Assembly: GCA_030605695.1 (NCBI GenBank)
Contig: JAUWHX010000093.1
Span: forward strand, 6,681-70,680
Reading direction: 5' to 3'
Source of the DNA: a bacterium
GTDB taxonomy: Bacteria; Hydrothermota; UBA3073; JACQXS01
Length of the DNA: 64,000 nt
A program made the position numbers and the translations under genes. Below are positions 1-64,000 of this stretch, in pieces. Positions within the stretch are counted from its first letter, which is position 1; every line of letters begins with the position of its first letter. The notes under the pieces were generated by a model that was not told where the DNA came from, made no database searches, and was given only the letters and a program-made list of their open reading frames with translations.

Positions 1-888
1 GTGATGCTTGTAAGTTTCGGGAAATGTTATGGCAAATCTGTATTATGGCCTATCTCTGGATGGCAATCTGACCCAAGGCGTGTTAGTAGGTATAGTTCAC
101 TGGTATCTCTTTTAGAGTCTAATGGTTATACTCTTGATACTACATATGCTATAAATTCCAAGAATCTATTAAATTACGATGTGATAGTTATTTGTTTGTG
201 GTCAGTGAGTGCCCTTACATCTGAGGAAGTAGATTCTCTTGAGAGTTATCAACAGAGTAAGGATGGTTGTGTTTTATTGACCGCGGATTACAATTTCTGT
301 GCTAACGACTGGAAAAAACCAGAAAATATGGATTTTATGCTCAATGTATTTAATTGCGTCTCCCAAAAGGGAGGGATAATTATAATGAGTGACTATCAAT
401 CTTATGCTCCTATACGTCCTGTTACTCAGAGATTTTATATGGATGTAGGGCTTTCTACCATTTCTCCTTCTGATTTATGGTTTGATAGTTTAGATTATTC
501 TTATTGCTTCTTTACCGGTATTGATTCATTATATTTCAGGCAAGCAGGTGAACTATCAGCTACATCACCTGCTAAGGTAATAGGTTGGGCTCCTGATGGT
601 AAACCTACATTAGCTTGTTTTAATTGCGACCATTGTACCGGTGTGAATGAAAAGACTAATTCCACACAAAAGTTGTTAAGAGCTATTCCTAATCCATTTT
701 ATCATTCTGTTAAGATTGAAGGAACTTCGGGTAATATTAGAGTATATGATTTATCTGGCAAACTGGCTACGGAAGCAAATAGTGTATGGAATGGCAAAGA
801 TTTAAATAGCAATGAAGTTTCACCTGGAGTTTATTTCCTGAAAGCTAAAAATTGCAGGGCATTAAAAGTCATAAAATTAGGTAATTAG
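1..888 (+). CDS. Secreted protein with T9SS C-terminal sorting domain, 5' partial at the window edge
   Basis: The ORF runs from the window start. Its C-terminus (IPNPFYHSVKIEG...RVYDLSGKL...WNGKDLNSNEVSPGVYFLKAKN...KVIKLGN) matches the Por/T9SS C-terminal domain consensus. Confidence 0.6.
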   Translation: MMLVSFGKCYGKSVLWPISGWQSDPRRVSRYSSLVSLLESNGYTLDTTYAINSKNLLNYDVIVICLWSVSALTSEEVDSLESYQQSKDGCVLLTADYNFCANDWKKPENMDFMLNVFNCVSQKGGIIIMSDYQSYAPIRPVTQRFYMDVGLSTISPSDLWFDSLDYSYCFFTGIDSLYFRQAGELSATSPAKVIGWAPDGKPTLACFNCDHCTGVNEKTNSTQKLLRAIPNPFYHSVKIEGTSGNIRVYDLSGKLATEANSVWNGKDLNSNEVSPGVYFLKAKNCRALKVIKLGN

Positions 889-960
889 AGAATCGCAGAG
901 GATAAATCTGTGCCGGTGCAATATTAGATTCATTCCTGAAGAGATAACCTCTTTTGATAT

Positions 961-1228
961 AATCCAAAAATTACTCCAGGTGATTTAACTATTCACTCAA
1001 ATGACCTCGATGAACCGACAGTGATAGTGCAGGTCTCTGGTGAAGGGACAATGCTTCGGGTGGAAGGTGATAAAGACAATTGTGGATGGAGCACAGAAAC
1101 CTGGATTTTACAATATTAAATGGGATGCAAAAGATAATTCCGGGAAAAAAGTCTCACCGGGAGTGTACTTTTACGAGCTTGATGCTGGAGATTTCAAAAG
1201 TACAAAGAAACTCATTCTTTTGCAAACG
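961..1228 (+). pseudogene. Degenerate remnant of a T9SS cargo gene 3' end
   Basis: Two different frames encode ...EPTVIVQVSGEG... and the second half of a T9SS C-terminal domain (NIKWDAKDNSGKKVSPGVYFYELDAGDFKSTKKLILLQ). Stops interrupt both frames and no intact first half is present. Confidence 0.35.
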
Positions 1229-1386
1229 AAACATCGTAGAGGGCTACTGCTTTCAGAGAGTCTCTCGCTCGCCCCGCATCTTGCTGGGAAACTTATTCTG
1301 GGTGATTCAGCCGCGAAATAATTTATGGGCATCCCGATTCATCGAGATGCCCATAAACGCAGAGATAATAATCTCTTATCCGAAGA

Positions 1387-1953
1387 TTACCACCTCATAT
1401 ACTCTTTTTCCAGAAGAAGCTTATCTAAATGCTGTTCAATTATTTCAGACTTGTGCTTTTTTCGTTCAATCATAACTTCCTTCAGCTTCTCGATTTCCTT
1501 CTCCAATTTCTTGAGCTCGAATTTCTTGTCTTTCTCCTTCAAATCAAAGAGCTTATTGAGAATACCCTTCAGTCCCTTTTCAATCTCTTTTTTCTTGTTC
1601 TTGGACTCCGTGATTCTGTAATCCTCTGCGAGAGTGTGACTCTTAACCTCTAATCTAAAAATCTTCTCTTTTAATTCGTATCGTTCCGGGTCAATCTCCT
1701 TGAGCATTTCAAATTCGTGCTTCTGGTGAAGAGCAGTTCGCAAAATATGCTTATATTCCATTGGTTTCTCGGCTTTCAATTTTTCCAGTCTCTCAGTTTC
1801 CATATACTGACTCAAAAACTCAATAGCTTCTTCCATCTTTTCTTCTCTCCACTTTCCCTGCCCCCGTCCTTTCTGTGGTGGATGATGAGGTTGTGCCTCT
1901 GCTATCCCATATAGAAAGATAAGACACATCCCTAAAAGTATTTGCTTTTTCAT
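1387..1953 (-). CDS. Hypothetical secreted Lys/Glu-rich coiled-coil protein
   Basis: N-terminal signal peptide (MKKQILLGMCLIFLYGIAEA), followed by a highly charged low-complexity body. No recognisable catalytic motif. Confidence 0.45.
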   Translation of the reverse strand: MKKQILLGMCLIFLYGIAEAQPHHPPQKGRGQGKWREEKMEEAIEFLSQYMETERLEKLKAEKPMEYKHILRTALHQKHEFEMLKEIDPERYELKEKIFRLEVKSHTLAEDYRITESKNKKKEIEKGLKGILNKLFDLKEKDKKFELKKLEKEIEKLKEVMIERKKHKSEIIEQHLDKLLLEKEYMRW

Positions 1954-2023
1954 TTTACACCTCCTTTCATTTATATAACCGATTGACTCATCAATTTATT
2001 GTATAAAATCTTTGTATATTGAA

Positions 2024-4045
2024 TTATTTTAAAAGCAGGAACTTTTTAGTGAGTAAAAGTTCATCTTCTGCCTTTCCAAAGGATTTTGCGAACAGTCTGC
2101 AAAAATATACTCCATCAGAAAAGTTCTTCGTATTCCATATAATCTCGTATTCCCCAACTTTTTTGATTCCTTTATCCAGTGTAGCTACTTCTTGCCCACA
2201 AATGTTATATATAGACAGTTCAACCTTTGCCGATTGTGGAATTGTGTAGTGAATATCAATTACTGAACGAGATAAACTTGGATGAATAGAAAGTGAAGAT
2301 TCCAGATATGGGACATCCTCATTCACTCCCGGCTTGTATGTCAAATAAACTGTATTATCAAATGAAAGACTGTCATTTTCACCAAAGACAGAAGAAAAAT
2401 AATATAGCCGAATTATATAAGTTCCAACATCCAAACCATAGGTTATAAACTTACAGAGTTCCCCATCATCTACGAGTGTTGGAATCCTATCTGTCAATGG
2501 AAAAAACTGTGTGGTATCTTCCACAGGAGCATATTCTATTCTATATCCTTCAAATTCAAAAGGCGAGTCAGGAGTTCTAACAATTGTCGCACTTCCCCAA
2601 ATAGAAAGAGTATCATCAATATATGCAGGAGACGGAGGATATAAACCTGTTACCATTACTGCGGCTGAATCATAAACCAAAATAGGATTGGCGAGGATGG
2701 TATTATATATCACTGATAGTGCTCTATCTCGTGCTATTAAATGTCCGAAAATGAAGTTAGTTAAAAGAAGTATCGATACAGAATGTCCCTCCATAAGTGC
2801 ATCAGTATAAAGAGAAGTGAAGAATGTGATTAAGAAAGATGAGCCTGTTGCTCCAATATGCCCACCAAAACCATCACAGGTGGTTTGCATAAGTGTAGTC
2901 TTGTTAGAATCAGCTGAGAGACACTCCCCAAAAATTGAACTCTTAAGAGTAAGGTTAGTTTCTCCATAAAAATACAAATTCCAAGCACGGATAGATGTAT
3001 TTACGAGTCGCAAGTTTCTTCCTGTAAATGGTGCTATCCAATCATCATAGTGAGAATCATCTACAAGTCCCGATATAGTGTCGGGAATAACAGTTCCCAA
3101 GCTGTCATATCTTGCTACTTCAAAGATATTGCCTGCACTTTGCAAATCAGCATCATATATAGTTATATCGGTACTATCCATTGCCATCGTTGCAAGTATA
3201 AGTCCATAAAGGGAATCTACTTTGATTGAATAGTTGATTCCTGTGCAGGTACTGTCAGGATAGGTAAATCGCTCAACCCATTCGTCCATACTTGGAGAGC
3301 CGTGTAGTTCGCCTGATGACCCTCTTGGGAAACCAAGCCAGATGAGTACAGTATCGGAGTGTGCAATATTGAGTTGTGCTGAATCACTCAGTATAACAAA
3401 CTCGCCTGCTTTATCAGAATGGCGAATATCAATTGAGCTGTTATTACCCAACATAACGAAAGTAACAAAAGCACCATCCATATCCACGCTATCCATCATA
3501 AAAGAACTACTGCCTATAACACCAGCGGAAGTCGGAAAATTAGCAGAATTAAAAGTAGAATTGGTTATCTCCATTGCGGCAGAATCCCAAAGCATAAATC
3601 CAAATTGATAGATGAAATCTTGCAGTATAATAAAATCAGTGTTCTCCACAGATACAAACGAATTATGATATGCGTATATATTACCTTTTAAGAAGAAAGA
3701 GCAATTCCGAATAATAAGCTGTGCATCATTTATTAAGACGATATTATCACAAATAGTAGTATCGTGTTCAATTATCACAGTTGAATCAATAACTATATCA
3801 TCTTTTGTAGATTTCAGTGTAGGGGCGGTTCGCGAACCGCCCCTATAAATAAACCCTATCTGCTCAATGATATTTGAAAGCTCATATGTAGGCATTCTAT
3901 CTGGTGAAAGCTTTTTCTCTGTTTTCGGTGGCTTTAGTCCGTAGGTACGTGGAATAAATCGGTTTATTTCTTGGCGAAGCAAATCCATCTGTCCTGCATT
4001 AGCAATCAACGGCAATAAAATTAAAAGTAACATTATTTTTTTCAT
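2024..4045 (-). CDS. T9SS cargo protein, parallel beta-helix-like, with intact C-terminal sorting domain
   Basis: Signal peptide, repetitive N/S/I-rich beta-helix-like segments, and a C-terminal ...VELSIYNICGQEVATL...GVYFCRLFAKSFGK...KKFLLLK sorting domain. An AGGTAAG-type RBS lies upstream. Confidence 0.65.
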   Translation of the reverse strand: MKKIMLLLILLPLIANAGQMDLLRQEINRFIPRTYGLKPPKTEKKLSPDRMPTYELSNIIEQIGFIYRGGSRTAPTLKSTKDDIVIDSTVIIEHDTTICDNIVLINDAQLIIRNCSFFLKGNIYAYHNSFVSVENTDFIILQDFIYQFGFMLWDSAAMEITNSTFNSANFPTSAGVIGSSSFMMDSVDMDGAFVTFVMLGNNSSIDIRHSDKAGEFVILSDSAQLNIAHSDTVLIWLGFPRGSSGELHGSPSMDEWVERFTYPDSTCTGINYSIKVDSLYGLILATMAMDSTDITIYDADLQSAGNIFEVARYDSLGTVIPDTISGLVDDSHYDDWIAPFTGRNLRLVNTSIRAWNLYFYGETNLTLKSSIFGECLSADSNKTTLMQTTCDGFGGHIGATGSSFLITFFTSLYTDALMEGHSVSILLLTNFIFGHLIARDRALSVIYNTILANPILVYDSAAVMVTGLYPPSPAYIDDTLSIWGSATIVRTPDSPFEFEGYRIEYAPVEDTTQFFPLTDRIPTLVDDGELCKFITYGLDVGTYIIRLYYFSSVFGENDSLSFDNTVYLTYKPGVNEDVPYLESSLSIHPSLSRSVIDIHYTIPQSAKVELSIYNICGQEVATLDKGIKKVGEYEIIWNTKNFSDGVYFCRLFAKSFGKAEDELLLTKKFLLLK

Positions 4046-4180
4046 CTTACCTCCCTTATTACTTCAAAAGTAGCAATTTCTTAGTTTGTGAAAATTTATC
4101 ACCCACTTTTAATTTCACAAAATACATTCCTGACCCTACATTTTCACCCAAATTATTCTTCCCATCCCAAGTAATACAGT

Positions 4181-4211
4181 TAATTAGTTGATTAGTTAAT
4201 TGGTTAATTGG
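4181..4211. repeat. Heptamer-unit tandem tract (TAATTAG/TAATTGG variants)
   Basis: Direct reading gives ttaattagttgattagttaattggttaattgg. On the minus strand this encodes INQLTNQLIN inside the out-of-frame C-terminal-domain continuation of the upstream gene. Confidence 0.7.
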
Positions 4212-4239
4212 AAAAGATTTGACCAATCGACCTCCTAAA

Positions 4240-5772
4240 TCATAAATCTGGAGTTGTAAGTCTTTTAACTCTGAACTCTGAACTCTTAATTTTAAACTCT
4301 ATTACTGTCTTATGGGTGAAAGGATTAGGATAGACAACTAATTTGATTCTCTCAGATAGGTTCTTGGTTTCATTAATTGCCTGTTTCTCATATTCATATA
4401 TTAAAATGGGGTCCCACCCAAGAGTTATAGAGAACCCAATTCCTCCAGATAAAGTATCAGCCCATAAAATATTACTGTAACGGTCTGTAATCATATTTTC
4501 TGCACAAATAGAATCAAAGGAAATATCAAAAGAAAGCAAGATAAAATCTGTTTCAGCCCAAGCAATGTAAAAGGTATCGCCTTCAATATCTTGATATGCA
4601 AAACAAAATCGCATATTATCTCCTCGAGTCTCTGTAATTTCCCCTAAATGCACGGATGGAGAATCTATAAGTGTGGCAAGATTTTTATAAACCCAGTAAG
4701 CAACTCTCGGTTTATTTAATTCAGAGTCCGGTTCAGAGCAACATGCACCATCTCCGATAAGTCCACAACAATTGAAAAAAGAAGTGGAGTCATCACTGAA
4801 GTTTCGCCACTCCACCAAATTATTCCAAAAAAGTTTATCCAATCCATTAGCGAGATTCCAACAATATCTACGCACAAGAGAACTCGCTTGTTCTTCTTGA
4901 GTTTGATATGGACAATCAGCAGGTTGATAACAGTAAGTTGCATGTTCACAAGACCATATCTGAGTATTTACATAATCTAAGTCATCTAAATGCTCACGAT
5001 ACATAGGAATAGCATCCATATGCCAATTAAAAGCTTTACCCCAGTGGTGAACATCAATAGCACCAATAGGAACACCCATAACAGATAGTGTATCTAATGC
5101 ATCCATAATAAATGAGTCAGGGGAGAAGCCTCGAGTGGGAGCGATAAGTACGATTTTAGCTTCTGGGTCGGCAGACCTGGCTGCTGAATCCACAGTTGCT
5201 ACCAATAGGCAATATTCAGAAACAGTCCGTCCACTCTCATTCCAGAGAAAAACTTCATTGCCACATTGCCACCATTTCACATTAACAAAGGTATCAGCGT
5301 CAAGATACCCATCACCATCGTACCGTTCAACTGATGCAGAGACAAATTCTGCATATTCAGGCAAATAATCTACCGGATTTCGTGCACTATCTCCACCCTC
5401 GTGGAAAACCCCTAACCAATTTACAGGTTCCATACATCCAAATGGAGCAGAAATCACAGAATCTCCACCTTGGGAAGCAGACCAATCGTATCCACCACCG
5501 ATTACCGGTTCAATTAAATCCCAGATAAGTTGTGTATTGGACCGCGTCCAGTGAGCACCTAAATAAGTATAATGAGTATCTGCCCACTGAGTGTATTCAT
5601 AATAATTATTAAAGCCCATAACATCACAGAATCCCCCTTTTGGTACGAAGCCAGCGAAAATCCCAAAACGGCTTCCCTCATTGGGCAAGTGAGCAGCGGT
5701 TAATCCTTTACTAATTACCGTTATCAATACAATGATAAACGCTAATGACCCAAATATATGTTTTTTAAACAT
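4240..5772 (-). CDS. Glycoside hydrolase-like T9SS cargo (TIM-barrel type; GNE motif), currently ending before its C-terminal sorting domain
   Basis: Start moved to the Met preceded by a GAAGGGA RBS (MFKKHIFGSLAFIIVL signal peptide). The body has a WWQCGNEVF.. glycosidase-like motif. The ORF stops right after PNPFTHKTVIEFKIKSSEF, which is the first strand of a T9SS C-terminal domain. Confidence 0.55.
   Translation of the reverse strand: MFKKHIFGSLAFIIVLITVISKGLTAAHLPNEGSRFGIFAGFVPKGGFCDVMGFNNYYEYTQWADTHYTYLGAHWTRSNTQLIWDLIEPVIGGGYDWSASQGGDSVISAPFGCMEPVNWLGVFHEGGDSARNPVDYLPEYAEFVSASVERYDGDGYLDADTFVNVKWWQCGNEVFLWNESGRTVSEYCLLVATVDSAARSADPEAKIVLIAPTRGFSPDSFIMDALDTLSVMGVPIGAIDVHHWGKAFNWHMDAIPMYREHLDDLDYVNTQIWSCEHATYCYQPADCPYQTQEEQASSLVRRYCWNLANGLDKLFWNNLVEWRNFSDDSTSFFNCCGLIGDGACCSEPDSELNKPRVAYWVYKNLATLIDSPSVHLGEITETRGDNMRFCFAYQDIEGDTFYIAWAETDFILLSFDISFDSICAENMITDRYSNILWADTLSGGIGFSITLGWDPILIYEYEKQAINETKNLSERIKLVVYPNPFTHKTVIEFKIKSSEFRVKRLTTPDL
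4266..4300. repeat. (AACTCTG)3-like heptanucleotide tract at the frame break of the T9SS glycosidase
   Basis: The tract aactctg aactctg aactctt aatttta aactcta is seen directly. Both reading frames of the minus strand pass through it; see the findings. Confidence 0.8.
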
Positions 5773-5813
5773 CTTTCTTCCCTTCACTACATTAGAGGTG
5801 ATAGTTTGAAGCA

Positions 5814-6371
5814 CTACCAGGTTTGTAACTTTTTTTCTAAATTCTTAATCTTTTCTCTGAGTTCACCTATTCCATTTTCCAGATTAAGAAAAACTTTATC
5901 CGCACCTCCCAAAATTCCTGCCTCTTTATGCAAATTGTAAATGTCATCTTCAATAACTTCTATCTTGCTCTCCATTCCATTATCCCATTCTAAATATGGC
6001 TTAGGCCTTTGAGAGAAGAAATACCCTGCTATTACAAGAATTATCACTACTCCCACACCAACAAATGTTGGAGCGAAGCGGAAACCCCTGCCATAGCGGG
6101 GCAGGACGAAACTTTTGAAAATCTCAACAGATAAAGCTTTCAGTTGGAATTTCTTTCTCTTTGCTCTTTCTAATACTTCCTTTAAAATAGCAGGAGACGG
6201 TTCTTCTTCCGGTAGTTCCTTGTATAAATTCACAGTATCTTCTAATTCTTTAAATTTATGACGACAGACCTCACATCCCTTCAGATGTTTCTCAAACTCC
6301 TGAGTTTCTTGAGTCCCAAGTTCCTTATAAAAATATAACAACCCAAATTTTTCAAACTTATTACAACTCAC
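5814..6371 (-). CDS. Anti-sigma factor, zinc-finger (ZAS-like), single transmembrane helix
   Basis: HLKGCEVC(RH) motif near the N-terminus and a central hydrophobic helix. The gene overlaps the stop of the upstream ECF sigma gene (ATGA-type coupling). Confidence 0.7.
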   Translation of the reverse strand: MSCNKFEKFGLLYFYKELGTQETQEFEKHLKGCEVCRHKFKELEDTVNLYKELPEEEPSPAILKEVLERAKRKKFQLKALSVEIFKSFVLPRYGRGFRFAPTFVGVGVVIILVIAGYFFSQRPKPYLEWDNGMESKIEVIEDDIYNLHKEAGILGGADKVFLNLENGIGELREKIKNLEKKLQTW

Positions 6372-6898
6372 TTTCCCTCCTTTAAAACCCTGCGTAAACT
6401 AATAATAGCATTACGCATTCTCGCAAGCACTGTATTAAGCGGACAGTCAAGCATCTTGGAAATCTCCCTGAAATTAAGTCCTGTATGTTCTCTTAGTAGG
6501 AATATCTCTTTCTGTTTGGCAGGTAACTCCATCACTGCACTATTCAACAAAGAAAGAAGCTCTCTTTTCTCAATATCTTTTTCAACATTTCTGTAGGAAC
6601 GAGATTCAAGCGTGCCCTTAACCTGTAAATTCCGTTTATTTCTTCTCAAATAATCAATGCTTTTAGAATTAGCCAATTTGAATAATAAGCCCGAGAATTT
6701 ATTTTGCTCCTTATACTTTGGCAACAACTTGATAACTCGTATCCACACATCCTGAAAAATATCTTCAGCAACATCTTTACTCCTGACCATTCTTAAAATA
6801 TAATTAAAAAGAGGTAGTTTATATCGGGATAGAAGAACCTCAAATGCCCCCTCATTACCAGCTTTATAATTCTTGATAAGTTCTGCATCGCTCAACAT
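6368..6898 (-). CDS. ECF-family RNA polymerase sigma factor
   Basis: Sigma-70 region 2 (FEVLLSRYKLPLFNYILRMV..DVAEDIFQDVWIRV) and region 4 (LPAKQKEIFLLREHTGLNFREISKML) motifs. Paired with the downstream anti-sigma gene. Confidence 0.85.
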   Translation of the reverse strand: MLSDAELIKNYKAGNEGAFEVLLSRYKLPLFNYILRMVRSKDVAEDIFQDVWIRVIKLLPKYKEQNKFSGLLFKLANSKSIDYLRRNKRNLQVKGTLESRSYRNVEKDIEKRELLSLLNSAVMELPAKQKEIFLLREHTGLNFREISKMLDCPLNTVLARMRNAIISLRRVLKEGK

Positions 6899-6985
6899 CC
6901 TTTTATTTATAAACGTTTCTACTCCTGATTTATTGTATATCTTTTATATTAAACTGCAAACATTTTTCTTGACTTTCAAGGATAA

Positions 6986-8173
6986 TTGCTTATATTTTAT
7001 AATGTGATAGATAGAATTCAAATAGAACGAGAGGCAAGAGCTTATGTGGCTCGAGGAGAATGGGAAAAAGCAATCTCTCTTTATCGTGAACTCCTTGATA
7101 CAAAAGGTAAAGACCCAAATATCTACAATCTTATTGGAGATGTCTATGCAAGAATGGACGATTTAGCTGATGCTCTGCCCGAATATCTCACTGCAATTGA
7201 CCTTTATGAAAAAGAGGGACTATTTGAAAACGGAATAGCAGTTTGCAAAAAAGTAATAAGACTTAACCCTGAAACTGGAGAAGTTTACTTCAACTTAGCA
7301 CTCTTTTATGCTGAGATTGGCTTATTAAATGAGGCAAAAGATTCTTTAATGACATATCTCCGACTTTCTCCCGGCAAACGCAGGATAGAAAAGGACCCTC
7401 AAAGATACAAAAAACTAATGATGTTATTGGCATCCGATGAACGACTAAAACCAATTATTAAAGAGCTTTATACTAAAATAGGCAAAAAAGAAAATGAATT
7501 AGATGGAATATTTGGATTCCTGCCGCCAGAACCTGAAGAAAAACCTCCTGAAGCTGAAATTTCCCATCCAGAAATTAAACTTCAACCTACTGAAAAACCT
7601 TCCATCGAAAAACAAAAGTTACACGAAGAACCAAAATCTTTTACTGAATCACAAAAGCCAATTCCTAAATTAGAACCTGTAGTAGCAGAGACTAAACCTA
7701 CATCTCAATCTAAACCTGAACCATTTCCTCAACCTGTAGCGGTAGATGAAAAAGAAATGGAGATACTTCTACATGCAATAGATGAAATTAGTGCCCATAA
7801 TAGTTCAGAAGTCAAAAAAGAACATTATGAGCTTGGTATTAAATATAAAAATCTTGGATTTTATGATGCGGCTATCAGGGAATTTCAGCTATCTACAACT
7901 TCTAATTCACACAGGCTAAAAGCTCTCAAAGAACTTGGCTATTGTTTTTTAGAGAAAGCTGAACCAAAACTTGCTGCAAACGCTTTTGGAAGAGCAGTTG
8001 AAGAAGGAGGCAAAACATCGGAAGATTATATAGCACTTAAATATGGAACTGGAAAAGCCTATGAATTGATGAGAGACAAAGAAAATGCAATTATCTCATT
8101 TGAAGAAGTCTGCCTTCAAGATATTAACTATCAAGACGCCAAAAAACGCTTAAATCAATTGAAGAAAGAATAA
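6986..8173 (+). CDS. TPR-repeat protein with Pro/Glu/Lys-rich linker
   Basis: N-terminal and C-terminal TPR-like helices (YNLIGDVYARMDDLADALPEYLTAIDLYEK...; HYELGIKYKNLGFYDAAIREFQ) are separated by a PE/PK-rich low-complexity segment. The annotated start is TTG and an in-frame GTG at 7004 is possible. The stop directly abuts the next gene. Confidence 0.6.
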   Translation: MLIFYNVIDRIQIEREARAYVARGEWEKAISLYRELLDTKGKDPNIYNLIGDVYARMDDLADALPEYLTAIDLYEKEGLFENGIAVCKKVIRLNPETGEVYFNLALFYAEIGLLNEAKDSLMTYLRLSPGKRRIEKDPQRYKKLMMLLASDERLKPIIKELYTKIGKKENELDGIFGFLPPEPEEKPPEAEISHPEIKLQPTEKPSIEKQKLHEEPKSFTESQKPIPKLEPVVAETKPTSQSKPEPFPQPVAVDEKEMEILLHAIDEISAHNSSEVKKEHYELGIKYKNLGFYDAAIREFQLSTTSNSHRLKALKELGYCFLEKAEPKLAANAFGRAVEEGGKTSEDYIALKYGTGKAYELMRDKENAIISFEEVCLQDINYQDAKKRLNQLKKE

Positions 8174-9385
8174 ATGGATAATTCTTTTGTAGATACACTT
8201 CTTGAACTCGGAATCCTAACCAAACAACAACTTGAAACCGCTATAACCTATCAATGGGAAAATGGTGGCAAATTAGAAGAAAGTTTAATAAAACTTGACT
8301 ATTTCAATGAAGATACTCTTCTTTTTCTTTTAGAACGTAAATTTGGCTATTACCCTCTTAAGTTAAGTGAAGTAAGAATGGCCCCAGAAGCAACAAAACT
8401 TATTCCCTCTTGGCTTGTAAGACGTTTTCTTATCGTCCCCTTAAGACAATCAAACACAAGTCTTGCTTGTGTAATGATGAACCCTTTGGATAAAGAGGCA
8501 ATGTCCCAACTCAAAAAAGCAGTTTATTATGACATATTATCTTTCATTGCAAAAAAAAGTGATATTGAACAATTTATCTCTGAAAACTATGGGCAAAAGA
8601 TACCAGAAGAAGCAATGGCAGTTCAATCTGAAAGACCAAAATCTGAAATACCAGCTCTTCTTGAAAAATATACTTTTCAGAACTTTGTTACAGGAAAATG
8701 CAATGACCTTGCTTACTCAGTTGCTTTTTCCACTGCCAGAGGTTATTCTGAAGAAACAAATCCGCTGGTGATATATTCTGATGTCGGAATGGGCAAAACT
8801 CATCTTTTGGTTGCTATATGGAATTACATACTTGAACATAGACAACAAAGACAGATTTTTTTCACATCTTCTGAAAAATTTGTAAATGCTCTAAAAGAAG
8901 CATTAGAAACACACAAGTTGACCGAGTTTAAAGAACAATATGATAAAATAGATGTCTTGCTCATAGATGATATTGGACTTATAGCAGGAGATGAAGTAGC
9001 ACAACAACATTTCTTTCATATATTTAATGACCTTCACCAAAATTCTAAACAAATAATAGTTACTTCTGACCGTCCTCCGAAAGAATTTCCAACTCTTTCT
9101 GACCGCCTTAAATCAAGATTTGAAGGAGGACTTATAGCAAAAATAGACCCTCCTGACCTTGAAACACGAACTGCTATCCTGAAGTCTAAAGCAAAAGACC
9201 TAAATATACTTGATGAGCTTATCTCTTTAATTGCTCGTGAGGTAAGTGGCAATGTAAGAGAACTTGAAGGAGTTTTAAAAGAAGTTATCGCATATAAAAA
9301 ATATAAAAAAGAAAAGTTGACAAAAGAAACAGTAGAAGATATACTAATTAGAAGGTCAGTTATTAAGCCATACACTAATGGATAA
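8174..9385 (+). CDS. Fusion protein: GspE/PilB N-terminal (N1E / MshEN-like) domain plus DnaA-family AAA+ ATPase domain, with no DnaA DNA-binding domain
   Basis: Residues about 1-140 match the type II secretion ATPase N-terminal fold: (L/V)xxLGILTKQQLETAITYQ and LVRRFLIVPL....LACVMMNPLDKEAMSQLKKA. Residues about 165-400 carry DnaA domain-III signatures: NPLVIYSDVGMGKTHLL, DVLLIDDIGLIAGDEVAQQHFFHIFNDL, QIIVTSDRPPKE, LSDRLKSRFEGGLIAKIDPPDLETRTAILKSKA. The protein ends without a domain-IV HTH. Confidence 0.8.
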   Translation: MDNSFVDTLLELGILTKQQLETAITYQWENGGKLEESLIKLDYFNEDTLLFLLERKFGYYPLKLSEVRMAPEATKLIPSWLVRRFLIVPLRQSNTSLACVMMNPLDKEAMSQLKKAVYYDILSFIAKKSDIEQFISENYGQKIPEEAMAVQSERPKSEIPALLEKYTFQNFVTGKCNDLAYSVAFSTARGYSEETNPLVIYSDVGMGKTHLLVAIWNYILEHRQQRQIFFTSSEKFVNALKEALETHKLTEFKEQYDKIDVLLIDDIGLIAGDEVAQQHFFHIFNDLHQNSKQIIVTSDRPPKEFPTLSDRLKSRFEGGLIAKIDPPDLETRTAILKSKAKDLNILDELISLIAREVSGNVRELEGVLKEVIAYKKYKKEKLTKETVEDILIRRSVIKPYTNG

Positions 9386-11021
9386 GTCAAAATTAATTGA
9401 GTATTTTAGAAAAATGAATAAGTCAAAGTTAATTGAGTATTTGAAAAAGCCTTTAACTGGTGAACAGAAAGCATTAGGATTAGATATAGGAACTCGTCAT
9501 ATAAAGCTTGCCCAGATAAAGAAAATCCCAGGAGGTTATTTGCTTGAAAAATATGGAATAATAGAATTACCCCCAGAAGCAATCGTTGACAGAGAAATCA
9601 TGGACAGAGAAGTTCTCATTGAAAGTCTGAGAAAAATAATAGAAGATAACGGAGTTGAGGAAAAAAAGGTATCTACTGTTATATCTGGGAAAAATGTTAT
9701 TATTAAAAAACTTCTTGCTAAATCCCCCAAAAAACGAGAAGAGAAAAAAGTGTTTGAATCTCTTGCAAAAGAAAATATCCCATTTGACCTTAAAGAAGTT
9801 GTAATAGACTTCAAAAAGTTAAGAGAAAAAGACGAGGACATCGAGCTTGTTCTTGTTGGAGCAAAAAATGAAGTCCTTTATCCTTTAATAGATGTTTTGA
9901 AAGAAGCATCTCTTTTGCCTTGTAATATTGACATACCACCTTTTATTCTTAAATCCGCTTACCAAAAATATATACCTGAGGAAGGCACTTGCCTTTTAGT
10001 AAACATTGGGTTTGAACATGTATTAATAATGGCTGTCCGAGATGGAAATTATCTATTTGATGACGAAATTCCTATGGGAGTCCGCACTTTTATTGAAGAA
10101 ATTCAAAGAATATGCGGAATCGGAGCTAAGGAAGCAACCGCAGTGCTTCAGGGAGAAGAAGTTCAGGATGTAAAAGAAAAAGATATTGAGCGAGCAAAAA
10201 ACACTACAATTAAAAGGTTGTTATCCAGAATAGAGAGATTGTTACCAGAAATCTCCGAATGGAAACTTATCATTTTAGGTGGTGGTGGAGCAGGTATTCC
10301 AGGAATTCAAGAAACTTTCGCAGAAAAATTTAATACAAGTTGCGAAATCGGAAACCCTTTAAAAGAAATAGAATGTGGAGAAACTCCCCCAGATTACCCA
10401 CATCAACTTGATATTGCAATCGGATTAGCCATATCAAAACTTGAGAATACAGGAGTCAATCTCTTGCCACTTGAAGAGAGAGTAGAAGAAAAAAACAAAA
10501 TTCTCCAGGCACTTGACCAAGGGCTCCCTTTTTATAGTTTTATTGGAAGTGTTTTTATCCTCTCACTTATAGTATTTGGGATAACGAAAAAACAGCATAG
10601 AATTGAGAAAGAAATTGAGGATATGAAAACTCAACAAGAAGCACTTATACCTAAAGTAAATGAAGCTCGTGAACTAATGGGAAAAGAAAAGGAAGTAAGA
10701 ACCAAAGTGAAAGTTATACAAGATTTATCTATGCATAAGTATACGAGGGTTAAATTATTGGATGAAATAAATCACCTACTTCCTGAATATACCTGGCTTG
10801 TAACTTTAAATGAGGAGTTAGCAGATTCAATTGGAGGTATTGGTATCTTACTTCGTGGAATTACAACTTCAAACTTTGCAGTATCTGAGTTCATGCGTCG
10901 CCTTGAAGATTCAAACTATTTTACTGAGGTTGAACTAAGCTATACAAAAAGAGGCGAGATTTCTGAAACTGAAACAACAGAATTTGAAATAAAATCAAGA
11001 TTCGAAGAATTCAAAAAGTAA
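9378..11021 (+). CDS. pilMN: PilM-PilN fusion (type IV pilus assembly inner-membrane platform)
   Basis: N-terminal actin-like PilM motifs (LGLDIGTRHIKLAQI...; ...ILGGGGAGIPGIQE). After residue about 375 there is one transmembrane helix followed by a PilN-like periplasmic region. The start overlaps the upstream stop by 8 nt. The 5' end carries a 33-bp tandem duplication (MDKSKLIEYFRK / MNKSKLIEYLKK). Confidence 0.75.
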   Translation: MDKSKLIEYFRKMNKSKLIEYLKKPLTGEQKALGLDIGTRHIKLAQIKKIPGGYLLEKYGIIELPPEAIVDREIMDREVLIESLRKIIEDNGVEEKKVSTVISGKNVIIKKLLAKSPKKREEKKVFESLAKENIPFDLKEVVIDFKKLREKDEDIELVLVGAKNEVLYPLIDVLKEASLLPCNIDIPPFILKSAYQKYIPEEGTCLLVNIGFEHVLIMAVRDGNYLFDDEIPMGVRTFIEEIQRICGIGAKEATAVLQGEEVQDVKEKDIERAKNTTIKRLLSRIERLLPEISEWKLIILGGGGAGIPGIQETFAEKFNTSCEIGNPLKEIECGETPPDYPHQLDIAIGLAISKLENTGVNLLPLEERVEEKNKILQALDQGLPFYSFIGSVFILSLIVFGITKKQHRIEKEIEDMKTQQEALIPKVNEARELMGKEKEVRTKVKVIQDLSMHKYTRVKLLDEINHLLPEYTWLVTLNEELADSIGGIGILLRGITTSNFAVSEFMRRLEDSNYFTEVELSYTKRGEISETETTEFEIKSRFEEFKK

Positions 11022-11054
11022 GATGGTATTTGTAGCATTTTAAAAGGAGGAGAA

Positions 11055-11582
11055 ATGAAGTATGCCAAATTTTCTGTTTCCTGCATTCTGTTTTCTATAT
11101 TCTTTATGGGGTGTAATGAGAAACAACCATTAGATGACCCGGACAATGCAATAGTATCAGGGTATGTATACAAACGCGCAACACCAACTGACTCTGTAAT
11201 TGATACAATCATAAGAGACACCGCGGGTATCCCAATAGAAACATTGTGGACATATATAGACTGGACATTTTCTGACCCTGCCGAAAGTGTCCAAGTTTGG
11301 ATAGAATCGGATATTACATCTCCACTTCCTTATGCTGGTCCGGATATAGATGGCTATAGCGATTCAACCGGATTTTACAGCATTCCAATATATCTGGGGC
11401 ATACAGCAGTGAAAGCTTGCGGAGGAGATATAGTCGGATATGAATATACTTACTTTGCGGATGCCAGAGTCTTTGTGTTATATAAGGGTTTCATCTATGA
11501 CTTCGGTGGTGGCATAACTCTTGGCAGAGGAAGAGAATTTAGATTATTTCCTATATCTATTAGCTGGGTAAGACCACAATAA
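11055..11582 (+). CDS. Lipoprotein of unknown function inside the pilus-assembly operon
   Basis: Signal peptide with lipobox (FFMGC). AGGAGG RBS upstream. Confidence 0.5.
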   Translation: MKYAKFSVSCILFSIFFMGCNEKQPLDDPDNAIVSGYVYKRATPTDSVIDTIIRDTAGIPIETLWTYIDWTFSDPAESVQVWIESDITSPLPYAGPDIDGYSDSTGFYSIPIYLGHTAVKACGGDIVGYEYTYFADARVFVLYKGFIYDFGGGITLGRGREFRLFPISISWVRPQ

Positions 11583-11610
11583 ATGGAGTAACACAATAAA
11601 AGGAAATTAA

Positions 11611-12141
11611 ATGACAAGACCTCGCAGAATTTTAGTCTCGTGTTTGATTGTTATTCTTGTTTTCTTGGGCTTTTATAACTTCTTAATTAGACCGAAAATT
11701 AATCAAATACGTCTCCTCAACAAAAAACATGAGGATACAGCAAAAGTACTCAACAGTTCCTTTGAATATATAAAGAAGTATACGGATGTAAAGATGGCGT
11801 TTGAACATATCTCACATCAATGGAAAATACTTGAAAAATGTCTTCCAGATGAAGAAGAAATGCCCAACCTTCTTCGCTCTATGTCTGATGCAGGAAAGAG
11901 AAGTAATGTTAAGTCTATTCTTTTCAGACCACTTGCTAAAATTCCAAAGGATTTTTATCAAGAAAACCCTATCCAGGTAAAGACAACTTCTGGATACCAC
12001 GAAATTGGAACATTCTTGTCAATGATATCTGAACTGCCAAGACTTGTAAATGTAAGCAACCTTATGCTTGTATCATCAGAAAGTACGGAAAGAACATTAA
12101 AAGCAGAATTTATCGCTACGGCATATACAACAAAAAAATGA
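11611..12141 (+). CDS. pilO: PilO-like pilus assembly protein
   Basis: N-terminal transmembrane helix, coiled-coil, and a PilO-like C-terminal domain (...TSGYHEIGTFLSMISELPRLVNVSNLMLVS..). The stop codon TGA overlaps an ATG at 12138. Confidence 0.6.
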   Translation: MTRPRRILVSCLIVILVFLGFYNFLIRPKINQIRLLNKKHEDTAKVLNSSFEYIKKYTDVKMAFEHISHQWKILEKCLPDEEEMPNLLRSMSDAGKRSNVKSILFRPLAKIPKDFYQENPIQVKTTSGYHEIGTFLSMISELPRLVNVSNLMLVSSESTERTLKAEFIATAYTTKK

Positions 12142-12160
12142 ATACAGCAAAACTTAATTT

Positions 12161-12195
12161 CTCTTGTCTCTTGTCTCTTGTCTCTTGTCTCCTGT
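12161..12195. repeat. (CTCTTGT)4 + CTCCTGT heptanucleotide tract in the leader of the PilP-like gene
   Basis: Direct reading gives ctcttgt ctcttgt ctcttgt ctcttgt ctcctgt. It lies between the ATGA-coupled ATG at 12138 and the body of the downstream ORF. Confidence 0.85.
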
Positions 12196-12952
12196 CTATG
12201 GAGCAGAAGTAACCAGAATAAAGATTAAAAAAGTAGGTGAGTGTGTAAAAGTAATTGTATCTACTGACGCATCGCAATATAAAGATACAGTGCTTCACAA
12301 TCCTCAGAGAATAGTAATAGACTTTAAAAAATCATTTTCTCGTTTGCCAAAAGAGATAACTTCTTCATACCTTCCACTCTTAAAAATCAGAACCTCTCAA
12401 TATACAATAAATCCACCTACCACAAGAGTAGTGCTTGACCTTAAGAACAAAATCACTCATTCAATCTCTCTAATTAAAGGAGGATTAGAAATTAATCTTG
12501 GCAAAAAGATTCAGCCATCCCAAAAAGAATTGCCCATAAAACCCAAAGTAGAATCAAAAAAGGAACCAAAAGTAAAACCAACCAAAAAACCAAAAGTCAA
12601 ATTAACAGAGGAAATCAAAAAAACATCTGAACTACCTTCAGGACCAGAAGCTTTCTTCTATAATCCAAGAGGAAAGCGTGACCCATTTAGACCCTATCTG
12701 GGTGCCGATGTAAAGGATACTCTCCTTGATATAGGAACTGCAGCAATTGTTGGAATAATGTGGAGCCCCAAGGAAAAATATGCATTGGCACAGGACTCTC
12801 GAAATAGAGCATATATACTTCAGGAAGGAGACCATGTAAGCGGTGGAAAGGTCCTTCATATAAAAAAGAAAGAAGTGATTTTTCTTATGCGTGTTTTTGG
12901 AGGAAGAAAAAAAGTGATTTTGAAAGTAACACCAAAAAAGGAGGAAAAGTGA
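12164..12952 (+). CDS. AMIN-domain + PilP-like protein (secretin-associated); annotated from a TTG start
   Basis: AMIN-like segment (VTRIKIKKVGECVKVIVSTDAS...PQRIVIDFKKSF..), a Lys/Pro-rich linker, and a C-terminal PilP-like beta domain (..YALAQDSRNRAYILQEGDHVSGGKVLHIKKKEVIFL..). The upstream ATG at 12138 is out of frame by the heptamer tract. Confidence 0.55.
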   Translation: MSLVSCLLSPVYGAEVTRIKIKKVGECVKVIVSTDASQYKDTVLHNPQRIVIDFKKSFSRLPKEITSSYLPLLKIRTSQYTINPPTTRVVLDLKNKITHSISLIKGGLEINLGKKIQPSQKELPIKPKVESKKEPKVKPTKKPKVKLTEEIKKTSELPSGPEAFFYNPRGKRDPFRPYLGADVKDTLLDIGTAAIVGIMWSPKEKYALAQDSRNRAYILQEGDHVSGGKVLHIKKKEVIFLMRVFGGRKKVILKVTPKKEEK

Positions 12953-14151
12953 GAAAGTTCTTTATATTTTTAATTGTTTTTACACTAATTGTTCCTTCCA
13001 TTATGGGAGTTCAGAGAAACCGATTAATTTCTCTATCTTTCGAAAATGCAGATATACACACAGTCCTGCGTACATTTGCAAAACTTGGAGGTGTAAATGT
13101 TGTTGCATCTGAAGAAGTAACAGGAAAGGTTACATTACAACTTAAGTCAGTTCCCTGGGAACAAGCTTTCCAGACACTCCTACGAGTTCATGGCCTTACT
13201 TCAGTTGAAGAAAAAGGAATAATTGGAGTTATGACGATGGAGGAAAGCGAGAAACAAAAGCGAATTATCCCTCTTGAAACACGAATCTTTAGAATAAAAT
13301 ATGCAAAAGCAAAAAAACTTGAAACTACTATCTCCAGTATGCTTACAGAACGAGGCAAAATAAAAACCAATGAACGTACATCTTCACTAATTATTACAGA
13401 CATCCCAGACCTCCTTGATGAAATAGAAACTCTTATAGACATAATTGATACTCCAACTGCTCAGGTTATGATTGAGGCAAAAATAGTTGAAATAGATTAC
13501 AAAGCCGGGCGTGAACTTGGGATTGATTGGTGGGCTGGAGATGAAGAAAACCCCGCAAAAGATACATATTATGGAGGTGGAGTAAAAACCCCTATAGCTG
13601 AAAAAGGAAAATTTGTTTTTGGAACACTTCTTGATGGAATTAAAATAGAAGCTAAGCTTTCAATGCTTGAATCCCAAGATAAAGCTAATATACTCTCCCA
13701 ACCAAAAATTGCAGTTATGGATAATGAAGAAGCAATGGTCCTATCAGGAAAAAAGATTCCAATTATTACTCTTGACCGTGCAGGAAATAAAATTATAAAA
13801 TTTTATGATGTAGCTTTAAAACTCACTGTTACACCACATATAAACCCAGAAAATCAAGTTATGCTGGAGATTAATCCAGTAATTTCTGACCTTTCCTCTG
13901 AAGCTACTGTGGATGGTGGAATTATTATCCTCACAAGCGAAGTGCAAACTATCTTAATGGTAAATGATGGCCAAACTGCTGTAATTGCCGGTGTGATAAA
14001 AGAAAAAGAAAGCAAGGTCATCCGCGGAGTTCCGATATTATCAAAAATTCCTCTCATAGGAAGACTTTTTAAGTCAGTCTCTAAATCAAAAGATAAAACA
14101 GAACTTATGGTCTTCGTTACCCCGCATATCATCCCTATGGAAAAGAAATAA
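12949..14151 (+). CDS. pilQ: PilQ-type secretin, compact, with no AMIN domains of its own
   Basis: Signal peptide; secretin N-domain (LSFENADIHTVLRTFAKLGGVNVVASEEVTGKVTLQLKSVPWEQAF); C-terminal secretin domain (GVPILSKIPLIGRLFK...ELMVFVTPHII). Overlaps the upstream stop by 4 nt. Confidence 0.75.
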   Translation: MRKFFIFLIVFTLIVPSIMGVQRNRLISLSFENADIHTVLRTFAKLGGVNVVASEEVTGKVTLQLKSVPWEQAFQTLLRVHGLTSVEEKGIIGVMTMEESEKQKRIIPLETRIFRIKYAKAKKLETTISSMLTERGKIKTNERTSSLIITDIPDLLDEIETLIDIIDTPTAQVMIEAKIVEIDYKAGRELGIDWWAGDEENPAKDTYYGGGVKTPIAEKGKFVFGTLLDGIKIEAKLSMLESQDKANILSQPKIAVMDNEEAMVLSGKKIPIITLDRAGNKIIKFYDVALKLTVTPHINPENQVMLEINPVISDLSSEATVDGGIIILTSEVQTILMVNDGQTAVIAGVIKEKESKVIRGVPILSKIPLIGRLFKSVSKSKDKTELMVFVTPHIIPMEKK

Positions 14152-14268
14152 TTGGGGACCCAAATAAGAAACCACAAGATTTTATCTCTCTTGACAAAAC
14201 TAATTTAATCGTATATATTATTTGAACCTATGAACCTTTAAACTTTTAAACCCTTGAACCTTAAATCT

Positions 14269-15111
14269 ATGCCTCAACCAATTATCACCTTACTTACAGA
14301 TTTTGGTCTGTCTGATTCTTATGTTGGAGTAATGAAAGGAGTAATGCTCCAGATTAATCCAAACCTAAAATTTGTAGATATTACTCATGAAATTCCACAA
14401 GGTGATATAAAACGCACTGCTTTCAGACTCTTTACTGCTTACAAATACTTTCCCAAACAAACAATTCATCTTGTAGTAGTAGACCCTGGAGTTGGCACTA
14501 AAAGACATCCCATTATTGTTGAGACTCCTGATTATTATTTTGTGGGTCCTGATAACGGTATTTTCAGCTGGATATACTCTGAAGAGAATTTCAAAGTTTA
14601 TAAAATCAATGTAAATCAGCTAATGGCGGTCAACGGACAACAGACTATCTCAAACACATTTCATGGTAGGGACATTTTTGCTCCTACATCTGCCCGCTTA
14701 AGTTTAGGAACAGGACCAGAGGCGATGGGCAAGCAATTATCCAAATGGGTAGCATTCAAACTTCCGACTCCTGTGAGGAAGATAGGGACACGTCATGGCA
14801 TGTTCCTACAGGGCAAAGTTATTGACATTGACCGATTCGGCAATCTTATAACTAATATTTCACGAACACAGTGTAGGAACACGATTTATCGTGTCCCTTG
14901 TGGGAGCGAGGTCACCTCGCCTCTACATAAATTTGAGATTAAAATAGGAAATTATGTGATACGGAAACTCAAAACTTCTTATGAAGGAACTTCACCTATT
15001 GCCATATTTGGGAGTTCAGGATTTTTGGAAATTTCCCTATCAAATGGTAATTGTGCTAACTTCCTCCACGCAAAACCAGAAACAAAAATCACTATCCGAA
15101 TTTCAAAATGA
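14269..15111 (+). CDS. SAM hydroxide adenosyltransferase family protein (DUF62)
   Basis: N-terminus MPQPIITLLTDFGLSDSYVGVMKGV... is typical of the family. Start moved from the TTG at 14254 to the ATG at 14269. A 6-bp-stem hairpin (acacga-ttta-tcgtgt) followed by a gcgagg/cctcgc palindrome sits in-frame inside the CDS at about 14878-14920. Confidence 0.6.
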   Translation: MPQPIITLLTDFGLSDSYVGVMKGVMLQINPNLKFVDITHEIPQGDIKRTAFRLFTAYKYFPKQTIHLVVVDPGVGTKRHPIIVETPDYYFVGPDNGIFSWIYSEENFKVYKINVNQLMAVNGQQTISNTFHGRDIFAPTSARLSLGTGPEAMGKQLSKWVAFKLPTPVRKIGTRHGMFLQGKVIDIDRFGNLITNISRTQCRNTIYRVPCGSEVTSPLHKFEIKIGNYVIRKLKTSYEGTSPIAIFGSSGFLEISLSNGNCANFLHAKPETKITIRISK

Positions 15112-15232
15112 CGCAATTTAAGTTGTGGCAAAGAGTATGAAAATGTACTTATGCGGGAATTATGAGAGAGAAGGTATTTAAGACTTGACGAAATCAGAAA
15201 TTAGATTATTAAAATAGACGAAACTGGTAAAA

Positions 15233-16141
15233 ATGAAAAAGGGAATTAAAATAGTTATTTGTGCACTTATACTAATAATTATTTTTTTCTTTATGGGAAA
15301 ATGTTTTTACAGTAATTGGCAGCAAGTGTCTTTTAAAAATTTAAGATTTAATTGGTTGTTCATTATTATCTCATATTTTTTCTATGCTTGTATTCTTTTG
15401 TTGACTAGTTTTGCTTGGAAACTCGCTTTAGCTTGCGTAGGAGAGAAGATAAAATTTATGCAATCACTTTCTATCACTGCATTTTCTTTTCTGCTAAGAT
15501 ATGTTCCAGGGAAAATATGGGGAATGCTTGGCCAAGTATGGCTCACCAAGAAAGAAGGCGGAATTTCAGAAAAAAAGGGAGGAGTTTGCGTAATATTAAC
15601 AACAGTAATAAGCATATTGAGTGGATTGTTTTTAATCCTTATTATGTTTCCTTTTGTTTCTAAAAATAGATTCTCGTCAAATCTTTACTTTCTGTTTGCG
15701 ATTGTGCCTTTATTCTTTGTAATATTATATCCTCCCATATTTACAAAAGTGATAAATTTTGGATTGAAAATGTTTAAAAAAAAGGGTATAGAATTTGCGA
15801 TAGGATACAATCAAATATTAAAACTCTTATCTTTATACATTCTTTTATGGATTACTCAATGTATTGGAATATATTTTTTAATAGGGTCATTTTATTCAAT
15901 TAAACCATCATTTTTTATTTCTTTATGTGGTATATATCCTGCAGCATGGGTAATTGGATTCTTAAGTTTTATTACACCGGCAGGGCTGGGCGTACGAGAG
16001 GGAATACTGTCTTATCTTTTTAGTTTTTACCTCCCTACAAGTATTGGGATAATGACATCAGTTATTATAAGAATTTGGGGATTAATAGGAGAACTTATCT
16101 TTTTTGCAATTTTCGCAAGAAATATAAAAAGATATATATGA
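15233..16141 (+). CDS. Polytopic membrane protein, lysyl-phosphatidylglycerol-synthase transmembrane-region-like (flippase-like, UPF0104)
   Basis: Eight predicted hydrophobic helices; conserved ...ITPAGLGVREGILSYLF.. motif near the C-terminus. Confidence 0.45.
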   Translation: MKKGIKIVICALILIIIFFFMGKCFYSNWQQVSFKNLRFNWLFIIISYFFYACILLLTSFAWKLALACVGEKIKFMQSLSITAFSFLLRYVPGKIWGMLGQVWLTKKEGGISEKKGGVCVILTTVISILSGLFLILIMFPFVSKNRFSSNLYFLFAIVPLFFVILYPPIFTKVINFGLKMFKKKGIEFAIGYNQILKLLSLYILLWITQCIGIYFLIGSFYSIKPSFFISLCGIYPAAWVIGFLSFITPAGLGVREGILSYLFSFYLPTSIGIMTSVIIRIWGLIGELIFFAIFARNIKRYI

Positions 16142-16290
16142 AGAATTACATGGATGCGAATAGATAACTTGAGAATACTAAAGAAGGGGCTTCTGAAATC
16201 CAGAAAAAAATTAAGAAGGTAAAAATATTTTTGTGAAATATTTAAAACTTGACAAAGTCAGAGTTTTAGAGTATTTTAACAATAAGAGTT

Positions 16291-17559
16291 TTGATTTCGT
16301 GTTTCAAGGTTTTAATGAGGAAGCATGCCATGTTAAATTATAATAAACTACATAAGGTTTTGTTTTGTAAAGCGAAGGCATGGTTTATCATTATAGGAAT
16401 AATAGCTATACCTGAGGTTTTGAGAGCTGATTTAGATGTATTTATGGGTTGCAAATGTTGGTTAAATACAGGCACTCCAGGAGTATGGGAGAGGAAAATG
16501 GCATGGGATATTGGTCCTTACCCGGATAGTGTCTATGTCCACTCAAGTTTCTGCGACTTGGATAATGATGGAGATTATGATGCTTATGTTACTAGAGATG
16601 TCTCCCTTATAACCGCATTTGAGAATGTAGGATCTGATACAGCCCCGAATTGGCAAAGGAAACCTTCATGGGATTTCAACCCCTCTGATATGGGTTTAGT
16701 ATTTTGGGCTGATTTTATAGATATAGATGATGATGGTAAATGTGACCTAAGTGTTGCCGAGCATGATACTATTAAGTTTTATAAAAACACAGGGACAAGT
16801 CTTTTTGTATGGACAAGAGAATCTGCATGGGATATATATGTTGACGGGTGCAATCTCGGACATTCTTATGCTGATTTAGATAATGATGGAGATTATGATT
16901 TCATGGCAAGACTTTGGTTTGCACGTAAAATTAAGGCTTTTGAAAATATTGGCTCTATCACTAATCCAGTCTGGCAGGAGAAGCCGGTATGGGCTCCCAA
17001 TCCTGAGCCAGACCTCCTATCATTAGGTGACTTAGATGGAGATACGGATGTAGATATAATAGGGGGAGGAATATCATGGGCAACTTCTTTTGAAAATACA
17101 GGAACTATAACTAACCCTGTATGGACAGAAAGGTCTGGATGGTGCACTCCTGATGCACATAGACCCTTCTACCCAGAATTAATAGATATAGACTCAGATG
17201 GACCATCAGGGGTAGAAGAAAAGCATTTTGCGCCACATCAGAGATTTATTACTATTTATCCGAATCCTTTCACTCAAAAAACCGTTATTCGTGTTCGGTT
17301 TTCGTGTTTAGACCATCACGAACCACCAACACGAATCACGATTTATGATTTAGCAGGCAGATTGGTTAAATCTTTTCCCCATACGGGTCTTGAGACAATT
17401 CACAATTCATCCATAGGATCCGATGGACGATTTGCGATTCACAAAGTAACCTGGGACGGAACCGATAATAATGGAAAGAAAGTAAAGAGTGGCATTTACT
17501 TCTGCAAATTCCAAGCAAACAATTATACAGTAACAAAAAAACTATCTTTAATAAAGTAG
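16291..17559 (+). CDS. FG-GAP/VCBS-repeat T9SS cargo protein
   Basis: Repeated DLDNDGDYD / DIDDDGKCD / DLDGDTDVD calcium-binding-type repeats. C-terminal domain: IYPNPFTQKTVIRVRF..ITIYDLAGRLVKSF...WDGTDNNGKKVKSGIYFCKF..KKLSLIK. Confidence 0.65.
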   Translation: MISCFKVLMRKHAMLNYNKLHKVLFCKAKAWFIIIGIIAIPEVLRADLDVFMGCKCWLNTGTPGVWERKMAWDIGPYPDSVYVHSSFCDLDNDGDYDAYVTRDVSLITAFENVGSDTAPNWQRKPSWDFNPSDMGLVFWADFIDIDDDGKCDLSVAEHDTIKFYKNTGTSLFVWTRESAWDIYVDGCNLGHSYADLDNDGDYDFMARLWFARKIKAFENIGSITNPVWQEKPVWAPNPEPDLLSLGDLDGDTDVDIIGGGISWATSFENTGTITNPVWTERSGWCTPDAHRPFYPELIDIDSDGPSGVEEKHFAPHQRFITIYPNPFTQKTVIRVRFSCLDHHEPPTRITIYDLAGRLVKSFPHTGLETIHNSSIGSDGRFAIHKVTWDGTDNNGKKVKSGIYFCKFQANNYTVTKKLSLIK

Positions 17560-17564
17560 TACAA

Positions 17565-18338
17565 ATGCAGAATTACATTATTGTTGACGAGATTGAAATT
17601 CCTGTTCCCAAATCTTCTGATTTTGGAGAATTTTTTTTCCTCGGTGGTATAAAATCTTACAAATATTTTTCAAACTATGTTGAAGGGAAAAATGTATTGG
17701 ATATTGGATGCGGTTACGGCTACGGCTCTTATTTTATGAGTTGGAAAGCTAAGAGAGTAACGGGGATTGACATCCAAAAAAAGCCAGTAGAGAGAGCTCG
17801 AAATGCTTATCAAAAAGATAATTTAGAATTCTTATTAATGGATGTGTTTAACTTGGAGCAAGAATTTTCAGGTAATTCTTTCGATGTAGTTATTGCCCGG
17901 GAGTTTATAGAACATATTAAAGAACCTTTAGAATTTCTACAAATAGCACATTATTTACTATCAGAAGAAGGAATCCTGATTTTATCAACTCCAAACCGTT
18001 TAGCAAGGTCAGTAGAAGGTAAGCCATGGAATCCTGAACATGTGAGAGAGTTCGATGAAATATCTTTAAGAGAAGTCCTTTTACAAAAATTTAATCGTGT
18101 GAAGATTATCGGGATGTCGGGGTCTGAAAAAGTAATCAAATACAATAAGATTCGTACAGGAGGAGACGTTTCTACTTCATTTAAAAAATTATGGAGATAC
18201 ACACCAGAGTTGTTAAAGAAACTGGTCAGAAAAATGATTAGCGGAAAACTTCCCAAAAATATCACGATTGATGATTTTTACTTCGAAGATAAAGTAATGC
18301 CTCAAAGCTTTTTGTTAGCAGCTTTTTGCAGAAAATGA
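17565..18338 (+). CDS. Class I SAM-dependent methyltransferase
   Basis: Motif I VLDIGCGYGYGSYFM, plus post-I acidic and motif II elements. The stop TGA overlaps the ATG at 18335 (ATGA). Confidence 0.7.
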   Translation: MQNYIIVDEIEIPVPKSSDFGEFFFLGGIKSYKYFSNYVEGKNVLDIGCGYGYGSYFMSWKAKRVTGIDIQKKPVERARNAYQKDNLEFLLMDVFNLEQEFSGNSFDVVIAREFIEHIKEPLEFLQIAHYLLSEEGILILSTPNRLARSVEGKPWNPEHVREFDEISLREVLLQKFNRVKIIGMSGSEKVIKYNKIRTGGDVSTSFKKLWRYTPELLKKLVRKMISGKLPKNITIDDFYFEDKVMPQSFLLAAFCRK

Positions 18339-18364
18339 GAGGGTCAAATAAGAATACAAAAGGT

Positions 18365-18373
18365 AAAAAAAAA
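18365..18373. repeat. Poly(A)9 homopolymer tract between the coupled ATG and the YfhO body
   Basis: Nine consecutive A counted directly (ggtAAAAAAAAAgctg). Confidence 0.9.
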
Positions 18374-18497
18374 GCTGAAAAGCTATTCAAGTCTGTCTCT
18401 AATCTCATTCCCGAAAAATACCATAAATAAAATATTTATAGCTATTCTGTTTATACTTCCCGTAATTTATTTCGCATCCCTGCTTTCCGGCTCTAAA

Positions 18498-20876
18498 ATG
18501 ATGTATGGGTCTGATTGGCTAATTGCCGGATATTCTATAAGAAAATGGATAGGAGATTGCATCAGACAATATGGTAGCGGTCCTATGTGGGACCCATCTG
18601 CATTTGGAGGAATACCATTTGGCAATCCTTATACATTTTACTTTTTGTCTTTTCTGATTTTGCCTGTTCATGTGATTTGGACCTATATGTTTGTATTCGC
18701 TACATTTTTTGCCGGCCTGGGAATATACTTATATTTGAAAGAACTAAATATCTCTTTGTATTCTTCGTTTCTTGGAGCAATTGTTTATATGGGATGCGGT
18801 TCTGTTCTCTCAATGACTTACCCGGGGCACGATGGAAAAACATTAGCAACTGCCTTCTTTCCGTTTATTCTTCTCTTCTTACATAAGGCACTTACAAAAC
18901 ACAAACTTATTTACTTCTTATTTGCCGGAGCTGTAGGAGGACTTGCCGCTGTTAATGCTCATTTCCAACTTATTTACTACGCCGGTGTAATGTGCGTGTT
19001 TTATTTGCTCTATCACCTTATATGGCAACGTAAAGAGAATGGAATAAGAAAAACCATCATACTTATAGGATATTCACTTTGTGCCCTGATCCTTGCCGGT
19101 GGTTTGCTATCAATACACTACTTCCCTATATTCGGAACTATGGGATGGGGAGCAAGAGGTGCAGGTAGGGGATATGAGTTCGCCACCTCCTGGTCCTTGC
19201 CACCCAATGAGCTTTTGGATTTACTAACACCTTACTTCTCGGGATTACAAAATAACTATTGGGGAGAAAACTATTTTAAACTTGATACTCAATACTTAGG
19301 AATATTACCTTTGTTACTTGCTTTGCTTGCAATTGCTTTCAAGAGAAGAGAAAAATATGTCCGATTCTTTATAGGACTTTGTGTAGTTACTGTGATATTT
19401 GCGATTGGTGGACATACTCCACTTTATCGTATTCCATATTGGGTACTTCCAGGCTTAAAAAAACTCAGATGTCCTACAATGATTTTTTATCTCACAAGCT
19501 TTGGCATCGCAGTTCTTTCGGCATTTGGAGTCCAAACACTGACAAACAGAAGCCAGAAGCCAGAAGCCAGAAGCCAGAATATAAGAAATATTAGTATCTT
19601 ATTGGGAATAATATTTGGTATAGTTGTAATATTTGCTGTTATTTGTTCGGTTGGGAAGGAATCTATACTCTCCTCGTTGAAAACACGCTGGAGCCCAATT
19701 TTACTTGGTAAGTACGGTCCTCAACTCACTCAACAAAAATTACAGAACCTTTCTGAAAATTATCCTAATTTTCTTGGCGGATTGGGCAAAGCTATACTTT
19801 TAATAGCCATAAATTCTTTCTTGATTTTACTTTTAGCTATGAAACGACTAAAATTGAGAGTTTGGATTTTAATAGCTATACCAATACTTATATTTGACCA
19901 GTGGAGTATTGAGAAGAAATTTCTAAAAACCGTCTCACATCCCAAGCAATATTATGCTCCTGATGAAATCGTAAGTTTTTTGGGAAACCCGTCCCGAACC
20001 GTGACGGGTCGGGATGACCGAGAACTCTACCGCGTATTCCCACTTAATTATGAGCATTCTCAGGATGGATACCTTTCACTTTATAATATTCAAAGTTTAG
20101 GTGGATATGTTTCAAATCCTGGTGATAGATACCAGAAACTTATTGGCGCCGGTGAAAGTGTTATGTTCACTCCTTTAAATTTAATACGGTATAGGAATAT
20201 GCTTAACATCTTGAATGCCAAATATGTCATCTCTATGTGGGTTCCGGATGACCTATCAAAATATCCACCTAATACTCAACAGGTAATAAAAAGTTTCAAA
20301 GATGGTTTTTTAAGAAAATGGGGAACAAGCTGGGAAGAAGCACATAAAGGCTTTAAACTTGTTTATAGAAGCAATCGTGGGTATGGAATATATGAAAATG
20401 AAACTACTTTACCAAGAGTATGGTTGGTCCATAACTTCAAAGTCTTGTCTCGTGAGGAAGTTCTTGAGGAATTAAAAAACCCTACTTTTCACCCTGATAC
20501 TATAGTGCTTCTTGAGGAAGACCCCGAATTCCAAACCCCGAACCCTGAACCCCGAACCCCGAACCCCGAGAAAGTTGTAATCAATGAGTATTCGCCCAAC
20601 AAAATAATATGCACTGCCACTCTTGAATCGCCAGGTTTTCTAATATTCTCAGATAACTGGCATCCAGATTGGAAAGTTTGGGTTGACAAGAAAAAAGAAA
20701 AAGTTTACATTGCTGATTACACTTTGAGAGCAGTTCAGTTGGATAAAGGAGAGCACAGCGTGGAATTTAAGTATGATTCCTTGCATTTTAAGTTAGGAGC
20801 AATCGTGTTTTTCCTTTCATTCTTATTCTTTCTCGGTACAATTGGGTTCTGGTTTAAATTTTATAGAAGAAGATGA
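18498..20876 (+). CDS. yfhO: YfhO-family polytopic membrane glycosyltransferase; the true 5' end is probably at 18335, see findings
   Basis: Many transmembrane helices and a large C-terminal extracytoplasmic domain, as in YfhO-type glycopolymer glycosyltransferases. The frame is open back to the upstream stop and encodes a further TM helix (KIFIAILFILPVIYFASLL) with no ATG/GTG/TTG in that stretch. Confidence 0.65.
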   Translation: MMYGSDWLIAGYSIRKWIGDCIRQYGSGPMWDPSAFGGIPFGNPYTFYFLSFLILPVHVIWTYMFVFATFFAGLGIYLYLKELNISLYSSFLGAIVYMGCGSVLSMTYPGHDGKTLATAFFPFILLFLHKALTKHKLIYFLFAGAVGGLAAVNAHFQLIYYAGVMCVFYLLYHLIWQRKENGIRKTIILIGYSLCALILAGGLLSIHYFPIFGTMGWGARGAGRGYEFATSWSLPPNELLDLLTPYFSGLQNNYWGENYFKLDTQYLGILPLLLALLAIAFKRREKYVRFFIGLCVVTVIFAIGGHTPLYRIPYWVLPGLKKLRCPTMIFYLTSFGIAVLSAFGVQTLTNRSQKPEARSQNIRNISILLGIIFGIVVIFAVICSVGKESILSSLKTRWSPILLGKYGPQLTQQKLQNLSENYPNFLGGLGKAILLIAINSFLILLLAMKRLKLRVWILIAIPILIFDQWSIEKKFLKTVSHPKQYYAPDEIVSFLGNPSRTVTGRDDRELYRVFPLNYEHSQDGYLSLYNIQSLGGYVSNPGDRYQKLIGAGESVMFTPLNLIRYRNMLNILNAKYVISMWVPDDLSKYPPNTQQVIKSFKDGFLRKWGTSWEEAHKGFKLVYRSNRGYGIYENETTLPRVWLVHNFKVLSREEVLEELKNPTFHPDTIVLLEEDPEFQTPNPEPRTPNPEKVVINEYSPNKIICTATLESPGFLIFSDNWHPDWKVWVDKKKEKVYIADYTLRAVQLDKGEHSVEFKYDSLHFKLGAIVFFLSFLFFLGTIGFWFKFYRRR
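19547..19579. repeat. (CAGAAGC)4 heptanucleotide tract, in-frame in yfhO
   Basis: Direct reading gives cagaagc x4 + cagaa. It encodes RSQKPEARSQKPEARSQN in a predicted loop. Confidence 0.85.
20522..20570. repeat. (CCCCGAA)-type heptanucleotide tract of 7 units, in-frame in yfhO
   Basis: Units ccccgaa ttccaaa ccccgaa ccctgaa ccccgaa ccccgaa ccccgag, encoding DPEFQTPNPEPRTPNPEK. Confidence 0.85.
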
Positions 20877-21589
20877 AAGCTCTTGTTATCATTCCTACTT
20901 ACAATGAGATAGAGAATATAGAGAGGATAATTGAGGCTATATTCTCCAATGCGTCAAGCGTGGATATACTTGTAATAGATGATAACTCACTTGATGGAAC
21001 TGGTAAATATGTAGAAGAATTATCAAAGAAGAACCCGAAAGTGCATATTATTCACCGTGAGAGAAAACTCGGATTAGGAAGTGCATATAGAGTCGGATTT
21101 AAATATGCACTCAAAGAGAAATATGATTATGCTTTTGAAATGGATGCCGACTTTTCACATAACCCTGAGGATATACCAAGATTTCTTGAAAAAGTAAAAA
21201 CTTGCGACCTCGTAATAGGCTCAAGATATTTAAATCAAATATCTATTGTAAACTGGCCCCTTTCAAGACTCCTGCTTTCCTATTTTGCAAATTTTTATGC
21301 CAGAATAATAACCGGAACTCCTATCCGTGATTTGACATCAGGATTTAAGTGCTACAGCAGAAAAGTCCTTGAAGGAATTCCTCTTGACAGAATTTGCTCG
21401 GATGGATATAGTTTCCAAATTGAGACTGTTTTCTGGGCATATCACAAAAAATTTGATGTTCAGGAAATGTCCATCGTATTCACAGACCGAATAAAAGGAA
21501 CCTCAAAAATGTCAAAAGCTATTGTCTGTGAAGCATTCTGGCTTGTTTGGAAACTCAGAGCCGTTAAACTACTTCATAAATATGGCTGA
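20873..21589 (+). CDS. Family 2 glycosyltransferase, polyprenyl-phosphate sugar synthase type (DPM1/CsbB/GtrB-like)
   Basis: N-terminus VIIPTYNEIENIERII, DxD (VIDDNSLDG), and acceptor-loop motifs. Overlaps the yfhO stop by 4 nt. Confidence 0.75.
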   Translation: MKALVIIPTYNEIENIERIIEAIFSNASSVDILVIDDNSLDGTGKYVEELSKKNPKVHIIHRERKLGLGSAYRVGFKYALKEKYDYAFEMDADFSHNPEDIPRFLEKVKTCDLVIGSRYLNQISIVNWPLSRLLLSYFANFYARIITGTPIRDLTSGFKCYSRKVLEGIPLDRICSDGYSFQIETVFWAYHKKFDVQEMSIVFTDRIKGTSKMSKAIVCEAFWLVWKLRAVKLLHKYG

Positions 21590-22265
21590 TGTAATAATAG
21601 TAGCTGCAGGTGAAGGCAAGAGAATGCAAGACAAGATTCCTAAGCCATATATTAAGTTGAAAGGAAAACCAATTATAGCTCTGACTTTAAAAGTATTTAG
21701 TGAAATTCAAGAGATAGAAAATATAATAATTGTTACTCTTCCCGATTGGATTAAATATTGTGAGTCCGAAGTTATAGAGAAATTTGGATTTAAAAAGGTT
21801 AAGGCAATTATAAAAGGTGGTGCTAAAAGGCAAGATTCAGTGAAAATTGGACTTGAGGCTTTATCCTCTACCCTAAACCCTATACCCGATACCCTTTTAA
21901 TTCATGATGCTGTAAGGCCATTTATTACAGAAGATTTTATAACTCATTTAATCAAGATGTGTGATAAATACGGAGCTGTGGTTCCTGGCATCCCCGCAAC
22001 TGATACGATTAAAGAAATAGATAACGGTTTTGTGCATCGCACTCTCCAAAGAAATAATGTCTATGAGATTCAAACTCCTCAGGTTTTCAAGCATGAGATT
22101 ATTAAGGAAGCATATGAAAAGGCTTATTCTTGTGGTTTTTATGGCACAGACGATGCTTCACTTGTTGAAAGATTGGGAACCCAAGTAAAGGTCGTGCCGG
22201 GACTCCAAAGAAACATAAAAATTACTACCAGGGAAGACCTCTTATATGCAGAAAATTTACTTTAA
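21582..22265 (+). CDS. ispD: 2-C-methyl-D-erythritol 4-phosphate cytidylyltransferase
   Basis: MADVIIVAAGEGKRM... N-terminus and conserved IspD motifs. Start moved to the ATG at 21582, which overlaps the upstream stop. Confidence 0.8.
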   Translation: MADVIIVAAGEGKRMQDKIPKPYIKLKGKPIIALTLKVFSEIQEIENIIIVTLPDWIKYCESEVIEKFGFKKVKAIIKGGAKRQDSVKIGLEALSSTLNPIPDTLLIHDAVRPFITEDFITHLIKMCDKYGAVVPGIPATDTIKEIDNGFVHRTLQRNNVYEIQTPQVFKHEIIKEAYEKAYSCGFYGTDDASLVERLGTQVKVVPGLQRNIKITTREDLLYAENLL

Positions 22266-22724
22266 ATGAAAGTAGGTATCGGATACGATTTTCATCGCCT
22301 TGTAAAAGGCAGGAAGTTAGTTCTCGGGGGCATTGAAATCCTTCATTCTAAAGGTCTTTTAGCACATTCTGATGGCGATGTCTTGTTACATGCTATTGGC
22401 GATGCTATTCTCGGTGCTTCAGGGAAAAGAGATATTGGTTATTACTTCCCAGACACAAACCCTAAATACGAAGGAATCTCCAGCATTGAACTAATTAAAG
22501 AAATAATACGCATTACTAAAGCTAATATCATAAATATAGACTCTGTAATAATATGTGAAGAACCAAAGCTTTCACCTTACATCCAAAATATGCGGGAAAA
22601 AGTCGCCTTTATTCTTAATATTGACTCAAATTCAATCTCTATAAAAGCTAAAACTCAGGAAGGCACAGGTCTTATTGGTAGAGGAGAAGGGATAGCAGTT
22701 TATGTAGTTGTGCTCATTACTTAA
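22266..22724 (+). CDS. ispF: 2-C-methyl-D-erythritol 2,4-cyclodiphosphate synthase
   Basis: IGYDFHRL...GHSDGDVLLHAIGDAILGA... family motifs. The ATG immediately follows the ispD stop. Confidence 0.85.
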   Translation: MKVGIGYDFHRLVKGRKLVLGGIEILHSKGLLAHSDGDVLLHAIGDAILGASGKRDIGYYFPDTNPKYEGISSIELIKEIIRITKANIINIDSVIICEEPKLSPYIQNMREKVAFILNIDSNSISIKAKTQEGTGLIGRGEGIAVYVVVLIT

Positions 22725-24012
22725 TTTTTCCCGCCCACGCTGTTAATTTATTCATCTTTACCTCTCGTTGCTTTCCTGTACGCATATTTTTGATAGTTGC
22801 TTTTTGAACTCGCACTTCATCAGGACCTACTACAATAACATAAGGTATTTTTTTCTTATCTGCATATTTGAACTGTTTTGACAGCTTAACAAAGTCAGAA
22901 TAAATCTCGGTTGCAATGCCTGAATCTCGGAGTTCCTTTGCAATTACTATAGCTGGAGAAGAGTGAGACTCATCAAATTGTGCTACAAGTATGCGAGTAG
23001 ATGGCTTATCCTTTGGCATCAAATTAAGCTCCTTAAGTGCAATCATCATCCGCTCAAATCCAATTGTAATTCCCACTGCAGGTATAGATTTCTCAAGAAA
23101 TGTCCCGATAAGGTCATCAAATCTCCCTCCTCCTGCAAGACTTCCAATCTTTGGACGAGACACTACAACCTCAAATATTGGACCAGTATAATAATTAAGT
23201 CCCCTTGCAAGCCAGGGGTCAAATGAGAAGAACTTCCGATTGATGTTAAAATCCTTTAAATAATCAAAAAGATTTTTGAGTTCTTGTATTCCTTCTTTCT
23301 CCGGTATTACCCGCTCTAATTCTTTCAAGGTTTTGCAATTTTCTAATAGGTCAATCAACTTTTCGCGAGCATCCTGAGGGACTCCATTAAATTCAAGTTT
23401 CTCGGCTACTCCATCCACTCCAATTCGCTCTTGTTTATCCATAGCTCTATAGACGGCGAACTCAAGTTCTGGAGAAATCCCGCTATATTCGCACAAGCTT
23501 TGCAAAATTTTGCGGTTGTTAATCTTTATATTAAATTCCTTGAATCCAAGAGTCCTAAAAACCTCGTATGTAATGCTCAAAATCTCAGCCTCTGCAAGCA
23601 TACTCTGGGCTCCAACTATATCTACATCGCATTGATAAAATTCTCTAAACCTTCCGTATTGTGGTGCATCTCCTCGCCATACAGGTTGAATCTGGTATCT
23701 TTTGAATGGCATAGGAATCTCAGGATGCATTGCAATCACTCTTGATAGAGGAACAGTAAAGTCAAATCTAAGCCCTGCATCTCTTCCTTTACGGTCCTTA
23801 AAGCGATAGATAAGTTTCTCTTCATCTCCATATCTATTCTTGCCAGATAACACATCCCAGTATTCAATAGCAGGAGTTTCTATTGGCAGGAAGCCGTACC
23901 GCTCGAAAATCTCTTTTATAATACTAATAATTTTTTCTCGCCTTTTCATCTCTTCTGGCATCCTATCGTGCATCCCTTTTACAGTTTGTGGTTCTATCTT
24001 CTCTTTGTCCAT
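22717..24012 (-). CDS. hisS: Histidine--tRNA ligase
   Basis: Class II aaRS motifs (..VKGMHDRMPEEM.., ...RLDPWLARGLNYYTGPIFEV..GGGRFDDL) and a C-terminal anticodon-binding domain. Confidence 0.85.
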   Translation of the reverse strand: MDKEKIEPQTVKGMHDRMPEEMKRREKIISIIKEIFERYGFLPIETPAIEYWDVLSGKNRYGDEEKLIYRFKDRKGRDAGLRFDFTVPLSRVIAMHPEIPMPFKRYQIQPVWRGDAPQYGRFREFYQCDVDIVGAQSMLAEAEILSITYEVFRTLGFKEFNIKINNRKILQSLCEYSGISPELEFAVYRAMDKQERIGVDGVAEKLEFNGVPQDAREKLIDLLENCKTLKELERVIPEKEGIQELKNLFDYLKDFNINRKFFSFDPWLARGLNYYTGPIFEVVVSRPKIGSLAGGGRFDDLIGTFLEKSIPAVGITIGFERMMIALKELNLMPKDKPSTRILVAQFDESHSSPAIVIAKELRDSGIATEIYSDFVKLSKQFKYADKKKIPYVIVVGPDEVRVQKATIKNMRTGKQREVKMNKLTAWAGKIK

Positions 24013-24103
24013 AAGCTTAATATCTCCTAAATATCGTAGGGATTTGATTCATCAAATCTTTTCATAGAATCTGCGATTTGACACGATAAATCGTGTCCCT
24101 ACT

Positions 24104-24442
24104 TCAACAAGTAAGGTGTAAAGCAGCTATCACCTTATACATTTGATTTAACTCATTATATTGACGAGAAACCTCAGTTGTAGAGCCCACTATGACTTTA
24201 ATCCCATTAGATTCGAGTTTTTTGATTAGCTCTTCCTGAACTTTCATCAATCCATAAGCCCCAGTTCCTATCACTAAGCATTCAGGGATTTCATTTAAAA
24301 CCTCCAGCAAATCACTTTCTTGCAGGAGATGTCCTTGGGATCTCCACCAATTTGAATCAACTTTATTAGGGTATATAATGACATCTTGCGTATATGTAAC
24401 TCCATCAATCACAATTTTCCCAAATCTATAATCCGAAATCAT
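24104..24442 (-). CDS. Mth938-like (DUF498) domain protein
   Basis: Start moved to MISDYRFGKIVIDGVTYTQDVIIYP..., which resembles the Mth938 family. The longer annotated ORF would overlap mreD. Confidence 0.5.
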   Translation of the reverse strand: MISDYRFGKIVIDGVTYTQDVIIYPNKVDSNWWRSQGHLLQESDLLEVLNEIPECLVIGTGAYGLMKVQEELIKKLESNGIKVIVGSTTEVSRQYNELNQMYKVIAALHLTC

Positions 24443-24447
24443 TTTTA

Positions 24448-24903
24448 CTAAGTTCTGCAAACATTTAACTTTCTCAAGGCAGGAAACATAATTAAACCAA
24501 TAGCTGTAGTATATAAAGCTCCGAAGAATATATATCTCCCAAAAAAGCGATGAGAGAGCTCCTGTACGCTTGCAAAAATCACAACATCGTGTGCTAACGA
24601 GCTGACAAAAAGTAAGATGAGCCATAAAAGAGGAGTTTCTTTGTACACCCTACCACTCAATCTACCAACTCCATATCCAATCACAGTTCCCACAAGTGCA
24701 TTATACCCAAGAGACGAACTGTATAAATCTATAAATATCCCTGTTGCAAATCCAAGCCACATACCCGCTTTTTCATGAAATAAAGCAGTATAGACTACAA
24801 CCACCAGAACAATATCTGGTGTAATTTGTGCAATAGCTACACCTCGAAGCACACTTATTTGAATCACACAAAAAATTCCTGCCAGAATCCATAATTTCAC
24901 CAT
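24448..24903 (-). CDS. mreD: Rod shape-determining protein MreD
   Basis: Small polytopic membrane protein immediately downstream of mreC. Confidence 0.6.
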   Translation of the reverse strand: MVKLWILAGIFCVIQISVLRGVAIAQITPDIVLVVVVYTALFHEKAGMWLGFATGIFIDLYSSSLGYNALVGTVIGYGVGRLSGRVYKETPLLWLILLFVSSLAHDVVIFASVQELSHRFFGRYIFFGALYTTAIGLIMFPALRKLNVCRT

Positions 24904-24965
24904 TAACTACTTTATCTGCTCTATCCGTTCAATCCGCTTACTCAATTTACTTCCGGAATTTCCAT

Positions 24966-25931
24966 TTATTGAGGCTGAAGTCGAATAGTAGGTTCCTTTA
25001 CTTTAAATTCAATAGGAAATTCCCCTCTCTCTTCCTCTTTCTCTTTTAATACTGACGGCAATCTCTTCTTTGGTTTTTCCAAAGGAGACTGAACAATTTC
25101 TTCTTCCTCTATTTTCTGATAAATTTCCCATCCCTGAGTTTTATAAACTGTACTTTTCTCTAATCTTTCAGGTTTTTTCTTCACAATAAATACATATTCC
25201 GTCTCTCCTAACTTGCAGGTAGGTTCTAAAGCTACCTCATAGAAAAGTTTTGTCTTGTCCACATTTATTTCACGGACCTTACCAACAGCTACTCCCTTAG
25301 GAAATATACTCCCTAACCCACTCGTCACTATAGAATCTCCTATTTGTATATCAGAATTAACTCGCACTTGGCCTAAAACACATCCCTTGCCACCTTCCCA
25401 TCGTACAATACCTTGAATTCCATTTCGGAGGTTCATACATGCTACCCTGAAATTAAAATCAGATATAGTCTGCACCATGGCATTCTCCTTTGTAACCTCA
25501 GTCACCTTTCCATACACCCCATCACAAGTTATGACCGGAAAATCTTTCCTCACTTCATCTGCTAACCCTTTATCAATTAAACAAGTACCGGAAATCGGAT
25601 TAGGGTCTCTACTCACTATTCGTGATGCAATTAGTTCATACTCTGTCCGAGCTTTAAATTCAAGCAGGTCAAAAAGTTTTTCATTCTCGTATTGTGAACT
25701 TCTAATAATCTGATTATTTAATGCAAGCTCCGAAACTTTTGCTCTAAGAACTTTATTTTCGTGCCTTATCTTAAATTCATTAAAAATAAAGGAAACCCAA
25801 CCATTAAATGGAGAGAATATACTTCCCAATCGGATTTGTGTCTTTTTACCAAATTCGGTACTTCCAATACCAATTAAGATTATACATAAGACAATAAGCC
25901 CAAAAAACCATCGGTCTGTCACTTTCCACAT
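24966..25931 (-). CDS. mreC: Rod shape-determining protein MreC
   Basis: N-terminal transmembrane helix, coiled-coil, beta-rich periplasmic domain. The ATG abuts the mreB stop. Confidence 0.75.
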   Translation of the reverse strand: MWKVTDRWFFGLIVLCIILIGIGSTEFGKKTQIRLGSIFSPFNGWVSFIFNEFKIRHENKVLRAKVSELALNNQIIRSSQYENEKLFDLLEFKARTEYELIASRIVSRDPNPISGTCLIDKGLADEVRKDFPVITCDGVYGKVTEVTKENAMVQTISDFNFRVACMNLRNGIQGIVRWEGGKGCVLGQVRVNSDIQIGDSIVTSGLGSIFPKGVAVGKVREINVDKTKLFYEVALEPTCKLGETEYVFIVKKKPERLEKSTVYKTQGWEIYQKIEEEEIVQSPLEKPKKRLPSVLKEKEEERGEFPIEFKVKEPTIRLQPQ

Positions 25932-26966
25932 TTATACTCCACGCTCAAGAACACTCTGATATTTCTCAAACTTCTCAAGGACCCTTGCGGCGCCACGAAT
26001 TACACATTCTCTTGGACTTTCTGCAGTTTCTACTTTGAGCCCTGTTTCCTTAGATATCAGTGAATCTAACCCCTGAAGAAGAGCTCCCCCACCTGCCAAT
26101 GTTATCCCTTTATCTATAATATCCGATGACAGCTCAGGTGGAGTTTTCTCAAGAGCACTTTTCACTGCTGTAATTATACTGTTCACAGTACCTTTTAATG
26201 CATCTCTTATCTCTTTAGAATTTATTTTAATAGACTTTGGGAGTCCACCTACAGAATCCCGACCTTTTACTTCCATTGATTTCTCACTTTTTAAAACTCC
26301 TGCACTCCCTATTTGTATCTTTATTTCCTCACCTGTAGTTTCTCCTATGAGTAATTTATAGCTCTTTTTTAAATACTCAACAATAGCAAGGTTCATTTCA
26401 TCTCCTGCTATCCGCACACTCGTATTACATACAATATCAGAAAGAGCTATTACAGCAATCTCTGTCGTTCCCCCTCCTATATCTATCACCATATTCCCTG
26501 ATGGTGATTCAATTGGTAACCCAACTCCTATCGCAGCCGCCATTGGCTCCGCAATAAGCCATACATCACTTGCTCCAGAATGAGAGACAGAATCTCTTAC
26601 TGCACGACGCTCTACATCTGTAATCCCACTTGGAACTGCTACAACTACCCTTGGCCTTGCAAATAACCCTCTCGCCTGAACCTTTTTAATAAAATACTTC
26701 AAAAGCTCCTCAGTTACCTCAAAATCCCCAATAACTCCATCTTTTATGGGTCTTATAGCTTTTATCGCCTCAGGAGTCCTTCCTAACATCTTTTTTGCTT
26801 CTTCTCCTACTGCTATAGTTTCTTTTGTCTTCGTATTAACAGAAACCACAGTGGGCTCATTTAAAACTATTCCTTTCCCCTCCACATATATTAGCGTAGT
26901 AGCAGTGCCAAGGTCAATTCCTATATTATGTCCAACAAACCTGCTGAAGATATTCTTAAATGTCAT
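25932..26966 (-). CDS. mreB: Rod shape-determining protein MreB
   Basis: Actin-fold motifs (IGIDLGTATTLIYV.., ..MVIDIGGGTTEIAVI.., LAGGGALLQGLD). Confidence 0.9.
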   Translation of the reverse strand: MTFKNIFSRFVGHNIGIDLGTATTLIYVEGKGIVLNEPTVVSVNTKTKETIAVGEEAKKMLGRTPEAIKAIRPIKDGVIGDFEVTEELLKYFIKKVQARGLFARPRVVVAVPSGITDVERRAVRDSVSHSGASDVWLIAEPMAAAIGVGLPIESPSGNMVIDIGGGTTEIAVIALSDIVCNTSVRIAGDEMNLAIVEYLKKSYKLLIGETTGEEIKIQIGSAGVLKSEKSMEVKGRDSVGGLPKSIKINSKEIRDALKGTVNSIITAVKSALEKTPPELSSDIIDKGITLAGGGALLQGLDSLISKETGLKVETAESPRECVIRGAARVLEKFEKYQSVLERGV

Positions 26967-27135
26967 CTCTCAAACCCCTGAAATTAGGATATCATAAAAA
27001 ATAAATATGTCAATAAATTTCTAACACAAAATTTATAAAACCTACCCGATAGTTTTACATAGCAACTATCCTTATCTGCTTTATCCCTCACATTTGTAAC
27101 TTGACACTCCTAAAAAAGTCAATATAATCTGTAAA

Positions 27136-28110
27136 ATGTTTAAAGAATCCTCTGAACAAGTAAAAATACTTGGTCTCTACGATATAGACCCTGCGGAATG
27201 GAACTCTCTTCTTAATTCAAAGAATGCATTCGTCTTTAATACTCTGGAATGGACTAATGTCTGGAACCTGTCATACGAAGATGCTCATCCACTTTTCCTT
27301 GTGACAAAAATTAATGGATTCCAATCTGCAATCCCATTTATAGAAATCAAAAAATTTGGATTTAAAAGCTATTACTCTATGCCTTACAGCGATTACGGTG
27401 CAATATTATTAAACTCTCAGCTCTCCTCATCCTGCAATCTGCAATCTGCATTTGCCAAACTCGCACACGGAAATTGGGGTATGCTCTCATTCTCTGATTT
27501 CCACGAGGAAGCTAAAGGGTTAGAATCACTTGGGTTCAAAAAACTTGATTCTGTAACCCATATATTGTCCCTTGCAAAAGATTCTCAAGCTCTATGGAAC
27601 CAATCTATAAGTTCAACAAGAAGGCAGTTTGTCCGTCAGTCGCAACAAAAAGATGTAAAAATCTCCCTTGTTGAAAGTGAATCCCAGGTCCGAGAATGCT
27701 ATAAAATGCTTGAGGACACTGCCAAAAGACATAATAAAAAAGCTTCGAGATTCCCACTAAAGTTCTATCTCAATATCTTCAACATAATGGGAAAATTCCT
27801 AAGATGGACTATTGCAATCCAAGATAACCAGCCCATTGCTAATATAATAAATTTTATATACAAAGATACTATCACTTATTGGGACGGTGGCTCTTATACC
27901 CACGCATTACAATACCGCCCAAACGATGCACTTATATGGGACGCAATAAAATGGGGTTGCAATAATAACTATAAATATTATGACCTTCGTGGCTCCCCTA
28001 CTCCAGGGCTTGCTAAATTTAAACAAGAATGGGGTGCCAAAGAAAAACATTATCCGTTCTATTACAAAAAGTCCCCATTATTTAAAACCCTTAAAACACT
28101 TACCCGATGA
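27136..28110 (+). CDS. FemAB-like / GNAT-fold acyl (aminoacyl)-transferase
   Basis: C-terminal region ...YWDGGSYTHALQYRPNDALIWDAIKWGCNNNYKYYDLRGSP...AKFKQEWGAKE... resembles the FemAB/BioF2-like family. Confidence 0.45.
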   Translation: MFKESSEQVKILGLYDIDPAEWNSLLNSKNAFVFNTLEWTNVWNLSYEDAHPLFLVTKINGFQSAIPFIEIKKFGFKSYYSMPYSDYGAILLNSQLSSSCNLQSAFAKLAHGNWGMLSFSDFHEEAKGLESLGFKKLDSVTHILSLAKDSQALWNQSISSTRRQFVRQSQQKDVKISLVESESQVRECYKMLEDTAKRHNKKASRFPLKFYLNIFNIMGKFLRWTIAIQDNQPIANIINFIYKDTITYWDGGSYTHALQYRPNDALIWDAIKWGCNNNYKYYDLRGSPTPGLAKFKQEWGAKEKHYPFYYKKSPLFKTLKTLTR

Positions 28111-29243
28111 AAGTCAAAGTCAAAGTTCTTCATTTCACTTATTGCTTCTTTGAGTCCATAGGAACTTTTTTGTATAATACTCTACGGAATCACCAAAAGT
28201 TTAAACCAGTCATAACAGCCCTCACCTTAAAACACCTCCTCCATTCTCCCAAGAGCAATATCTACAAGCTCGGAATATCTCTCCCAAGACCGGGAATGAG
28301 TTTCTTCTTACCCTACAGACTCGCAATGCTCTTATCATTAAGAAAGATTATTCTTCAAACGAAACCATCTGTCATTCACGCACATTATGGACCCTGGGGT
28401 TGCTTCATACTCCCTTTAAGGAAAATAACTTCCATTCCTCTCGTGGTAACATTCTACGGATATGACATCTCTTTGCCGAGTCGCAGAAAAGTATGGATAA
28501 AAAGGTATCGAAAGTTATTTAAACTCGCAGACCTCATCCTTGCAGAAGGACCATTTATGAAAGAATCTCTTATTCGCCTTGGTTGTCCACCACAAAAAAT
28601 TGCTATCCAAAAAATAGGCATAGACCTCTCACAACTCACAACTCAAGACTCACAACTCACAACCCCTAACATCACATTTGCTGGACACTTTGCTCCAAAA
28701 AAGGGAATTATGGATGCACTAAAATCCATAAATCTCTTAAGAAAGGAATTTACTGACTTCACTTTCACTCTTATAGGAGATGGACCCCTCTTGCCACAGG
28801 TAAAAGAGTTTATCTCCCATAATAAAATGAACTCATATACAAAACTTTTGGGGTCTCTGCCTTACGATGAATATATTGAGGAACTGAGAAAAGCCACTAT
28901 ATTCTTGCATCCATCACATACAGCACAGGATGGAGAAACAGAAGGAGGCGCTCCCACTACTATACTTGAAGCTCAGGCACTAAATATACCTGTCGTCTCA
29001 ACCACTCATGCAGATATACCAAACATAACTCTTCCACAAAAGAGTGCTCTCCTCTCCAATGAACACGATATAGAGGGACTTTATAATAGCTTAAAATTCT
29101 TGATAAGGAATCCCGAAAAAGCTCAGGAAATGGGAAAGCTTGGCAGAGATTATGTCTTTAAGAATCACCGCATAGAACTCACTATGCACGAACTTGAAGA
29201 AAAATACATCCGTTTATATTTGCATTGTCATGCTGAACCCTGA
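28107..29243 (+). CDS. Family 4 (GT-B) glycosyltransferase
   Basis: The EGGAPTTILEAQALNIPVVST motif is the canonical GT4 E-x7-E region. Overlaps the upstream stop by 4 nt. Confidence 0.75.
   Translation: MKVKVKVLHFTYCFFESIGTFLYNTLRNHQKFKPVITALTLKHLLHSPKSNIYKLGISLPRPGMSFFLPYRLAMLLSLRKIILQTKPSVIHAHYGPWGCFILPLRKITSIPLVVTFYGYDISLPSRRKVWIKRYRKLFKLADLILAEGPFMKESLIRLGCPPQKIAIQKIGIDLSQLTTQDSQLTTPNITFAGHFAPKKGIMDALKSINLLRKEFTDFTFTLIGDGPLLPQVKEFISHNKMNSYTKLLGSLPYDEYIEELRKATIFLHPSHTAQDGETEGGAPTTILEAQALNIPVVSTTHADIPNITLPQKSALLSNEHDIEGLYNSLKFLIRNPEKAQEMGKLGRDYVFKNHRIELTMHELEEKYIRLYLHCHAEP
28628..28669. repeat. (CTCACAA)-type heptanucleotide tract, in-frame in the GT4 gene
   Basis: Units ctcacaa ctcacaa ctcaaga ctcacaa ctcacaa cccctaa, encoding LSQLTTQDSQLTTPN between the two Rossmann halves. 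Confidence 0.85.
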
Positions 29244-29325
29244 AAGTGTCATTCTGAACTTGGTTCAGAATCCCTTCAGGACAGGCACGTTTCAGCATCT
29301 CTTTCATAATTATGTCCTGTTTCCT

Positions 29326-29430
29326 CTCGTGAAATACCTGTTTGTTCCCGACAAATACTTATTTACTCCCGATGAATACTTATTCATTCCCGACAAATAC
29401 CTCTCCGTTCCCGACAGAGAACTCTCTGAT
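29326..29430. repeat. Five phased 21-bp direct repeats (core CCCGACAAATAC) in a convergent intergenic region
   Basis: Units start at 29326, 29347, 29368, 29389 and 29410, exactly 21 bp apart: ctcgtgaaatac.., cccgacaaatac.., cccgatgaatac.., cccgacaaatac.., cccgacagagaac... Confidence 0.85.
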
Positions 29431-29446
29431 TCGTTCATAGAACTTC

Positions 29447-30463
29447 CTATCTCATTAAAATTATTTTCTTTGTTGCCTTGAAATTACTTGCTTCCACTCT
29501 CACAAAGTAGATACCTTTACTAAGCTTCTCAAGATTTATCTCAACATCCTGCTTCGTTGTTAAAACATGCTTTACTAACTTGCCTGATAGGTCATAAATC
29601 TTGATACTTGCTCCCTTGCTCGCTTGTTGAGGCAAAGCCGAAATCCCGATTTGTCGGGGATAGCTCGATAGCTTGATAACTGCCTTCCCAAACGATGGGT
29701 TCGGATATATCTCTAAACTAATGCCTATTGCCTTATGCCTATTGCCTGTCTCTTCCTCTACTCCTGTCTCAGAAACCCTTATAAGATAGACATCTTTCTT
29801 GCCAGCACCAAAAGAATATGTCCCTCCTGCAATTATAAAGCCACCACTTGCATACTCCTGAACAGAATAGCCACAATCCCAGGCAGTTCCTCCATAAGTT
29901 CTTGTCCACAGAGTATCACCATTTGCATTTGTCCTTATAAGATAGACATCATCAGAGCCAGCACCAAAAGACTTTGTATATCCTGCGATTATAAAGCCCC
30001 CGCCTGCACACTCCTGAACAGAAGAGCCACCATCAGAGTTAGTTCCGCCATAAGTTTTAGTCCACAGAGTATCTCCATCTGCGTTCGTTCTTATAAGATA
30101 GACATCATCAGAGCCAGCACCAAAAGACTCTGTATATCCTGCGATTATAAAACCCCTATCCGTACACTCTTGAACAGAATTGCCATCATCCCAGTAAGTT
30201 CCGCCATAAGTTTTAGTCCATAGAGTATCACCATTTGGCTCTATCCTTATAAGATAGACATCACTTCTGCTAGCACCAAAAGAAAATGTACATCCTGCAA
30301 TTATAAAGCCACTACCTGCACACTTCTGAACAGAACAGCCATGATCGTACTCGGTTCCGCCATAAGTTCTTGTCCACAGGGTATCAGGACCATCGGCAAT
30401 TGCAGGTGCGGACACAATAAATTGTGTCCCTACAAAAGCCCATACTCTCAAAAACTTACGCAT
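29447..30463 (-). CDS. T9SS cargo with about-45-aa tandem repeats ([11 protein letters not shown]...FIIAGYT.SFGAG.DDVYLIRT, x5)
   Basis: Signal peptide, five near-identical repeats, and an intact C-terminal sorting domain. Compared with its paralog at 63517, the sorting domain carries an extra YPRQIGISALPQQ encoded by the palindrome tcccgatttgtcggga (29649-29664). Confidence 0.7.
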   Translation of the reverse strand: MRKFLRVWAFVGTQFIVSAPAIADGPDTLWTRTYGGTEYDHGCSVQKCAGSGFIIAGCTFSFGASRSDVYLIRIEPNGDTLWTKTYGGTYWDDGNSVQECTDRGFIIAGYTESFGAGSDDVYLIRTNADGDTLWTKTYGGTNSDGGSSVQECAGGGFIIAGYTKSFGAGSDDVYLIRTNANGDTLWTRTYGGTAWDCGYSVQEYASGGFIIAGGTYSFGAGKKDVYLIRVSETGVEEETGNRHKAIGISLEIYPNPSFGKAVIKLSSYPRQIGISALPQQASKGASIKIYDLSGKLVKHVLTTKQDVEINLEKLSKGIYFVRVEASNFKATKKIILMR

Positions 30464-30636
30464 CTCTCTTCCTTTTTCACAAAAATACAGTCTCTCTCAA
30501 AGAAAACTCCCAAGTAGCGAGAGGGTTTATCCCCCGCCTTTCGTTGCCGAGGATGAACCTCGGGACGCTACCTTGCAATTCGTGCATTATTTCTTTGTTA
30601 AATCTTTATATACGCCAAACGGATAATATGGAATCA

Positions 30637-32112
30637 TTATCTCATTAAAACTATTTTCTTTGTCGCCTTGAAATCACCTACATCCACTCTCACAAAGTAA
30701 ATACCTTTAGTAAGTTCCTCAAGATTTATTTCAACATCGTGATTCATTGTTAAAATAGTCTTTACTAACTTGCCTGATATATCGTAAATCGTTAATCGCA
30801 AATCGTTAATCGTGTAATCGTCCCGATTTTCGTTTAACGAATAACGAATAACGATTTTTTTGCTACATGGATTCGGAAAAACTCTTAACTCTAAACTCTT
30901 AACTTTTAACTCTTCACTCTCCTCCACATTTGTATTCTCACATTTATGACGCTTGTAATATATCTCCGAGTTGCTAGCCCCATGCCGCCAATCCGTCCAA
31001 GCTATATGAACATCATAATCATAATCGCAATTCCAACATGCTACAGAAACGCGTTCAGACTTGCCGACAGAATTGGTTAACATCTCATCGGTTCCCCAAG
31101 TCTCACCATCATTGACTGACCGATTGTAATATATCTCATAGTCGCTATCCCGCTCATCTACCCAAACTACATGAACTGCTGAATCACAAACTGCTATAGA
31201 AGGATCCCCTGAGTAAGCAGAGTTAGTAGTTAATCTCCTATTATCTATCCCCCAAGTCTCTCCATTATCAACTGACCGATTGTAATATATTTCATAGTTG
31301 CTATCACGCCAATCATACCAAACTATATGGACTATTGAATCACAAACTGCTATAGAAGAACACCCTGAGTAAGCAGAGTTATCGGTTAGTCTCTTATTAT
31401 CTATCCCCCAAGTCTCTCCATTATCAACTGACCGATTGTAATATATCTCATAGTTGCCAGCACGCTCATCTATCCAAACTATATGGACTATTGAATCACA
31501 AACTGCTACCGAAGGATACCCTGCGGGAGCAGGGTCATTAGTTAGGCTCTTATCTATCCCCCAAGTTTCTCCATTATCAACTGACCGATTGTAATATATA
31601 TCAGCGTCGCCATCACGAAAATCATACCAAACTATATGAACTATTGAATCACAAACTGCTACCGAAGGACAAGATGAGTCAGCAGGGTCATCAGTTATCC
31701 TCTCATCTATCCCCCAAGTCCCACCATTATCAACTGACCGATTGTAATATATCTCCGTGTTGCCATCACGGTTATCATACCAAACTATATGAACCATCGA
31801 ATCACAAACTGCTACCGAAGGAAAATGAGAATCCCCTGTAGTTAGCCGTGTATCCGGGTCAAAGCTACTCCCAGAATTGATAGACCTTATATAATAAAGC
31901 TCGCCTGGATTATCACCCAATCTGTGCTCCCAAAAAATATGCACCATAGTATCCCGTACTGCTATTGCCCAAGCATTATTGTAGCCATCATAGTCAACAT
32001 GGCTTGGATAAACAGTTAATCTTTTATCTGGATTCTCCCACTGCCCATACAAATCCACAGGATTCTGCGAACTGCAAGCTCCCAACACCATCAAAAATCC
32101 CCATTTCTTCAT
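30637..32112 (-). CDS. BNR/Asp-box repeat T9SS cargo protein
   Basis: Repeated SVDNGETWG / SVNDGETWG Asp-box motifs (x6); C-terminal domain ..LRVFPNPCSKKIVIRYSL...[14 protein letters not shown]...GIYFVRVDVGDFKATKKIVLMR. Confidence 0.75.
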   Translation of the reverse strand: MKKWGFLMVLGACSSQNPVDLYGQWENPDKRLTVYPSHVDYDGYNNAWAIAVRDTMVHIFWEHRLGDNPGELYYIRSINSGSSFDPDTRLTTGDSHFPSVAVCDSMVHIVWYDNRDGNTEIYYNRSVDNGGTWGIDERITDDPADSSCPSVAVCDSIVHIVWYDFRDGDADIYYNRSVDNGETWGIDKSLTNDPAPAGYPSVAVCDSIVHIVWIDERAGNYEIYYNRSVDNGETWGIDNKRLTDNSAYSGCSSIAVCDSIVHIVWYDWRDSNYEIYYNRSVDNGETWGIDNRRLTTNSAYSGDPSIAVCDSAVHVVWVDERDSDYEIYYNRSVNDGETWGTDEMLTNSVGKSERVSVACWNCDYDYDVHIAWTDWRHGASNSEIYYKRHKCENTNVEESEELKVKSLELRVFPNPCSKKIVIRYSLNENRDDYTINDLRLTIYDISGKLVKTILTMNHDVEINLEELTKGIYFVRVDVGDFKATKKIVLMR

Positions 32113-32249
32113 CTTACACCTCCCTTTTCACAAATATACATACAGCTGTTCCCAAGAAAGTCAAGAAAAGACTTCTATCTTTGTGAACTTTGTGCCCTTT
32201 GTGGTCAAAATATCCCTATCTGTGAAAATCTGCGGTTCCAGTTTAATCT

Positions 32250-33269
32250 TTACCTTCGCAATCTCCTTAACCCTATCCCATAGACCACGCCTATTATCTG
32301 GAAATCGTCCTCAGAGGTAACTACTATTGGAGAATATTTGGAATTCTTGGACTTTAGAATTACATTATCCTTTCGTCTTGTAAATTCCTTTGTCATCGCT
32401 TCATTATTTAACCTACATACTACTATATCTCCTTTTTCTGCCTTTGTCTGCGCCTCAACTATCGCATAATCACCTGACAACAGTTCAGGACTCATAGAAT
32501 CCCCCTCAACTTGCACCCCAAATACTTCCTTGTCTTTTTTTATTAAAGCACCCTCAGGAACCCATACCCAGTCAATTACCTCATCCCCTCTTATCTCTAT
32601 TGGATGTCCGGCTGGAATACTTGCAATCACAGGAACTTTTGGCTTGAGTCTAATGAGGTCTAAAACCACTACCTCTTCTTTATCAGGAACTCTCCTTATC
32701 TTAAATTCACTCTCAATGAACTTCTCCAAAGCTTCAAGTTTCCGCTCAAGTTTCTTTATTCTCTCTTCCTCTGGAACTGCATCCTCTGGAATCCCACGCT
32801 TCCCAAAGACAAGAAAGTCAAAACTCACTCCAGCAATCTCAGCAAATTTAGATAAAATCTCCTGCTGAGGCTGAAGATCTCCTCTCTCATATCCTAAAAC
32901 CTGTGCTTCCTGAACTCCAAGTTTCTTGGCAAGCTCTCCACGCGATAACTTTAAGCCACTCTCTCTCAAATATTCAATCCTCTCCCCTATTGCCTTCAAA
33001 TCCATATGCTCAAATACTTTTCTTGAATAATTGCCGGGTGCTCTGCCTTTTCCATCCAATACCCAATCAATTGAACACTCGCCAAGCTCAGCTATCCTCA
33101 CTAATAACTTTCCCTTCGGAACTCTCCCTCTATCCCACATTGATACAGTATCTTGCGATACTCCAAGTAACCCACCAAACTTCTCACCAGTCAATCCCAA
33201 TATCCTTTTCCTTATGTAAGTTAACCTTCCTGAACACTTTGACAAATCTATTTCGTCATACTTTCCCAT
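32250..33269 (-). CDS. LexA-like repressor: two XRE-type HTH domains + coiled-coil linker + S24 (LexA/UmuD) self-cleaving peptidase domain
   Basis: HTH1 (LTGEKFGGLLGVSQDTVSMWDRG), HTH2 (LSRGELAKKLGVQEAQVLGYERG), and a C-terminal GDSMSPELLSGDYAIVE...K catalytic Ser/Lys dyad. Confidence 0.7.
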   Translation of the reverse strand: MGKYDEIDLSKCSGRLTYIRKRILGLTGEKFGGLLGVSQDTVSMWDRGRVPKGKLLVRIAELGECSIDWVLDGKGRAPGNYSRKVFEHMDLKAIGERIEYLRESGLKLSRGELAKKLGVQEAQVLGYERGDLQPQQEILSKFAEIAGVSFDFLVFGKRGIPEDAVPEEERIKKLERKLEALEKFIESEFKIRRVPDKEEVVVLDLIRLKPKVPVIASIPAGHPIEIRGDEVIDWVWVPEGALIKKDKEVFGVQVEGDSMSPELLSGDYAIVEAQTKAEKGDIVVCRLNNEAMTKEFTRRKDNVILKSKNSKYSPIVVTSEDDFQIIGVVYGIGLRRLRR

Positions 33270-33298
33270 CTTCCCTCCTTTTGAATTTTACGATTTTT

Positions 33299-33347
33299 AT
33301 AGTTTTTTTTACTTGATAAACTATATATTATACGAGGAAGTTGTCAA
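33299..33347 (-). promoter_or_regulatory. Sigma-70-like promoter for the LexA-like gene, with an overlapping palindromic candidate operator ATAGTTT-N12-AAACTAT
   Basis: On the minus strand: TTGACA-16-TATAGT. The perfect inverted repeat at 33299-33324 spans the -10/+1 region, and AGGAGGG lies before the ATG. Confidence 0.4.
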
Positions 33348-33513
33348 GGAAAAACTGATTTTTTAACACGAACCTCAAGATCCGTATGGACAAGATACGA
33401 ACTCGTTTATATACTTTTGAAAAGAATTTTGTTCGCGTGATGTTCGCAAAAGTTCGTGTCGCAGACTCTGTGAGATAAGTTCGTATTTATAAATTATAAG
33501 AGGCATTTGGTAT

Positions 33514-34968
33514 TTACAATTCTATTCTTTCTTTCTCAATCCGTGCTATCTCTTCTGGATTTATTCGTGTCGGATAATCTCCATTAAAACAGGCAGTGCA
33601 ATATGATGACGACTGCCGACCACTAATTCCCGACTGCGGGCTTGAAGGTTTAATTGCCCTCAACATCCCTTCAATTGATTGATACACAAGTTCATCTGCT
33701 CCTATTTCATTTTGTATTTCATTAACACGCTTGTTTCTTGCCATAAATTCTTGCCTCGTTTGCATATCAATTCCATAAAAACAGGGATGCTTTAAAGGTG
33801 CACTTGAACTCGCAAAATATATTGCTCTCGCCCCTGCTTTCCTTACAAGTGATATTATTGCACGAGAAGTAGAACCCCTTACAATTGAATCGTCCACAAG
33901 CAATACGCGCTTACCCTCTATCTCACACCTCACAGGATTAAGTTTATGTTGCACTATTTTTCTGCTATCACGCGGCATTATAAATGTCCGACCTATATAT
34001 CTATTTTTTATTAAACCTTCCCGATACGGAACTCCCAATGCCTGTGCCAGAGACAATGCTGTAGTCCTCGCTGTATCTGGAACGGGCATTACAACATCGG
34101 GCTTTATCCCACGAGCTTTTACTCTTCTTGCAAGTTCCTCTCCAAGTCTAAATCTCGCTTCATACACCCAAACTCCGTCTATTATTGAATCAGGGCGAGC
34201 AAAATAAATATACTCAAATATACAATGCCTCGGAGCTAATTTCTTAATCACTTTTGAGCTCACTTCTCTATTAAGATCTATAAATACTGCTTCTCCCGGC
34301 TCTACATCTCTCATCTCCCGATACCCAAGAGTATCTAATGCTACTGATTCACTCGCAAAACAAAAGTTCTTTCCTTTCCAACCAAACTTTAATGGCTTTA
34401 TACCATGAGGGTCCCTGAATGCCAAAAGCCCCTGCCCAGCTATAAAACACACACACGAATAACTCCCATTCACCATTTCCATTACTCTTTTAACTGCCTC
34501 AAATATCGTATTAACCCCATTTTGAAGCAACGAGGACTGTCTTGCTCTCCCAAGTTCAGACGCAAGTAAATTTAGAATTACCTCTACATCATTACTCGTA
34601 TTTATATGTCTCCGACGCTCACGAACCAACAATTCTTTTAGCTCCTGATAGTTTATTACATTTCCGTTATGTGCTATTGCTATTCCAAATGGCGAATTTG
34701 TATAAAAGGGCTGCGCATCTTCAGGGTCACCTCCACCAATCGTAGGATACCTCACATGACCAATTCCTATCTTGCCTTTTAATATATTCCAATCTTTGGA
34801 TGTGAAAAAACTTTGGACTGTTCCCTTACCCTTTCTTAAATGAAATCTCCTATCTTTGTAAGTTATTATTCCGGCTGTATCTTGCCCCCGATGCTGTAAG
34901 CTAATCAAACCAAGCCATAGCTCCGTAGCTACCTCTTTATTCCCATATATTCCAATTACTCCACACAT
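33514..34968 (-). CDS. purF: Amidophosphoribosyltransferase
   Basis: MCGVIGIYG N-terminal nucleophile, a PRPP-binding motif (VLLVDDSIVRGST), and C-terminal Cys ligands for an Fe-S cluster. Confidence 0.85.
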   Translation of the reverse strand: MCGVIGIYGNKEVATELWLGLISLQHRGQDTAGIITYKDRRFHLRKGKGTVQSFFTSKDWNILKGKIGIGHVRYPTIGGGDPEDAQPFYTNSPFGIAIAHNGNVINYQELKELLVRERRRHINTSNDVEVILNLLASELGRARQSSLLQNGVNTIFEAVKRVMEMVNGSYSCVCFIAGQGLLAFRDPHGIKPLKFGWKGKNFCFASESVALDTLGYREMRDVEPGEAVFIDLNREVSSKVIKKLAPRHCIFEYIYFARPDSIIDGVWVYEARFRLGEELARRVKARGIKPDVVMPVPDTARTTALSLAQALGVPYREGLIKNRYIGRTFIMPRDSRKIVQHKLNPVRCEIEGKRVLLVDDSIVRGSTSRAIISLVRKAGARAIYFASSSAPLKHPCFYGIDMQTRQEFMARNKRVNEIQNEIGADELVYQSIEGMLRAIKPSSPQSGISGRQSSSYCTACFNGDYPTRINPEEIARIEKERIEL

Positions 34969-35344
34969 TTATATTATTATATTTAGCTCTATTGTAATTG
35001 TCAAATTATTTCTTGTAGAACATTGAGACTTGTTGAACTCAGAAAAGTCTTCTATTTGAGCGATGTAGATGATTACATTTCTGTGTCTTTGTTTTTGAAA
35101 AATGTGAAAGGATAGACTTTTTACTTAAAAAAAACTTGACTTCTGGATATTTCAACATATTTTTAATCAAGTTTGATTAAAGAGTTGAAGTCAAGCAATT
35201 TTTTGGAGTATAAAAGGGTTTTTATATACTTTTTTACAACGATAATGCATGCCGAACTATTATCAAAAAGAGATGTCTAACAGTAAAGAAGGAAGATTTG
35301 AAGAGGAAAATAGGTTCCTCTCGCCTTATAGAAAAGGAGGTAAA

Positions 35345-35647
35345 ATGATGGGGGAAGAAGGAAAAAAGCTTGCTGGTCAGTCAGTAGTTTCCCTTACTTT
35401 AGGGATATTAGGAATTTGTTCATGGGTTGTTCCTTTTGCAGGATTTATTTTAGGTATCATAGCTATTGCCCTTGGGATTTCAGGAGAAAGTTTAATAAGG
35501 AAAAGTGGAGGAACACTTAAAGGAGAAGGGTTTGTTTGGACGGGCTTAATATTAGGTATTGTTAGTGTAGTCCTGGCTGTATTGGTGCTATGGGTAAGTG
35601 GCTCTATGCTCGGGTTTTTGCCACAGTGGAGACTCTTGCCGCACTAA
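35345..35647 (+). CDS. Small membrane protein (DUF4190-like, two TM hairpins)
   Basis: Start moved to the ATG with an ideal AAGGAGG-N5 spacing. Gly-rich transmembrane helices. Confidence 0.45.
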   Translation: MMGEEGKKLAGQSVVSLTLGILGICSWVVPFAGFILGIIAIALGISGESLIRKSGGTLKGEGFVWTGLILGIVSVVLAVLVLWVSGSMLGFLPQWRLLPH

Positions 35648-35773
35648 TTAATCCTGCGGGATAATATTATATGGTTGTGAAATTTGAGTTTTAATCTCCT
35701 CAAAACGATATACAACAGAGCTCTCGTTTAACATTTATTTTGTTGTGTTAAAGGGTAACAGAATATAAAGTTA

Positions 35774-37279
35774 TTAAACCTTATTTATTAGCAATTTAAG
35801 GGGTATAGCTATACTGAATAAAAAGAATATTCCAACACATAGCCAGGCGAACCAATCACCCCATCTCGCATAAAAGGTTAAATTTTTCCTCAGAGGTATA
35901 TCTCCTACAATTACTCTACGGGTAAAAATGCTTGTAGCAGATTTTACTTCTCCGCTTGGCTCAACAAAATACGAGATTCCTGTATTGCCACATCTTACAA
36001 GTGGGACACGATACTCTATTGCTCGCAATATTGCCTGTCGTGCATGTTGATAAGGACCCGCAGTGCGTCCAAACCAGCAATCATCTGTTATATTTACGAG
36101 AAACTGTGCCCCGTTACGCACGAACTTTCTTGAAGCTCTTGAGAAAATAGACTCAAAACAAATTAAAGGAGAAAATTTCGTGAGTCGTGAGTCGTGAGTC
36201 GTGAGTTGCGAGTTTTCAGAACTTACATTCAATTCAAAAACCTTGTACTCCTCACCTTGAGAGAAGTTGCCTTGACCGAATTGAAGCTTTTGTATAGTAG
36301 GAAATATTTTATCAAAAGGAAGACGTTCCGAAAAAGGGACTAAATAAATTTTATCATAAATTCTTTTAACTCCCTCACAAGGGACAATAAAAAAGCAAGA
36401 ATTATAGATTCTTGCGGGCTTTTTATCAAAATCAAGTCTTGCACCCCCCATCAATACAGGAATATTCAATGAATCCACGACTCCCACTACTCGTGATTCT
36501 AAATTGCCGAGATTAAAATACCCAGGTATCGCTGATTCTGGCCAAACAATCAAGTCGCAACTGCCTGCATTTTTACTTAGTTCGTAAAGTAGAGAAAGTC
36601 TATATTCAAGGTTGCTTCCTCTTTTTATTTCAGGAGCTACATTTGGTTGTATAACTCCGACTCTCACTTTTAACTTTTCACTTTTAACTTTTAACTTTTT
36701 CAATGCTATGGTTCCTTGAAGCCAGACACCCAAAACTATAATAATTGCTGTATAAATATATCGCAAGTTTCTCTTTCTCAACGTATAAAAGAGAAGTGTA
36801 TTTATGAGCATTATAAAAAATGTTATTCCCGAGACTCCCACAAATTCAGCAAGTTGAACAAATTTGAGATAAGGAATAACCGTATGTCCTATGCTTCCCC
36901 AGGAAAAGCCCATTTCAGGAGCCAAGCCACGAAGGAACTCAATAGATGTCCAGATAATTGGGATAAGAGGAAAGCATCTAATACGAGATGTAGCCCACAT
37001 AGATAGCCCAAACATCACTCCAAAATATATAAATAAAAGTAACGCCCCTAACCATAGCCATCCACGCACAGGGGCATCTACTGCAAGCACCCAATATATT
37101 AAGCCGGCACCGAAAGCAAATCCTGATATAAATCCATATTTAAGTGCGTGGTTAGATTTATAGCATGCAAAAAACAAGGGGATGAAACTAAAAAAAGCAA
37201 GCCAGGGAATCCAGTAAAAAGAAACAAGGAGTAAGCCAGCACTTGCCAAACTGAGTAATAATCCATTTCTATAATTCAT
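35774..37279 (-). CDS. lnt: Apolipoprotein N-acyltransferase
   Basis: N-terminal polytopic domain plus a C-terminal CN-hydrolase domain with catalytic E...K...C (..VWPESA.., ..LICFES..). Contains an in-frame heptamer-derived insert, FSENSQLTTHDSRLTKFSP. Confidence 0.8.
   Translation of the reverse strand: MNYRNGLLLSLASAGLLLVSFYWIPWLAFFSFIPLFFACYKSNHALKYGFISGFAFGAGLIYWVLAVDAPVRGWLWLGALLLFIYFGVMFGLSMWATSRIRCFPLIPIIWTSIEFLRGLAPEMGFSWGSIGHTVIPYLKFVQLAEFVGVSGITFFIMLINTLLFYTLRKRNLRYIYTAIIIVLGVWLQGTIALKKLKVKSEKLKVRVGVIQPNVAPEIKRGSNLEYRLSLLYELSKNAGSCDLIVWPESAIPGYFNLGNLESRVVGVVDSLNIPVLMGGARLDFDKKPARIYNSCFFIVPCEGVKRIYDKIYLVPFSERLPFDKIFPTIQKLQFGQGNFSQGEEYKVFELNVSSENSQLTTHDSRLTKFSPLICFESIFSRASRKFVRNGAQFLVNITDDCWFGRTAGPYQHARQAILRAIEYRVPLVRCGNTGISYFVEPSGEVKSATSIFTRRVIVGDIPLRKNLTFYARWGDWFAWLCVGIFFLFSIAIPLKLLINKV
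36181..36215. repeat. (TGAGTCG)3 + 2 variant units heptanucleotide tract inside lnt
   Basis: Direct reading gives tgagtcg x3, tgagttg, cgagttt. Confidence 0.85.
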
Positions 37280-37290
37280 CCTTTTTGAAT

Positions 37291-38214
37291 TTATTCTTCT
37301 AATTTTTTCTTTATTTCAGGTAAAGCATTGGTAATTGCTTTCTCGCCTGCTGAGATAGCCTCCTTTGCACGAAAGAATTCGAGAGGTTTGATGAATTCAA
37401 GAGAGGGAGTAATTAAGAAATCCGGTGTGTATCTTGCCAATTGCAGAGTAACAATTTGATACTCGGTAATAGCTATTGTCTGAAGTATTACACTGAATAT
37501 ACTTGGTGTTGAAGTTCTCTTTCTCAATAAGTCGTTAAGATGGGTAACAGGTTTCAAGGAAGATAAAAATTTGTTCAAGTGAATATTTACTATTTTAGAG
37601 TTAATTTTCTCTGTCGGGGGCTTTCTTGTTTCTTTTTTCATTTTAATATCTTGCACTTTCTTTTGAGGAGAAGGAAGAACATTCACGGCAATCACAACAT
37701 CCGCATCCATATCAACAATAGCACTTACAGGAACAGGATTTACAAGTCCTCCATCTACCAGAAATTTCCCATTATACTTGGCAGGTGTAAATATACCGGG
37801 AATAGAAATACTTGCTCGGAGTGCGTGAAGTAGTGAGCCTTCCGTTATTATAGTTTCTTCACCTGTCATAACATCGGTTGCAATGGCGGCAAACGGAATA
37901 TTGAGGTCACCTATGTTCTGTCTACCAATTATAGATTCAATAAATTTCATTATTTTATTGCCATCTACGAGACCGGAATAAGAAATTGTTGGTGCAAAGA
38001 GTGTAATTGTTTTCGTTTTATCTACATTCAGGGTTATCTCTTCCATTTCCTTGGCACTCACTCCCGATGCATAGATTGCCCCTATAAGTGCTCCTATACT
38101 TGTCCCTGCAATAAAATCTACATGGATTTTTTCTTCATCAAGGACTTTAAGTACTCCTATATGTGCAAGTCCTCTCGCAGCTCCAGCGCCAAGGACAAGT
38201 CCTATTCTTTTCAC
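37291..38214 (-). CDS. Patatin-like phospholipase (RssA-type)
   Basis: GxGxxG (GAGAARG), GTSIG nucleophile elbow, and a DGG catalytic Asp motif. Confidence 0.8.
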   Translation of the reverse strand: MKRIGLVLGAGAARGLAHIGVLKVLDEEKIHVDFIAGTSIGALIGAIYASGVSAKEMEEITLNVDKTKTITLFAPTISYSGLVDGNKIMKFIESIIGRQNIGDLNIPFAAIATDVMTGEETIITEGSLLHALRASISIPGIFTPAKYNGKFLVDGGLVNPVPVSAIVDMDADVVIAVNVLPSPQKKVQDIKMKKETRKPPTEKINSKIVNIHLNKFLSSLKPVTHLNDLLRKRTSTPSIFSVILQTIAITEYQIVTLQLARYTPDFLITPSLEFIKPLEFFRAKEAISAGEKAITNALPEIKKKLEE

Positions 38215-38289
38215 TATACAAACTCCAAATTTGTTAAGTATTTATATATGCACTAATTATCTATCCTTTTTAAATCTCATAAATAGTAT

Positions 38290-38344
38290 AAAAGCCACAG
38301 AATCATATAGAAATCTCATTCCTTTGCAAGATTCTGTGGCTTTT
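38290..38344 (-). terminator. Rho-independent terminator-like hairpin
   Basis: Perfect 15-bp inverted repeat aaaagccacagaatc / gattctgtggctttt with a 25-nt loop, T-rich on both sides. Lies between the mdh remnant and the patatin promoter region. Confidence 0.5.
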
Positions 38345-38439
38345 CTTTAATCTTCCTCAAATAAGTTTACGGTTATATAGTAGGTTAAAGAAAGTGCTTC
38401 AAACCTGCTCTCTTAAATTTGCTGATAAACTATACCGAC

Positions 38440-38783
38440 TTATTTAGTCAACTGGTCAAGTTCAGTTACTATTTCCCGTATTGCTAATACGCTTTTATCA
38501 AGTGCAGCCTTTTCATCATTTGTGAGTGCGATTTCCACTGGTTTGACTCCTTTTGCACTAATCTCAGTAGGTACACCTGCAAAGACATCTTTATGATCGT
38601 ATTCACCCTGCAATCTTGTGCAGCAAGCCATAATTTCCTTTGTATCATACAGAAATGCCTTAGCATCTTCATAGCACAAAGACCTCCTGTTGGAAAACTA
38701 GAGGAATGTCCCTTCTGAGTAATGATATACTTACCCCTGCCTTTCACATTTTGCGTAATGGTTTCAACTTTTTCCTGAGCCAC
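38440..38783 (-). pseudogene. mdh: Malate/lactate dehydrogenase 3' fragment, truncated and frameshifted
   Basis: Two overlapping frames together encode only the C-terminal third of an LDH/MDH-family protein (AQEKVETITQNVKGRG... / ...LCYEDAKAFLYDTKEIMACCTRLQGEYDHKDVFAGVPTEISAKGVKPVEIALTNDEKAALDKS..). No NAD-binding N-terminal domain lies upstream. Confidence 0.55.
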
Positions 38784-38843
38784 AAAGAATTAATTTTCCC
38801 TCTGTGCTCTCTGTGGTTTCTTCCGTATTCTTTCATCTATGGT

Positions 38844-40721
38844 TTAATGAATTACCTCAAATTTATACGGTTGTATGTAATCACCGTATCTCTCTCTTGC
38901 CTTGAGCAATCTATCTTTTTGCTTGTTCAATACTTCAAATAGCACTTGCGGTGTATTCAAAACTTTAGTCTTATAAATCTCTATTATCCTATCAATTTTA
39001 GCTAAATGAGCTGGAACTCTTGTGGTGAATTGCTTAACATAATCATCTCCGGAATACTCTTTGTTTGTTGCTTCTTTGAATAGTCTCACGAGGTCTGCAT
39101 ATATTGGGATAAAACCAGTTGGAGTTCTTATTGCTTTAACTTCATTATGCACACGCAGTTCCATCCATTTAAGCCAAACCGCTTTATCAGTCTTTTCATT
39201 CATAAAATTTCCATCCTCATCCTTGAGAAAGTAGTTCACAGAAAAAACAAGAGGAGGGTTCTCAAGTTCAGCACCAAAATTTAGATTGCTTTCTATATAT
39301 TTACCCAAGGGAATAGATAAGAAATCAAGATTGGACATAAGATTGAATTTCCTCACTCCTTCTTTTCCAAGAGTAGCAGCTGTAGTCTCTGACTCAATTG
39401 ATGCACCTTTAGTTATTATACCATGCACCCAATCAAAAGATTCTTCTACCGGTACCCAGGTGTCTGAATCCCTGCCTCCATAAATTATTCCTCCAACTTC
39501 AACACCATTAGGGTCATTCAAGCAGGGGCTAACATTTTCCAAAAGCTTTAAATCAAGGGTAAAACGGGCATTTCTATGTGAAGGTGTGATTTCATTTCCT
39601 TGAGCATCTTTATTCCCAATACTCCATTCGCCTGAATGATTGATGCCCTTGGGAGGAACTTTATCATCTTTTCCAATCCAATAGGCATCCTTATCTTCAG
39701 TAACCAGAATATTTGAAAATATAATCTCATTGGGAGAGTGAAGCACTTTCCATATTATAGGGTCATCTTTTGAGTTAACGCCCATTATTATCCCAAACAT
39801 TCCACTCTCTACATTGACTGCATACGCTTTCCCACCTCTTTTTCTGAAATAAGCTATATCGTCTCCGACTATACTTTCGCCTTTTATCATTGAGGTAGAA
39901 GTCTTACCACACAACGAAGGAAACGCTCCTGTAAAATAAGTTACTCTGCCATTTGGACCAGATACTCCCATTACAAACATATGTTCCGTCAACCAATTTT
40001 CTTTTGACGCTCTGCTTATCCCAAGTCGCATTGCGGGCTTCTTTAGCCCAATAGTATTACCACCATATTGTGTATTTGCAGAATACACAATCTCATCATC
40101 AGTATCAATGTATATCCTGCGTTTATCAATATTCTTGCTCGTCATTCTTGCATCAAGCTCTCCTGCACTATGCACAAACTTGAAAAACTTCGCATTCCGT
40201 CCCTGCCTTTTGAATTCCTCATACCCCCATCTATACAACAAGTCCTCACTATGTGCCACATAGCCAGAATCTGTAAGTTGAACACAGGGAATAGAGAACT
40301 CGGAATTTGTCGGTCCCAGACAGAAGAATCGGACATACAGTTCGTGACCTTGCATAATGTTTCTCATAATACCGTCAAGCTCAGCAAGTCCTTGTTCCTT
40401 ATCTATTGCATTTAAATTGGGACCTAAATCAACACCTCTGGGGACTAAAAACTTGGTGCGTTCTTTATCCCTTGCCTGGTCATAATAGCCATCAAAATGG
40501 ACAGTATGACCTTCTATGGCAAGTTTTTCTTCCTCTTTATTTCTTATTACCGATTCTCTAATGTATCTAATGTCATTTGCTGAATCAGTGCACACAAATA
40601 CACTGTCAGGATTACAAAGTTCTATATATTTAGCAACAAACTGATGTAATTTGGGGTTATCTATCTCTAAAAGCTTTTGATAATTATCTTTTCCCAGTTT
40701 AGCCTGTAGCAGCTCTTCCAT
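38844..40721 (-). CDS. pckG: Phosphoenolpyruvate carboxykinase (GTP)
   Basis: 625 aa; GTP-PEPCK motifs (..FPSLCGKTS.. kinase-1a, ..YGGRDSD..). Confidence 0.85.
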   Translation of the reverse strand: MEELLQAKLGKDNYQKLLEIDNPKLHQFVAKYIELCNPDSVFVCTDSANDIRYIRESVIRNKEEEKLAIEGHTVHFDGYYDQARDKERTKFLVPRGVDLGPNLNAIDKEQGLAELDGIMRNIMQGHELYVRFFCLGPTNSEFSIPCVQLTDSGYVAHSEDLLYRWGYEEFKRQGRNAKFFKFVHSAGELDARMTSKNIDKRRIYIDTDDEIVYSANTQYGGNTIGLKKPAMRLGISRASKENWLTEHMFVMGVSGPNGRVTYFTGAFPSLCGKTSTSMIKGESIVGDDIAYFRKRGGKAYAVNVESGMFGIIMGVNSKDDPIIWKVLHSPNEIIFSNILVTEDKDAYWIGKDDKVPPKGINHSGEWSIGNKDAQGNEITPSHRNARFTLDLKLLENVSPCLNDPNGVEVGGIIYGGRDSDTWVPVEESFDWVHGIITKGASIESETTAATLGKEGVRKFNLMSNLDFLSIPLGKYIESNLNFGAELENPPLVFSVNYFLKDEDGNFMNEKTDKAVWLKWMELRVHNEVKAIRTPTGFIPIYADLVRLFKEATNKEYSGDDYVKQFTTRVPAHLAKIDRIIEIYKTKVLNTPQVLFEVLNKQKDRLLKARERYGDYIQPYKFEVIH

Positions 40722-40926
40722 TTTTCTTATCTTAAGCTCGGTTCAAGTCTTGTCAATAAACTTTTATAAGAAAAATAAATCGTAGATACATACTAAGAAT
40801 TGAAAGATTTAAAGATTTGAAAATTGCAGATTAAACATCTTAAACCTTTAATCTTCTAATCTTTGAATCTTCTAATCCGTGTCTATCTGCGGTTAAAATA
40901 CTTTTTCAGGAAATCTTGCTGTCAAT

Positions 40927-41481
40927 TCAAATTTTGAACTTTTTTACTCCTTGCTCAAATAAGTCTCCACCCCAGCAGTCGTTTGCTACTGTGCAAGGAA
41001 AATCCTCAACCAAAAGCTCCCTTATCGCTTCTGCTCCTAAATCCTCGTATGCAATTATCTTGGCTGACTTAACAGATTTTGCTATTAAAGCCGCTACCCC
41101 ACCGGTTGCTGCAAGATAAATCCCTTTATATTCTTTTAGTGCCTCACGAACTTCCTTGCTACGATTGCCTTTGCCAATCGTAGCTTTAAGCCCATTCTTA
41201 TGCATAAATGGAGTAAAGGGGTCCATACGATACGAAGTCGTTGGTCCTGCACTTCCGATTACATAACCTGGTTTTGCAGGTGCTGGTCCTACATAATAAA
41301 TCACTGCCCCTTTAAGATTTATAGGAAGTGGCTTGCCAGTTTTTAATAACTCATATAATCTCTTATGAGCCGCATCCCTGCCAGTGTAAATTATGCCAGA
41401 TAATAAAACCTTATCCCCAATCTTAAGTTTTTCAATATCCTCATCACTCAAAGGCGTCTTGAGCTTTATCTCATTTCCCAT
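40927..41481 (-). CDS. fumB: Fumarate hydratase class I, beta subunit (C-terminal domain)
   Basis: Start moved to MGNEIKLKTPLSDEDIEKLKIGDKVLLSGIIYTGRDAAHKRL.... The extended annotated ORF is an N-terminal read-through into the intergenic hairpin. Confidence 0.75.
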   Translation of the reverse strand: MGNEIKLKTPLSDEDIEKLKIGDKVLLSGIIYTGRDAAHKRLYELLKTGKPLPINLKGAVIYYVGPAPAKPGYVIGSAGPTTSYRMDPFTPFMHKNGLKATIGKGNRSKEVREALKEYKGIYLAATGGVAALIAKSVKSAKIIAYEDLGAEAIRELLVEDFPCTVANDCWGGDLFEQGVKKFKI

Positions 41482-41501
41482 AATCCCTCCCTTACAAAAA
41501 A

Positions 41502-41578
41502 TCACCGCAGAGTCGCAGAGTTCGCAAAGAAAAATTGTAATTATAAAAACCTCTGCGTTCTTTGCGTCTTTGCGGTGA
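41502..41578. repeat. MITE/REP-like palindromic element, copy 1 (TIR t[ct]accgc ... gcggt[ga]a)
   Basis: Long imperfect hairpin: arms rich in cgcagag/cgcaaag heptads, A/T loop. Highly similar to the copy at 44153-44224. Confidence 0.7.
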
Positions 41579-41623
41579 AAATCTTTTAACTCATGTAATC
41601 TATAATTCCCATTTATTTCTTGC

Positions 41624-42220
41624 TTAAAAATGAAAACATAACCAGGTGCTAAGAGACCCTTGCAGAGGAAGATAAAAATATACACTATCATAGATATTAG
41701 AATAATCTTCCTCATCAGAATATTTCTTTTCCAAGTAGGTCCGTGAAACACTGACTAACGAAGTTTTAAACCTTAAACTCAGTTGCTTACCCATAAGACT
41801 AACGAAATATTCAATCCCAGGGTCAATACTTACACTGTAAGTTTGAGACAAACTTTCTTGCCAATGGGTTCCATCGTGGTAGTCATAATCCACACCAAAA
41901 TAAGGTTCTAAAGCAATAAAAGGCGAAAACGAACTACTTGCACGAAAGTATTTATAAAGCCCAATACCTGCGGACCATTGCCAGTCCTTACTATCATTAT
42001 TACTTCTTTCCTCCTTACTAAAATAGCCACTACCATCTATCCCTATCGCAACTGTTTTCCACGGCCTCCATGAGACAGAATATTGGGTGAAACTGAACAA
42101 TCCGAATAAAGGCCAATCTTTAGGCATTCCCAATCCCACTGTCCATTTGCCCTGTAAGTTCACTAAACTCGTGGACTCACCAGGCACTCCAATCATCAAA
42201 ACACTCAACAAAATCCACAT
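41624..42220 (-). CDS. Small outer-membrane beta-barrel-like protein, inserted between the two fumarate hydratase subunit genes
   Basis: Signal-like N-terminus, alternating hydrophobic beta-strand pattern, aromatic-rich, terminal F. Confidence 0.4.
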   Translation of the reverse strand: MWILLSVLMIGVPGESTSLVNLQGKWTVGLGMPKDWPLFGLFSFTQYSVSWRPWKTVAIGIDGSGYFSKEERSNNDSKDWQWSAGIGLYKYFRASSSFSPFIALEPYFGVDYDYHDGTHWQESLSQTYSVSIDPGIEYFVSLMGKQLSLRFKTSLVSVSRTYLEKKYSDEEDYSNIYDSVYFYLPLQGSLSTWLCFHF

Positions 42221-42305
42221 CTTTCCCTCCTTTTCAAAATAAATACCTAAACGCCTAAATACCTAAAATTCTTTATTTAGGCATTTTGGACTTTTAGGCA
42301 TTTGT

Positions 42306-43175
42306 TTATATTACTGCATTCTTGTGCCTTGAAACATGGCAATTCAAGTTGACTGCCACAGGCATCGTCGCTATATGACAGGGATAAGTCTCTATATGCA
42401 CTGCCAGAGCCGTTGTCCTTCCACCAAGCCCCATAGGTCCTATTCCCAGATTATTTATCTCCTCCAATAATTCTTGCTCAACTTTAGCAAATTTGGGGTC
42501 TGGATTTGGCGCTCCAAGTGGCTCACGAAGCAAAGATTGTTTTGCAAGCATAGCACATCGCTCAAATGTCCCGCCTATTCCTACTCCCACAACTACTGGA
42601 GGACAGGGATTGCCACCTGATTTCCTTACTCGCTCAATTACAAACTTCTTGACTCCTTCTATCCCATGAGCCGCTGTAAGCATCGCAACTTCCGCCATAT
42701 TTTCTGCACCGCCTCCTTTGGGACAAAAGATAATCTTGAGCTTATCCCCGGGAACAATATCTGTATAAATAATAGCAGGAGTATTATCCTTTGTGTTCAC
42801 TCGCGAAAGCACAGGGTCATCCACAATAGATTTCCTCAAATATCCGTCTTGATAGCCTTTTCTTACTCCTTCATTTATTGCATCTTGAAAATTGCCTCCA
42901 GTAATATGAACTTCCTGCCCGAGTTCAACAAAAAAGATGGCAAATCCAGTATCCTGACATATCGCAAGCTTTTCCTCACGAGCAATCCGATTATTTTCTG
43001 TAATCTCATCCAAAATAGCTTGACCAGTTGGCGAATCTTCCTTCTCTTTTGCCTTTTTTATAGTGTCAAGGACATCCTCTGGCAAATTATAATTTGCATC
43101 CATACATAGACGAGCAACGGCAGGAATAATCTCTTTAGTATTCACTTCTCTCATCTTTCCTCCTATTTCTTCCAT
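42306..43175 (-). CDS. fumA: Fumarate hydratase class I, alpha subunit (N-terminal domain)
   Basis: Fe-S ligand region (..CQDTGFAIFFVELGQEV.., ..CPKGGGAENM..). A possible alternative start MREVNTKEI lies 7 codons in. Confidence 0.75.
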   Translation of the reverse strand: MEEIGGKMREVNTKEIIPAVARLCMDANYNLPEDVLDTIKKAKEKEDSPTGQAILDEITENNRIAREEKLAICQDTGFAIFFVELGQEVHITGGNFQDAINEGVRKGYQDGYLRKSIVDDPVLSRVNTKDNTPAIIYTDIVPGDKLKIIFCPKGGGAENMAEVAMLTAAHGIEGVKKFVIERVRKSGGNPCPPVVVGVGIGGTFERCAMLAKQSLLREPLGAPNPDPKFAKVEQELLEEINNLGIGPMGLGGRTTALAVHIETYPCHIATMPVAVNLNCHVSRHKNAVI

Positions 43176-44107
43176 AATTCAATAACTTTTGATTCTCCAG
43201 CAGCACGCACAATAGCCTCATGCTTTCTTCTATTCTTAAAGTTAATCTTAAACTCCAACTCAACAGTAATCCAATCCTTAATTGCATTTCCTGCTATTTT
43301 TGCAGGGGTAAAGACCCAGGTTTTAGCTATCGGCTCAAAAGCTTTCTCGTTTAGCTCAAGAATTTCTGATTCTATAAGTTTTACTTCAAGTGCCTCTCCT
43401 TTTTTACTCAATAAGATTCGAAACCAAGCTTTTCCTTCTATATTCTTATCAAGCAGTTCTTCGGGATAATCGGGAAGCGATATGCTTTTAGGTTCAGGCA
43501 ATTTATATATTACACTCTCGGGTGTCCCTTTACAAAGGAGTCGTAGTTCATCATAACTCTTTCGCTCTATCCGTATGCTGTTAATCACATCACCCTTTTT
43601 AATCCCTTTCACCACATCCATTCCTTTAATCACCTGCCCGAAAACCGTGTATTGATTATCAAGATGAGGTTGTGGGGCAAGGCAAATATAAAACTGCGAG
43701 CCCGCTGAATTCGGGTCTCCACTTCTTGCCATAGCAAGCGTTCCTAAAAGATGCCTCTGCTTGTTAAATTCTGCATTTACACTGTATCCGGGTCCTCCAG
43801 TTCCATCTCCAACCGGGTCTCCTCCTTGAGCCATAAACTTGGAAATAACTCTCCAAAATGTGAGTCCATCATAGAATCCAAGATTTGCAAGCATTATAAA
43901 GTTCTTCACAGTATTTGGAGCATCTTCTGGGGAAAACTTCATATAAATTTCATTTCCATTTTTCATAGTAATAACTGCTATCTCCGACCCATCCACTTTA
44001 AGCGTATCAAGAATAGCTTTCCTGACTTTTGGTGTAACCTTTGTCATTTTACCAAACCCCGTTGTTGCAAAAACGAACATTGTTAAAAAAAGAATCCACT
44101 TTTTCAT
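43163..44107 (-). CDS. Cyclophilin-type peptidyl-prolyl isomerase fused to a C-terminal TonB_C-like domain
   Basis: Signal peptide; cyclophilin core (FWRVISKFMAQGGDPVGDGTGGPGYS); a C-terminal about-90-aa domain resembling the TonB C-terminal fold. Confidence 0.6.
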   Translation of the reverse strand: MKKWILFLTMFVFATTGFGKMTKVTPKVRKAILDTLKVDGSEIAVITMKNGNEIYMKFSPEDAPNTVKNFIMLANLGFYDGLTFWRVISKFMAQGGDPVGDGTGGPGYSVNAEFNKQRHLLGTLAMARSGDPNSAGSQFYICLAPQPHLDNQYTVFGQVIKGMDVVKGIKKGDVINSIRIERKSYDELRLLCKGTPESVIYKLPEPKSISLPDYPEELLDKNIEGKAWFRILLSKKGEALEVKLIESEILELNEKAFEPIAKTWVFTPAKIAGNAIKDWITVELEFKINFKNRRKHEAIVRAAGESKVIELWKK

Positions 44108-44152
44108 CTCTCCCTCCTATATCTATTTTATCCATAAACTTCAAAAAATAAT

Positions 44153-44224
44153 TACCGCGAATTTCTTGACGCAAAGGTCGCAAAGGAAAAATTAAAACTC
44201 TGCGTTCTCTGCGACTCTGCGGTA
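44153..44224. repeat. MITE/REP-like palindromic element, copy 2
   Basis: ttaccgcgaatttcttgacgcaaaggtcgcaaagg-aaaaattaaaa-ctctgcgttctctgcgactctgcggtaa. The right arm is 24/28 identical to copy 1. Confidence 0.7.
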
Positions 44225-44250
44225 AAAAACACTAATCAGTGGCTTTCACT

Positions 44251-45315
44251 CTATAGGGTGAAATCAATCTTCTTATCCAGTCGCAAAACAAAACCCGCCA
44301 TAAGCTTTGCTACATTCTCAAGGTCATCTAATGAGATAAGCTCAACAGGCGTGTGCATATATCTATTTGGAATTGAGATAAGTCCTGTAGCTACACCTGA
44401 CCTTGTTAACTGGATTACATTTGCATCTGTGCCTGTAGCTCTTGGTGCTGCCTCAACTTGATAGGGTATTTTTTCTTTCTTTGCAACATCCACGAGTAAA
44501 TCAAATACTTTTGGATTTATGTTTGGGCCCCTTGATATTACAGCACCCTTACCTATTCGGATATCCCCACTCTTTGTAGCTCCTGATTCTTCTGCTGGAT
44601 AATCTGTGGCAAATGTTACATCTGTAGCAATTCCTACATCCGGTGCTATACCAAATGCACTTGTATGGGCTCCACGGAGTCCAATCTCTTCTTGAACTGT
44701 GGCTACGGCATATACACCGGCTTTCAGCTTCTTTTTTGAAAGAATCCTCAGGACTTCAGATACCACCCAGGCACCTGCTTTATTATCAAATCCTCTTCCA
44801 ACTACTCTATCTTTATTTAAAACCTCAAATCCAACTGCAGGAATAGCTGGGTCGCCGATACTGATAAGTTTCTCGGCTTCTTTTTTATCTTTAGCTCCTA
44901 TGTCTATAAAAAGTTGCTCAAGTTTCACTACTTTTTTCCGTTCTTCCGCTTCCAAAAGATGAATTGCTTGTCTTCCTATTACTCCGAGAATCTTCCCTTT
45001 TTTTGTCTTAACCCATACCCTTTTTCCTGGAACAAGATGTAAATCAATTCCTCCAATTGGCGAGAAATACAAAAACCCAGATTTATTTATATATTTCACC
45101 ATATAGCCAACTTCATCCATATGCCCTGCAAGCATCACTCTGGGTTTGCCATTCTTGTTCAATACTCCTATTGCATTTCCATGCACATCAGAAGATACTT
45201 CATCAGCAAATTTCCGAGTTCTCTTTTTCCACGATTCTCTTGCTTCTTCTTCAAAACCAGATGGACTCATAGAGTCAACAAACTTCCTGAAAAAATCTAA
45301 GCTCTCCCTTTCCAT
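44251..45315 (-). CDS. M42-family aminopeptidase / endoglucanase-like (FrvX/TET)
   Basis: Metal-ligand motifs (..GHMDEVG.., ..DNKAG.., ..EEIGLRGA..). Confidence 0.75.
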   Translation of the reverse strand: MERESLDFFRKFVDSMSPSGFEEEARESWKKRTRKFADEVSSDVHGNAIGVLNKNGKPRVMLAGHMDEVGYMVKYINKSGFLYFSPIGGIDLHLVPGKRVWVKTKKGKILGVIGRQAIHLLEAEERKKVVKLEQLFIDIGAKDKKEAEKLISIGDPAIPAVGFEVLNKDRVVGRGFDNKAGAWVVSEVLRILSKKKLKAGVYAVATVQEEIGLRGAHTSAFGIAPDVGIATDVTFATDYPAEESGATKSGDIRIGKGAVISRGPNINPKVFDLLVDVAKKEKIPYQVEAAPRATGTDANVIQLTRSGVATGLISIPNRYMHTPVELISLDDLENVAKLMAGFVLRLDKKIDFTL

Positions 45316-45325
45316 TTTTCCCTCC

Positions 45326-45679
45326 TTACATTTGGTCTATAACCTTTTCTTTTGCTTTTTTATACTCTTCATCGGATAACATTCCCTGTTCATGCAATTT
45401 TTTAAGCTCTTCAAGTCTTTCCGTCGTGTCTTTTTTTCCTGTAAGTTCATCAATCCAGGGACGCTTTGGTGGAAACCCAATTGCCGGAACTACTAAATAA
45501 TAAACAAGTGCAAATATTCCAAGGAAAAAACCAACAACAACTGCGAGTGGAATGCTCCTTCCTTTTTGCCTTGCAATAAGTATGCACGCTATCCAGCATC
45601 CAGTCCACATAATGCTCCCAAAACCTACTATTTCTCCCTCCTTTTGCCAATATATAATTTGAAATTTTGCAAGTGTCAA
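45326..45679 (-). CDS. Small membrane protein with C-terminal SHOCT-like motif
   Basis: Two TM helices plus LEELKKLHEQGMLSDEEYKKAKEKV. The annotated ATG overlaps a TTGACA-17-TATATA promoter-like sequence, so the real start may be the internal ATG at 45610. Confidence 0.45.
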   Translation of the reverse strand: MTLAKFQIIYWQKEGEIVGFGSIMWTGCWIACILIARQKGRSIPLAVVVGFFLGIFALVYYLVVPAIGFPPKRPWIDELTGKKDTTERLEELKKLHEQGMLSDEEYKKAKEKVIDQM

Positions 45680-45784
45680 GAAAATTATACCACGAATGAA
45701 TACAGATGAAAAAACTCTACCCTGAAAATATCACGGAAAATTTGGGTTGACAGAGGTGAGTTCTCTGCGATATATTTTAAAGAG

Positions 45785-46768
45785 ATGTTTATTGACCGAA
45801 TAAAAATACAGGTTAAAAGTGGTAAAGGAGGAGATGGATGCATAAGCTTCAGAAGAGAGAAATATGTTCCTCGTGGAGGTCCAGATGGTGGAGATGGTGG
45901 TCAAGGTGGGGATGTTCTTCTAAAAGCAAGTTCTAAATATCCAAGTCTTTCCCATCTTCATCATATTTCACATTTTAAAGCTGGTAATGGGCAAAATGGG
46001 AAAGGCAAAAATCAACATGGGAAAAATGGAAAGAACATTATAATTTCGGTTCCTCAGGGAACTGTTGCATATACCGTAGAATCAACTCAAAAATTATCCT
46101 TGCTTGGAGAACTTATTCGGCAGGGAGAATCCCTCGTAGTGGCAAAGGGAGGAATGGGCGGAATAGGAAATACGAGTTTTAAAACCTCAAAGAACAAAGC
46201 TCCCCGCATTCGGAAAGTTGGAGGACCTGGAGAAAGTTTAAGTTTGTTGCTTGAGCTAAAGCTGATTGCAGATGTAGGGCTTGTTGGATATCCGAATGCA
46301 GGGAAAACTACTTTGCTCAGTCAGATTTCAAATGCAAAGCCCAAGATTGCTTCTTATCCATTTACAACCCTCACGCCAAATTTAGGAGTTGCATATATAG
46401 ATGACAAGAAGCTCACAATTGCTGATATTCCCGGTATAATAGATGGTGCACACAAAGGAAAGGGATTAGGGCTTGAGTTCCTTCGGCATATAGAACGTAC
46501 TCATCTCTTGATTTTTGTGCTTGATGTTACACGAGACGACCCTTCGAGCGATTACAATGCTTTAAGAAATGAAATAAGAGAATATAACCCGAGAATATTA
46601 GAAAAGCCATCTATCGTAGTATTAAATAAAATAGACCTTGTAAGAAATTGCAAATTATTAGAAGAATCCTGTCGCAGACTCCTTCGGAGCGGAAAAGGAG
46701 CAATTTCAATATCTGCATTAAAAGGAGATGGCATAGATAAACTTCGTGCGGAGCTGATGAGAGTTTAG
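45785..46768 (+). CDS. obg: GTPase Obg
   Basis: Obg fold with Gly-rich N-domain and G1-G4 motifs (GYPNAGKTT, DIPG, NKID). Confidence 0.85.
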   Translation: MFIDRIKIQVKSGKGGDGCISFRREKYVPRGGPDGGDGGQGGDVLLKASSKYPSLSHLHHISHFKAGNGQNGKGKNQHGKNGKNIIISVPQGTVAYTVESTQKLSLLGELIRQGESLVVAKGGMGGIGNTSFKTSKNKAPRIRKVGGPGESLSLLLELKLIADVGLVGYPNAGKTTLLSQISNAKPKIASYPFTTLTPNLGVAYIDDKKLTIADIPGIIDGAHKGKGLGLEFLRHIERTHLLIFVLDVTRDDPSSDYNALRNEIREYNPRILEKPSIVVLNKIDLVRNCKLLEESCRRLLRSGKGAISISALKGDGIDKLRAELMRV

Positions 46769-46823
46769 AGTAGAAGAATTTATCTTATTACTTGACTTTT
46801 TAAGATAATGGAGTAAAGATTAA

Positions 46824-47963
46824 ATGATGAGTATATTTTTACTTTTGTTTGGAGTTTTGTGGAATGAGAAAAAGCAAGTAGATACTTTATTGCCGGAACT
46901 TGCCTGGCCCTATTATATATTTGAATCCACTGAGATTGAGGGATATAAAGTAATGATGTTTGAGCCCTCTATGCCCTGTTCTGTGCGTCAATTTATGTGT
47001 GGAGTAGGTTCTATGGCAGATGATGCAAGCAAGGAATGTGAATTATTTGTGTGGAGTGATGCTGGCGGGGAACCTGGATTGTTATTGTTTAATGAAAGTA
47101 TTACTATTAGTGCAACTGATTCTGGCAAGGTTTACTTTTACTGGCATAAATTGAGTTCGCCGGTATCGGTAGTGGGACCGTTTTGGATTGGAGTTAAGGA
47201 ACAAGGGTGTTTATTTCCCACTATAGTTTTTGATGAACTTCAAAAAACATCGGGCAAGTCTATTCATAGTAAAGATGGGACAGATTGGCAAACTTTTGAT
47301 GGGGATTATTTTTATGGTGTAGTGATTGATTATGGAGGAGAAGCTGAGATTTATGTAGAGCCGGATTCACTTGAGTTACTTATGAAAGAAGGTCAAGTTG
47401 ATTCTGAAGTAATATGGGTTTATAATAAGTCGCCTTCCTGTGATTTATCAGTAGATAGTGTTTGCTGGAGCAAGAATTGGATTTTATCTGTGAATCCCGA
47501 AGCTTTTTTATTAGCACCCGGCAGTTCAAAGCGTGTGGATGTAGTTGTTGAAGGTTCAGGAGTTGGGGAATACAATGATACTCTCTGGATTTTTTCAAAT
47601 GACCCCGATAAGAGTATATATCCTGTGCCAGTGCTGCTTTCGGTTGTCGGAGTAGAGGAGGGTTTAGGGTTCAGGGTTCAGGGTTTAGAGTTGAGAGTTT
47701 TTCCGAATCCAGCTTTGGGAGTAGCAAGTATCAGATTTCAGATGCCAGATGCCAGATGCCAGAACTCCGGCAGGAGACATCTAACATCTAACATCTCATT
47801 AAAAATTTATGATGTTGCAGGGAAATTAGTGAATGTACTTTTTGAAGGAGAAAAGGAGTGGGGGGTTCATACTTTATCGGTTAAGCTCACAGGTGGTGTT
47901 TATTTTGTGAAACTCAAAGCAAATGGTCAGGAAATAATCAAAAAACTTATAATAATAAGATGA
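46824..47963 (+). CDS. T9SS cargo protein of unknown function
   Basis: Intact C-terminal domain (..LRVFPNPALGVASIRFQ...ISLKIYDVAGKLVNVLF...GGVYFVKLKANGQEIIKKLIIIR). The linker before it is encoded by GGTTYAG and CAGATGC heptamer tracts (47661-47766). Confidence 0.65.
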   Translation: MMSIFLLLFGVLWNEKKQVDTLLPELAWPYYIFESTEIEGYKVMMFEPSMPCSVRQFMCGVGSMADDASKECELFVWSDAGGEPGLLLFNESITISATDSGKVYFYWHKLSSPVSVVGPFWIGVKEQGCLFPTIVFDELQKTSGKSIHSKDGTDWQTFDGDYFYGVVIDYGGEAEIYVEPDSLELLMKEGQVDSEVIWVYNKSPSCDLSVDSVCWSKNWILSVNPEAFLLAPGSSKRVDVVVEGSGVGEYNDTLWIFSNDPDKSIYPVPVLLSVVGVEEGLGFRVQGLELRVFPNPALGVASIRFQMPDARCQNSGRRHLTSNISLKIYDVAGKLVNVLFEGEKEWGVHTLSVKLTGGVYFVKLKANGQEIIKKLIIIR

Positions 47964-48928
47964 TTTTTTTCTTTGTAATGCTTCTTGAGCCTATTATTGC
48001 TCCCGGAACTACCGAGAGTTGGGATGATATGTGGGTGTTGGATGGTCATGTAATAGCAGTGAATGATACTCTTAAAATGTGGTATCTGGGGAAGAGAGAA
48101 GCCATTGATGTTTATAATCGCATGGGTATTGGGTATGCGTATTCTGTTGATACAGGTAAGACCTGGCAAAAATATTCTGGTAATCCAGTATTTGTCACAG
48201 ATAGTTCTTCACAATGGGAACATTCAAGCACAGGGCATGATGGATTATGGGAAGCAACGGTGATTTATGAGAACGGAGAGTATAAGATGTGGTATCAAAG
48301 TCGAGGTTATTGCAACTGCTTTAATACTTTATATGCAAGGAGTAATGATGGGATTAATTGGGAACGTAGGAATCAGGGAAAGCCGGTAGTATATGCAGGT
48401 TATCATGAAGGAGGTGACCCACGATGGGATTCATGGTATGCTGGAGCAAGGGCGATAATAAAGAAAAACTCTTTGTATTATCTTTTTTATGAGGGAGGAA
48501 GTTTTGGTAGTGGTAATCTTTCTCTGGGACTTGCGATTGGGACAAGTGAGACTACTTTTATGAAAATGGATACAAGCAAGCCGGTATTCACGACTGTTGG
48601 GACACCTGATACAATATGGGCAGGGGAATCAATAATTCCAAATGTTATTCTTGATGATGGGACTTTCATCTTGATTTACTCACCTAATATTACGCTTGCA
48701 CCACCTGCTACTGTAGGACTTGCTTTGAGCAAAGATGGGATAAATTGGGAGCGGTATGATAGAAATCCTTTTTGTGATTTCGGTAGAATGGGAATTCCCG
48801 GTGGGCAAGTTACATCAGTATATTGGGATATTACACCAGGATTAACGAAAGAATTGATTGCAATATTGAGAAGGATTCCTGCGGGTATATTTTCCTGTAA
48901 AATGCCTGTTCTATTGATTAGACCGTAA
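47960..48928 (+). CDS. Beta-propeller glycosidase-like protein (GH43/GH130-like fold)
   Basis: Repeated W/Y-rich blades (..MWYLG.., ..YKMWYQS.., ..LYYLFYEGG..). The ATG overlaps the upstream TGA. Confidence 0.4.
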   Translation: MIFFFVMLLEPIIAPGTTESWDDMWVLDGHVIAVNDTLKMWYLGKREAIDVYNRMGIGYAYSVDTGKTWQKYSGNPVFVTDSSSQWEHSSTGHDGLWEATVIYENGEYKMWYQSRGYCNCFNTLYARSNDGINWERRNQGKPVVYAGYHEGGDPRWDSWYAGARAIIKKNSLYYLFYEGGSFGSGNLSLGLAIGTSETTFMKMDTSKPVFTTVGTPDTIWAGESIIPNVILDDGTFILIYSPNITLAPPATVGLALSKDGINWERYDRNPFCDFGRMGIPGGQVTSVYWDITPGLTKELIAILRRIPAGIFSCKMPVLLIRP

Positions 48929-48957
48929 GAAAATTACACGGACTGTTATTACAATTT

Positions 48958-51075
<2,118 letters not shown>

Positions 51076-51076
51076 T

Positions 51077-52297
51077 ATGAAAGAATTTATTCGAAGAATC
51101 CTGTGGATAGGAGTAATTTTATTTATATATTCGTCCTGCCTGTCAGCTGACCCTTGTGGATTAGACTTGAAGGTTCTTCAAGATTCATTGAACTTGCGAG
51201 GTAGTCCCTGGGTTGCAGGAACAACATCTGTTTCTGAACTTTCTTGTGAAGCCAAACGCAAGTTATGTTGTGAGATATTTCCTGACCCTATTGAAGTCTA
51301 TAGGGATAAAAGTGTAGAAGGTCTTTGCTTCCCTCCTTCTTGGGATTGGCGAAACCATAAAGGACATAATTGGATGACACCTGTCAAGAGTCAACTGGGT
51401 TGTTGTTGTTGTGGGTGTTTTGCTACTGTTGCTGGATTTGAATCTCGGCTAAAGATTGTGAACAACCTTCCTGATACAAACATTGACCTTTCTGAGGAAT
51501 TTTTCATCTCCTGTGATTTCCGCGATTTTGGATGTCATGGAGGAAGTTTAGATTGGTATGCGCAATTTGTGGCAGAGACAGGAGTTCCGGATGAAGATTG
51601 TTTTCCATATATAGCAGAGGTTTTGCCCTGTTGTATGTCCTGCCCTGATTGGGAAAATAGAGTCAAGAAAGCTAAAACTTGGAAAACTACATCCTATGTT
51701 ACAGAATATAAATTACGGATAATGGAAGGACCTTTAGCATGTTTGTTAACTCCTTATTTAGACTTTTTTTATTATAAGGGTGGGGTTTATGAACCTATTA
51801 TTGGAGAGAAATATGTTCACGCGGTTTGTTTATGTGGATGGGATGATGTAAAAGGAGCATGGCTTGTAAAAAATTCAGGAGGTGAGGGCTGGGGTGAAAA
51901 AGGATACGCTTGGATACGTTATGGTGAGGAGGAATTAGTGGGCCCCGGACATCCAGTCTGGTTAGAGGTAGAAGCATCTAAAGATTTTAGAGACAGTTTA
52001 GAGTTTAAAGTTGAGAGTTTAGAGTTGAGGGTTTGTCCAAATCCATTCAGAGAGAAAACCGTTATTCGTTATTCGTTAAGTGCAAATCAGATAATTGATG
52101 ATTTGCGATTCACGATTCACGATATCGCTGGGAGATTTGTTCGGGAAATTCCGACTCACGACTCACGAATCACGAATCACGAAATAGTGTGGGCTGGCAA
52201 TGATGAATTAGGAAATAAAGTAACACCTGGTATTTATTTCTTGCGAGCCGAATTAGATAATAAAAAGTATATCAAGAAAGTAGTTTTATTGAAGTAG
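51077..52297 (+). CDS. Papain-like (C1A) cysteine peptidase T9SS cargo
   Basis: Q...C region, YVHAVCLCGWDD (catalytic His), VKNSGGEGWGEKGYAWIRYG (Asn/Trp region), plus an intact C-terminal sorting domain. Confidence 0.65.
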   Translation: MKEFIRRILWIGVILFIYSSCLSADPCGLDLKVLQDSLNLRGSPWVAGTTSVSELSCEAKRKLCCEIFPDPIEVYRDKSVEGLCFPPSWDWRNHKGHNWMTPVKSQLGCCCCGCFATVAGFESRLKIVNNLPDTNIDLSEEFFISCDFRDFGCHGGSLDWYAQFVAETGVPDEDCFPYIAEVLPCCMSCPDWENRVKKAKTWKTTSYVTEYKLRIMEGPLACLLTPYLDFFYYKGGVYEPIIGEKYVHAVCLCGWDDVKGAWLVKNSGGEGWGEKGYAWIRYGEEELVGPGHPVWLEVEASKDFRDSLEFKVESLELRVCPNPFREKTVIRYSLSANQIIDDLRFTIHDIAGRFVREIPTHDSRITNHEIVWAGNDELGNKVTPGIYFLRAELDNKKYIKKVVLLK

Positions 52298-52394
52298 AGG
52301 CATCTCAAGATTGCAAGAGAGAGATAGGTAGGAATGTCTGTTTTACTAAAATCTTGCGTAGCAATGAGACTTTCACTTTAAAAAAGGAGAAAAT

Positions 52395-54644
52395 ATGTGG
52401 ATTTTCTTATGGTTTTGTTTAATTTCCAATCCGTCAGCTCACAACGAGTCTGCCCATACGGGTCTTGAGACGACCGATGGTTCGAAGAATCCTGTCGCAG
52501 ACTCCTTTGGAGCGGAAGAAAAGGCAGGTTTTGATTCTTTAAATATGAATTTTGTGGGTAATTGGCCCTTTGGGTCGGGGTCTTGGGCTGTTGCAGCTGA
52601 TTCTTCAAGGGGAATTGTTTTTTTGGGAGCAAGTGGAGGAGTGTATTCAATAGATGTAAATACTCCCTCAAACCCGATAAAGATTTCCGAAGGAATTCAT
52701 ACCAGAGGACTTGTTCGTGATTTATTTTATAGAGATAGCACTCTCTACATAGCAGACGGAAAAGGAGGATTTGAGATATGGAATGTCAAAAACTCAGGTA
52801 ATCCAGAAAAACTTGGGTATTATCTTACGAGTGGTAAAGCATGGGGTGTTGGAGTTAGTGGGGATTACGGATATATTGCAGATTATAGTTCTGGACTTTG
52901 TATTATAGATATTAAGAATCCCAACAATCCACAAGAGCTTGGTTCCTGTGAAGGAATCGGATATGCATACAATGTAGCAGTATCAGGAGATTACGCATAT
53001 ATTGCAGATTGCAATAACGGACTTCGGGTTATAGATATTTCTGATTCTTCTAATCCGCAAGAGGTTGGTTTATACACTGCACCGAGTTATACAGAGGCCG
53101 TAGCACTGAGTGGAAATTACGCATATGTCGCTTGCTATGACTCTGGGCTTCGCATAGTGGATATTAGTGATTCTTCTAATCCTCATGAGGTGGGCGCATA
53201 TGATACTCCTGGCTATGCATTAAATGTAGCGATAAGAGGTACTTATGCTTATGTAGCAGATTGTAATCACGGGCTTCGTATAGTGGATATTAGTATAGCT
53301 TCTAACCCTCATGAAGTGGGTGCGTGTGACATATCAGGGTTTTTATTTGATGTGGTGGTATTTGGGAACTATGCATATGTGGCAGATGAACTTGCTGGAC
53401 TTCGGGTTATAGATATTAGTGACTCCTCTAATCCTCAAGAAGTAGGAATTTATAAAATTCCTCATCATGCATACGGTGTCGCAATAGATGGAAATTATGC
53501 CTATGTTGCAGACTGCAAGGCTGGACTTCGAGTGCTGGATATCGCAGACCCATCGAATCCTAAAGAAATTGGATGCAAGGAAACTCCAGGGCGACTTCGA
53601 GATTTAGCGATAAAAGGAAACTATGCGTATGTAGCGAATGGTATATGCGGGCTTGGTGTTTATGATATAATGACTCCATCGAATCCAATATATATAAGAG
53701 AATGCCCACTAACGGGTTATTCCTGGGATATAGCGATAAATGATAGTTATGCGTATGTTGCAGCTCAAAATTCTGGATTACGGGTTATAGATATAAAAGA
53801 CCCCCGAGAACCTCATAGTATAGGATTTTGCCCTGTGTGGCAGACAAGAGCTGTTACGGTATCAGGAAATTATGCTTATGTTGGAGATGGACCCTTTGGG
53901 GTTCATATTATAGATATCAGTAACCCTTATCATCCAGAGAAAAAAGGTAGTTATGTTACACCTGGAAATGTATTAGCCGTGGCAGTATCAGGAGATTACG
54001 CATATATTGCAGATTGCAATAACGGACTTCGGGTAATTGATATTAGGAATCCTGATTCACTTAAAGAAATAGGATTTTGCGATACACCCGGCAATGCAGA
54101 GGATGTGGTAGTACTTGGAGACTATGCGTATGTAGCAGATTGTGGAAGTGGAGTTCGTGTTATAGATATTTCTGACCCTTTTAATCCGAAGGAAGTTGCC
54201 TTTTATGATACTCCGGGATATGCTCTGGGAATTGCTGTTGATGGAGAATATATATATATAGCAGACAAGAATGCGGGAATTCAGATTTATAAAATTTCAT
54301 TTACAGGAGTGGCAGAAAAGAGTGATCGCGACCTCTATGTTGCGAGTTCTTGGATTAGGACAAGAATGGGAAAAGGAGGCGTTCTTGTAGAATATAGCTT
54401 ACCTCTCTTAACTCTCAACTCCCAACTCCCAACTATTTTCTTATATGATGTTCTTGGAAGAGAGATTGACAAGTTTGAGCTTGATACAAAAACTCGTCCC
54501 TCCCAACCCCTAACCCCTAATCCCCAAACCCTAGCTCACGAGTTCTGGATTGATATGAATAACTATGCAAATGGAGTTTATTTTATTAAACTAACCCTGC
54601 CAGACAGAACTACAAAGAAGTGCAAGTTCATCTGGGTTCAATAG
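52395..54644 (+). CDS. LVIVD-repeat beta-propeller T9SS cargo (second paralog)
   Basis: More than 14 LVIVD-type repeats and a divergent C-terminal sorting domain. The 5' region carries the dispersed repeats R1+R2 in-frame. Confidence 0.7.
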   Translation: MWIFLWFCLISNPSAHNESAHTGLETTDGSKNPVADSFGAEEKAGFDSLNMNFVGNWPFGSGSWAVAADSSRGIVFLGASGGVYSIDVNTPSNPIKISEGIHTRGLVRDLFYRDSTLYIADGKGGFEIWNVKNSGNPEKLGYYLTSGKAWGVGVSGDYGYIADYSSGLCIIDIKNPNNPQELGSCEGIGYAYNVAVSGDYAYIADCNNGLRVIDISDSSNPQEVGLYTAPSYTEAVALSGNYAYVACYDSGLRIVDISDSSNPHEVGAYDTPGYALNVAIRGTYAYVADCNHGLRIVDISIASNPHEVGACDISGFLFDVVVFGNYAYVADELAGLRVIDISDSSNPQEVGIYKIPHHAYGVAIDGNYAYVADCKAGLRVLDIADPSNPKEIGCKETPGRLRDLAIKGNYAYVANGICGLGVYDIMTPSNPIYIRECPLTGYSWDIAINDSYAYVAAQNSGLRVIDIKDPREPHSIGFCPVWQTRAVTVSGNYAYVGDGPFGVHIIDISNPYHPEKKGSYVTPGNVLAVAVSGDYAYIADCNNGLRVIDIRNPDSLKEIGFCDTPGNAEDVVVLGDYAYVADCGSGVRVIDISDPFNPKEVAFYDTPGYALGIAVDGEYIYIADKNAGIQIYKISFTGVAEKSDRDLYVASSWIRTRMGKGGVLVEYSLPLLTLNSQLPTIFLYDVLGREIDKFELDTKTRPSQPLTPNPQTLAHEFWIDMNNYANGVYFIKLTLPDRTTKKCKFIWVQ

Positions 54645-54647
54645 ACT

Positions 54648-55709
54648 TTAATTTAAGACATACGAGAGTTCTATGTTCCAGTAGCTACAATCATAAATAT
54701 AAGGTGACATCCTGACCCACAATTTTAATGGGGTTGCTTTCATAGATAATCCTAAGCATATAGGATAATCAGAAAAGAATGTAAAAGTATTGATTCTATC
54801 ATGTTCAATATGGTTTATGCTATGGCCTATACACTGGGAAAAATTACCTAATATTGAAAAATTACCTAAAAGTTGTTCAACACCAACTCCTAAACTAAAG
54901 ATTATTTTCGTATCTCGCTTTAATCCTGCTATCAAAGGGTGTGGAGGTCTATAATAGTATAAATATTCTAATTGCCCGATTGTATAAATTTTTGAGGTAG
55001 GAGTATTCACTAATGGTGCACCTACTCTATCAAAGACAGTAATAAAATAATGAGAAGAAGTATCAATTAAAGAAATATAAGTGATAGAGAAATAATTATT
55101 AATTCTTCCCTTAATTCCTATACCAGCATTTATGACGGTTTCATTAATTTTTGGGGATTCAGACGGCCAATGCCAATAGCCTTTGTACCGAAATTTAGAA
55201 AAAGTAATTACTCCATTTACAAGCTCGTTCAAAATCATACCCAAACTGAAAGAATGTACCCTCTCATCTACTGGAATGCCGGAATAATGAGAATAATCTC
55301 GGTCATCATAACTATATAAATATCCTATGCCTAAACTTTGTTTTCCCATTTTTCGAGCATAAACTATACCTATTTTCTTGTCGTTTAAATCAGTTAACTT
55401 TTTTATAGAGAAAGGCAAGATAGTTCTTATGTAAACACTGAAGCCAAAATTAGTTAGTATAGCACTTCTTATATGGTAATCATCATAATAACGGTAAGGA
55501 TAATTCCGCTCGTGGCCATTAAAATATAGTCTGTTTTTTGTTATATTAGCAGCCGATGCAGGATTAAGGAATATATCTGTTAAAGTATCTGGTATAATTC
55601 CAGGGGATAGAGGACCTAGTAATTCAGTTCGCACAGATAATTCAGGTATCCACAGATACTCTGGCCTTTGCGACCATAACAATAATAAGAAAAGTAATTT
55701 AATCCCCAT
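54648..55709 (-). CDS. Outer-membrane beta-barrel, tentatively PorP/SprF-like T9SS component
   Basis: Beta-strand periodicity throughout. N-terminal ...DIFLNPASAANI resembles the NPAYAG motif of PorP/SprF proteins. Adjacent to T9SS cargo genes. Confidence 0.35.
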   Translation of the reverse strand: MGIKLLFLLLLWSQRPEYLWIPELSVRTELLGPLSPGIIPDTLTDIFLNPASAANITKNRLYFNGHERNYPYRYYDDYHIRSAILTNFGFSVYIRTILPFSIKKLTDLNDKKIGIVYARKMGKQSLGIGYLYSYDDRDYSHYSGIPVDERVHSFSLGMILNELVNGVITFSKFRYKGYWHWPSESPKINETVINAGIGIKGRINNYFSITYISLIDTSSHYFITVFDRVGAPLVNTPTSKIYTIGQLEYLYYYRPPHPLIAGLKRDTKIIFSLGVGVEQLLGNFSILGNFSQCIGHSINHIEHDRINTFTFFSDYPICLGLSMKATPLKLWVRMSPYIYDCSYWNIELSYVLN

Positions 55710-56613
55710 AAGAAAGACTGACTTCCCAATAATTTGTATTAAATGGTTCGAAGAATCCTGTGGAGTGGTTGCCCATACTCACTGTCGCGGTAAATGGTGA
55801 ACATTTATAAGTAAATCCCATTGAAATGAACTTGTCTGCCTCTACTTCTTTCTCAAAATACTTAATTTGTATTGTATACCCACCATATAAACTTAATTGT
55901 TTAAATGCATTAAAATCTAATACGAGTGGGATAGAGTATTTAATGTGCTCATTCTCCCACTCAATTTTTATCGCTTTTACAAATGAACCTCTTTGCAAAT
56001 GATTTATATGGTACGCACCCACAAAATTAAGCTTATTATCAGGTAAAGTACTTAATAAAAAAGCAACTCCATAATTAGGAGATGCGTGAGAAAAATAAGT
56101 TAATGATTCGAATGCTTCTGCAGTGTCTTCCTTTGAAGTTATTATAGAGAGAGAAGTATTGGTGGGAAAAATGAAGCCAAGCTTAGCCCCTAATATATAA
56201 TTCCATCCCTCACTCCAGGGATATCTATACCACCAATCTTTACGGTCAACAAAAATTGAAGTTCCATACTTTATATTACCATCGTAGCCAAAAAATATTT
56301 CGCCTCTATTATGTTCGTGTAATTCATTACGACGAGGAGCTTCTTCTGAAAGTGATACCATTCCACCGAGACAAGTTTTGTTGGTGTTTATTATAGGAAA
56401 TATAGTTCTGTAAGCCACGAAATCACGATAGTGTTCCTTTAACCTCAAAAGGTCTAACCAATATTTGTTAACATCAAGCACGGATGCCGGATTCCAAATT
56501 GCATTTATACTACTATCTGGGTAAATACCAAAAAGTGTATAACTCGTAGCTTGCTGTTTTACCGATGGGAAGGTAAAAATATGCTCAAGAGAGAGAAATA
56601 AAAGAAATAACAT
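55699..56613 (-). CDS. Outer-membrane beta-barrel, tentatively PorP/SprF-like (paralog)
   Basis: N-terminal ..INAIWNPASVLDV motif, beta-barrel-like periodicity. Overlaps the downstream paralog by 11 nt. Confidence 0.35.
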   Translation of the reverse strand: MLFLLFLSLEHIFTFPSVKQQATSYTLFGIYPDSSINAIWNPASVLDVNKYWLDLLRLKEHYRDFVAYRTIFPIINTNKTCLGGMVSLSEEAPRRNELHEHNRGEIFFGYDGNIKYGTSIFVDRKDWWYRYPWSEGWNYILGAKLGFIFPTNTSLSIITSKEDTAEAFESLTYFSHASPNYGVAFLLSTLPDNKLNFVGAYHINHLQRGSFVKAIKIEWENEHIKYSIPLVLDFNAFKQLSLYGGYTIQIKYFEKEVEADKFISMGFTYKCSPFTATVSMGNHSTGFFEPFNTNYWEVSLSYGD

Positions 56614-56733
56614 ATAATTTAATTATCTTCAGAGTACCAAAGAAGTCAAGTCTTTATCAGAGGTGGGTAGGCAAGCTTTTATGCCTTGCAATAAATATGG
56701 GTAGGTTGAAACCCTCGCTTCAACCATCTTGAA

Positions 56734-58179
56734 TTATCTCATAAGGCATATTTTCAGTGTTTTTGTATGAGTTTTACCCTGTGATTTTGCAGATAATTTG
56801 CTAAAATATACACCTGTTGCAAGTTTCTCTCCAGAATTATCAGTCGCATCCCATCTTGTAGTATAACAACCTGCGTTTCTCGGTTCATCTATAAGAGTTG
56901 CTACTTTTTCTCCAAGTAAATTATAAATACTAATATTCACATTAGAATCTTCTGGTAATCCAAATTTAATTTCCGTGGAATTAGAGAAAGGATTAGATGA
57001 ATTCTGAGAGAGCAAGAATTCATTGGGTAAACTTAATTTCCCTTCTTCTGTTCCTGCATCAGGTTCTAACTTTATAAGCCATAACTCTCTCACAGGGGGA
57101 ACAATGGGCGAAGTTTCTCCACTAATGATATATCCTCCATCTGTGGTCTGCTGAACACACCAACCTATATGGTATCCGTCAGGATTACCCAGAATCTTTG
57201 TCCACAGAGTATCACCTGATGTATCTGTCTTTAAAATCCAAAGAATACCGCCAGCATTTTCTCCCGCAATGACATATCCGCCATCCTGTGTCTGCTGGAC
57301 AGAATAGCCTATATCGGTACCCATGCCACCACAGCCAAAAGTCTTATCCCACTCTTTATCACCCAGCGAATCTGTCTTTATTAACCAGACATCTCCTGTT
57401 GGTTCACCATAGGACCTTGTTTCTCCAGTTATGACATATCCATCATCCGAGGTTTGCTGAACACACTTTCCTGCATCACCATTGGTTCCGCCAAAAGTCT
57501 TATCCCACTCCTTATTACCCAGTGAATCTGTTTTTATAAGCCAGACATCCGGCCCACTTGCATCAAAGTCTATCCATCCAGTAATGATATATCCACCATC
57601 CTGAATCTGTTGAACACACTTTCCTCCCTCATAACCACCGGTACCGAAAGTTTTATCCCATTCTTTTTCACCCAGTGAATCTGTCTTTATTAGCCAAACA
57701 TCGTACTCACCTGCACCATAGGACTTCGTATATCCTGTTATTATATATCCACCATCCTGAGTCTGCTGGACACTTTTGCCTTCTTCACTCTCGGTTCCAC
57801 CAAAAGTTTTATCCCACTCTTTGTTGCCCAGGGGATCTGTTTTTATAAGTCCAACATCTCCAGTTACAGCTCCTGTCATAACATATCCGTCATCTTGTGT
57901 CTGCTGGACAGAATAGCCACAAGATTTACCGCCAAAAGTTTTATACCACTCCTTATTACCCAGCGAATCTACCTTTAAAAGAGGCATACCCTGAGGACTC
58001 TCAGATGTATTTATACTTCCTGTTATGATATATCCGCCATCTTGTGTCTGCTGGACAGAATAGCCGATTTTCATTTCCTTGAATTTTCGTGTCCATGCAG
58101 TATCAGGTGCTTCTGCACATAAACTCGTGTCTCCAAACAATAAAACACCAACAAAAATAGGCAAAAAATACTTCTTCAT
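56734..58179 (-). CDS. T9SS cargo with about-45-aa tandem repeats (DSLGNKEWDKTFGG...GYIITG.T.SYG.G..DVWLIKT, x7)
   Basis: Signal peptide, repeat body paralogous to 29447 and 63517, C-terminal sorting domain. Confidence 0.7.
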   Translation of the reverse strand: MKKYFLPIFVGVLLFGDTSLCAEAPDTAWTRKFKEMKIGYSVQQTQDGGYIITGSINTSESPQGMPLLKVDSLGNKEWYKTFGGKSCGYSVQQTQDDGYVMTGAVTGDVGLIKTDPLGNKEWDKTFGGTESEEGKSVQQTQDGGYIITGYTKSYGAGEYDVWLIKTDSLGEKEWDKTFGTGGYEGGKCVQQIQDGGYIITGWIDFDASGPDVWLIKTDSLGNKEWDKTFGGTNGDAGKCVQQTSDDGYVITGETRSYGEPTGDVWLIKTDSLGDKEWDKTFGCGGMGTDIGYSVQQTQDGGYVIAGENAGGILWILKTDTSGDTLWTKILGNPDGYHIGWCVQQTTDGGYIISGETSPIVPPVRELWLIKLEPDAGTEEGKLSLPNEFLLSQNSSNPFSNSTEIKFGLPEDSNVNISIYNLLGEKVATLIDEPRNAGCYTTRWDATDNSGEKLATGVYFSKLSAKSQGKTHTKTLKICLMR

Positions 58180-58334
58180 AATTACACCTCCTAATATTAT
58201 TTTACTTCCTTTTCACAAAAAGTCAAGTGAGATTATATAATTTCTTGGATTGACACATAACCCGAAATAATTGGTGCTTGACTTATTAGAAATTAGGAGT
58301 TAGGGTTTAGGGATTAAATTAAGAAGGAGATAAC

Positions 58335-59630
58335 TTGAAAGAACTGGGTGTAAAGAAAGGAACAATATTAACATTTGGAGGAAGGAGCTTATATTTTGTC
58401 TTTGCCTTTATATCCGGGATTATTATTGCACGAACAACTGGCCCACAAGGCAAAGGAATTTACTCTCTTGTAATTCTCACTGCAAGTCTTGTGGCAATAT
58501 TGACAGGGATTGGAGTTGGCACTGCAAATGCCTGTTTTGTTGGACGCAAGCCAGATAGAATTCCGTCTATTATCACAAACTCAATATTTTTAATGATTCT
58601 ATGTTCCATTTTGCTTGGAGGTCTTTTTTTAATTTTCCAGAACTTTCAGATATTTGAACCAACTAAACTTATGTTCGTCGGGATTGCATTTGCAATTGTT
58701 CCATTCATACTGCTTATGAGCTTATTTAATGAGATTTTACATGGGATGAATAAAATCCTGGAGTTTAGTTTGATTAGAATAGTAGCTCCATTTATACAGG
58801 TGGTTATTTTATGTATCTTACTCAAGGTGTTAAACTTGAAATTAGCACTTATGGGATGGGCAATATCGCAAATAGTAATGACAGTTTTAACTGTTTTAAT
58901 TCTTTTCAAGAATACAGGTAGGATTAATTCCGTAGATTTAGACTTAAGTTTATTTCGTGAGTCGCTTGTTTTTGGTCTTCAGGTATGGATTGCACAGCTT
59001 GTTGGAATGCTGAATCTCAGGATTGATATGTATCTTGTGGCTTATTATTTAACTCCTCGTGATGTAGGATATTATTCAACAGCAGTCGGGATAGCTGAAT
59101 TTCTCTGGTATATACCGAGTTCTATAGCTATAGTTATGCTTCCTGTGTTCACGCGAATGGATGCAAAGAATGCCAGAGAATTAGCTTGCAAAGGAATAAG
59201 ACTCTCGTTGTTTTCGGGCGTGGTTTTATTAGTTCTTTTATTAAGTGTGGGAAGATTTATTGTGCCTGCAATATATGGAAAAGCATTCCTTGGGGCAGTA
59301 CTTCCGCTTAGCATACTTTTGCCCGGAGTTGCTGTGTATGGAATGGCTCATATTACGAGCACATATTTTAATGGACATATTAGCAGACCAATCATAAATA
59401 CTGGCTTAGCGGCTATGTCCTTGATTATAAACGTTGTGTTGAATATAATATTAATACCAAAAATGGGAATAGCTGGAGCGGCACTCAGTAGCACGATTGC
59501 ATATATATTAGCAATAGGAGTGTGTATATATATATTTACAAGGTTATCGGGTTCATCTGTAAAAGATATGCTGTTTGTGAGGAAAGACGACTTCAAAAGC
59601 TATTTGCAGATTTTTCGTAGAGAGAGTTAA
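58335..59630 (+). CDS. Polysaccharide flippase (Wzx/MOP-superfamily)
   Basis: About 12 TM helices with the typical oligosaccharide flippase topology. Confidence 0.65.
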   Translation: MKELGVKKGTILTFGGRSLYFVFAFISGIIIARTTGPQGKGIYSLVILTASLVAILTGIGVGTANACFVGRKPDRIPSIITNSIFLMILCSILLGGLFLIFQNFQIFEPTKLMFVGIAFAIVPFILLMSLFNEILHGMNKILEFSLIRIVAPFIQVVILCILLKVLNLKLALMGWAISQIVMTVLTVLILFKNTGRINSVDLDLSLFRESLVFGLQVWIAQLVGMLNLRIDMYLVAYYLTPRDVGYYSTAVGIAEFLWYIPSSIAIVMLPVFTRMDAKNARELACKGIRLSLFSGVVLLVLLLSVGRFIVPAIYGKAFLGAVLPLSILLPGVAVYGMAHITSTYFNGHISRPIINTGLAAMSLIINVVLNIILIPKMGIAGAALSSTIAYILAIGVCIYIFTRLSGSSVKDMLFVRKDDFKSYLQIFRRES

Positions 59631-59631
59631 G

Positions 59632-60465
59632 GTGAAACTTTCAATCAGTATAGTAAGTTACAATACAAAGGAGCATTTAAGAGCCTGCCTTGATTCTATT
59701 CAAAAGAATTTAAAGGATATAGAATATGAGATTGTTATAGTTGATAATGATAGCAAGGATGGAAGCGTCAGGATGATAAAGGAAGAATTCCCTGAGATCC
59801 GTTTAATAGAAAATAAAGAAAATCTTTTTTTTGCCTGTGCTAATAATCAAGCAATAAGAGCAAGTAAGGGTAAATATATATTACTTTTAAATTCCGATAC
59901 TTTGATTTTTGATAATTCAATAAAGGATATGATTCTCTTTATGGAGCAAAATCCTGATGTAGGAGCTCTTGGTGGTAAGATGTTATACAGCGATGGAGGA
60001 GATCAAGGCAATGGCTGGAAGTTTCGCATTCCTCTAAAGTGTATTTTTTCTCAGGACCCTGTTTGGAGACTTTTCGGAAAAAGATTCAGAATAAAGAGAA
60101 AAGAGTCTATTGTGCCGAAAGAAGTGGATGTAGTGTCAGATGCTTTTATGTTGGTGAGCCGTCAAGCGATTTTTGAAGCAGGACTGTATGACGAGAGGTT
60201 TAAATTATATTATACGGAAGATGACATTTGTCACAAGTTAAAGCGAAAAGGGTGGAAATGTTATTATTTCCCCTCTGCTTGCGTTGTCCATAAGCTGTTT
60301 GGTTCAAGCAAAGGAGCGAGCAAATTGGCTTGGATAAAGTTAACCGACAAACTAAAATATTACCAGAAGTATCATGGATTATGGATAACAATGGGAATAG
60401 GGTTCTTCTCGTTGATTGATTTTGTTATGCATTTATTAGGAGGATTGAAGAAATGCCAGGAATAG
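59632..60465 (+). CDS. Family 2 glycosyltransferase
   Basis: LSISIVSYNTKEHL... and DNDSKDGS (DxD) motifs. Confidence 0.75.
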   Translation: MKLSISIVSYNTKEHLRACLDSIQKNLKDIEYEIVIVDNDSKDGSVRMIKEEFPEIRLIENKENLFFACANNQAIRASKGKYILLLNSDTLIFDNSIKDMILFMEQNPDVGALGGKMLYSDGGDQGNGWKFRIPLKCIFSQDPVWRLFGKRFRIKRKESIVPKEVDVVSDAFMLVSRQAIFEAGLYDERFKLYYTEDDICHKLKRKGWKCYYFPSACVVHKLFGSSKGASKLAWIKLTDKLKYYQKYHGLWITMGIGFFSLIDFVMHLLGGLKKCQE

Positions 60466-62216
60466 CAGGAATAATTAGTGAATCGTTAATCGTGAACCCT
60501 GCATCGTTAATCGTTAAGGAGATGACTAATTCAATGAAACACGAGGATTTTTATTCACTCGAGACTTATGCAAATGAGAATGTAGCTCTGGGAATTACAT
60601 CTTTTTCCAATAAACTCATTTTTAATGAAAAAAAGACTCTGCTCGGACTGATTTCTGGAGAGTTTTTTGGTGAAGGAGTAAATTCACTTTTAGATTTATA
60701 TGAGCAAGAGGGGATGAAGTTTTTATCTAAAATAAAGGGAGAGTTTGTTTTAGTAATATATGATATAAAGAAAGGCAAGCTTTTTATTGCCTCAGATAGA
60801 TATGGATTTAAGCCATTGTATTATATAGAGTTGTTTGACAAGTTTATTTTCGCCTCTGAGATTAAGGCAATTATTAAATATCCGAAAGTGAAGCGAGAAA
60901 TTGATTCAACTGGGTTGGCAGAATATGCTCTTTTTAATTATCCCCTTGGGGAACGGACATTGGTCAAAAATATACAGAGGTTTCCGGCTGGTGAGATATG
61001 GGAATTTAATGTAGGGACGGGTCAGCGACTCACCCCTACGAAAAGAAAGTATTGGGAATTTAATACATTGCTTGAAGGAGAAAGAATATCTGCTCGCGAT
61101 GGGCTTGAGCAAGGTGGAGAGATTTTTCGCAAAGCTGTAAGGGATTTGCTGAAAAGGGAAGATAAAATTGGGCTTACTCTTAGTGCAGGATACGATAGTC
61201 GGGCAATATTATCTGCCTGTAAGAGTGAGATAACCTCGCCTTTGCAGGTTAAAGCTCTTACTTTTGGGAAAAAGACAGACAAGGAAGTTCTAATAGCAAG
61301 CAAATTAGCACAAATAGTGGGATGTGAGCACTTGATGCAGGAATTTGAAAAGGATTTTACTGATAGAATAATGGACTTTTTATATCGAACTGTTTGGATT
61401 ACAGATGGGTTGTGCAATATAACACATTCTGGACTATTATATATATTTAAGAAGCAGAGAGAGTTTATGAATCCTTGTTTTGCTGGGTTTGGAGGAAGTG
61501 AGATAATTCGTGGGCTACAAGATACAGGACTTACCTTCTCCAGAAACTCAAAGTATCTTCTTTTTTCTGAAACTCCACAAGGAACTTTCCAAGATATTGG
61601 ATTCTTTTCTCCTGAACTTTTGAAGGATGTCGGGGATTTTACGATTTGCGATGCAGGGTTCACGATAAACGAACGTGCCTTATTTTTCTTGCTCAATGAG
61701 GTTATCAGAAAATATTATGGGGCAAATGTTGCACTTATGAGTTCACAGGTCCCTGTAAGGCTTCCCTATATAGACCATGATTTTTTGAAATTCATTTTAC
61801 GGACTCCCTTTTCAATTTTGCATACTACTTCGTTTTCTCAAAATCCGCTTGAGAGGTTAAAAGGTCAGAGGTTTTCAGCAAGCGTTATTAAATATAATGA
61901 TGCAAGACTTCTTGGAGTCCCGACAGACAGGGGATATTTGCCAAAATGGAATCTCAGTAGTTTTGGATTGCCTGTGATATTTTGGCACCAAATTCGCAGA
62001 AGATTAGCAGGAGCATATTGTGATACACCCCTGTATAGATTTATGAGATTAAGTGTCAAGCATATTTTAGAAGAGTCTCAAACTTTAAAGCGAGATTATT
62101 ACAATGTAGCTAAAATAAAAGAGGCAGTAAAACGATACCCAAATTGGAATTTGCCGGAGTGGCGGGAGCTATCAAAAGTAGTAACATTTGAACTCTGGTT
62201 AAGGCAGTTTATATAG
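60453..62216 (+). CDS. Asparagine synthase (AsnB)-like amidotransferase homolog
   Basis: PP-loop LSAGYDSRAIL (SGGxDS-type) in the synthetase domain. The N-terminus reads MPGIAGI, with Pro where the class-II glutamine amidotransferase nucleophilic Cys2 is expected. A heptamer-derived insert, ISESLIVNPASLIVKEM, follows directly. Confidence 0.6.
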   Translation: MPGIAGIISESLIVNPASLIVKEMTNSMKHEDFYSLETYANENVALGITSFSNKLIFNEKKTLLGLISGEFFGEGVNSLLDLYEQEGMKFLSKIKGEFVLVIYDIKKGKLFIASDRYGFKPLYYIELFDKFIFASEIKAIIKYPKVKREIDSTGLAEYALFNYPLGERTLVKNIQRFPAGEIWEFNVGTGQRLTPTKRKYWEFNTLLEGERISARDGLEQGGEIFRKAVRDLLKREDKIGLTLSAGYDSRAILSACKSEITSPLQVKALTFGKKTDKEVLIASKLAQIVGCEHLMQEFEKDFTDRIMDFLYRTVWITDGLCNITHSGLLYIFKKQREFMNPCFAGFGGSEIIRGLQDTGLTFSRNSKYLLFSETPQGTFQDIGFFSPELLKDVGDFTICDAGFTINERALFFLLNEVIRKYYGANVALMSSQVPVRLPYIDHDFLKFILRTPFSILHTTSFSQNPLERLKGQRFSASVIKYNDARLLGVPTDRGYLPKWNLSSFGLPVIFWHQIRRRLAGAYCDTPLYRFMRLSVKHILEESQTLKRDYYNVAKIKEAVKRYPNWNLPEWRELSKVVTFELWLRQFI

Positions 62217-63321
62217 TTATTGATTTGTCCACGGGATTCTTCGAACTGTGAAAGAAGGAGGAAATTCTCTGTTTGAGGAGATTAAGGTTCTTTCCTTTTA
62301 GCGCAGAAACAAACACTGCGTCTGGATATTTCCCTTTGAGGACAGGCATAAGGTCATAATTCAGGTCGGTTTTATTAAATACATAGATTATCGGATGCTC
62401 AAGAATGCCAAGGTCTTCAAGTATCTGGTTTCCTGCAAGTAGTTGAAGCTCGCAATGTGGATGAGATATATCTATTACATGAAGTCTGAGGTCTGCCTCA
62501 ATTGCCTCCTGGAGAGTGGATTTGAAACTTGCTATTAGTCCATGTGGCAATTTCCTTAAGAATCCCACCGTGTCAGTGAGGAGAATTTTGTGAGCTGGCT
62601 TCTGGATATTATCTGCTAAATAAAGAACACGAGTTGTGGAATCAAGGGTTGAGAACAATTTATCCTCTACCAGAAGGTCAGAATGTGTAAGTCGGTTCAT
62701 CAAGGTTGATTTTCCAGCATTTGTATAGCCAACCAGTGCTACTCTAAAAAGATTCTTCCTCCGAGACGACTGGATTTTCTTGCTGAGTTCAATAGATTTG
62801 AGTGTCCTTTCAAATGATTTTATATGGTCCCTTATCCTTCTGCGATCTATTTCAAGTTTCTTTTCTCCCGGTCCACTTGTTCCAATACCGCCGCCGAGTC
62901 TTGATAATGCAACTCCTTTACCCGTGAGTCTTGAGAGTCTATACTTTAGTTGAGTAAGTTCAACTTCAACTTTGGCGGCTTTTGAATGAGCGTGCTTGGC
63001 AAATATATCAAGTATAAGCTCGGTTCGGTCTATTACTTTCCTATCGGTGATTTCTTCAAGATTTCTTAATTGAGTGCCCGTTAGCTCTTCGTCAAACACG
63101 AATGTATCAATATCAAGCTCCTGGGCTATTTGGGCAAGTTCCTGAGCTTTCCCCTTGCCAATAAAGAATCTGGGCTCAAGTCTATCACGACGCTGGAGTA
63201 TGCGTTCTATGACTTCGCCTTCTGCTGTCTTGACAAGTGCGGCAAGTTCATTAAGCGAGTCAAGTTTCTCCCACCGCTCATCGTATTTAGTTAAGACACC
63301 TACAAGGAATGTTTTTTCCAT
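62209..63321 (-). CDS. hflX: GTPase HflX
   Basis: HflX N-domain plus G-domain motifs (GYTNAGKSTL, DTVGF, NKTD). Confidence 0.85.
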   Translation of the reverse strand: MEKTFLVGVLTKYDERWEKLDSLNELAALVKTAEGEVIERILQRRDRLEPRFFIGKGKAQELAQIAQELDIDTFVFDEELTGTQLRNLEEITDRKVIDRTELILDIFAKHAHSKAAKVEVELTQLKYRLSRLTGKGVALSRLGGGIGTSGPGEKKLEIDRRRIRDHIKSFERTLKSIELSKKIQSSRRKNLFRVALVGYTNAGKSTLMNRLTHSDLLVEDKLFSTLDSTTRVLYLADNIQKPAHKILLTDTVGFLRKLPHGLIASFKSTLQEAIEADLRLHVIDISHPHCELQLLAGNQILEDLGILEHPIIYVFNKTDLNYDLMPVLKGKYPDAVFVSALKGKNLNLLKQRISSFFHSSKNPVDKSITI

Positions 63322-63516
63322 ACAAAAAACCTTTATCTAACTGGATTAATCTCAAGATCCGTATGAACTGGATTTTAGTCCTATAATCTTTATCTCATAG
63401 AGTCTGCGACCTGTCAATCCTGTCTAAATTCTTCATTCCTCTCCCCAAATCATTCATTTCTCTCTGTGGGAAAGGTCTCCTGACCTTGAGAATCGAGACC
63501 AGAGGTCTCTCCCACA

Positions 63517-64000
63517 CTAACGAATTATCGTCAGCTTCCTCGTTGCATTGAAATCATTTGCCTCTACTCTCACAAAGTAGATGCCGTTGGTGAGTTCCTC
63601 AAGATTTATCTCAACATCCTGCTTCGTTGTTAAAACCTGCTTTACTAACTTGCCTGATATGTCATGAATCTTGATGCTTGCTCCCTTGCTCGCTTGATAG
63701 CTTGATAGCTTGATGACTGCCTTCCCAAGCGATGGATTCGGATATATCTGTAATCTCCAATCTCCAATCTCTAATCTCTTGTCTCTTTCCTCAACTCCCA
63801 CTTCCGGTCCTACCCTTATAAGATAGACCCCACAAAAAGAACATGTCATTCCTGCGATTATAAAGCCACCATTCGCACACTCCTGAATAGAATAGCCATA
63901 ATCATAAGAAGTTCCGCCATAAGTTTTTGTCCACAGTGTATCACCATCTGCATTAGTTCTTACAAGATAGACATCGCTCCTGCCAGCACCAAAAGACCAT
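63517..64000 (-). CDS. T9SS cargo with about-45-aa repeats, paralog of 29447..30463, 5' partial at the window edge
   Basis: The frame stays open to the window end (..[31 protein letters not shown]..). Intact sorting domain (..[16 protein letters not shown]...[15 protein letters not shown]...[22 protein letters not shown]). Confidence 0.65.

Follow-up and report, generated by a model that had tools for sequence, protein, structure and literature searches.

A tandem array with a seven-nucleotide unit, when it lies in coding sequence, sets the reading frame by its copy number, because 7 mod 3 = 1. The question raised by the locus studied here, a 64,000-nucleotide window from an uncultured WOR-3-like bacterium (all positions below are those of the window), is how arrays of this kind come to lie inside genes and whether they still change. 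A sequence-only reading had named heptanucleotide tracts in yfhO, in a GT4 glycosyltransferase gene, in lnt and in an asnB-like gene, and all four have been recovered with TRF at or near the places named.

Heptanucleotide arrays in coding sequence

Exact period-7 runs that reach 17 bp or more number 20 in the window; second-order Markov simulations (200 in all) produced 0.145 on average and never more than 2, in agreement with the earlier claim of a density far above chance. Each of the other periods (2–6 and 8–15) yielded 0–1 runs, and the excess is thus specific to period 7 within the range compared (2–15) rather than a sign of general repeat richness; the same specificity, with other periods near zero, has been seen in relatives. 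The arrays consist of head-to-tail units, within the 5–11 nt range and more numerous than composition predicts, which is how prokaryotic long simple sequence repeats (LSSR) are defined. TRF reports 28 period-7 arrays, all of them inside the coding model. This is the placement that random positions would give in a window that is 93% coding, and the arrays fall in genes because the genome is about 93% coding. Their lengths range from 2.5 to 7 units (mostly 3–5); several have 100% matches and many are imperfect (70–88%). Translation passes through each of the three phases of the unit and yields a mostly hydrophilic peptide with a 7-aa period; in 26 of the 28 the frame of the host gene survives. 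The tracts are true heptanucleotide microsatellites, and the genes that hold them are real.

The 28 arrays have some 25 different consensus units, which fall into several loose families. With rotation and either strand allowed, 40 pairs of units lie within one mismatch, where 9.8 would be expected and none of 300 simulations exceeded 25, and the units are therefore alike beyond random heptamers, as had been proposed. For example, ACTCAC(A/G) is common to the GT4 gene, lnt and one cargo gene, and ATCGTTA to the asnB-like gene and cargo genes. This recurrence across unrelated genes could reflect a sequence preference or non-local seeding. A single master unit has been rejected, given that orthologous sites hold unrelated units.

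Array sites in enzymes and in T9SS cargo proteins

Two arrays lie in yfhO (18335..20876, + strand; Pfam YfhO). The first, (CAGAAGC)4.7 at 19547..19579 (+; 33 bp, 100% matches), encodes NRSQKPEARSQN, residues 350–361 of a 792-aa ORF, at a site that orthologue alignment identifies as a variable loop after a transmembrane helix. For this array the sequence-only reading had given the full RSQKPEARSQKPEA, which the translation does not bear out; the other peptides that it listed match. The second, (ACCCCGA)7.0 at 20521..20569 (+), is imperfect (80% matches), encodes PEFQTPNPEPRTPNPE and follows the conserved VILEE motif, in a variable linker. The true start of yfhO is likely ATG 18335, which overlaps the stop of the upstream gene (ATGA); three-frame translation places an A9-run frameshift (18365–18373) between this ATG and the body of the gene, and the extra N-terminal helix of YfhO is present in all aligned relatives. 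In the asnB-like gene, an imperfect (AATCGTT)5.3 array at 60481..60517 (+) covers residues 9–22 (ESLIVNPASLIVKE) of a protein whose N-terminus reads MPGIAGI, without Cys2. Both the yfhO and the asnB-like tracts were considered as pure insertions and this was rejected, since the loops are about as long as those of relatives and the arrays replace sequence without adding length.

Another example is ispD, where an (ACCCTAW-like)4.4 array at 21865..21895 (+) encodes TLNPIPDTL. The insert is a 5-aa loop just before the conserved (L/I)HD strand, and alignment with the solved enzymes (PDB 5ddt and 5mrn) leaves a 5-residue gap in the latter. A short array, (CTGCAAT)2.7 at 27432..27450 (+), encodes SCNLQSA in a FemAB/GNAT-like gene. 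The GT4 glycosyltransferase carries (CTCACAA)5.1 at 28628..28663 (+), encoding SQLTTQDSQLTT, exactly in the linker between its two Rossmann domains (one Pfam domain ends at residue 175 and the next starts at 185). The lnt gene holds two arrays. On the coding strand, the loop array is (ACTCACG)4.1 followed by 1–2 degenerate units (36178..36213, − strand; on the forward strand (TCGTGAG)4.1 at 36178–36206, extended to 36213), and it encodes QLTTHDSRLT, residues 358–368, in a loop 6 residues before the catalytic Cys374. In the AlphaFold model of Lnt, pLDDT falls below 50 only at residues 356–363, which overlap the start of this segment in one inter-strand loop. The second, (AAAAGTT)4.9 on the coding strand (36666..36699, −), encodes KKLKVKSEKLKV in the linker between the membrane and nitrilase domains. 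The solitary arrays of lnt and yfhO have no partner array and no RNA structure (fold z about +0.4 to +0.5; +0.5 for the first yfhO array). Translations, alignments, Pfam limits and the Lnt model agree with the earlier description of the tracts as 7-aa-period inserts in loops or linkers.

The emphasis of that description on essential enzymes was skewed, because most arrays (19 of the 28 found by TRF) lie in the linker and the C-terminal sorting domain (Por_Secre_tail) of paralogous cargo proteins of type IX secretion (T9SS), a location that it had missed. A period-7/14 array at 29718..29747 (−) precedes the sorting domain of gene 29447–30463, in its linker. The sorting domain of gene 30637–32112 contains three arrays at 30781..30920 (−), namely (AGAGTTA)5.9, (TCGTTAT)2.9, which encodes IVIRYSL, and (TAACGAT)5.7, and that of gene 46824–47963 contains three more at 47659..47796 (+), (AGGGTTY)6, (CAGATGC)3.6 and (ACATCTA)2.9. 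Four arrays with the units AACTCTC, TCAGTTT, AACTCTT and TTCACGA extend through the linker and sorting domain of an LVIVD-repeat cargo protein (50766..50960, +; gene 48958–51075), and another four (AGAGTTT, CGTTATT, CGATTCA and CGAMTCA; 51995..52183, +) lie in the sorting domain of a papain-like protease (gene 51077–52297). A further LVIVD-repeat gene (52395–54644) has two arrays, AACTCCC and AACCCCT, near its C-terminus (54410..54531, +), and the sorting-domain ORF 63517–63849 has (AGAGATT)4.9 at 63746..63779 (−), just upstream of the PNP motif. The possibility that the C-terminal ORF extensions through the arrays are spurious has been rejected, as Por_Secre_tail profiles span the arrays.

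The sorting-domain paralogues can be aligned at the DNA level, and homologous positions hold arrays of different units: immediately 5' of the codons for V-x-PNP one finds GAGTTAA, GGGTTCA, AGGCATA, AGATTGG and AACTCTC, the final unit merging into the conserved strand codons. One paralogue has AACTCTC, the reverse complement of the unit type of the others, GAGAGTT, at the same site. The concentration of 19 arrays in these C-termini may indicate that variability is selected for there as well as tolerated. Some arrays are paired in inverted orientation and fold into periodically bulged hairpins, in coding sequence at 30775–30860, where (TCGTTAT)2.9 and (TAACGAT)5.7 are mutually inverted (z −4.6), and at 47735–47800, where the last two arrays of gene 46824–47963 are partly complementary (z −3.5). 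Intergenic period-8 arrays also form bulged hairpins (40795–40880, 42236–42306 and 44158–44225), with z from −3.5 to −7.2 over the coding and intergenic cases together. RNA structure as a general property of the arrays was rejected for the solitary ones and holds for the inverted pairs.

Turnover, lineage distribution and frame breaks

The sequence-only reading had proposed that the tracts are frozen relics or are restrained from slipping. Comparison with relatives argues otherwise. The first YfhO site holds ACCGAAA, AGACCAA, AAAAGTC or GCAAAAC/AAAATGA arrays in orthologues and the second holds CAATTAC, AATCTGG or CGAAATC arrays, which makes five and four unit types, respectively, across orthologues, with different units in each relative. 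In L081, a relative with 93% identity, the linker of the otherwise ~97% identical GT4 gene has (AACCCCT)-type units encoding KLNPNPQPLTP where the window has (CTCACAA)n; the net difference is 3 bp, and the heptamer of the left flank has been expanded in the window and that of the right flank in L081. The Lnt loop array has been homogenised differently in L081, where it consists of TTGTGAG/TTATGAG units and has the same length as in the window, which shows concerted evolution at constant length, and the array at 29718..29747 is replaced there by AACTCTN units. Overall, identity to L081 is 86% inside tracts versus 93% outside. Four arrays (27432, 30835, 30880 and 36666) are 97–100% identical between the two; that of the FemAB/GNAT-like gene is identical and the Lnt linker array 97% identical. 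Within coding sequences that are shared and intact, every indel separating the window from L081 is a multiple of 3, as expected if frame is constrained. To judge from these alignments, the arrays keep changing between relatives and are not frozen.

The encoded peptides are, by the same comparisons, lineage-specific segments in loops or linkers. The same peptides without repetitive DNA in distant orthologues had been named as the observation that would refute repeat-derived insertion and indicate an ancient conserved sequence, and distant orthologues lack them; in Lnt the segment is missing in relatives at about 65% identity or less, and in IspD it is the 5-aa loop already described. The density of period-7 runs in YfhO-bearing loci is 0.88 per 10 kb at 50% identity or more, 0.23 at 38–49% and 0.07 at 37% or less, and other Lnt loci, 960 kb in total, contained none. 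In Omnitrophota, loci show 2–7 period-7 runs per 10 kb, as well as (GGCTCAA)n...(GCCTTCA)n array pairs, and Lnt genes have unrelated arrays in the same loop, which has been colonised independently in that phylum.

In two genes for surface proteins the frame is off by exactly one unit, again at odds with restraint from slipping. An AMIN-domain pilus gene, located between pilO and the secretin gene, has (TCTCTTG)5.4 at 12160..12197 (+) inside its signal-peptide codons. Its ATG at 12138, which overlaps the pilO stop (ATGA), is out of frame with the body (12164–12952), and one unit more or two fewer restores MNTAKLNFSCLLSLVSCLLSPVYGAEV...; the relatives P0242–P0244 have the full signal peptide (MNTIKTKLFFFLLSIFCLNPLYAGRV...), and the database protein P0241 is a truncated call of this gene, for which an exact-protein look-up returned no match. 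The other case is a T9SS cargo gene (4059–5814) whose frame breaks at (AGAGTTC)2.9 (4267..4286, −). One unit fewer or two more would restore a protein of 582 aa in which the C-terminal sorting domain is intact and matches Por_Secre_tail at residues 494–578 with 33.4 bits (cut-off 27). As read from these sequences, such one-unit slips would make surface proteins phase-variable as a by-product; in principle, assembly errors could also account for both frame breaks. When a second assembly of the same species was sought for copy numbers, the sole match was the Logan contig L086, which ends inside the 12160–12197 array. The arrays flag a recurrent mis-annotation in the form of truncated or split gene calls.

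Origin of the arrays and comparison with known heptamer systems

The arrays probably result from slippage biased towards 7 bp, which builds and remodels them in place, and from selection that keeps the variants that preserve the frame, contain no stop and lie in tolerant loops. We infer slippage as the process, including current slippage, from comparison between genomes. A strong, lineage-specific bias of strand slippage towards a 7-bp register would create arrays and go on remodelling them in place, with gain, loss and homogenisation of units at a constant total length. Purifying selection would retain those with a net length change that is a multiple of 3, with no stop codon on the sense strand in any of the three phases (a weakly discriminating demand, as 57% of composition-weighted heptamers pass it), and with a position in a tolerant loop, a linker, a signal peptide or a cleavable T9SS sorting domain; an occasional single-unit slip would put a gene out of frame. 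Simple slippage does not predict the inverted array pairs that form hairpins, and the present data offer no cause for the 7-bp preference, a polymerase footprint being the one idea so far published (Mrazek et al., 2007, through the summaries in PMC4679880 and PMC4692102).

Alternatively, the arrays might be selected contingency loci, maintained for on/off switching of surface or envelope genes by single-unit slips. This is unlikely, although both frame-broken genes encode surface products (a T9SS cargo protein and the pilus AMIN protein), the AMIN array at 12160–12197 lies 5', within the signal-peptide codons, and fits the long 5' array of such loci, most hosts are envelope-related (YfhO, GT4, FemAB-like, Lnt, asnB-like and T9SS cargo), and the divisible-by-3 rule is documented for neuO (PMC13001214). 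Against it, the window is rich in envelope genes anyway, most arrays are short and located mid-gene or 3', several have not changed in the 93% relative, their placement relative to coding sequence is what chance would give, and they are also carried by ispD and lnt, two genes that the cell should be able to switch off only at a cost. A past expansion burst whose arrays no longer slip, or an ancient conserved sequence, is very improbable and largely refuted by the orthologue comparisons: the near-identity of four arrays in L081 and the imperfection of many others would suit it, but neither the unit differences at the same loops of orthologues and paralogues, nor the GT4 and Lnt arrays of L081, nor the perfect arrays, nor the absence of the peptides from more distant orthologues does. 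As for an assembly or sequencing artefact, the end of L086 inside an array is a reminder that such arrays perturb de Bruijn assemblers; given arrays at the same gene positions in independent assemblies (NCBI, ENA, JGI and Logan) and frames kept through nearly all of them, the chance of this is negligible.

The inverted pairs bear on a different proposal, in which a dedicated or templated writer (template switching, fold-back synthesis or a lineage-specific enzyme) makes arrays of 7–8 bp and would sometimes write them as inverted pairs, possibly with preferred units. The hairpins in coding and period-8 intergenic sequence, the array pairs of Omnitrophota, the paralogue with the reverse-complement unit, the recurrence of units beyond chance and the patchy distribution across phyla are all consistent with it. 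Nevertheless, no candidate enzyme has been found, the solitary yfhO and lnt arrays have neither partner nor structure, and the range of units seen in orthologues is hard to reconcile with a sequence-specific writer, which leaves the proposal rather improbable. It is also doubtful, if slightly less so, that a synthesis or repair activity in a WOR-3 subclade, and independently in Omnitrophota, writes 7- and 8-bp arrays that the cell exploits as a diversity generator or switch, the targets being T9SS cargo linkers and sorting domains for diversity and surface proteins for on/off switching. If true, this would be a bacterial hypermutation system based on non-triplet microsatellites.

In prokaryotes, heptanucleotide LSSR have been reported as over-represented relative to other unit lengths (Mrazek, Guo and Shah, 2007, via PMC4679880 and PMC4692102), and as summarised there they resemble the window arrays in the excess of tandem 7-nt units, the patchy phylogeny, the proposed slippage and the unexplained preference for 7 nt. 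The published LSSR are described as mainly intergenic, coding regions being said to favour only units in multiples of three, whereas all 28 arrays of the window are coding and have diverse units; the hosts, too, are different, namely Omnitrophota and a WOR-3-like lineage. In the library searched, no paper was found that links heptanucleotide or heptamer repeats to WOR-3 or to Omnitrophota. The heptanucleotide excess, known since 2007, unexplained and treated as intergenic, shows here its coding-sequence face, in a lineage where non-triplet microsatellites arise, are remodelled and are tolerated in coding sequence, even near the catalytic cysteine of Lnt; the same permissive loops have been colonised independently in another phylum. 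This constitutes a natural experiment in which slippage may create and reshape protein loops under frame constraint, and the sets of lineages with and without the 7-bp bias provide a contrast in which phylogenetic profiling could point to the polymerase or repair factor at work.

Cyanobacterial STRR, TAACTGA of Beggiatoaceae and GGGAATC of Xanthomonas share with the window the genome-wide proliferation of 7-nt arrays, their variation in length and sequence between close relatives, and occasional inverted arrangements. In those systems one or a few specific units are found mostly beside genes (upstream of starts or overlapping stops), while in the window the period is conserved and the unit is not, and the predominantly intergenic placement typical of STRR-type families gives way to an entirely coding one; no tandem TAACTGA, CCCCAGT, TTGGTCA, CAACAGT, GGGAATC or GGGGAYT has been found in the window. 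More similar in one respect is neuO (AAGACTC) of the E. coli K1 prophage CUS-3, a coding 7-nt repeat translated in three phases, where only in-frame copy numbers yield the full-length protein and slippage switches it between on and off states. In neuO the repeat occupies one locus, its 3–53 copies lie at the 5' end, and phase variation has been demonstrated; the window, on the other hand, has dozens of short arrays spread over many sites and genes, known from assembled sequence. Finally, the arrays differ from MITE/REP-like mobile elements, for which defined ends, terminal inverted repeats or target-site duplications and identical copies at unrelated loci would be expected, in that they grade into flanking codons and that their units differ between orthologous and paralogous sites. 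The GC-rich palindromic mini-inserts are a feature separate from the arrays.

Heptanucleotide arrays of the window and known heptamer repeats

When exact periodic runs of 17 bp or more were counted directly in the window, 20 had period 7, and every other period from 2 to 15 accounted for none or one; 200 second-order Markov simulations of the window yielded 0.145 period-7 runs on average and at most 2. A previous sequence-only reading had placed the repeat density far above chance, and this is therefore confirmed, the excess being specific to period 7. Tandem Repeats Finder (TRF) recovered the named tracts at the positions proposed, i.e., (CAGAAGC)4.7 at 19547-19579 (100% matches) and (ACCCCGA)7.0 at 20521-20569 (80% matches) in yfhO, (CTCACAA)5.1 at 28628-28663 in the GT4 gene, (TCGTGAG)4.1 at 36178-36206, extended to 36213, in lnt, and (AATCGTT)5.3 at 60481-60517 in the asnB-like gene. 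The proposed peptides also agreed, apart from the first one in yfhO, which is NRSQKPEARSQN instead of two full heptads. The suggestion that the units form a family is statistically backed: when units are compared in any rotation and on either strand, 40 pairs differ by at most one mismatch, whereas 9.8 were expected and no more than 25 occurred in any of 300 simulations. After repair of the gene models, coding sequence makes up 92.9% of the window and contains 28/28 period-7 arrays, as expected under random placement (P = 0.125). Period-8 arrays are also present within the sorting-domain coding sequence of type IX secretion system (T9SS) cargo genes (4178-4209, 29607-29678, and 63670-63714), such as (AATTAACY)4, which encodes PINQLTNQLINC, and (CTATCAAG)n, which encodes a 10-residue peptide; thus, the 7-bp rule is not absolute.

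According to summaries of earlier work, long simple sequence repeats in many prokaryotes are most often built of heptanucleotide units, a slippage hypothesis based on the polymerase footprint has been put forward for them, and coding regions are said to favour only units with a length multiple of three (Mrazek et al., 2007, summarised in PMC4679880 and PMC4692102). The arrays of the window are a variant of this already known feature; however, published heptamer repeats are mainly intergenic, whereas those described here are all coding. The cyanobacterial STRR, Beggiatoaceae TAACTGA, and Xanthomonas GGGAATC repeats involve one or few units each and are mostly intergenic, and no tandem copies of these units were found in the window. 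The neuO gene of E. coli K1 holds the classic in-gene heptanucleotide array subject to the divisible-by-3 rule (PMC13001214), but this is one long array at a single 5′ locus. The literature search found no paper linking heptanucleotide repeats with WOR-3 or Omnitrophota.

Placement in host proteins and in T9SS cargo

Pfam searches confirmed YfhO, IspD, a FemAB/GNAT-like protein, the GT4 glycosyltransferase, Lnt (LNT_N and CN_hydrolase), and the AsnB-like protein as hosts. The 93% and 70% relatives share the Lnt segment NSQLTTHDSRLT, the 73% and 61% relatives carry a shorter form of it, and it is missing at or below about 65% identity; compared with E. coli Lnt, it is an insertion of about 10 residues directly before the strand bearing the catalytic cysteine (Cys374 in the window). 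An AlphaFold model (mean pLDDT 87, pTM 0.88) has a pLDDT below 50 only at residues 356-363, which overlap the start of the tract-encoded insert in the same inter-strand loop. The IspD tract is a 5-residue loop insertion when compared with solved structures, and that of GT4 sits precisely between two Rossmann-domain Pfam matches. Both YfhO tracts lie in variable loops whose lengths resemble those of close relatives, indicating that the arrays occupy loops and do not simply lengthen them. These comparisons support the view that the tracts are repeat-derived, lineage-specific, in-frame loop inserts, and the same peptides were not found without repeats in distant orthologues. As a separate observation, the AsnB-like protein begins with MPGIAGI (60453-60480), with Pro at the position of the catalytic Cys2 found in class II glutamine amidotransferases; glutamine use is therefore unlikely.

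A concentration overlooked by the sequence-only reading is that 19 of the 28 TRF period-7 arrays fall within the C-terminal ~110 residues of secreted paralogues, which consist of a linker and a Por_Secre_tail (T9SS sorting) domain. These arrays encode the linker and also strand-like segments (e.g., ELRV, IVIRYSL, and RFTIHD). Tandem repeats of 156 bp (52 aa) encode beta-propeller blades in T9SS cargo (29777-30386, 31094-31822, and 57334-57861), with copy-number differences (indels of 156 bp and 315 bp) from L081, a relative with 93% identity that is colinear with 26821-38783.

Origin, turnover, and frame breaks

In a DNA alignment of eight sorting-domain paralogues, the arrays occupy homologous positions. 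The unit differs from one paralogue to the next, and the final copy merges into the codons of the conserved V-x-PNP strand, which argues against insertion of a pre-formed element and favours a local duplication of proto-repeats. Strand switching would be occasional: one paralogue carries AACTCTC, the reverse complement of the unit type in others. Period-8 arrays (ATCAAGCT) are found at a second site in two paralogues. The proposal that the arrays are frozen, or restrained from slipping, is contradicted by the relatives. Unrelated heptamers occur at both YfhO loops in different orthologues: at site 1, CAGAAGC in the window, ACCGAAA in contigs L085 and L087, AGACCAA in L084, AAAAGTC in L090, L091, and L097, and GCAAAAC plus AAAATGA in L095; at site 2, ACCCCGA, CAATTAC (L085, L087), AATCTGG (L084), and CGAAATC (L095). 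The GT4 genes of the window and L081 are ~97% identical, yet a different flanking heptamer has been expanded in each, giving SQLTTQDSQLTT in the window and KLNPNPQPLTP, from (AACCCCT)-type units, in L081, with a net difference of 3 bp. The Lnt array has equal length in both, with four identical TCGTGAG units in the window and alternating TTGTGAG/TTATGAG in L081, and thus shows concerted evolution under length constraint. Overall, identity with L081 is 86% within tracts and 93% outside, four tracts being unchanged. Simple slippage does not predict the inverted array pairs, which fold into periodically bulged hairpins (z -3.5 to -7.2), two within the coding sequence of sorting domains and three, built of period-8 arrays, between genes; the solitary yfhO and lnt arrays showed no RNA/DNA structure (z about +0.4 to +0.5). 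The best explanation is probably that microsatellites would be born and turned over in place with a bias to the 7-bp period, and that selection would retain those that keep frame, lack stop codons, and are structurally tolerated. Such turnover would incidentally frameshift surface-protein genes.

Two one-unit frame breaks, both in surface proteins, are of the kind that the sequence-only reading had predicted to be harmful. The T9SS cargo gene at 4059-5814 (minus strand) is broken at (AGAGTTC)2.9 (4267-4286); a protein of 582 residues, matching Por_Secre_tail at its C-terminus across the junction (33.4 bits, cut-off 27), results when one unit is removed or two are added. The AMIN-domain pilus gene, flanked by pilO and the secretin gene, has its natural start at ATG 12138, in an ATGA overlap with the pilO stop, out of frame with its body and separated from it by (TCTCTTG)5.4. 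Adding one unit, or removing two, gives MNTAKLNFSCLLSLVSCLLSPVYGAEV..., an N-terminus matching signal peptides found in relatives (e.g., MNTIKTKLFFFLLSIFCLNPLYAGRV...); the gene is publicly annotated as a truncated protein starting inside the array, and the database protein is 100% identical to the product of the window. Both breaks may be population variants, fixed pseudogenes, or assembly errors. The yfhO N-terminus is also split (18335-18500): ATG 18335, overlapping the upstream methyltransferase stop, reads MRGSNKNTKGKKK... and is out of frame with the body through an A9 run (18365-18373), while the N-terminal helix is continuous in all relatives. Possible causes of the split are a homopolymer error, a real frameshift, and transcriptional/ribosomal slippage.

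Other differences from L081 include GC-rich, partly palindromic mini-insertions (18-48 bp), several of them in frame within genes (window 19988-20016, 29265-29312, and 29635-29664; in the L081 Lnt gene, +33 bp and +18 bp relative to ~36415 and ~36230). The one in yfhO encodes PSRTVTGRD and is missing in the 76% relative, and one in L081 Lnt encodes VGVKRKSRSGG. The purF-like amidophosphoribosyltransferase gene (33514-34968) is whole in the window; that of L081 lacks 739 bp and 163 bp (33649-34944 compared), leaving a 151-aa GATase fragment. The intergenic hairpins, at 40795-40880, 42236-42306, and 44158-44225 (fold z -4.9, -7.2, and -3.7), each consist of two inverted arrays of 8-9-bp tandem units forming 7-bp helices with single mismatches in between; they may act as terminators or represent a distinct class of repeats.

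Distribution across lineages

The proteins closest to those of the window belong to MAGs named "bacterium", and more distant ones are labelled candidate division WOR-3 or Candidatus Stahlbacteria. In a set of 80 Lnt loci taken from species-representative genomes, those of Omnitrophota and a few other high-GC MAGs had 2-7 period-7 runs per 10 kb, and none was found in 960 kb of the remaining loci. Among 80 metagenomic YfhO loci, the density was 0.88 per 10 kb at ≥50% identity, 0.23 at 38-49%, and 0.07 at ≤37%, where period 7 is no longer special. With 3.1 per 10 kb, the window stands at the upper extreme of its clade, and its 73-76% relative (L001, L083) has almost no such runs. The period-7 bias is therefore patchy and lineage-specific. 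In these Omnitrophota loci, arrays lie within Lnt at two loops, one being the pre-catalytic-cysteine loop also used in the window. An Omnitrophota-type Lnt gene on contig L010 contains (AAGACTC)2.4 (8929-8945), the heptamer unit of the E. coli neuO phase-variation repeat, which is probably a coincidence.
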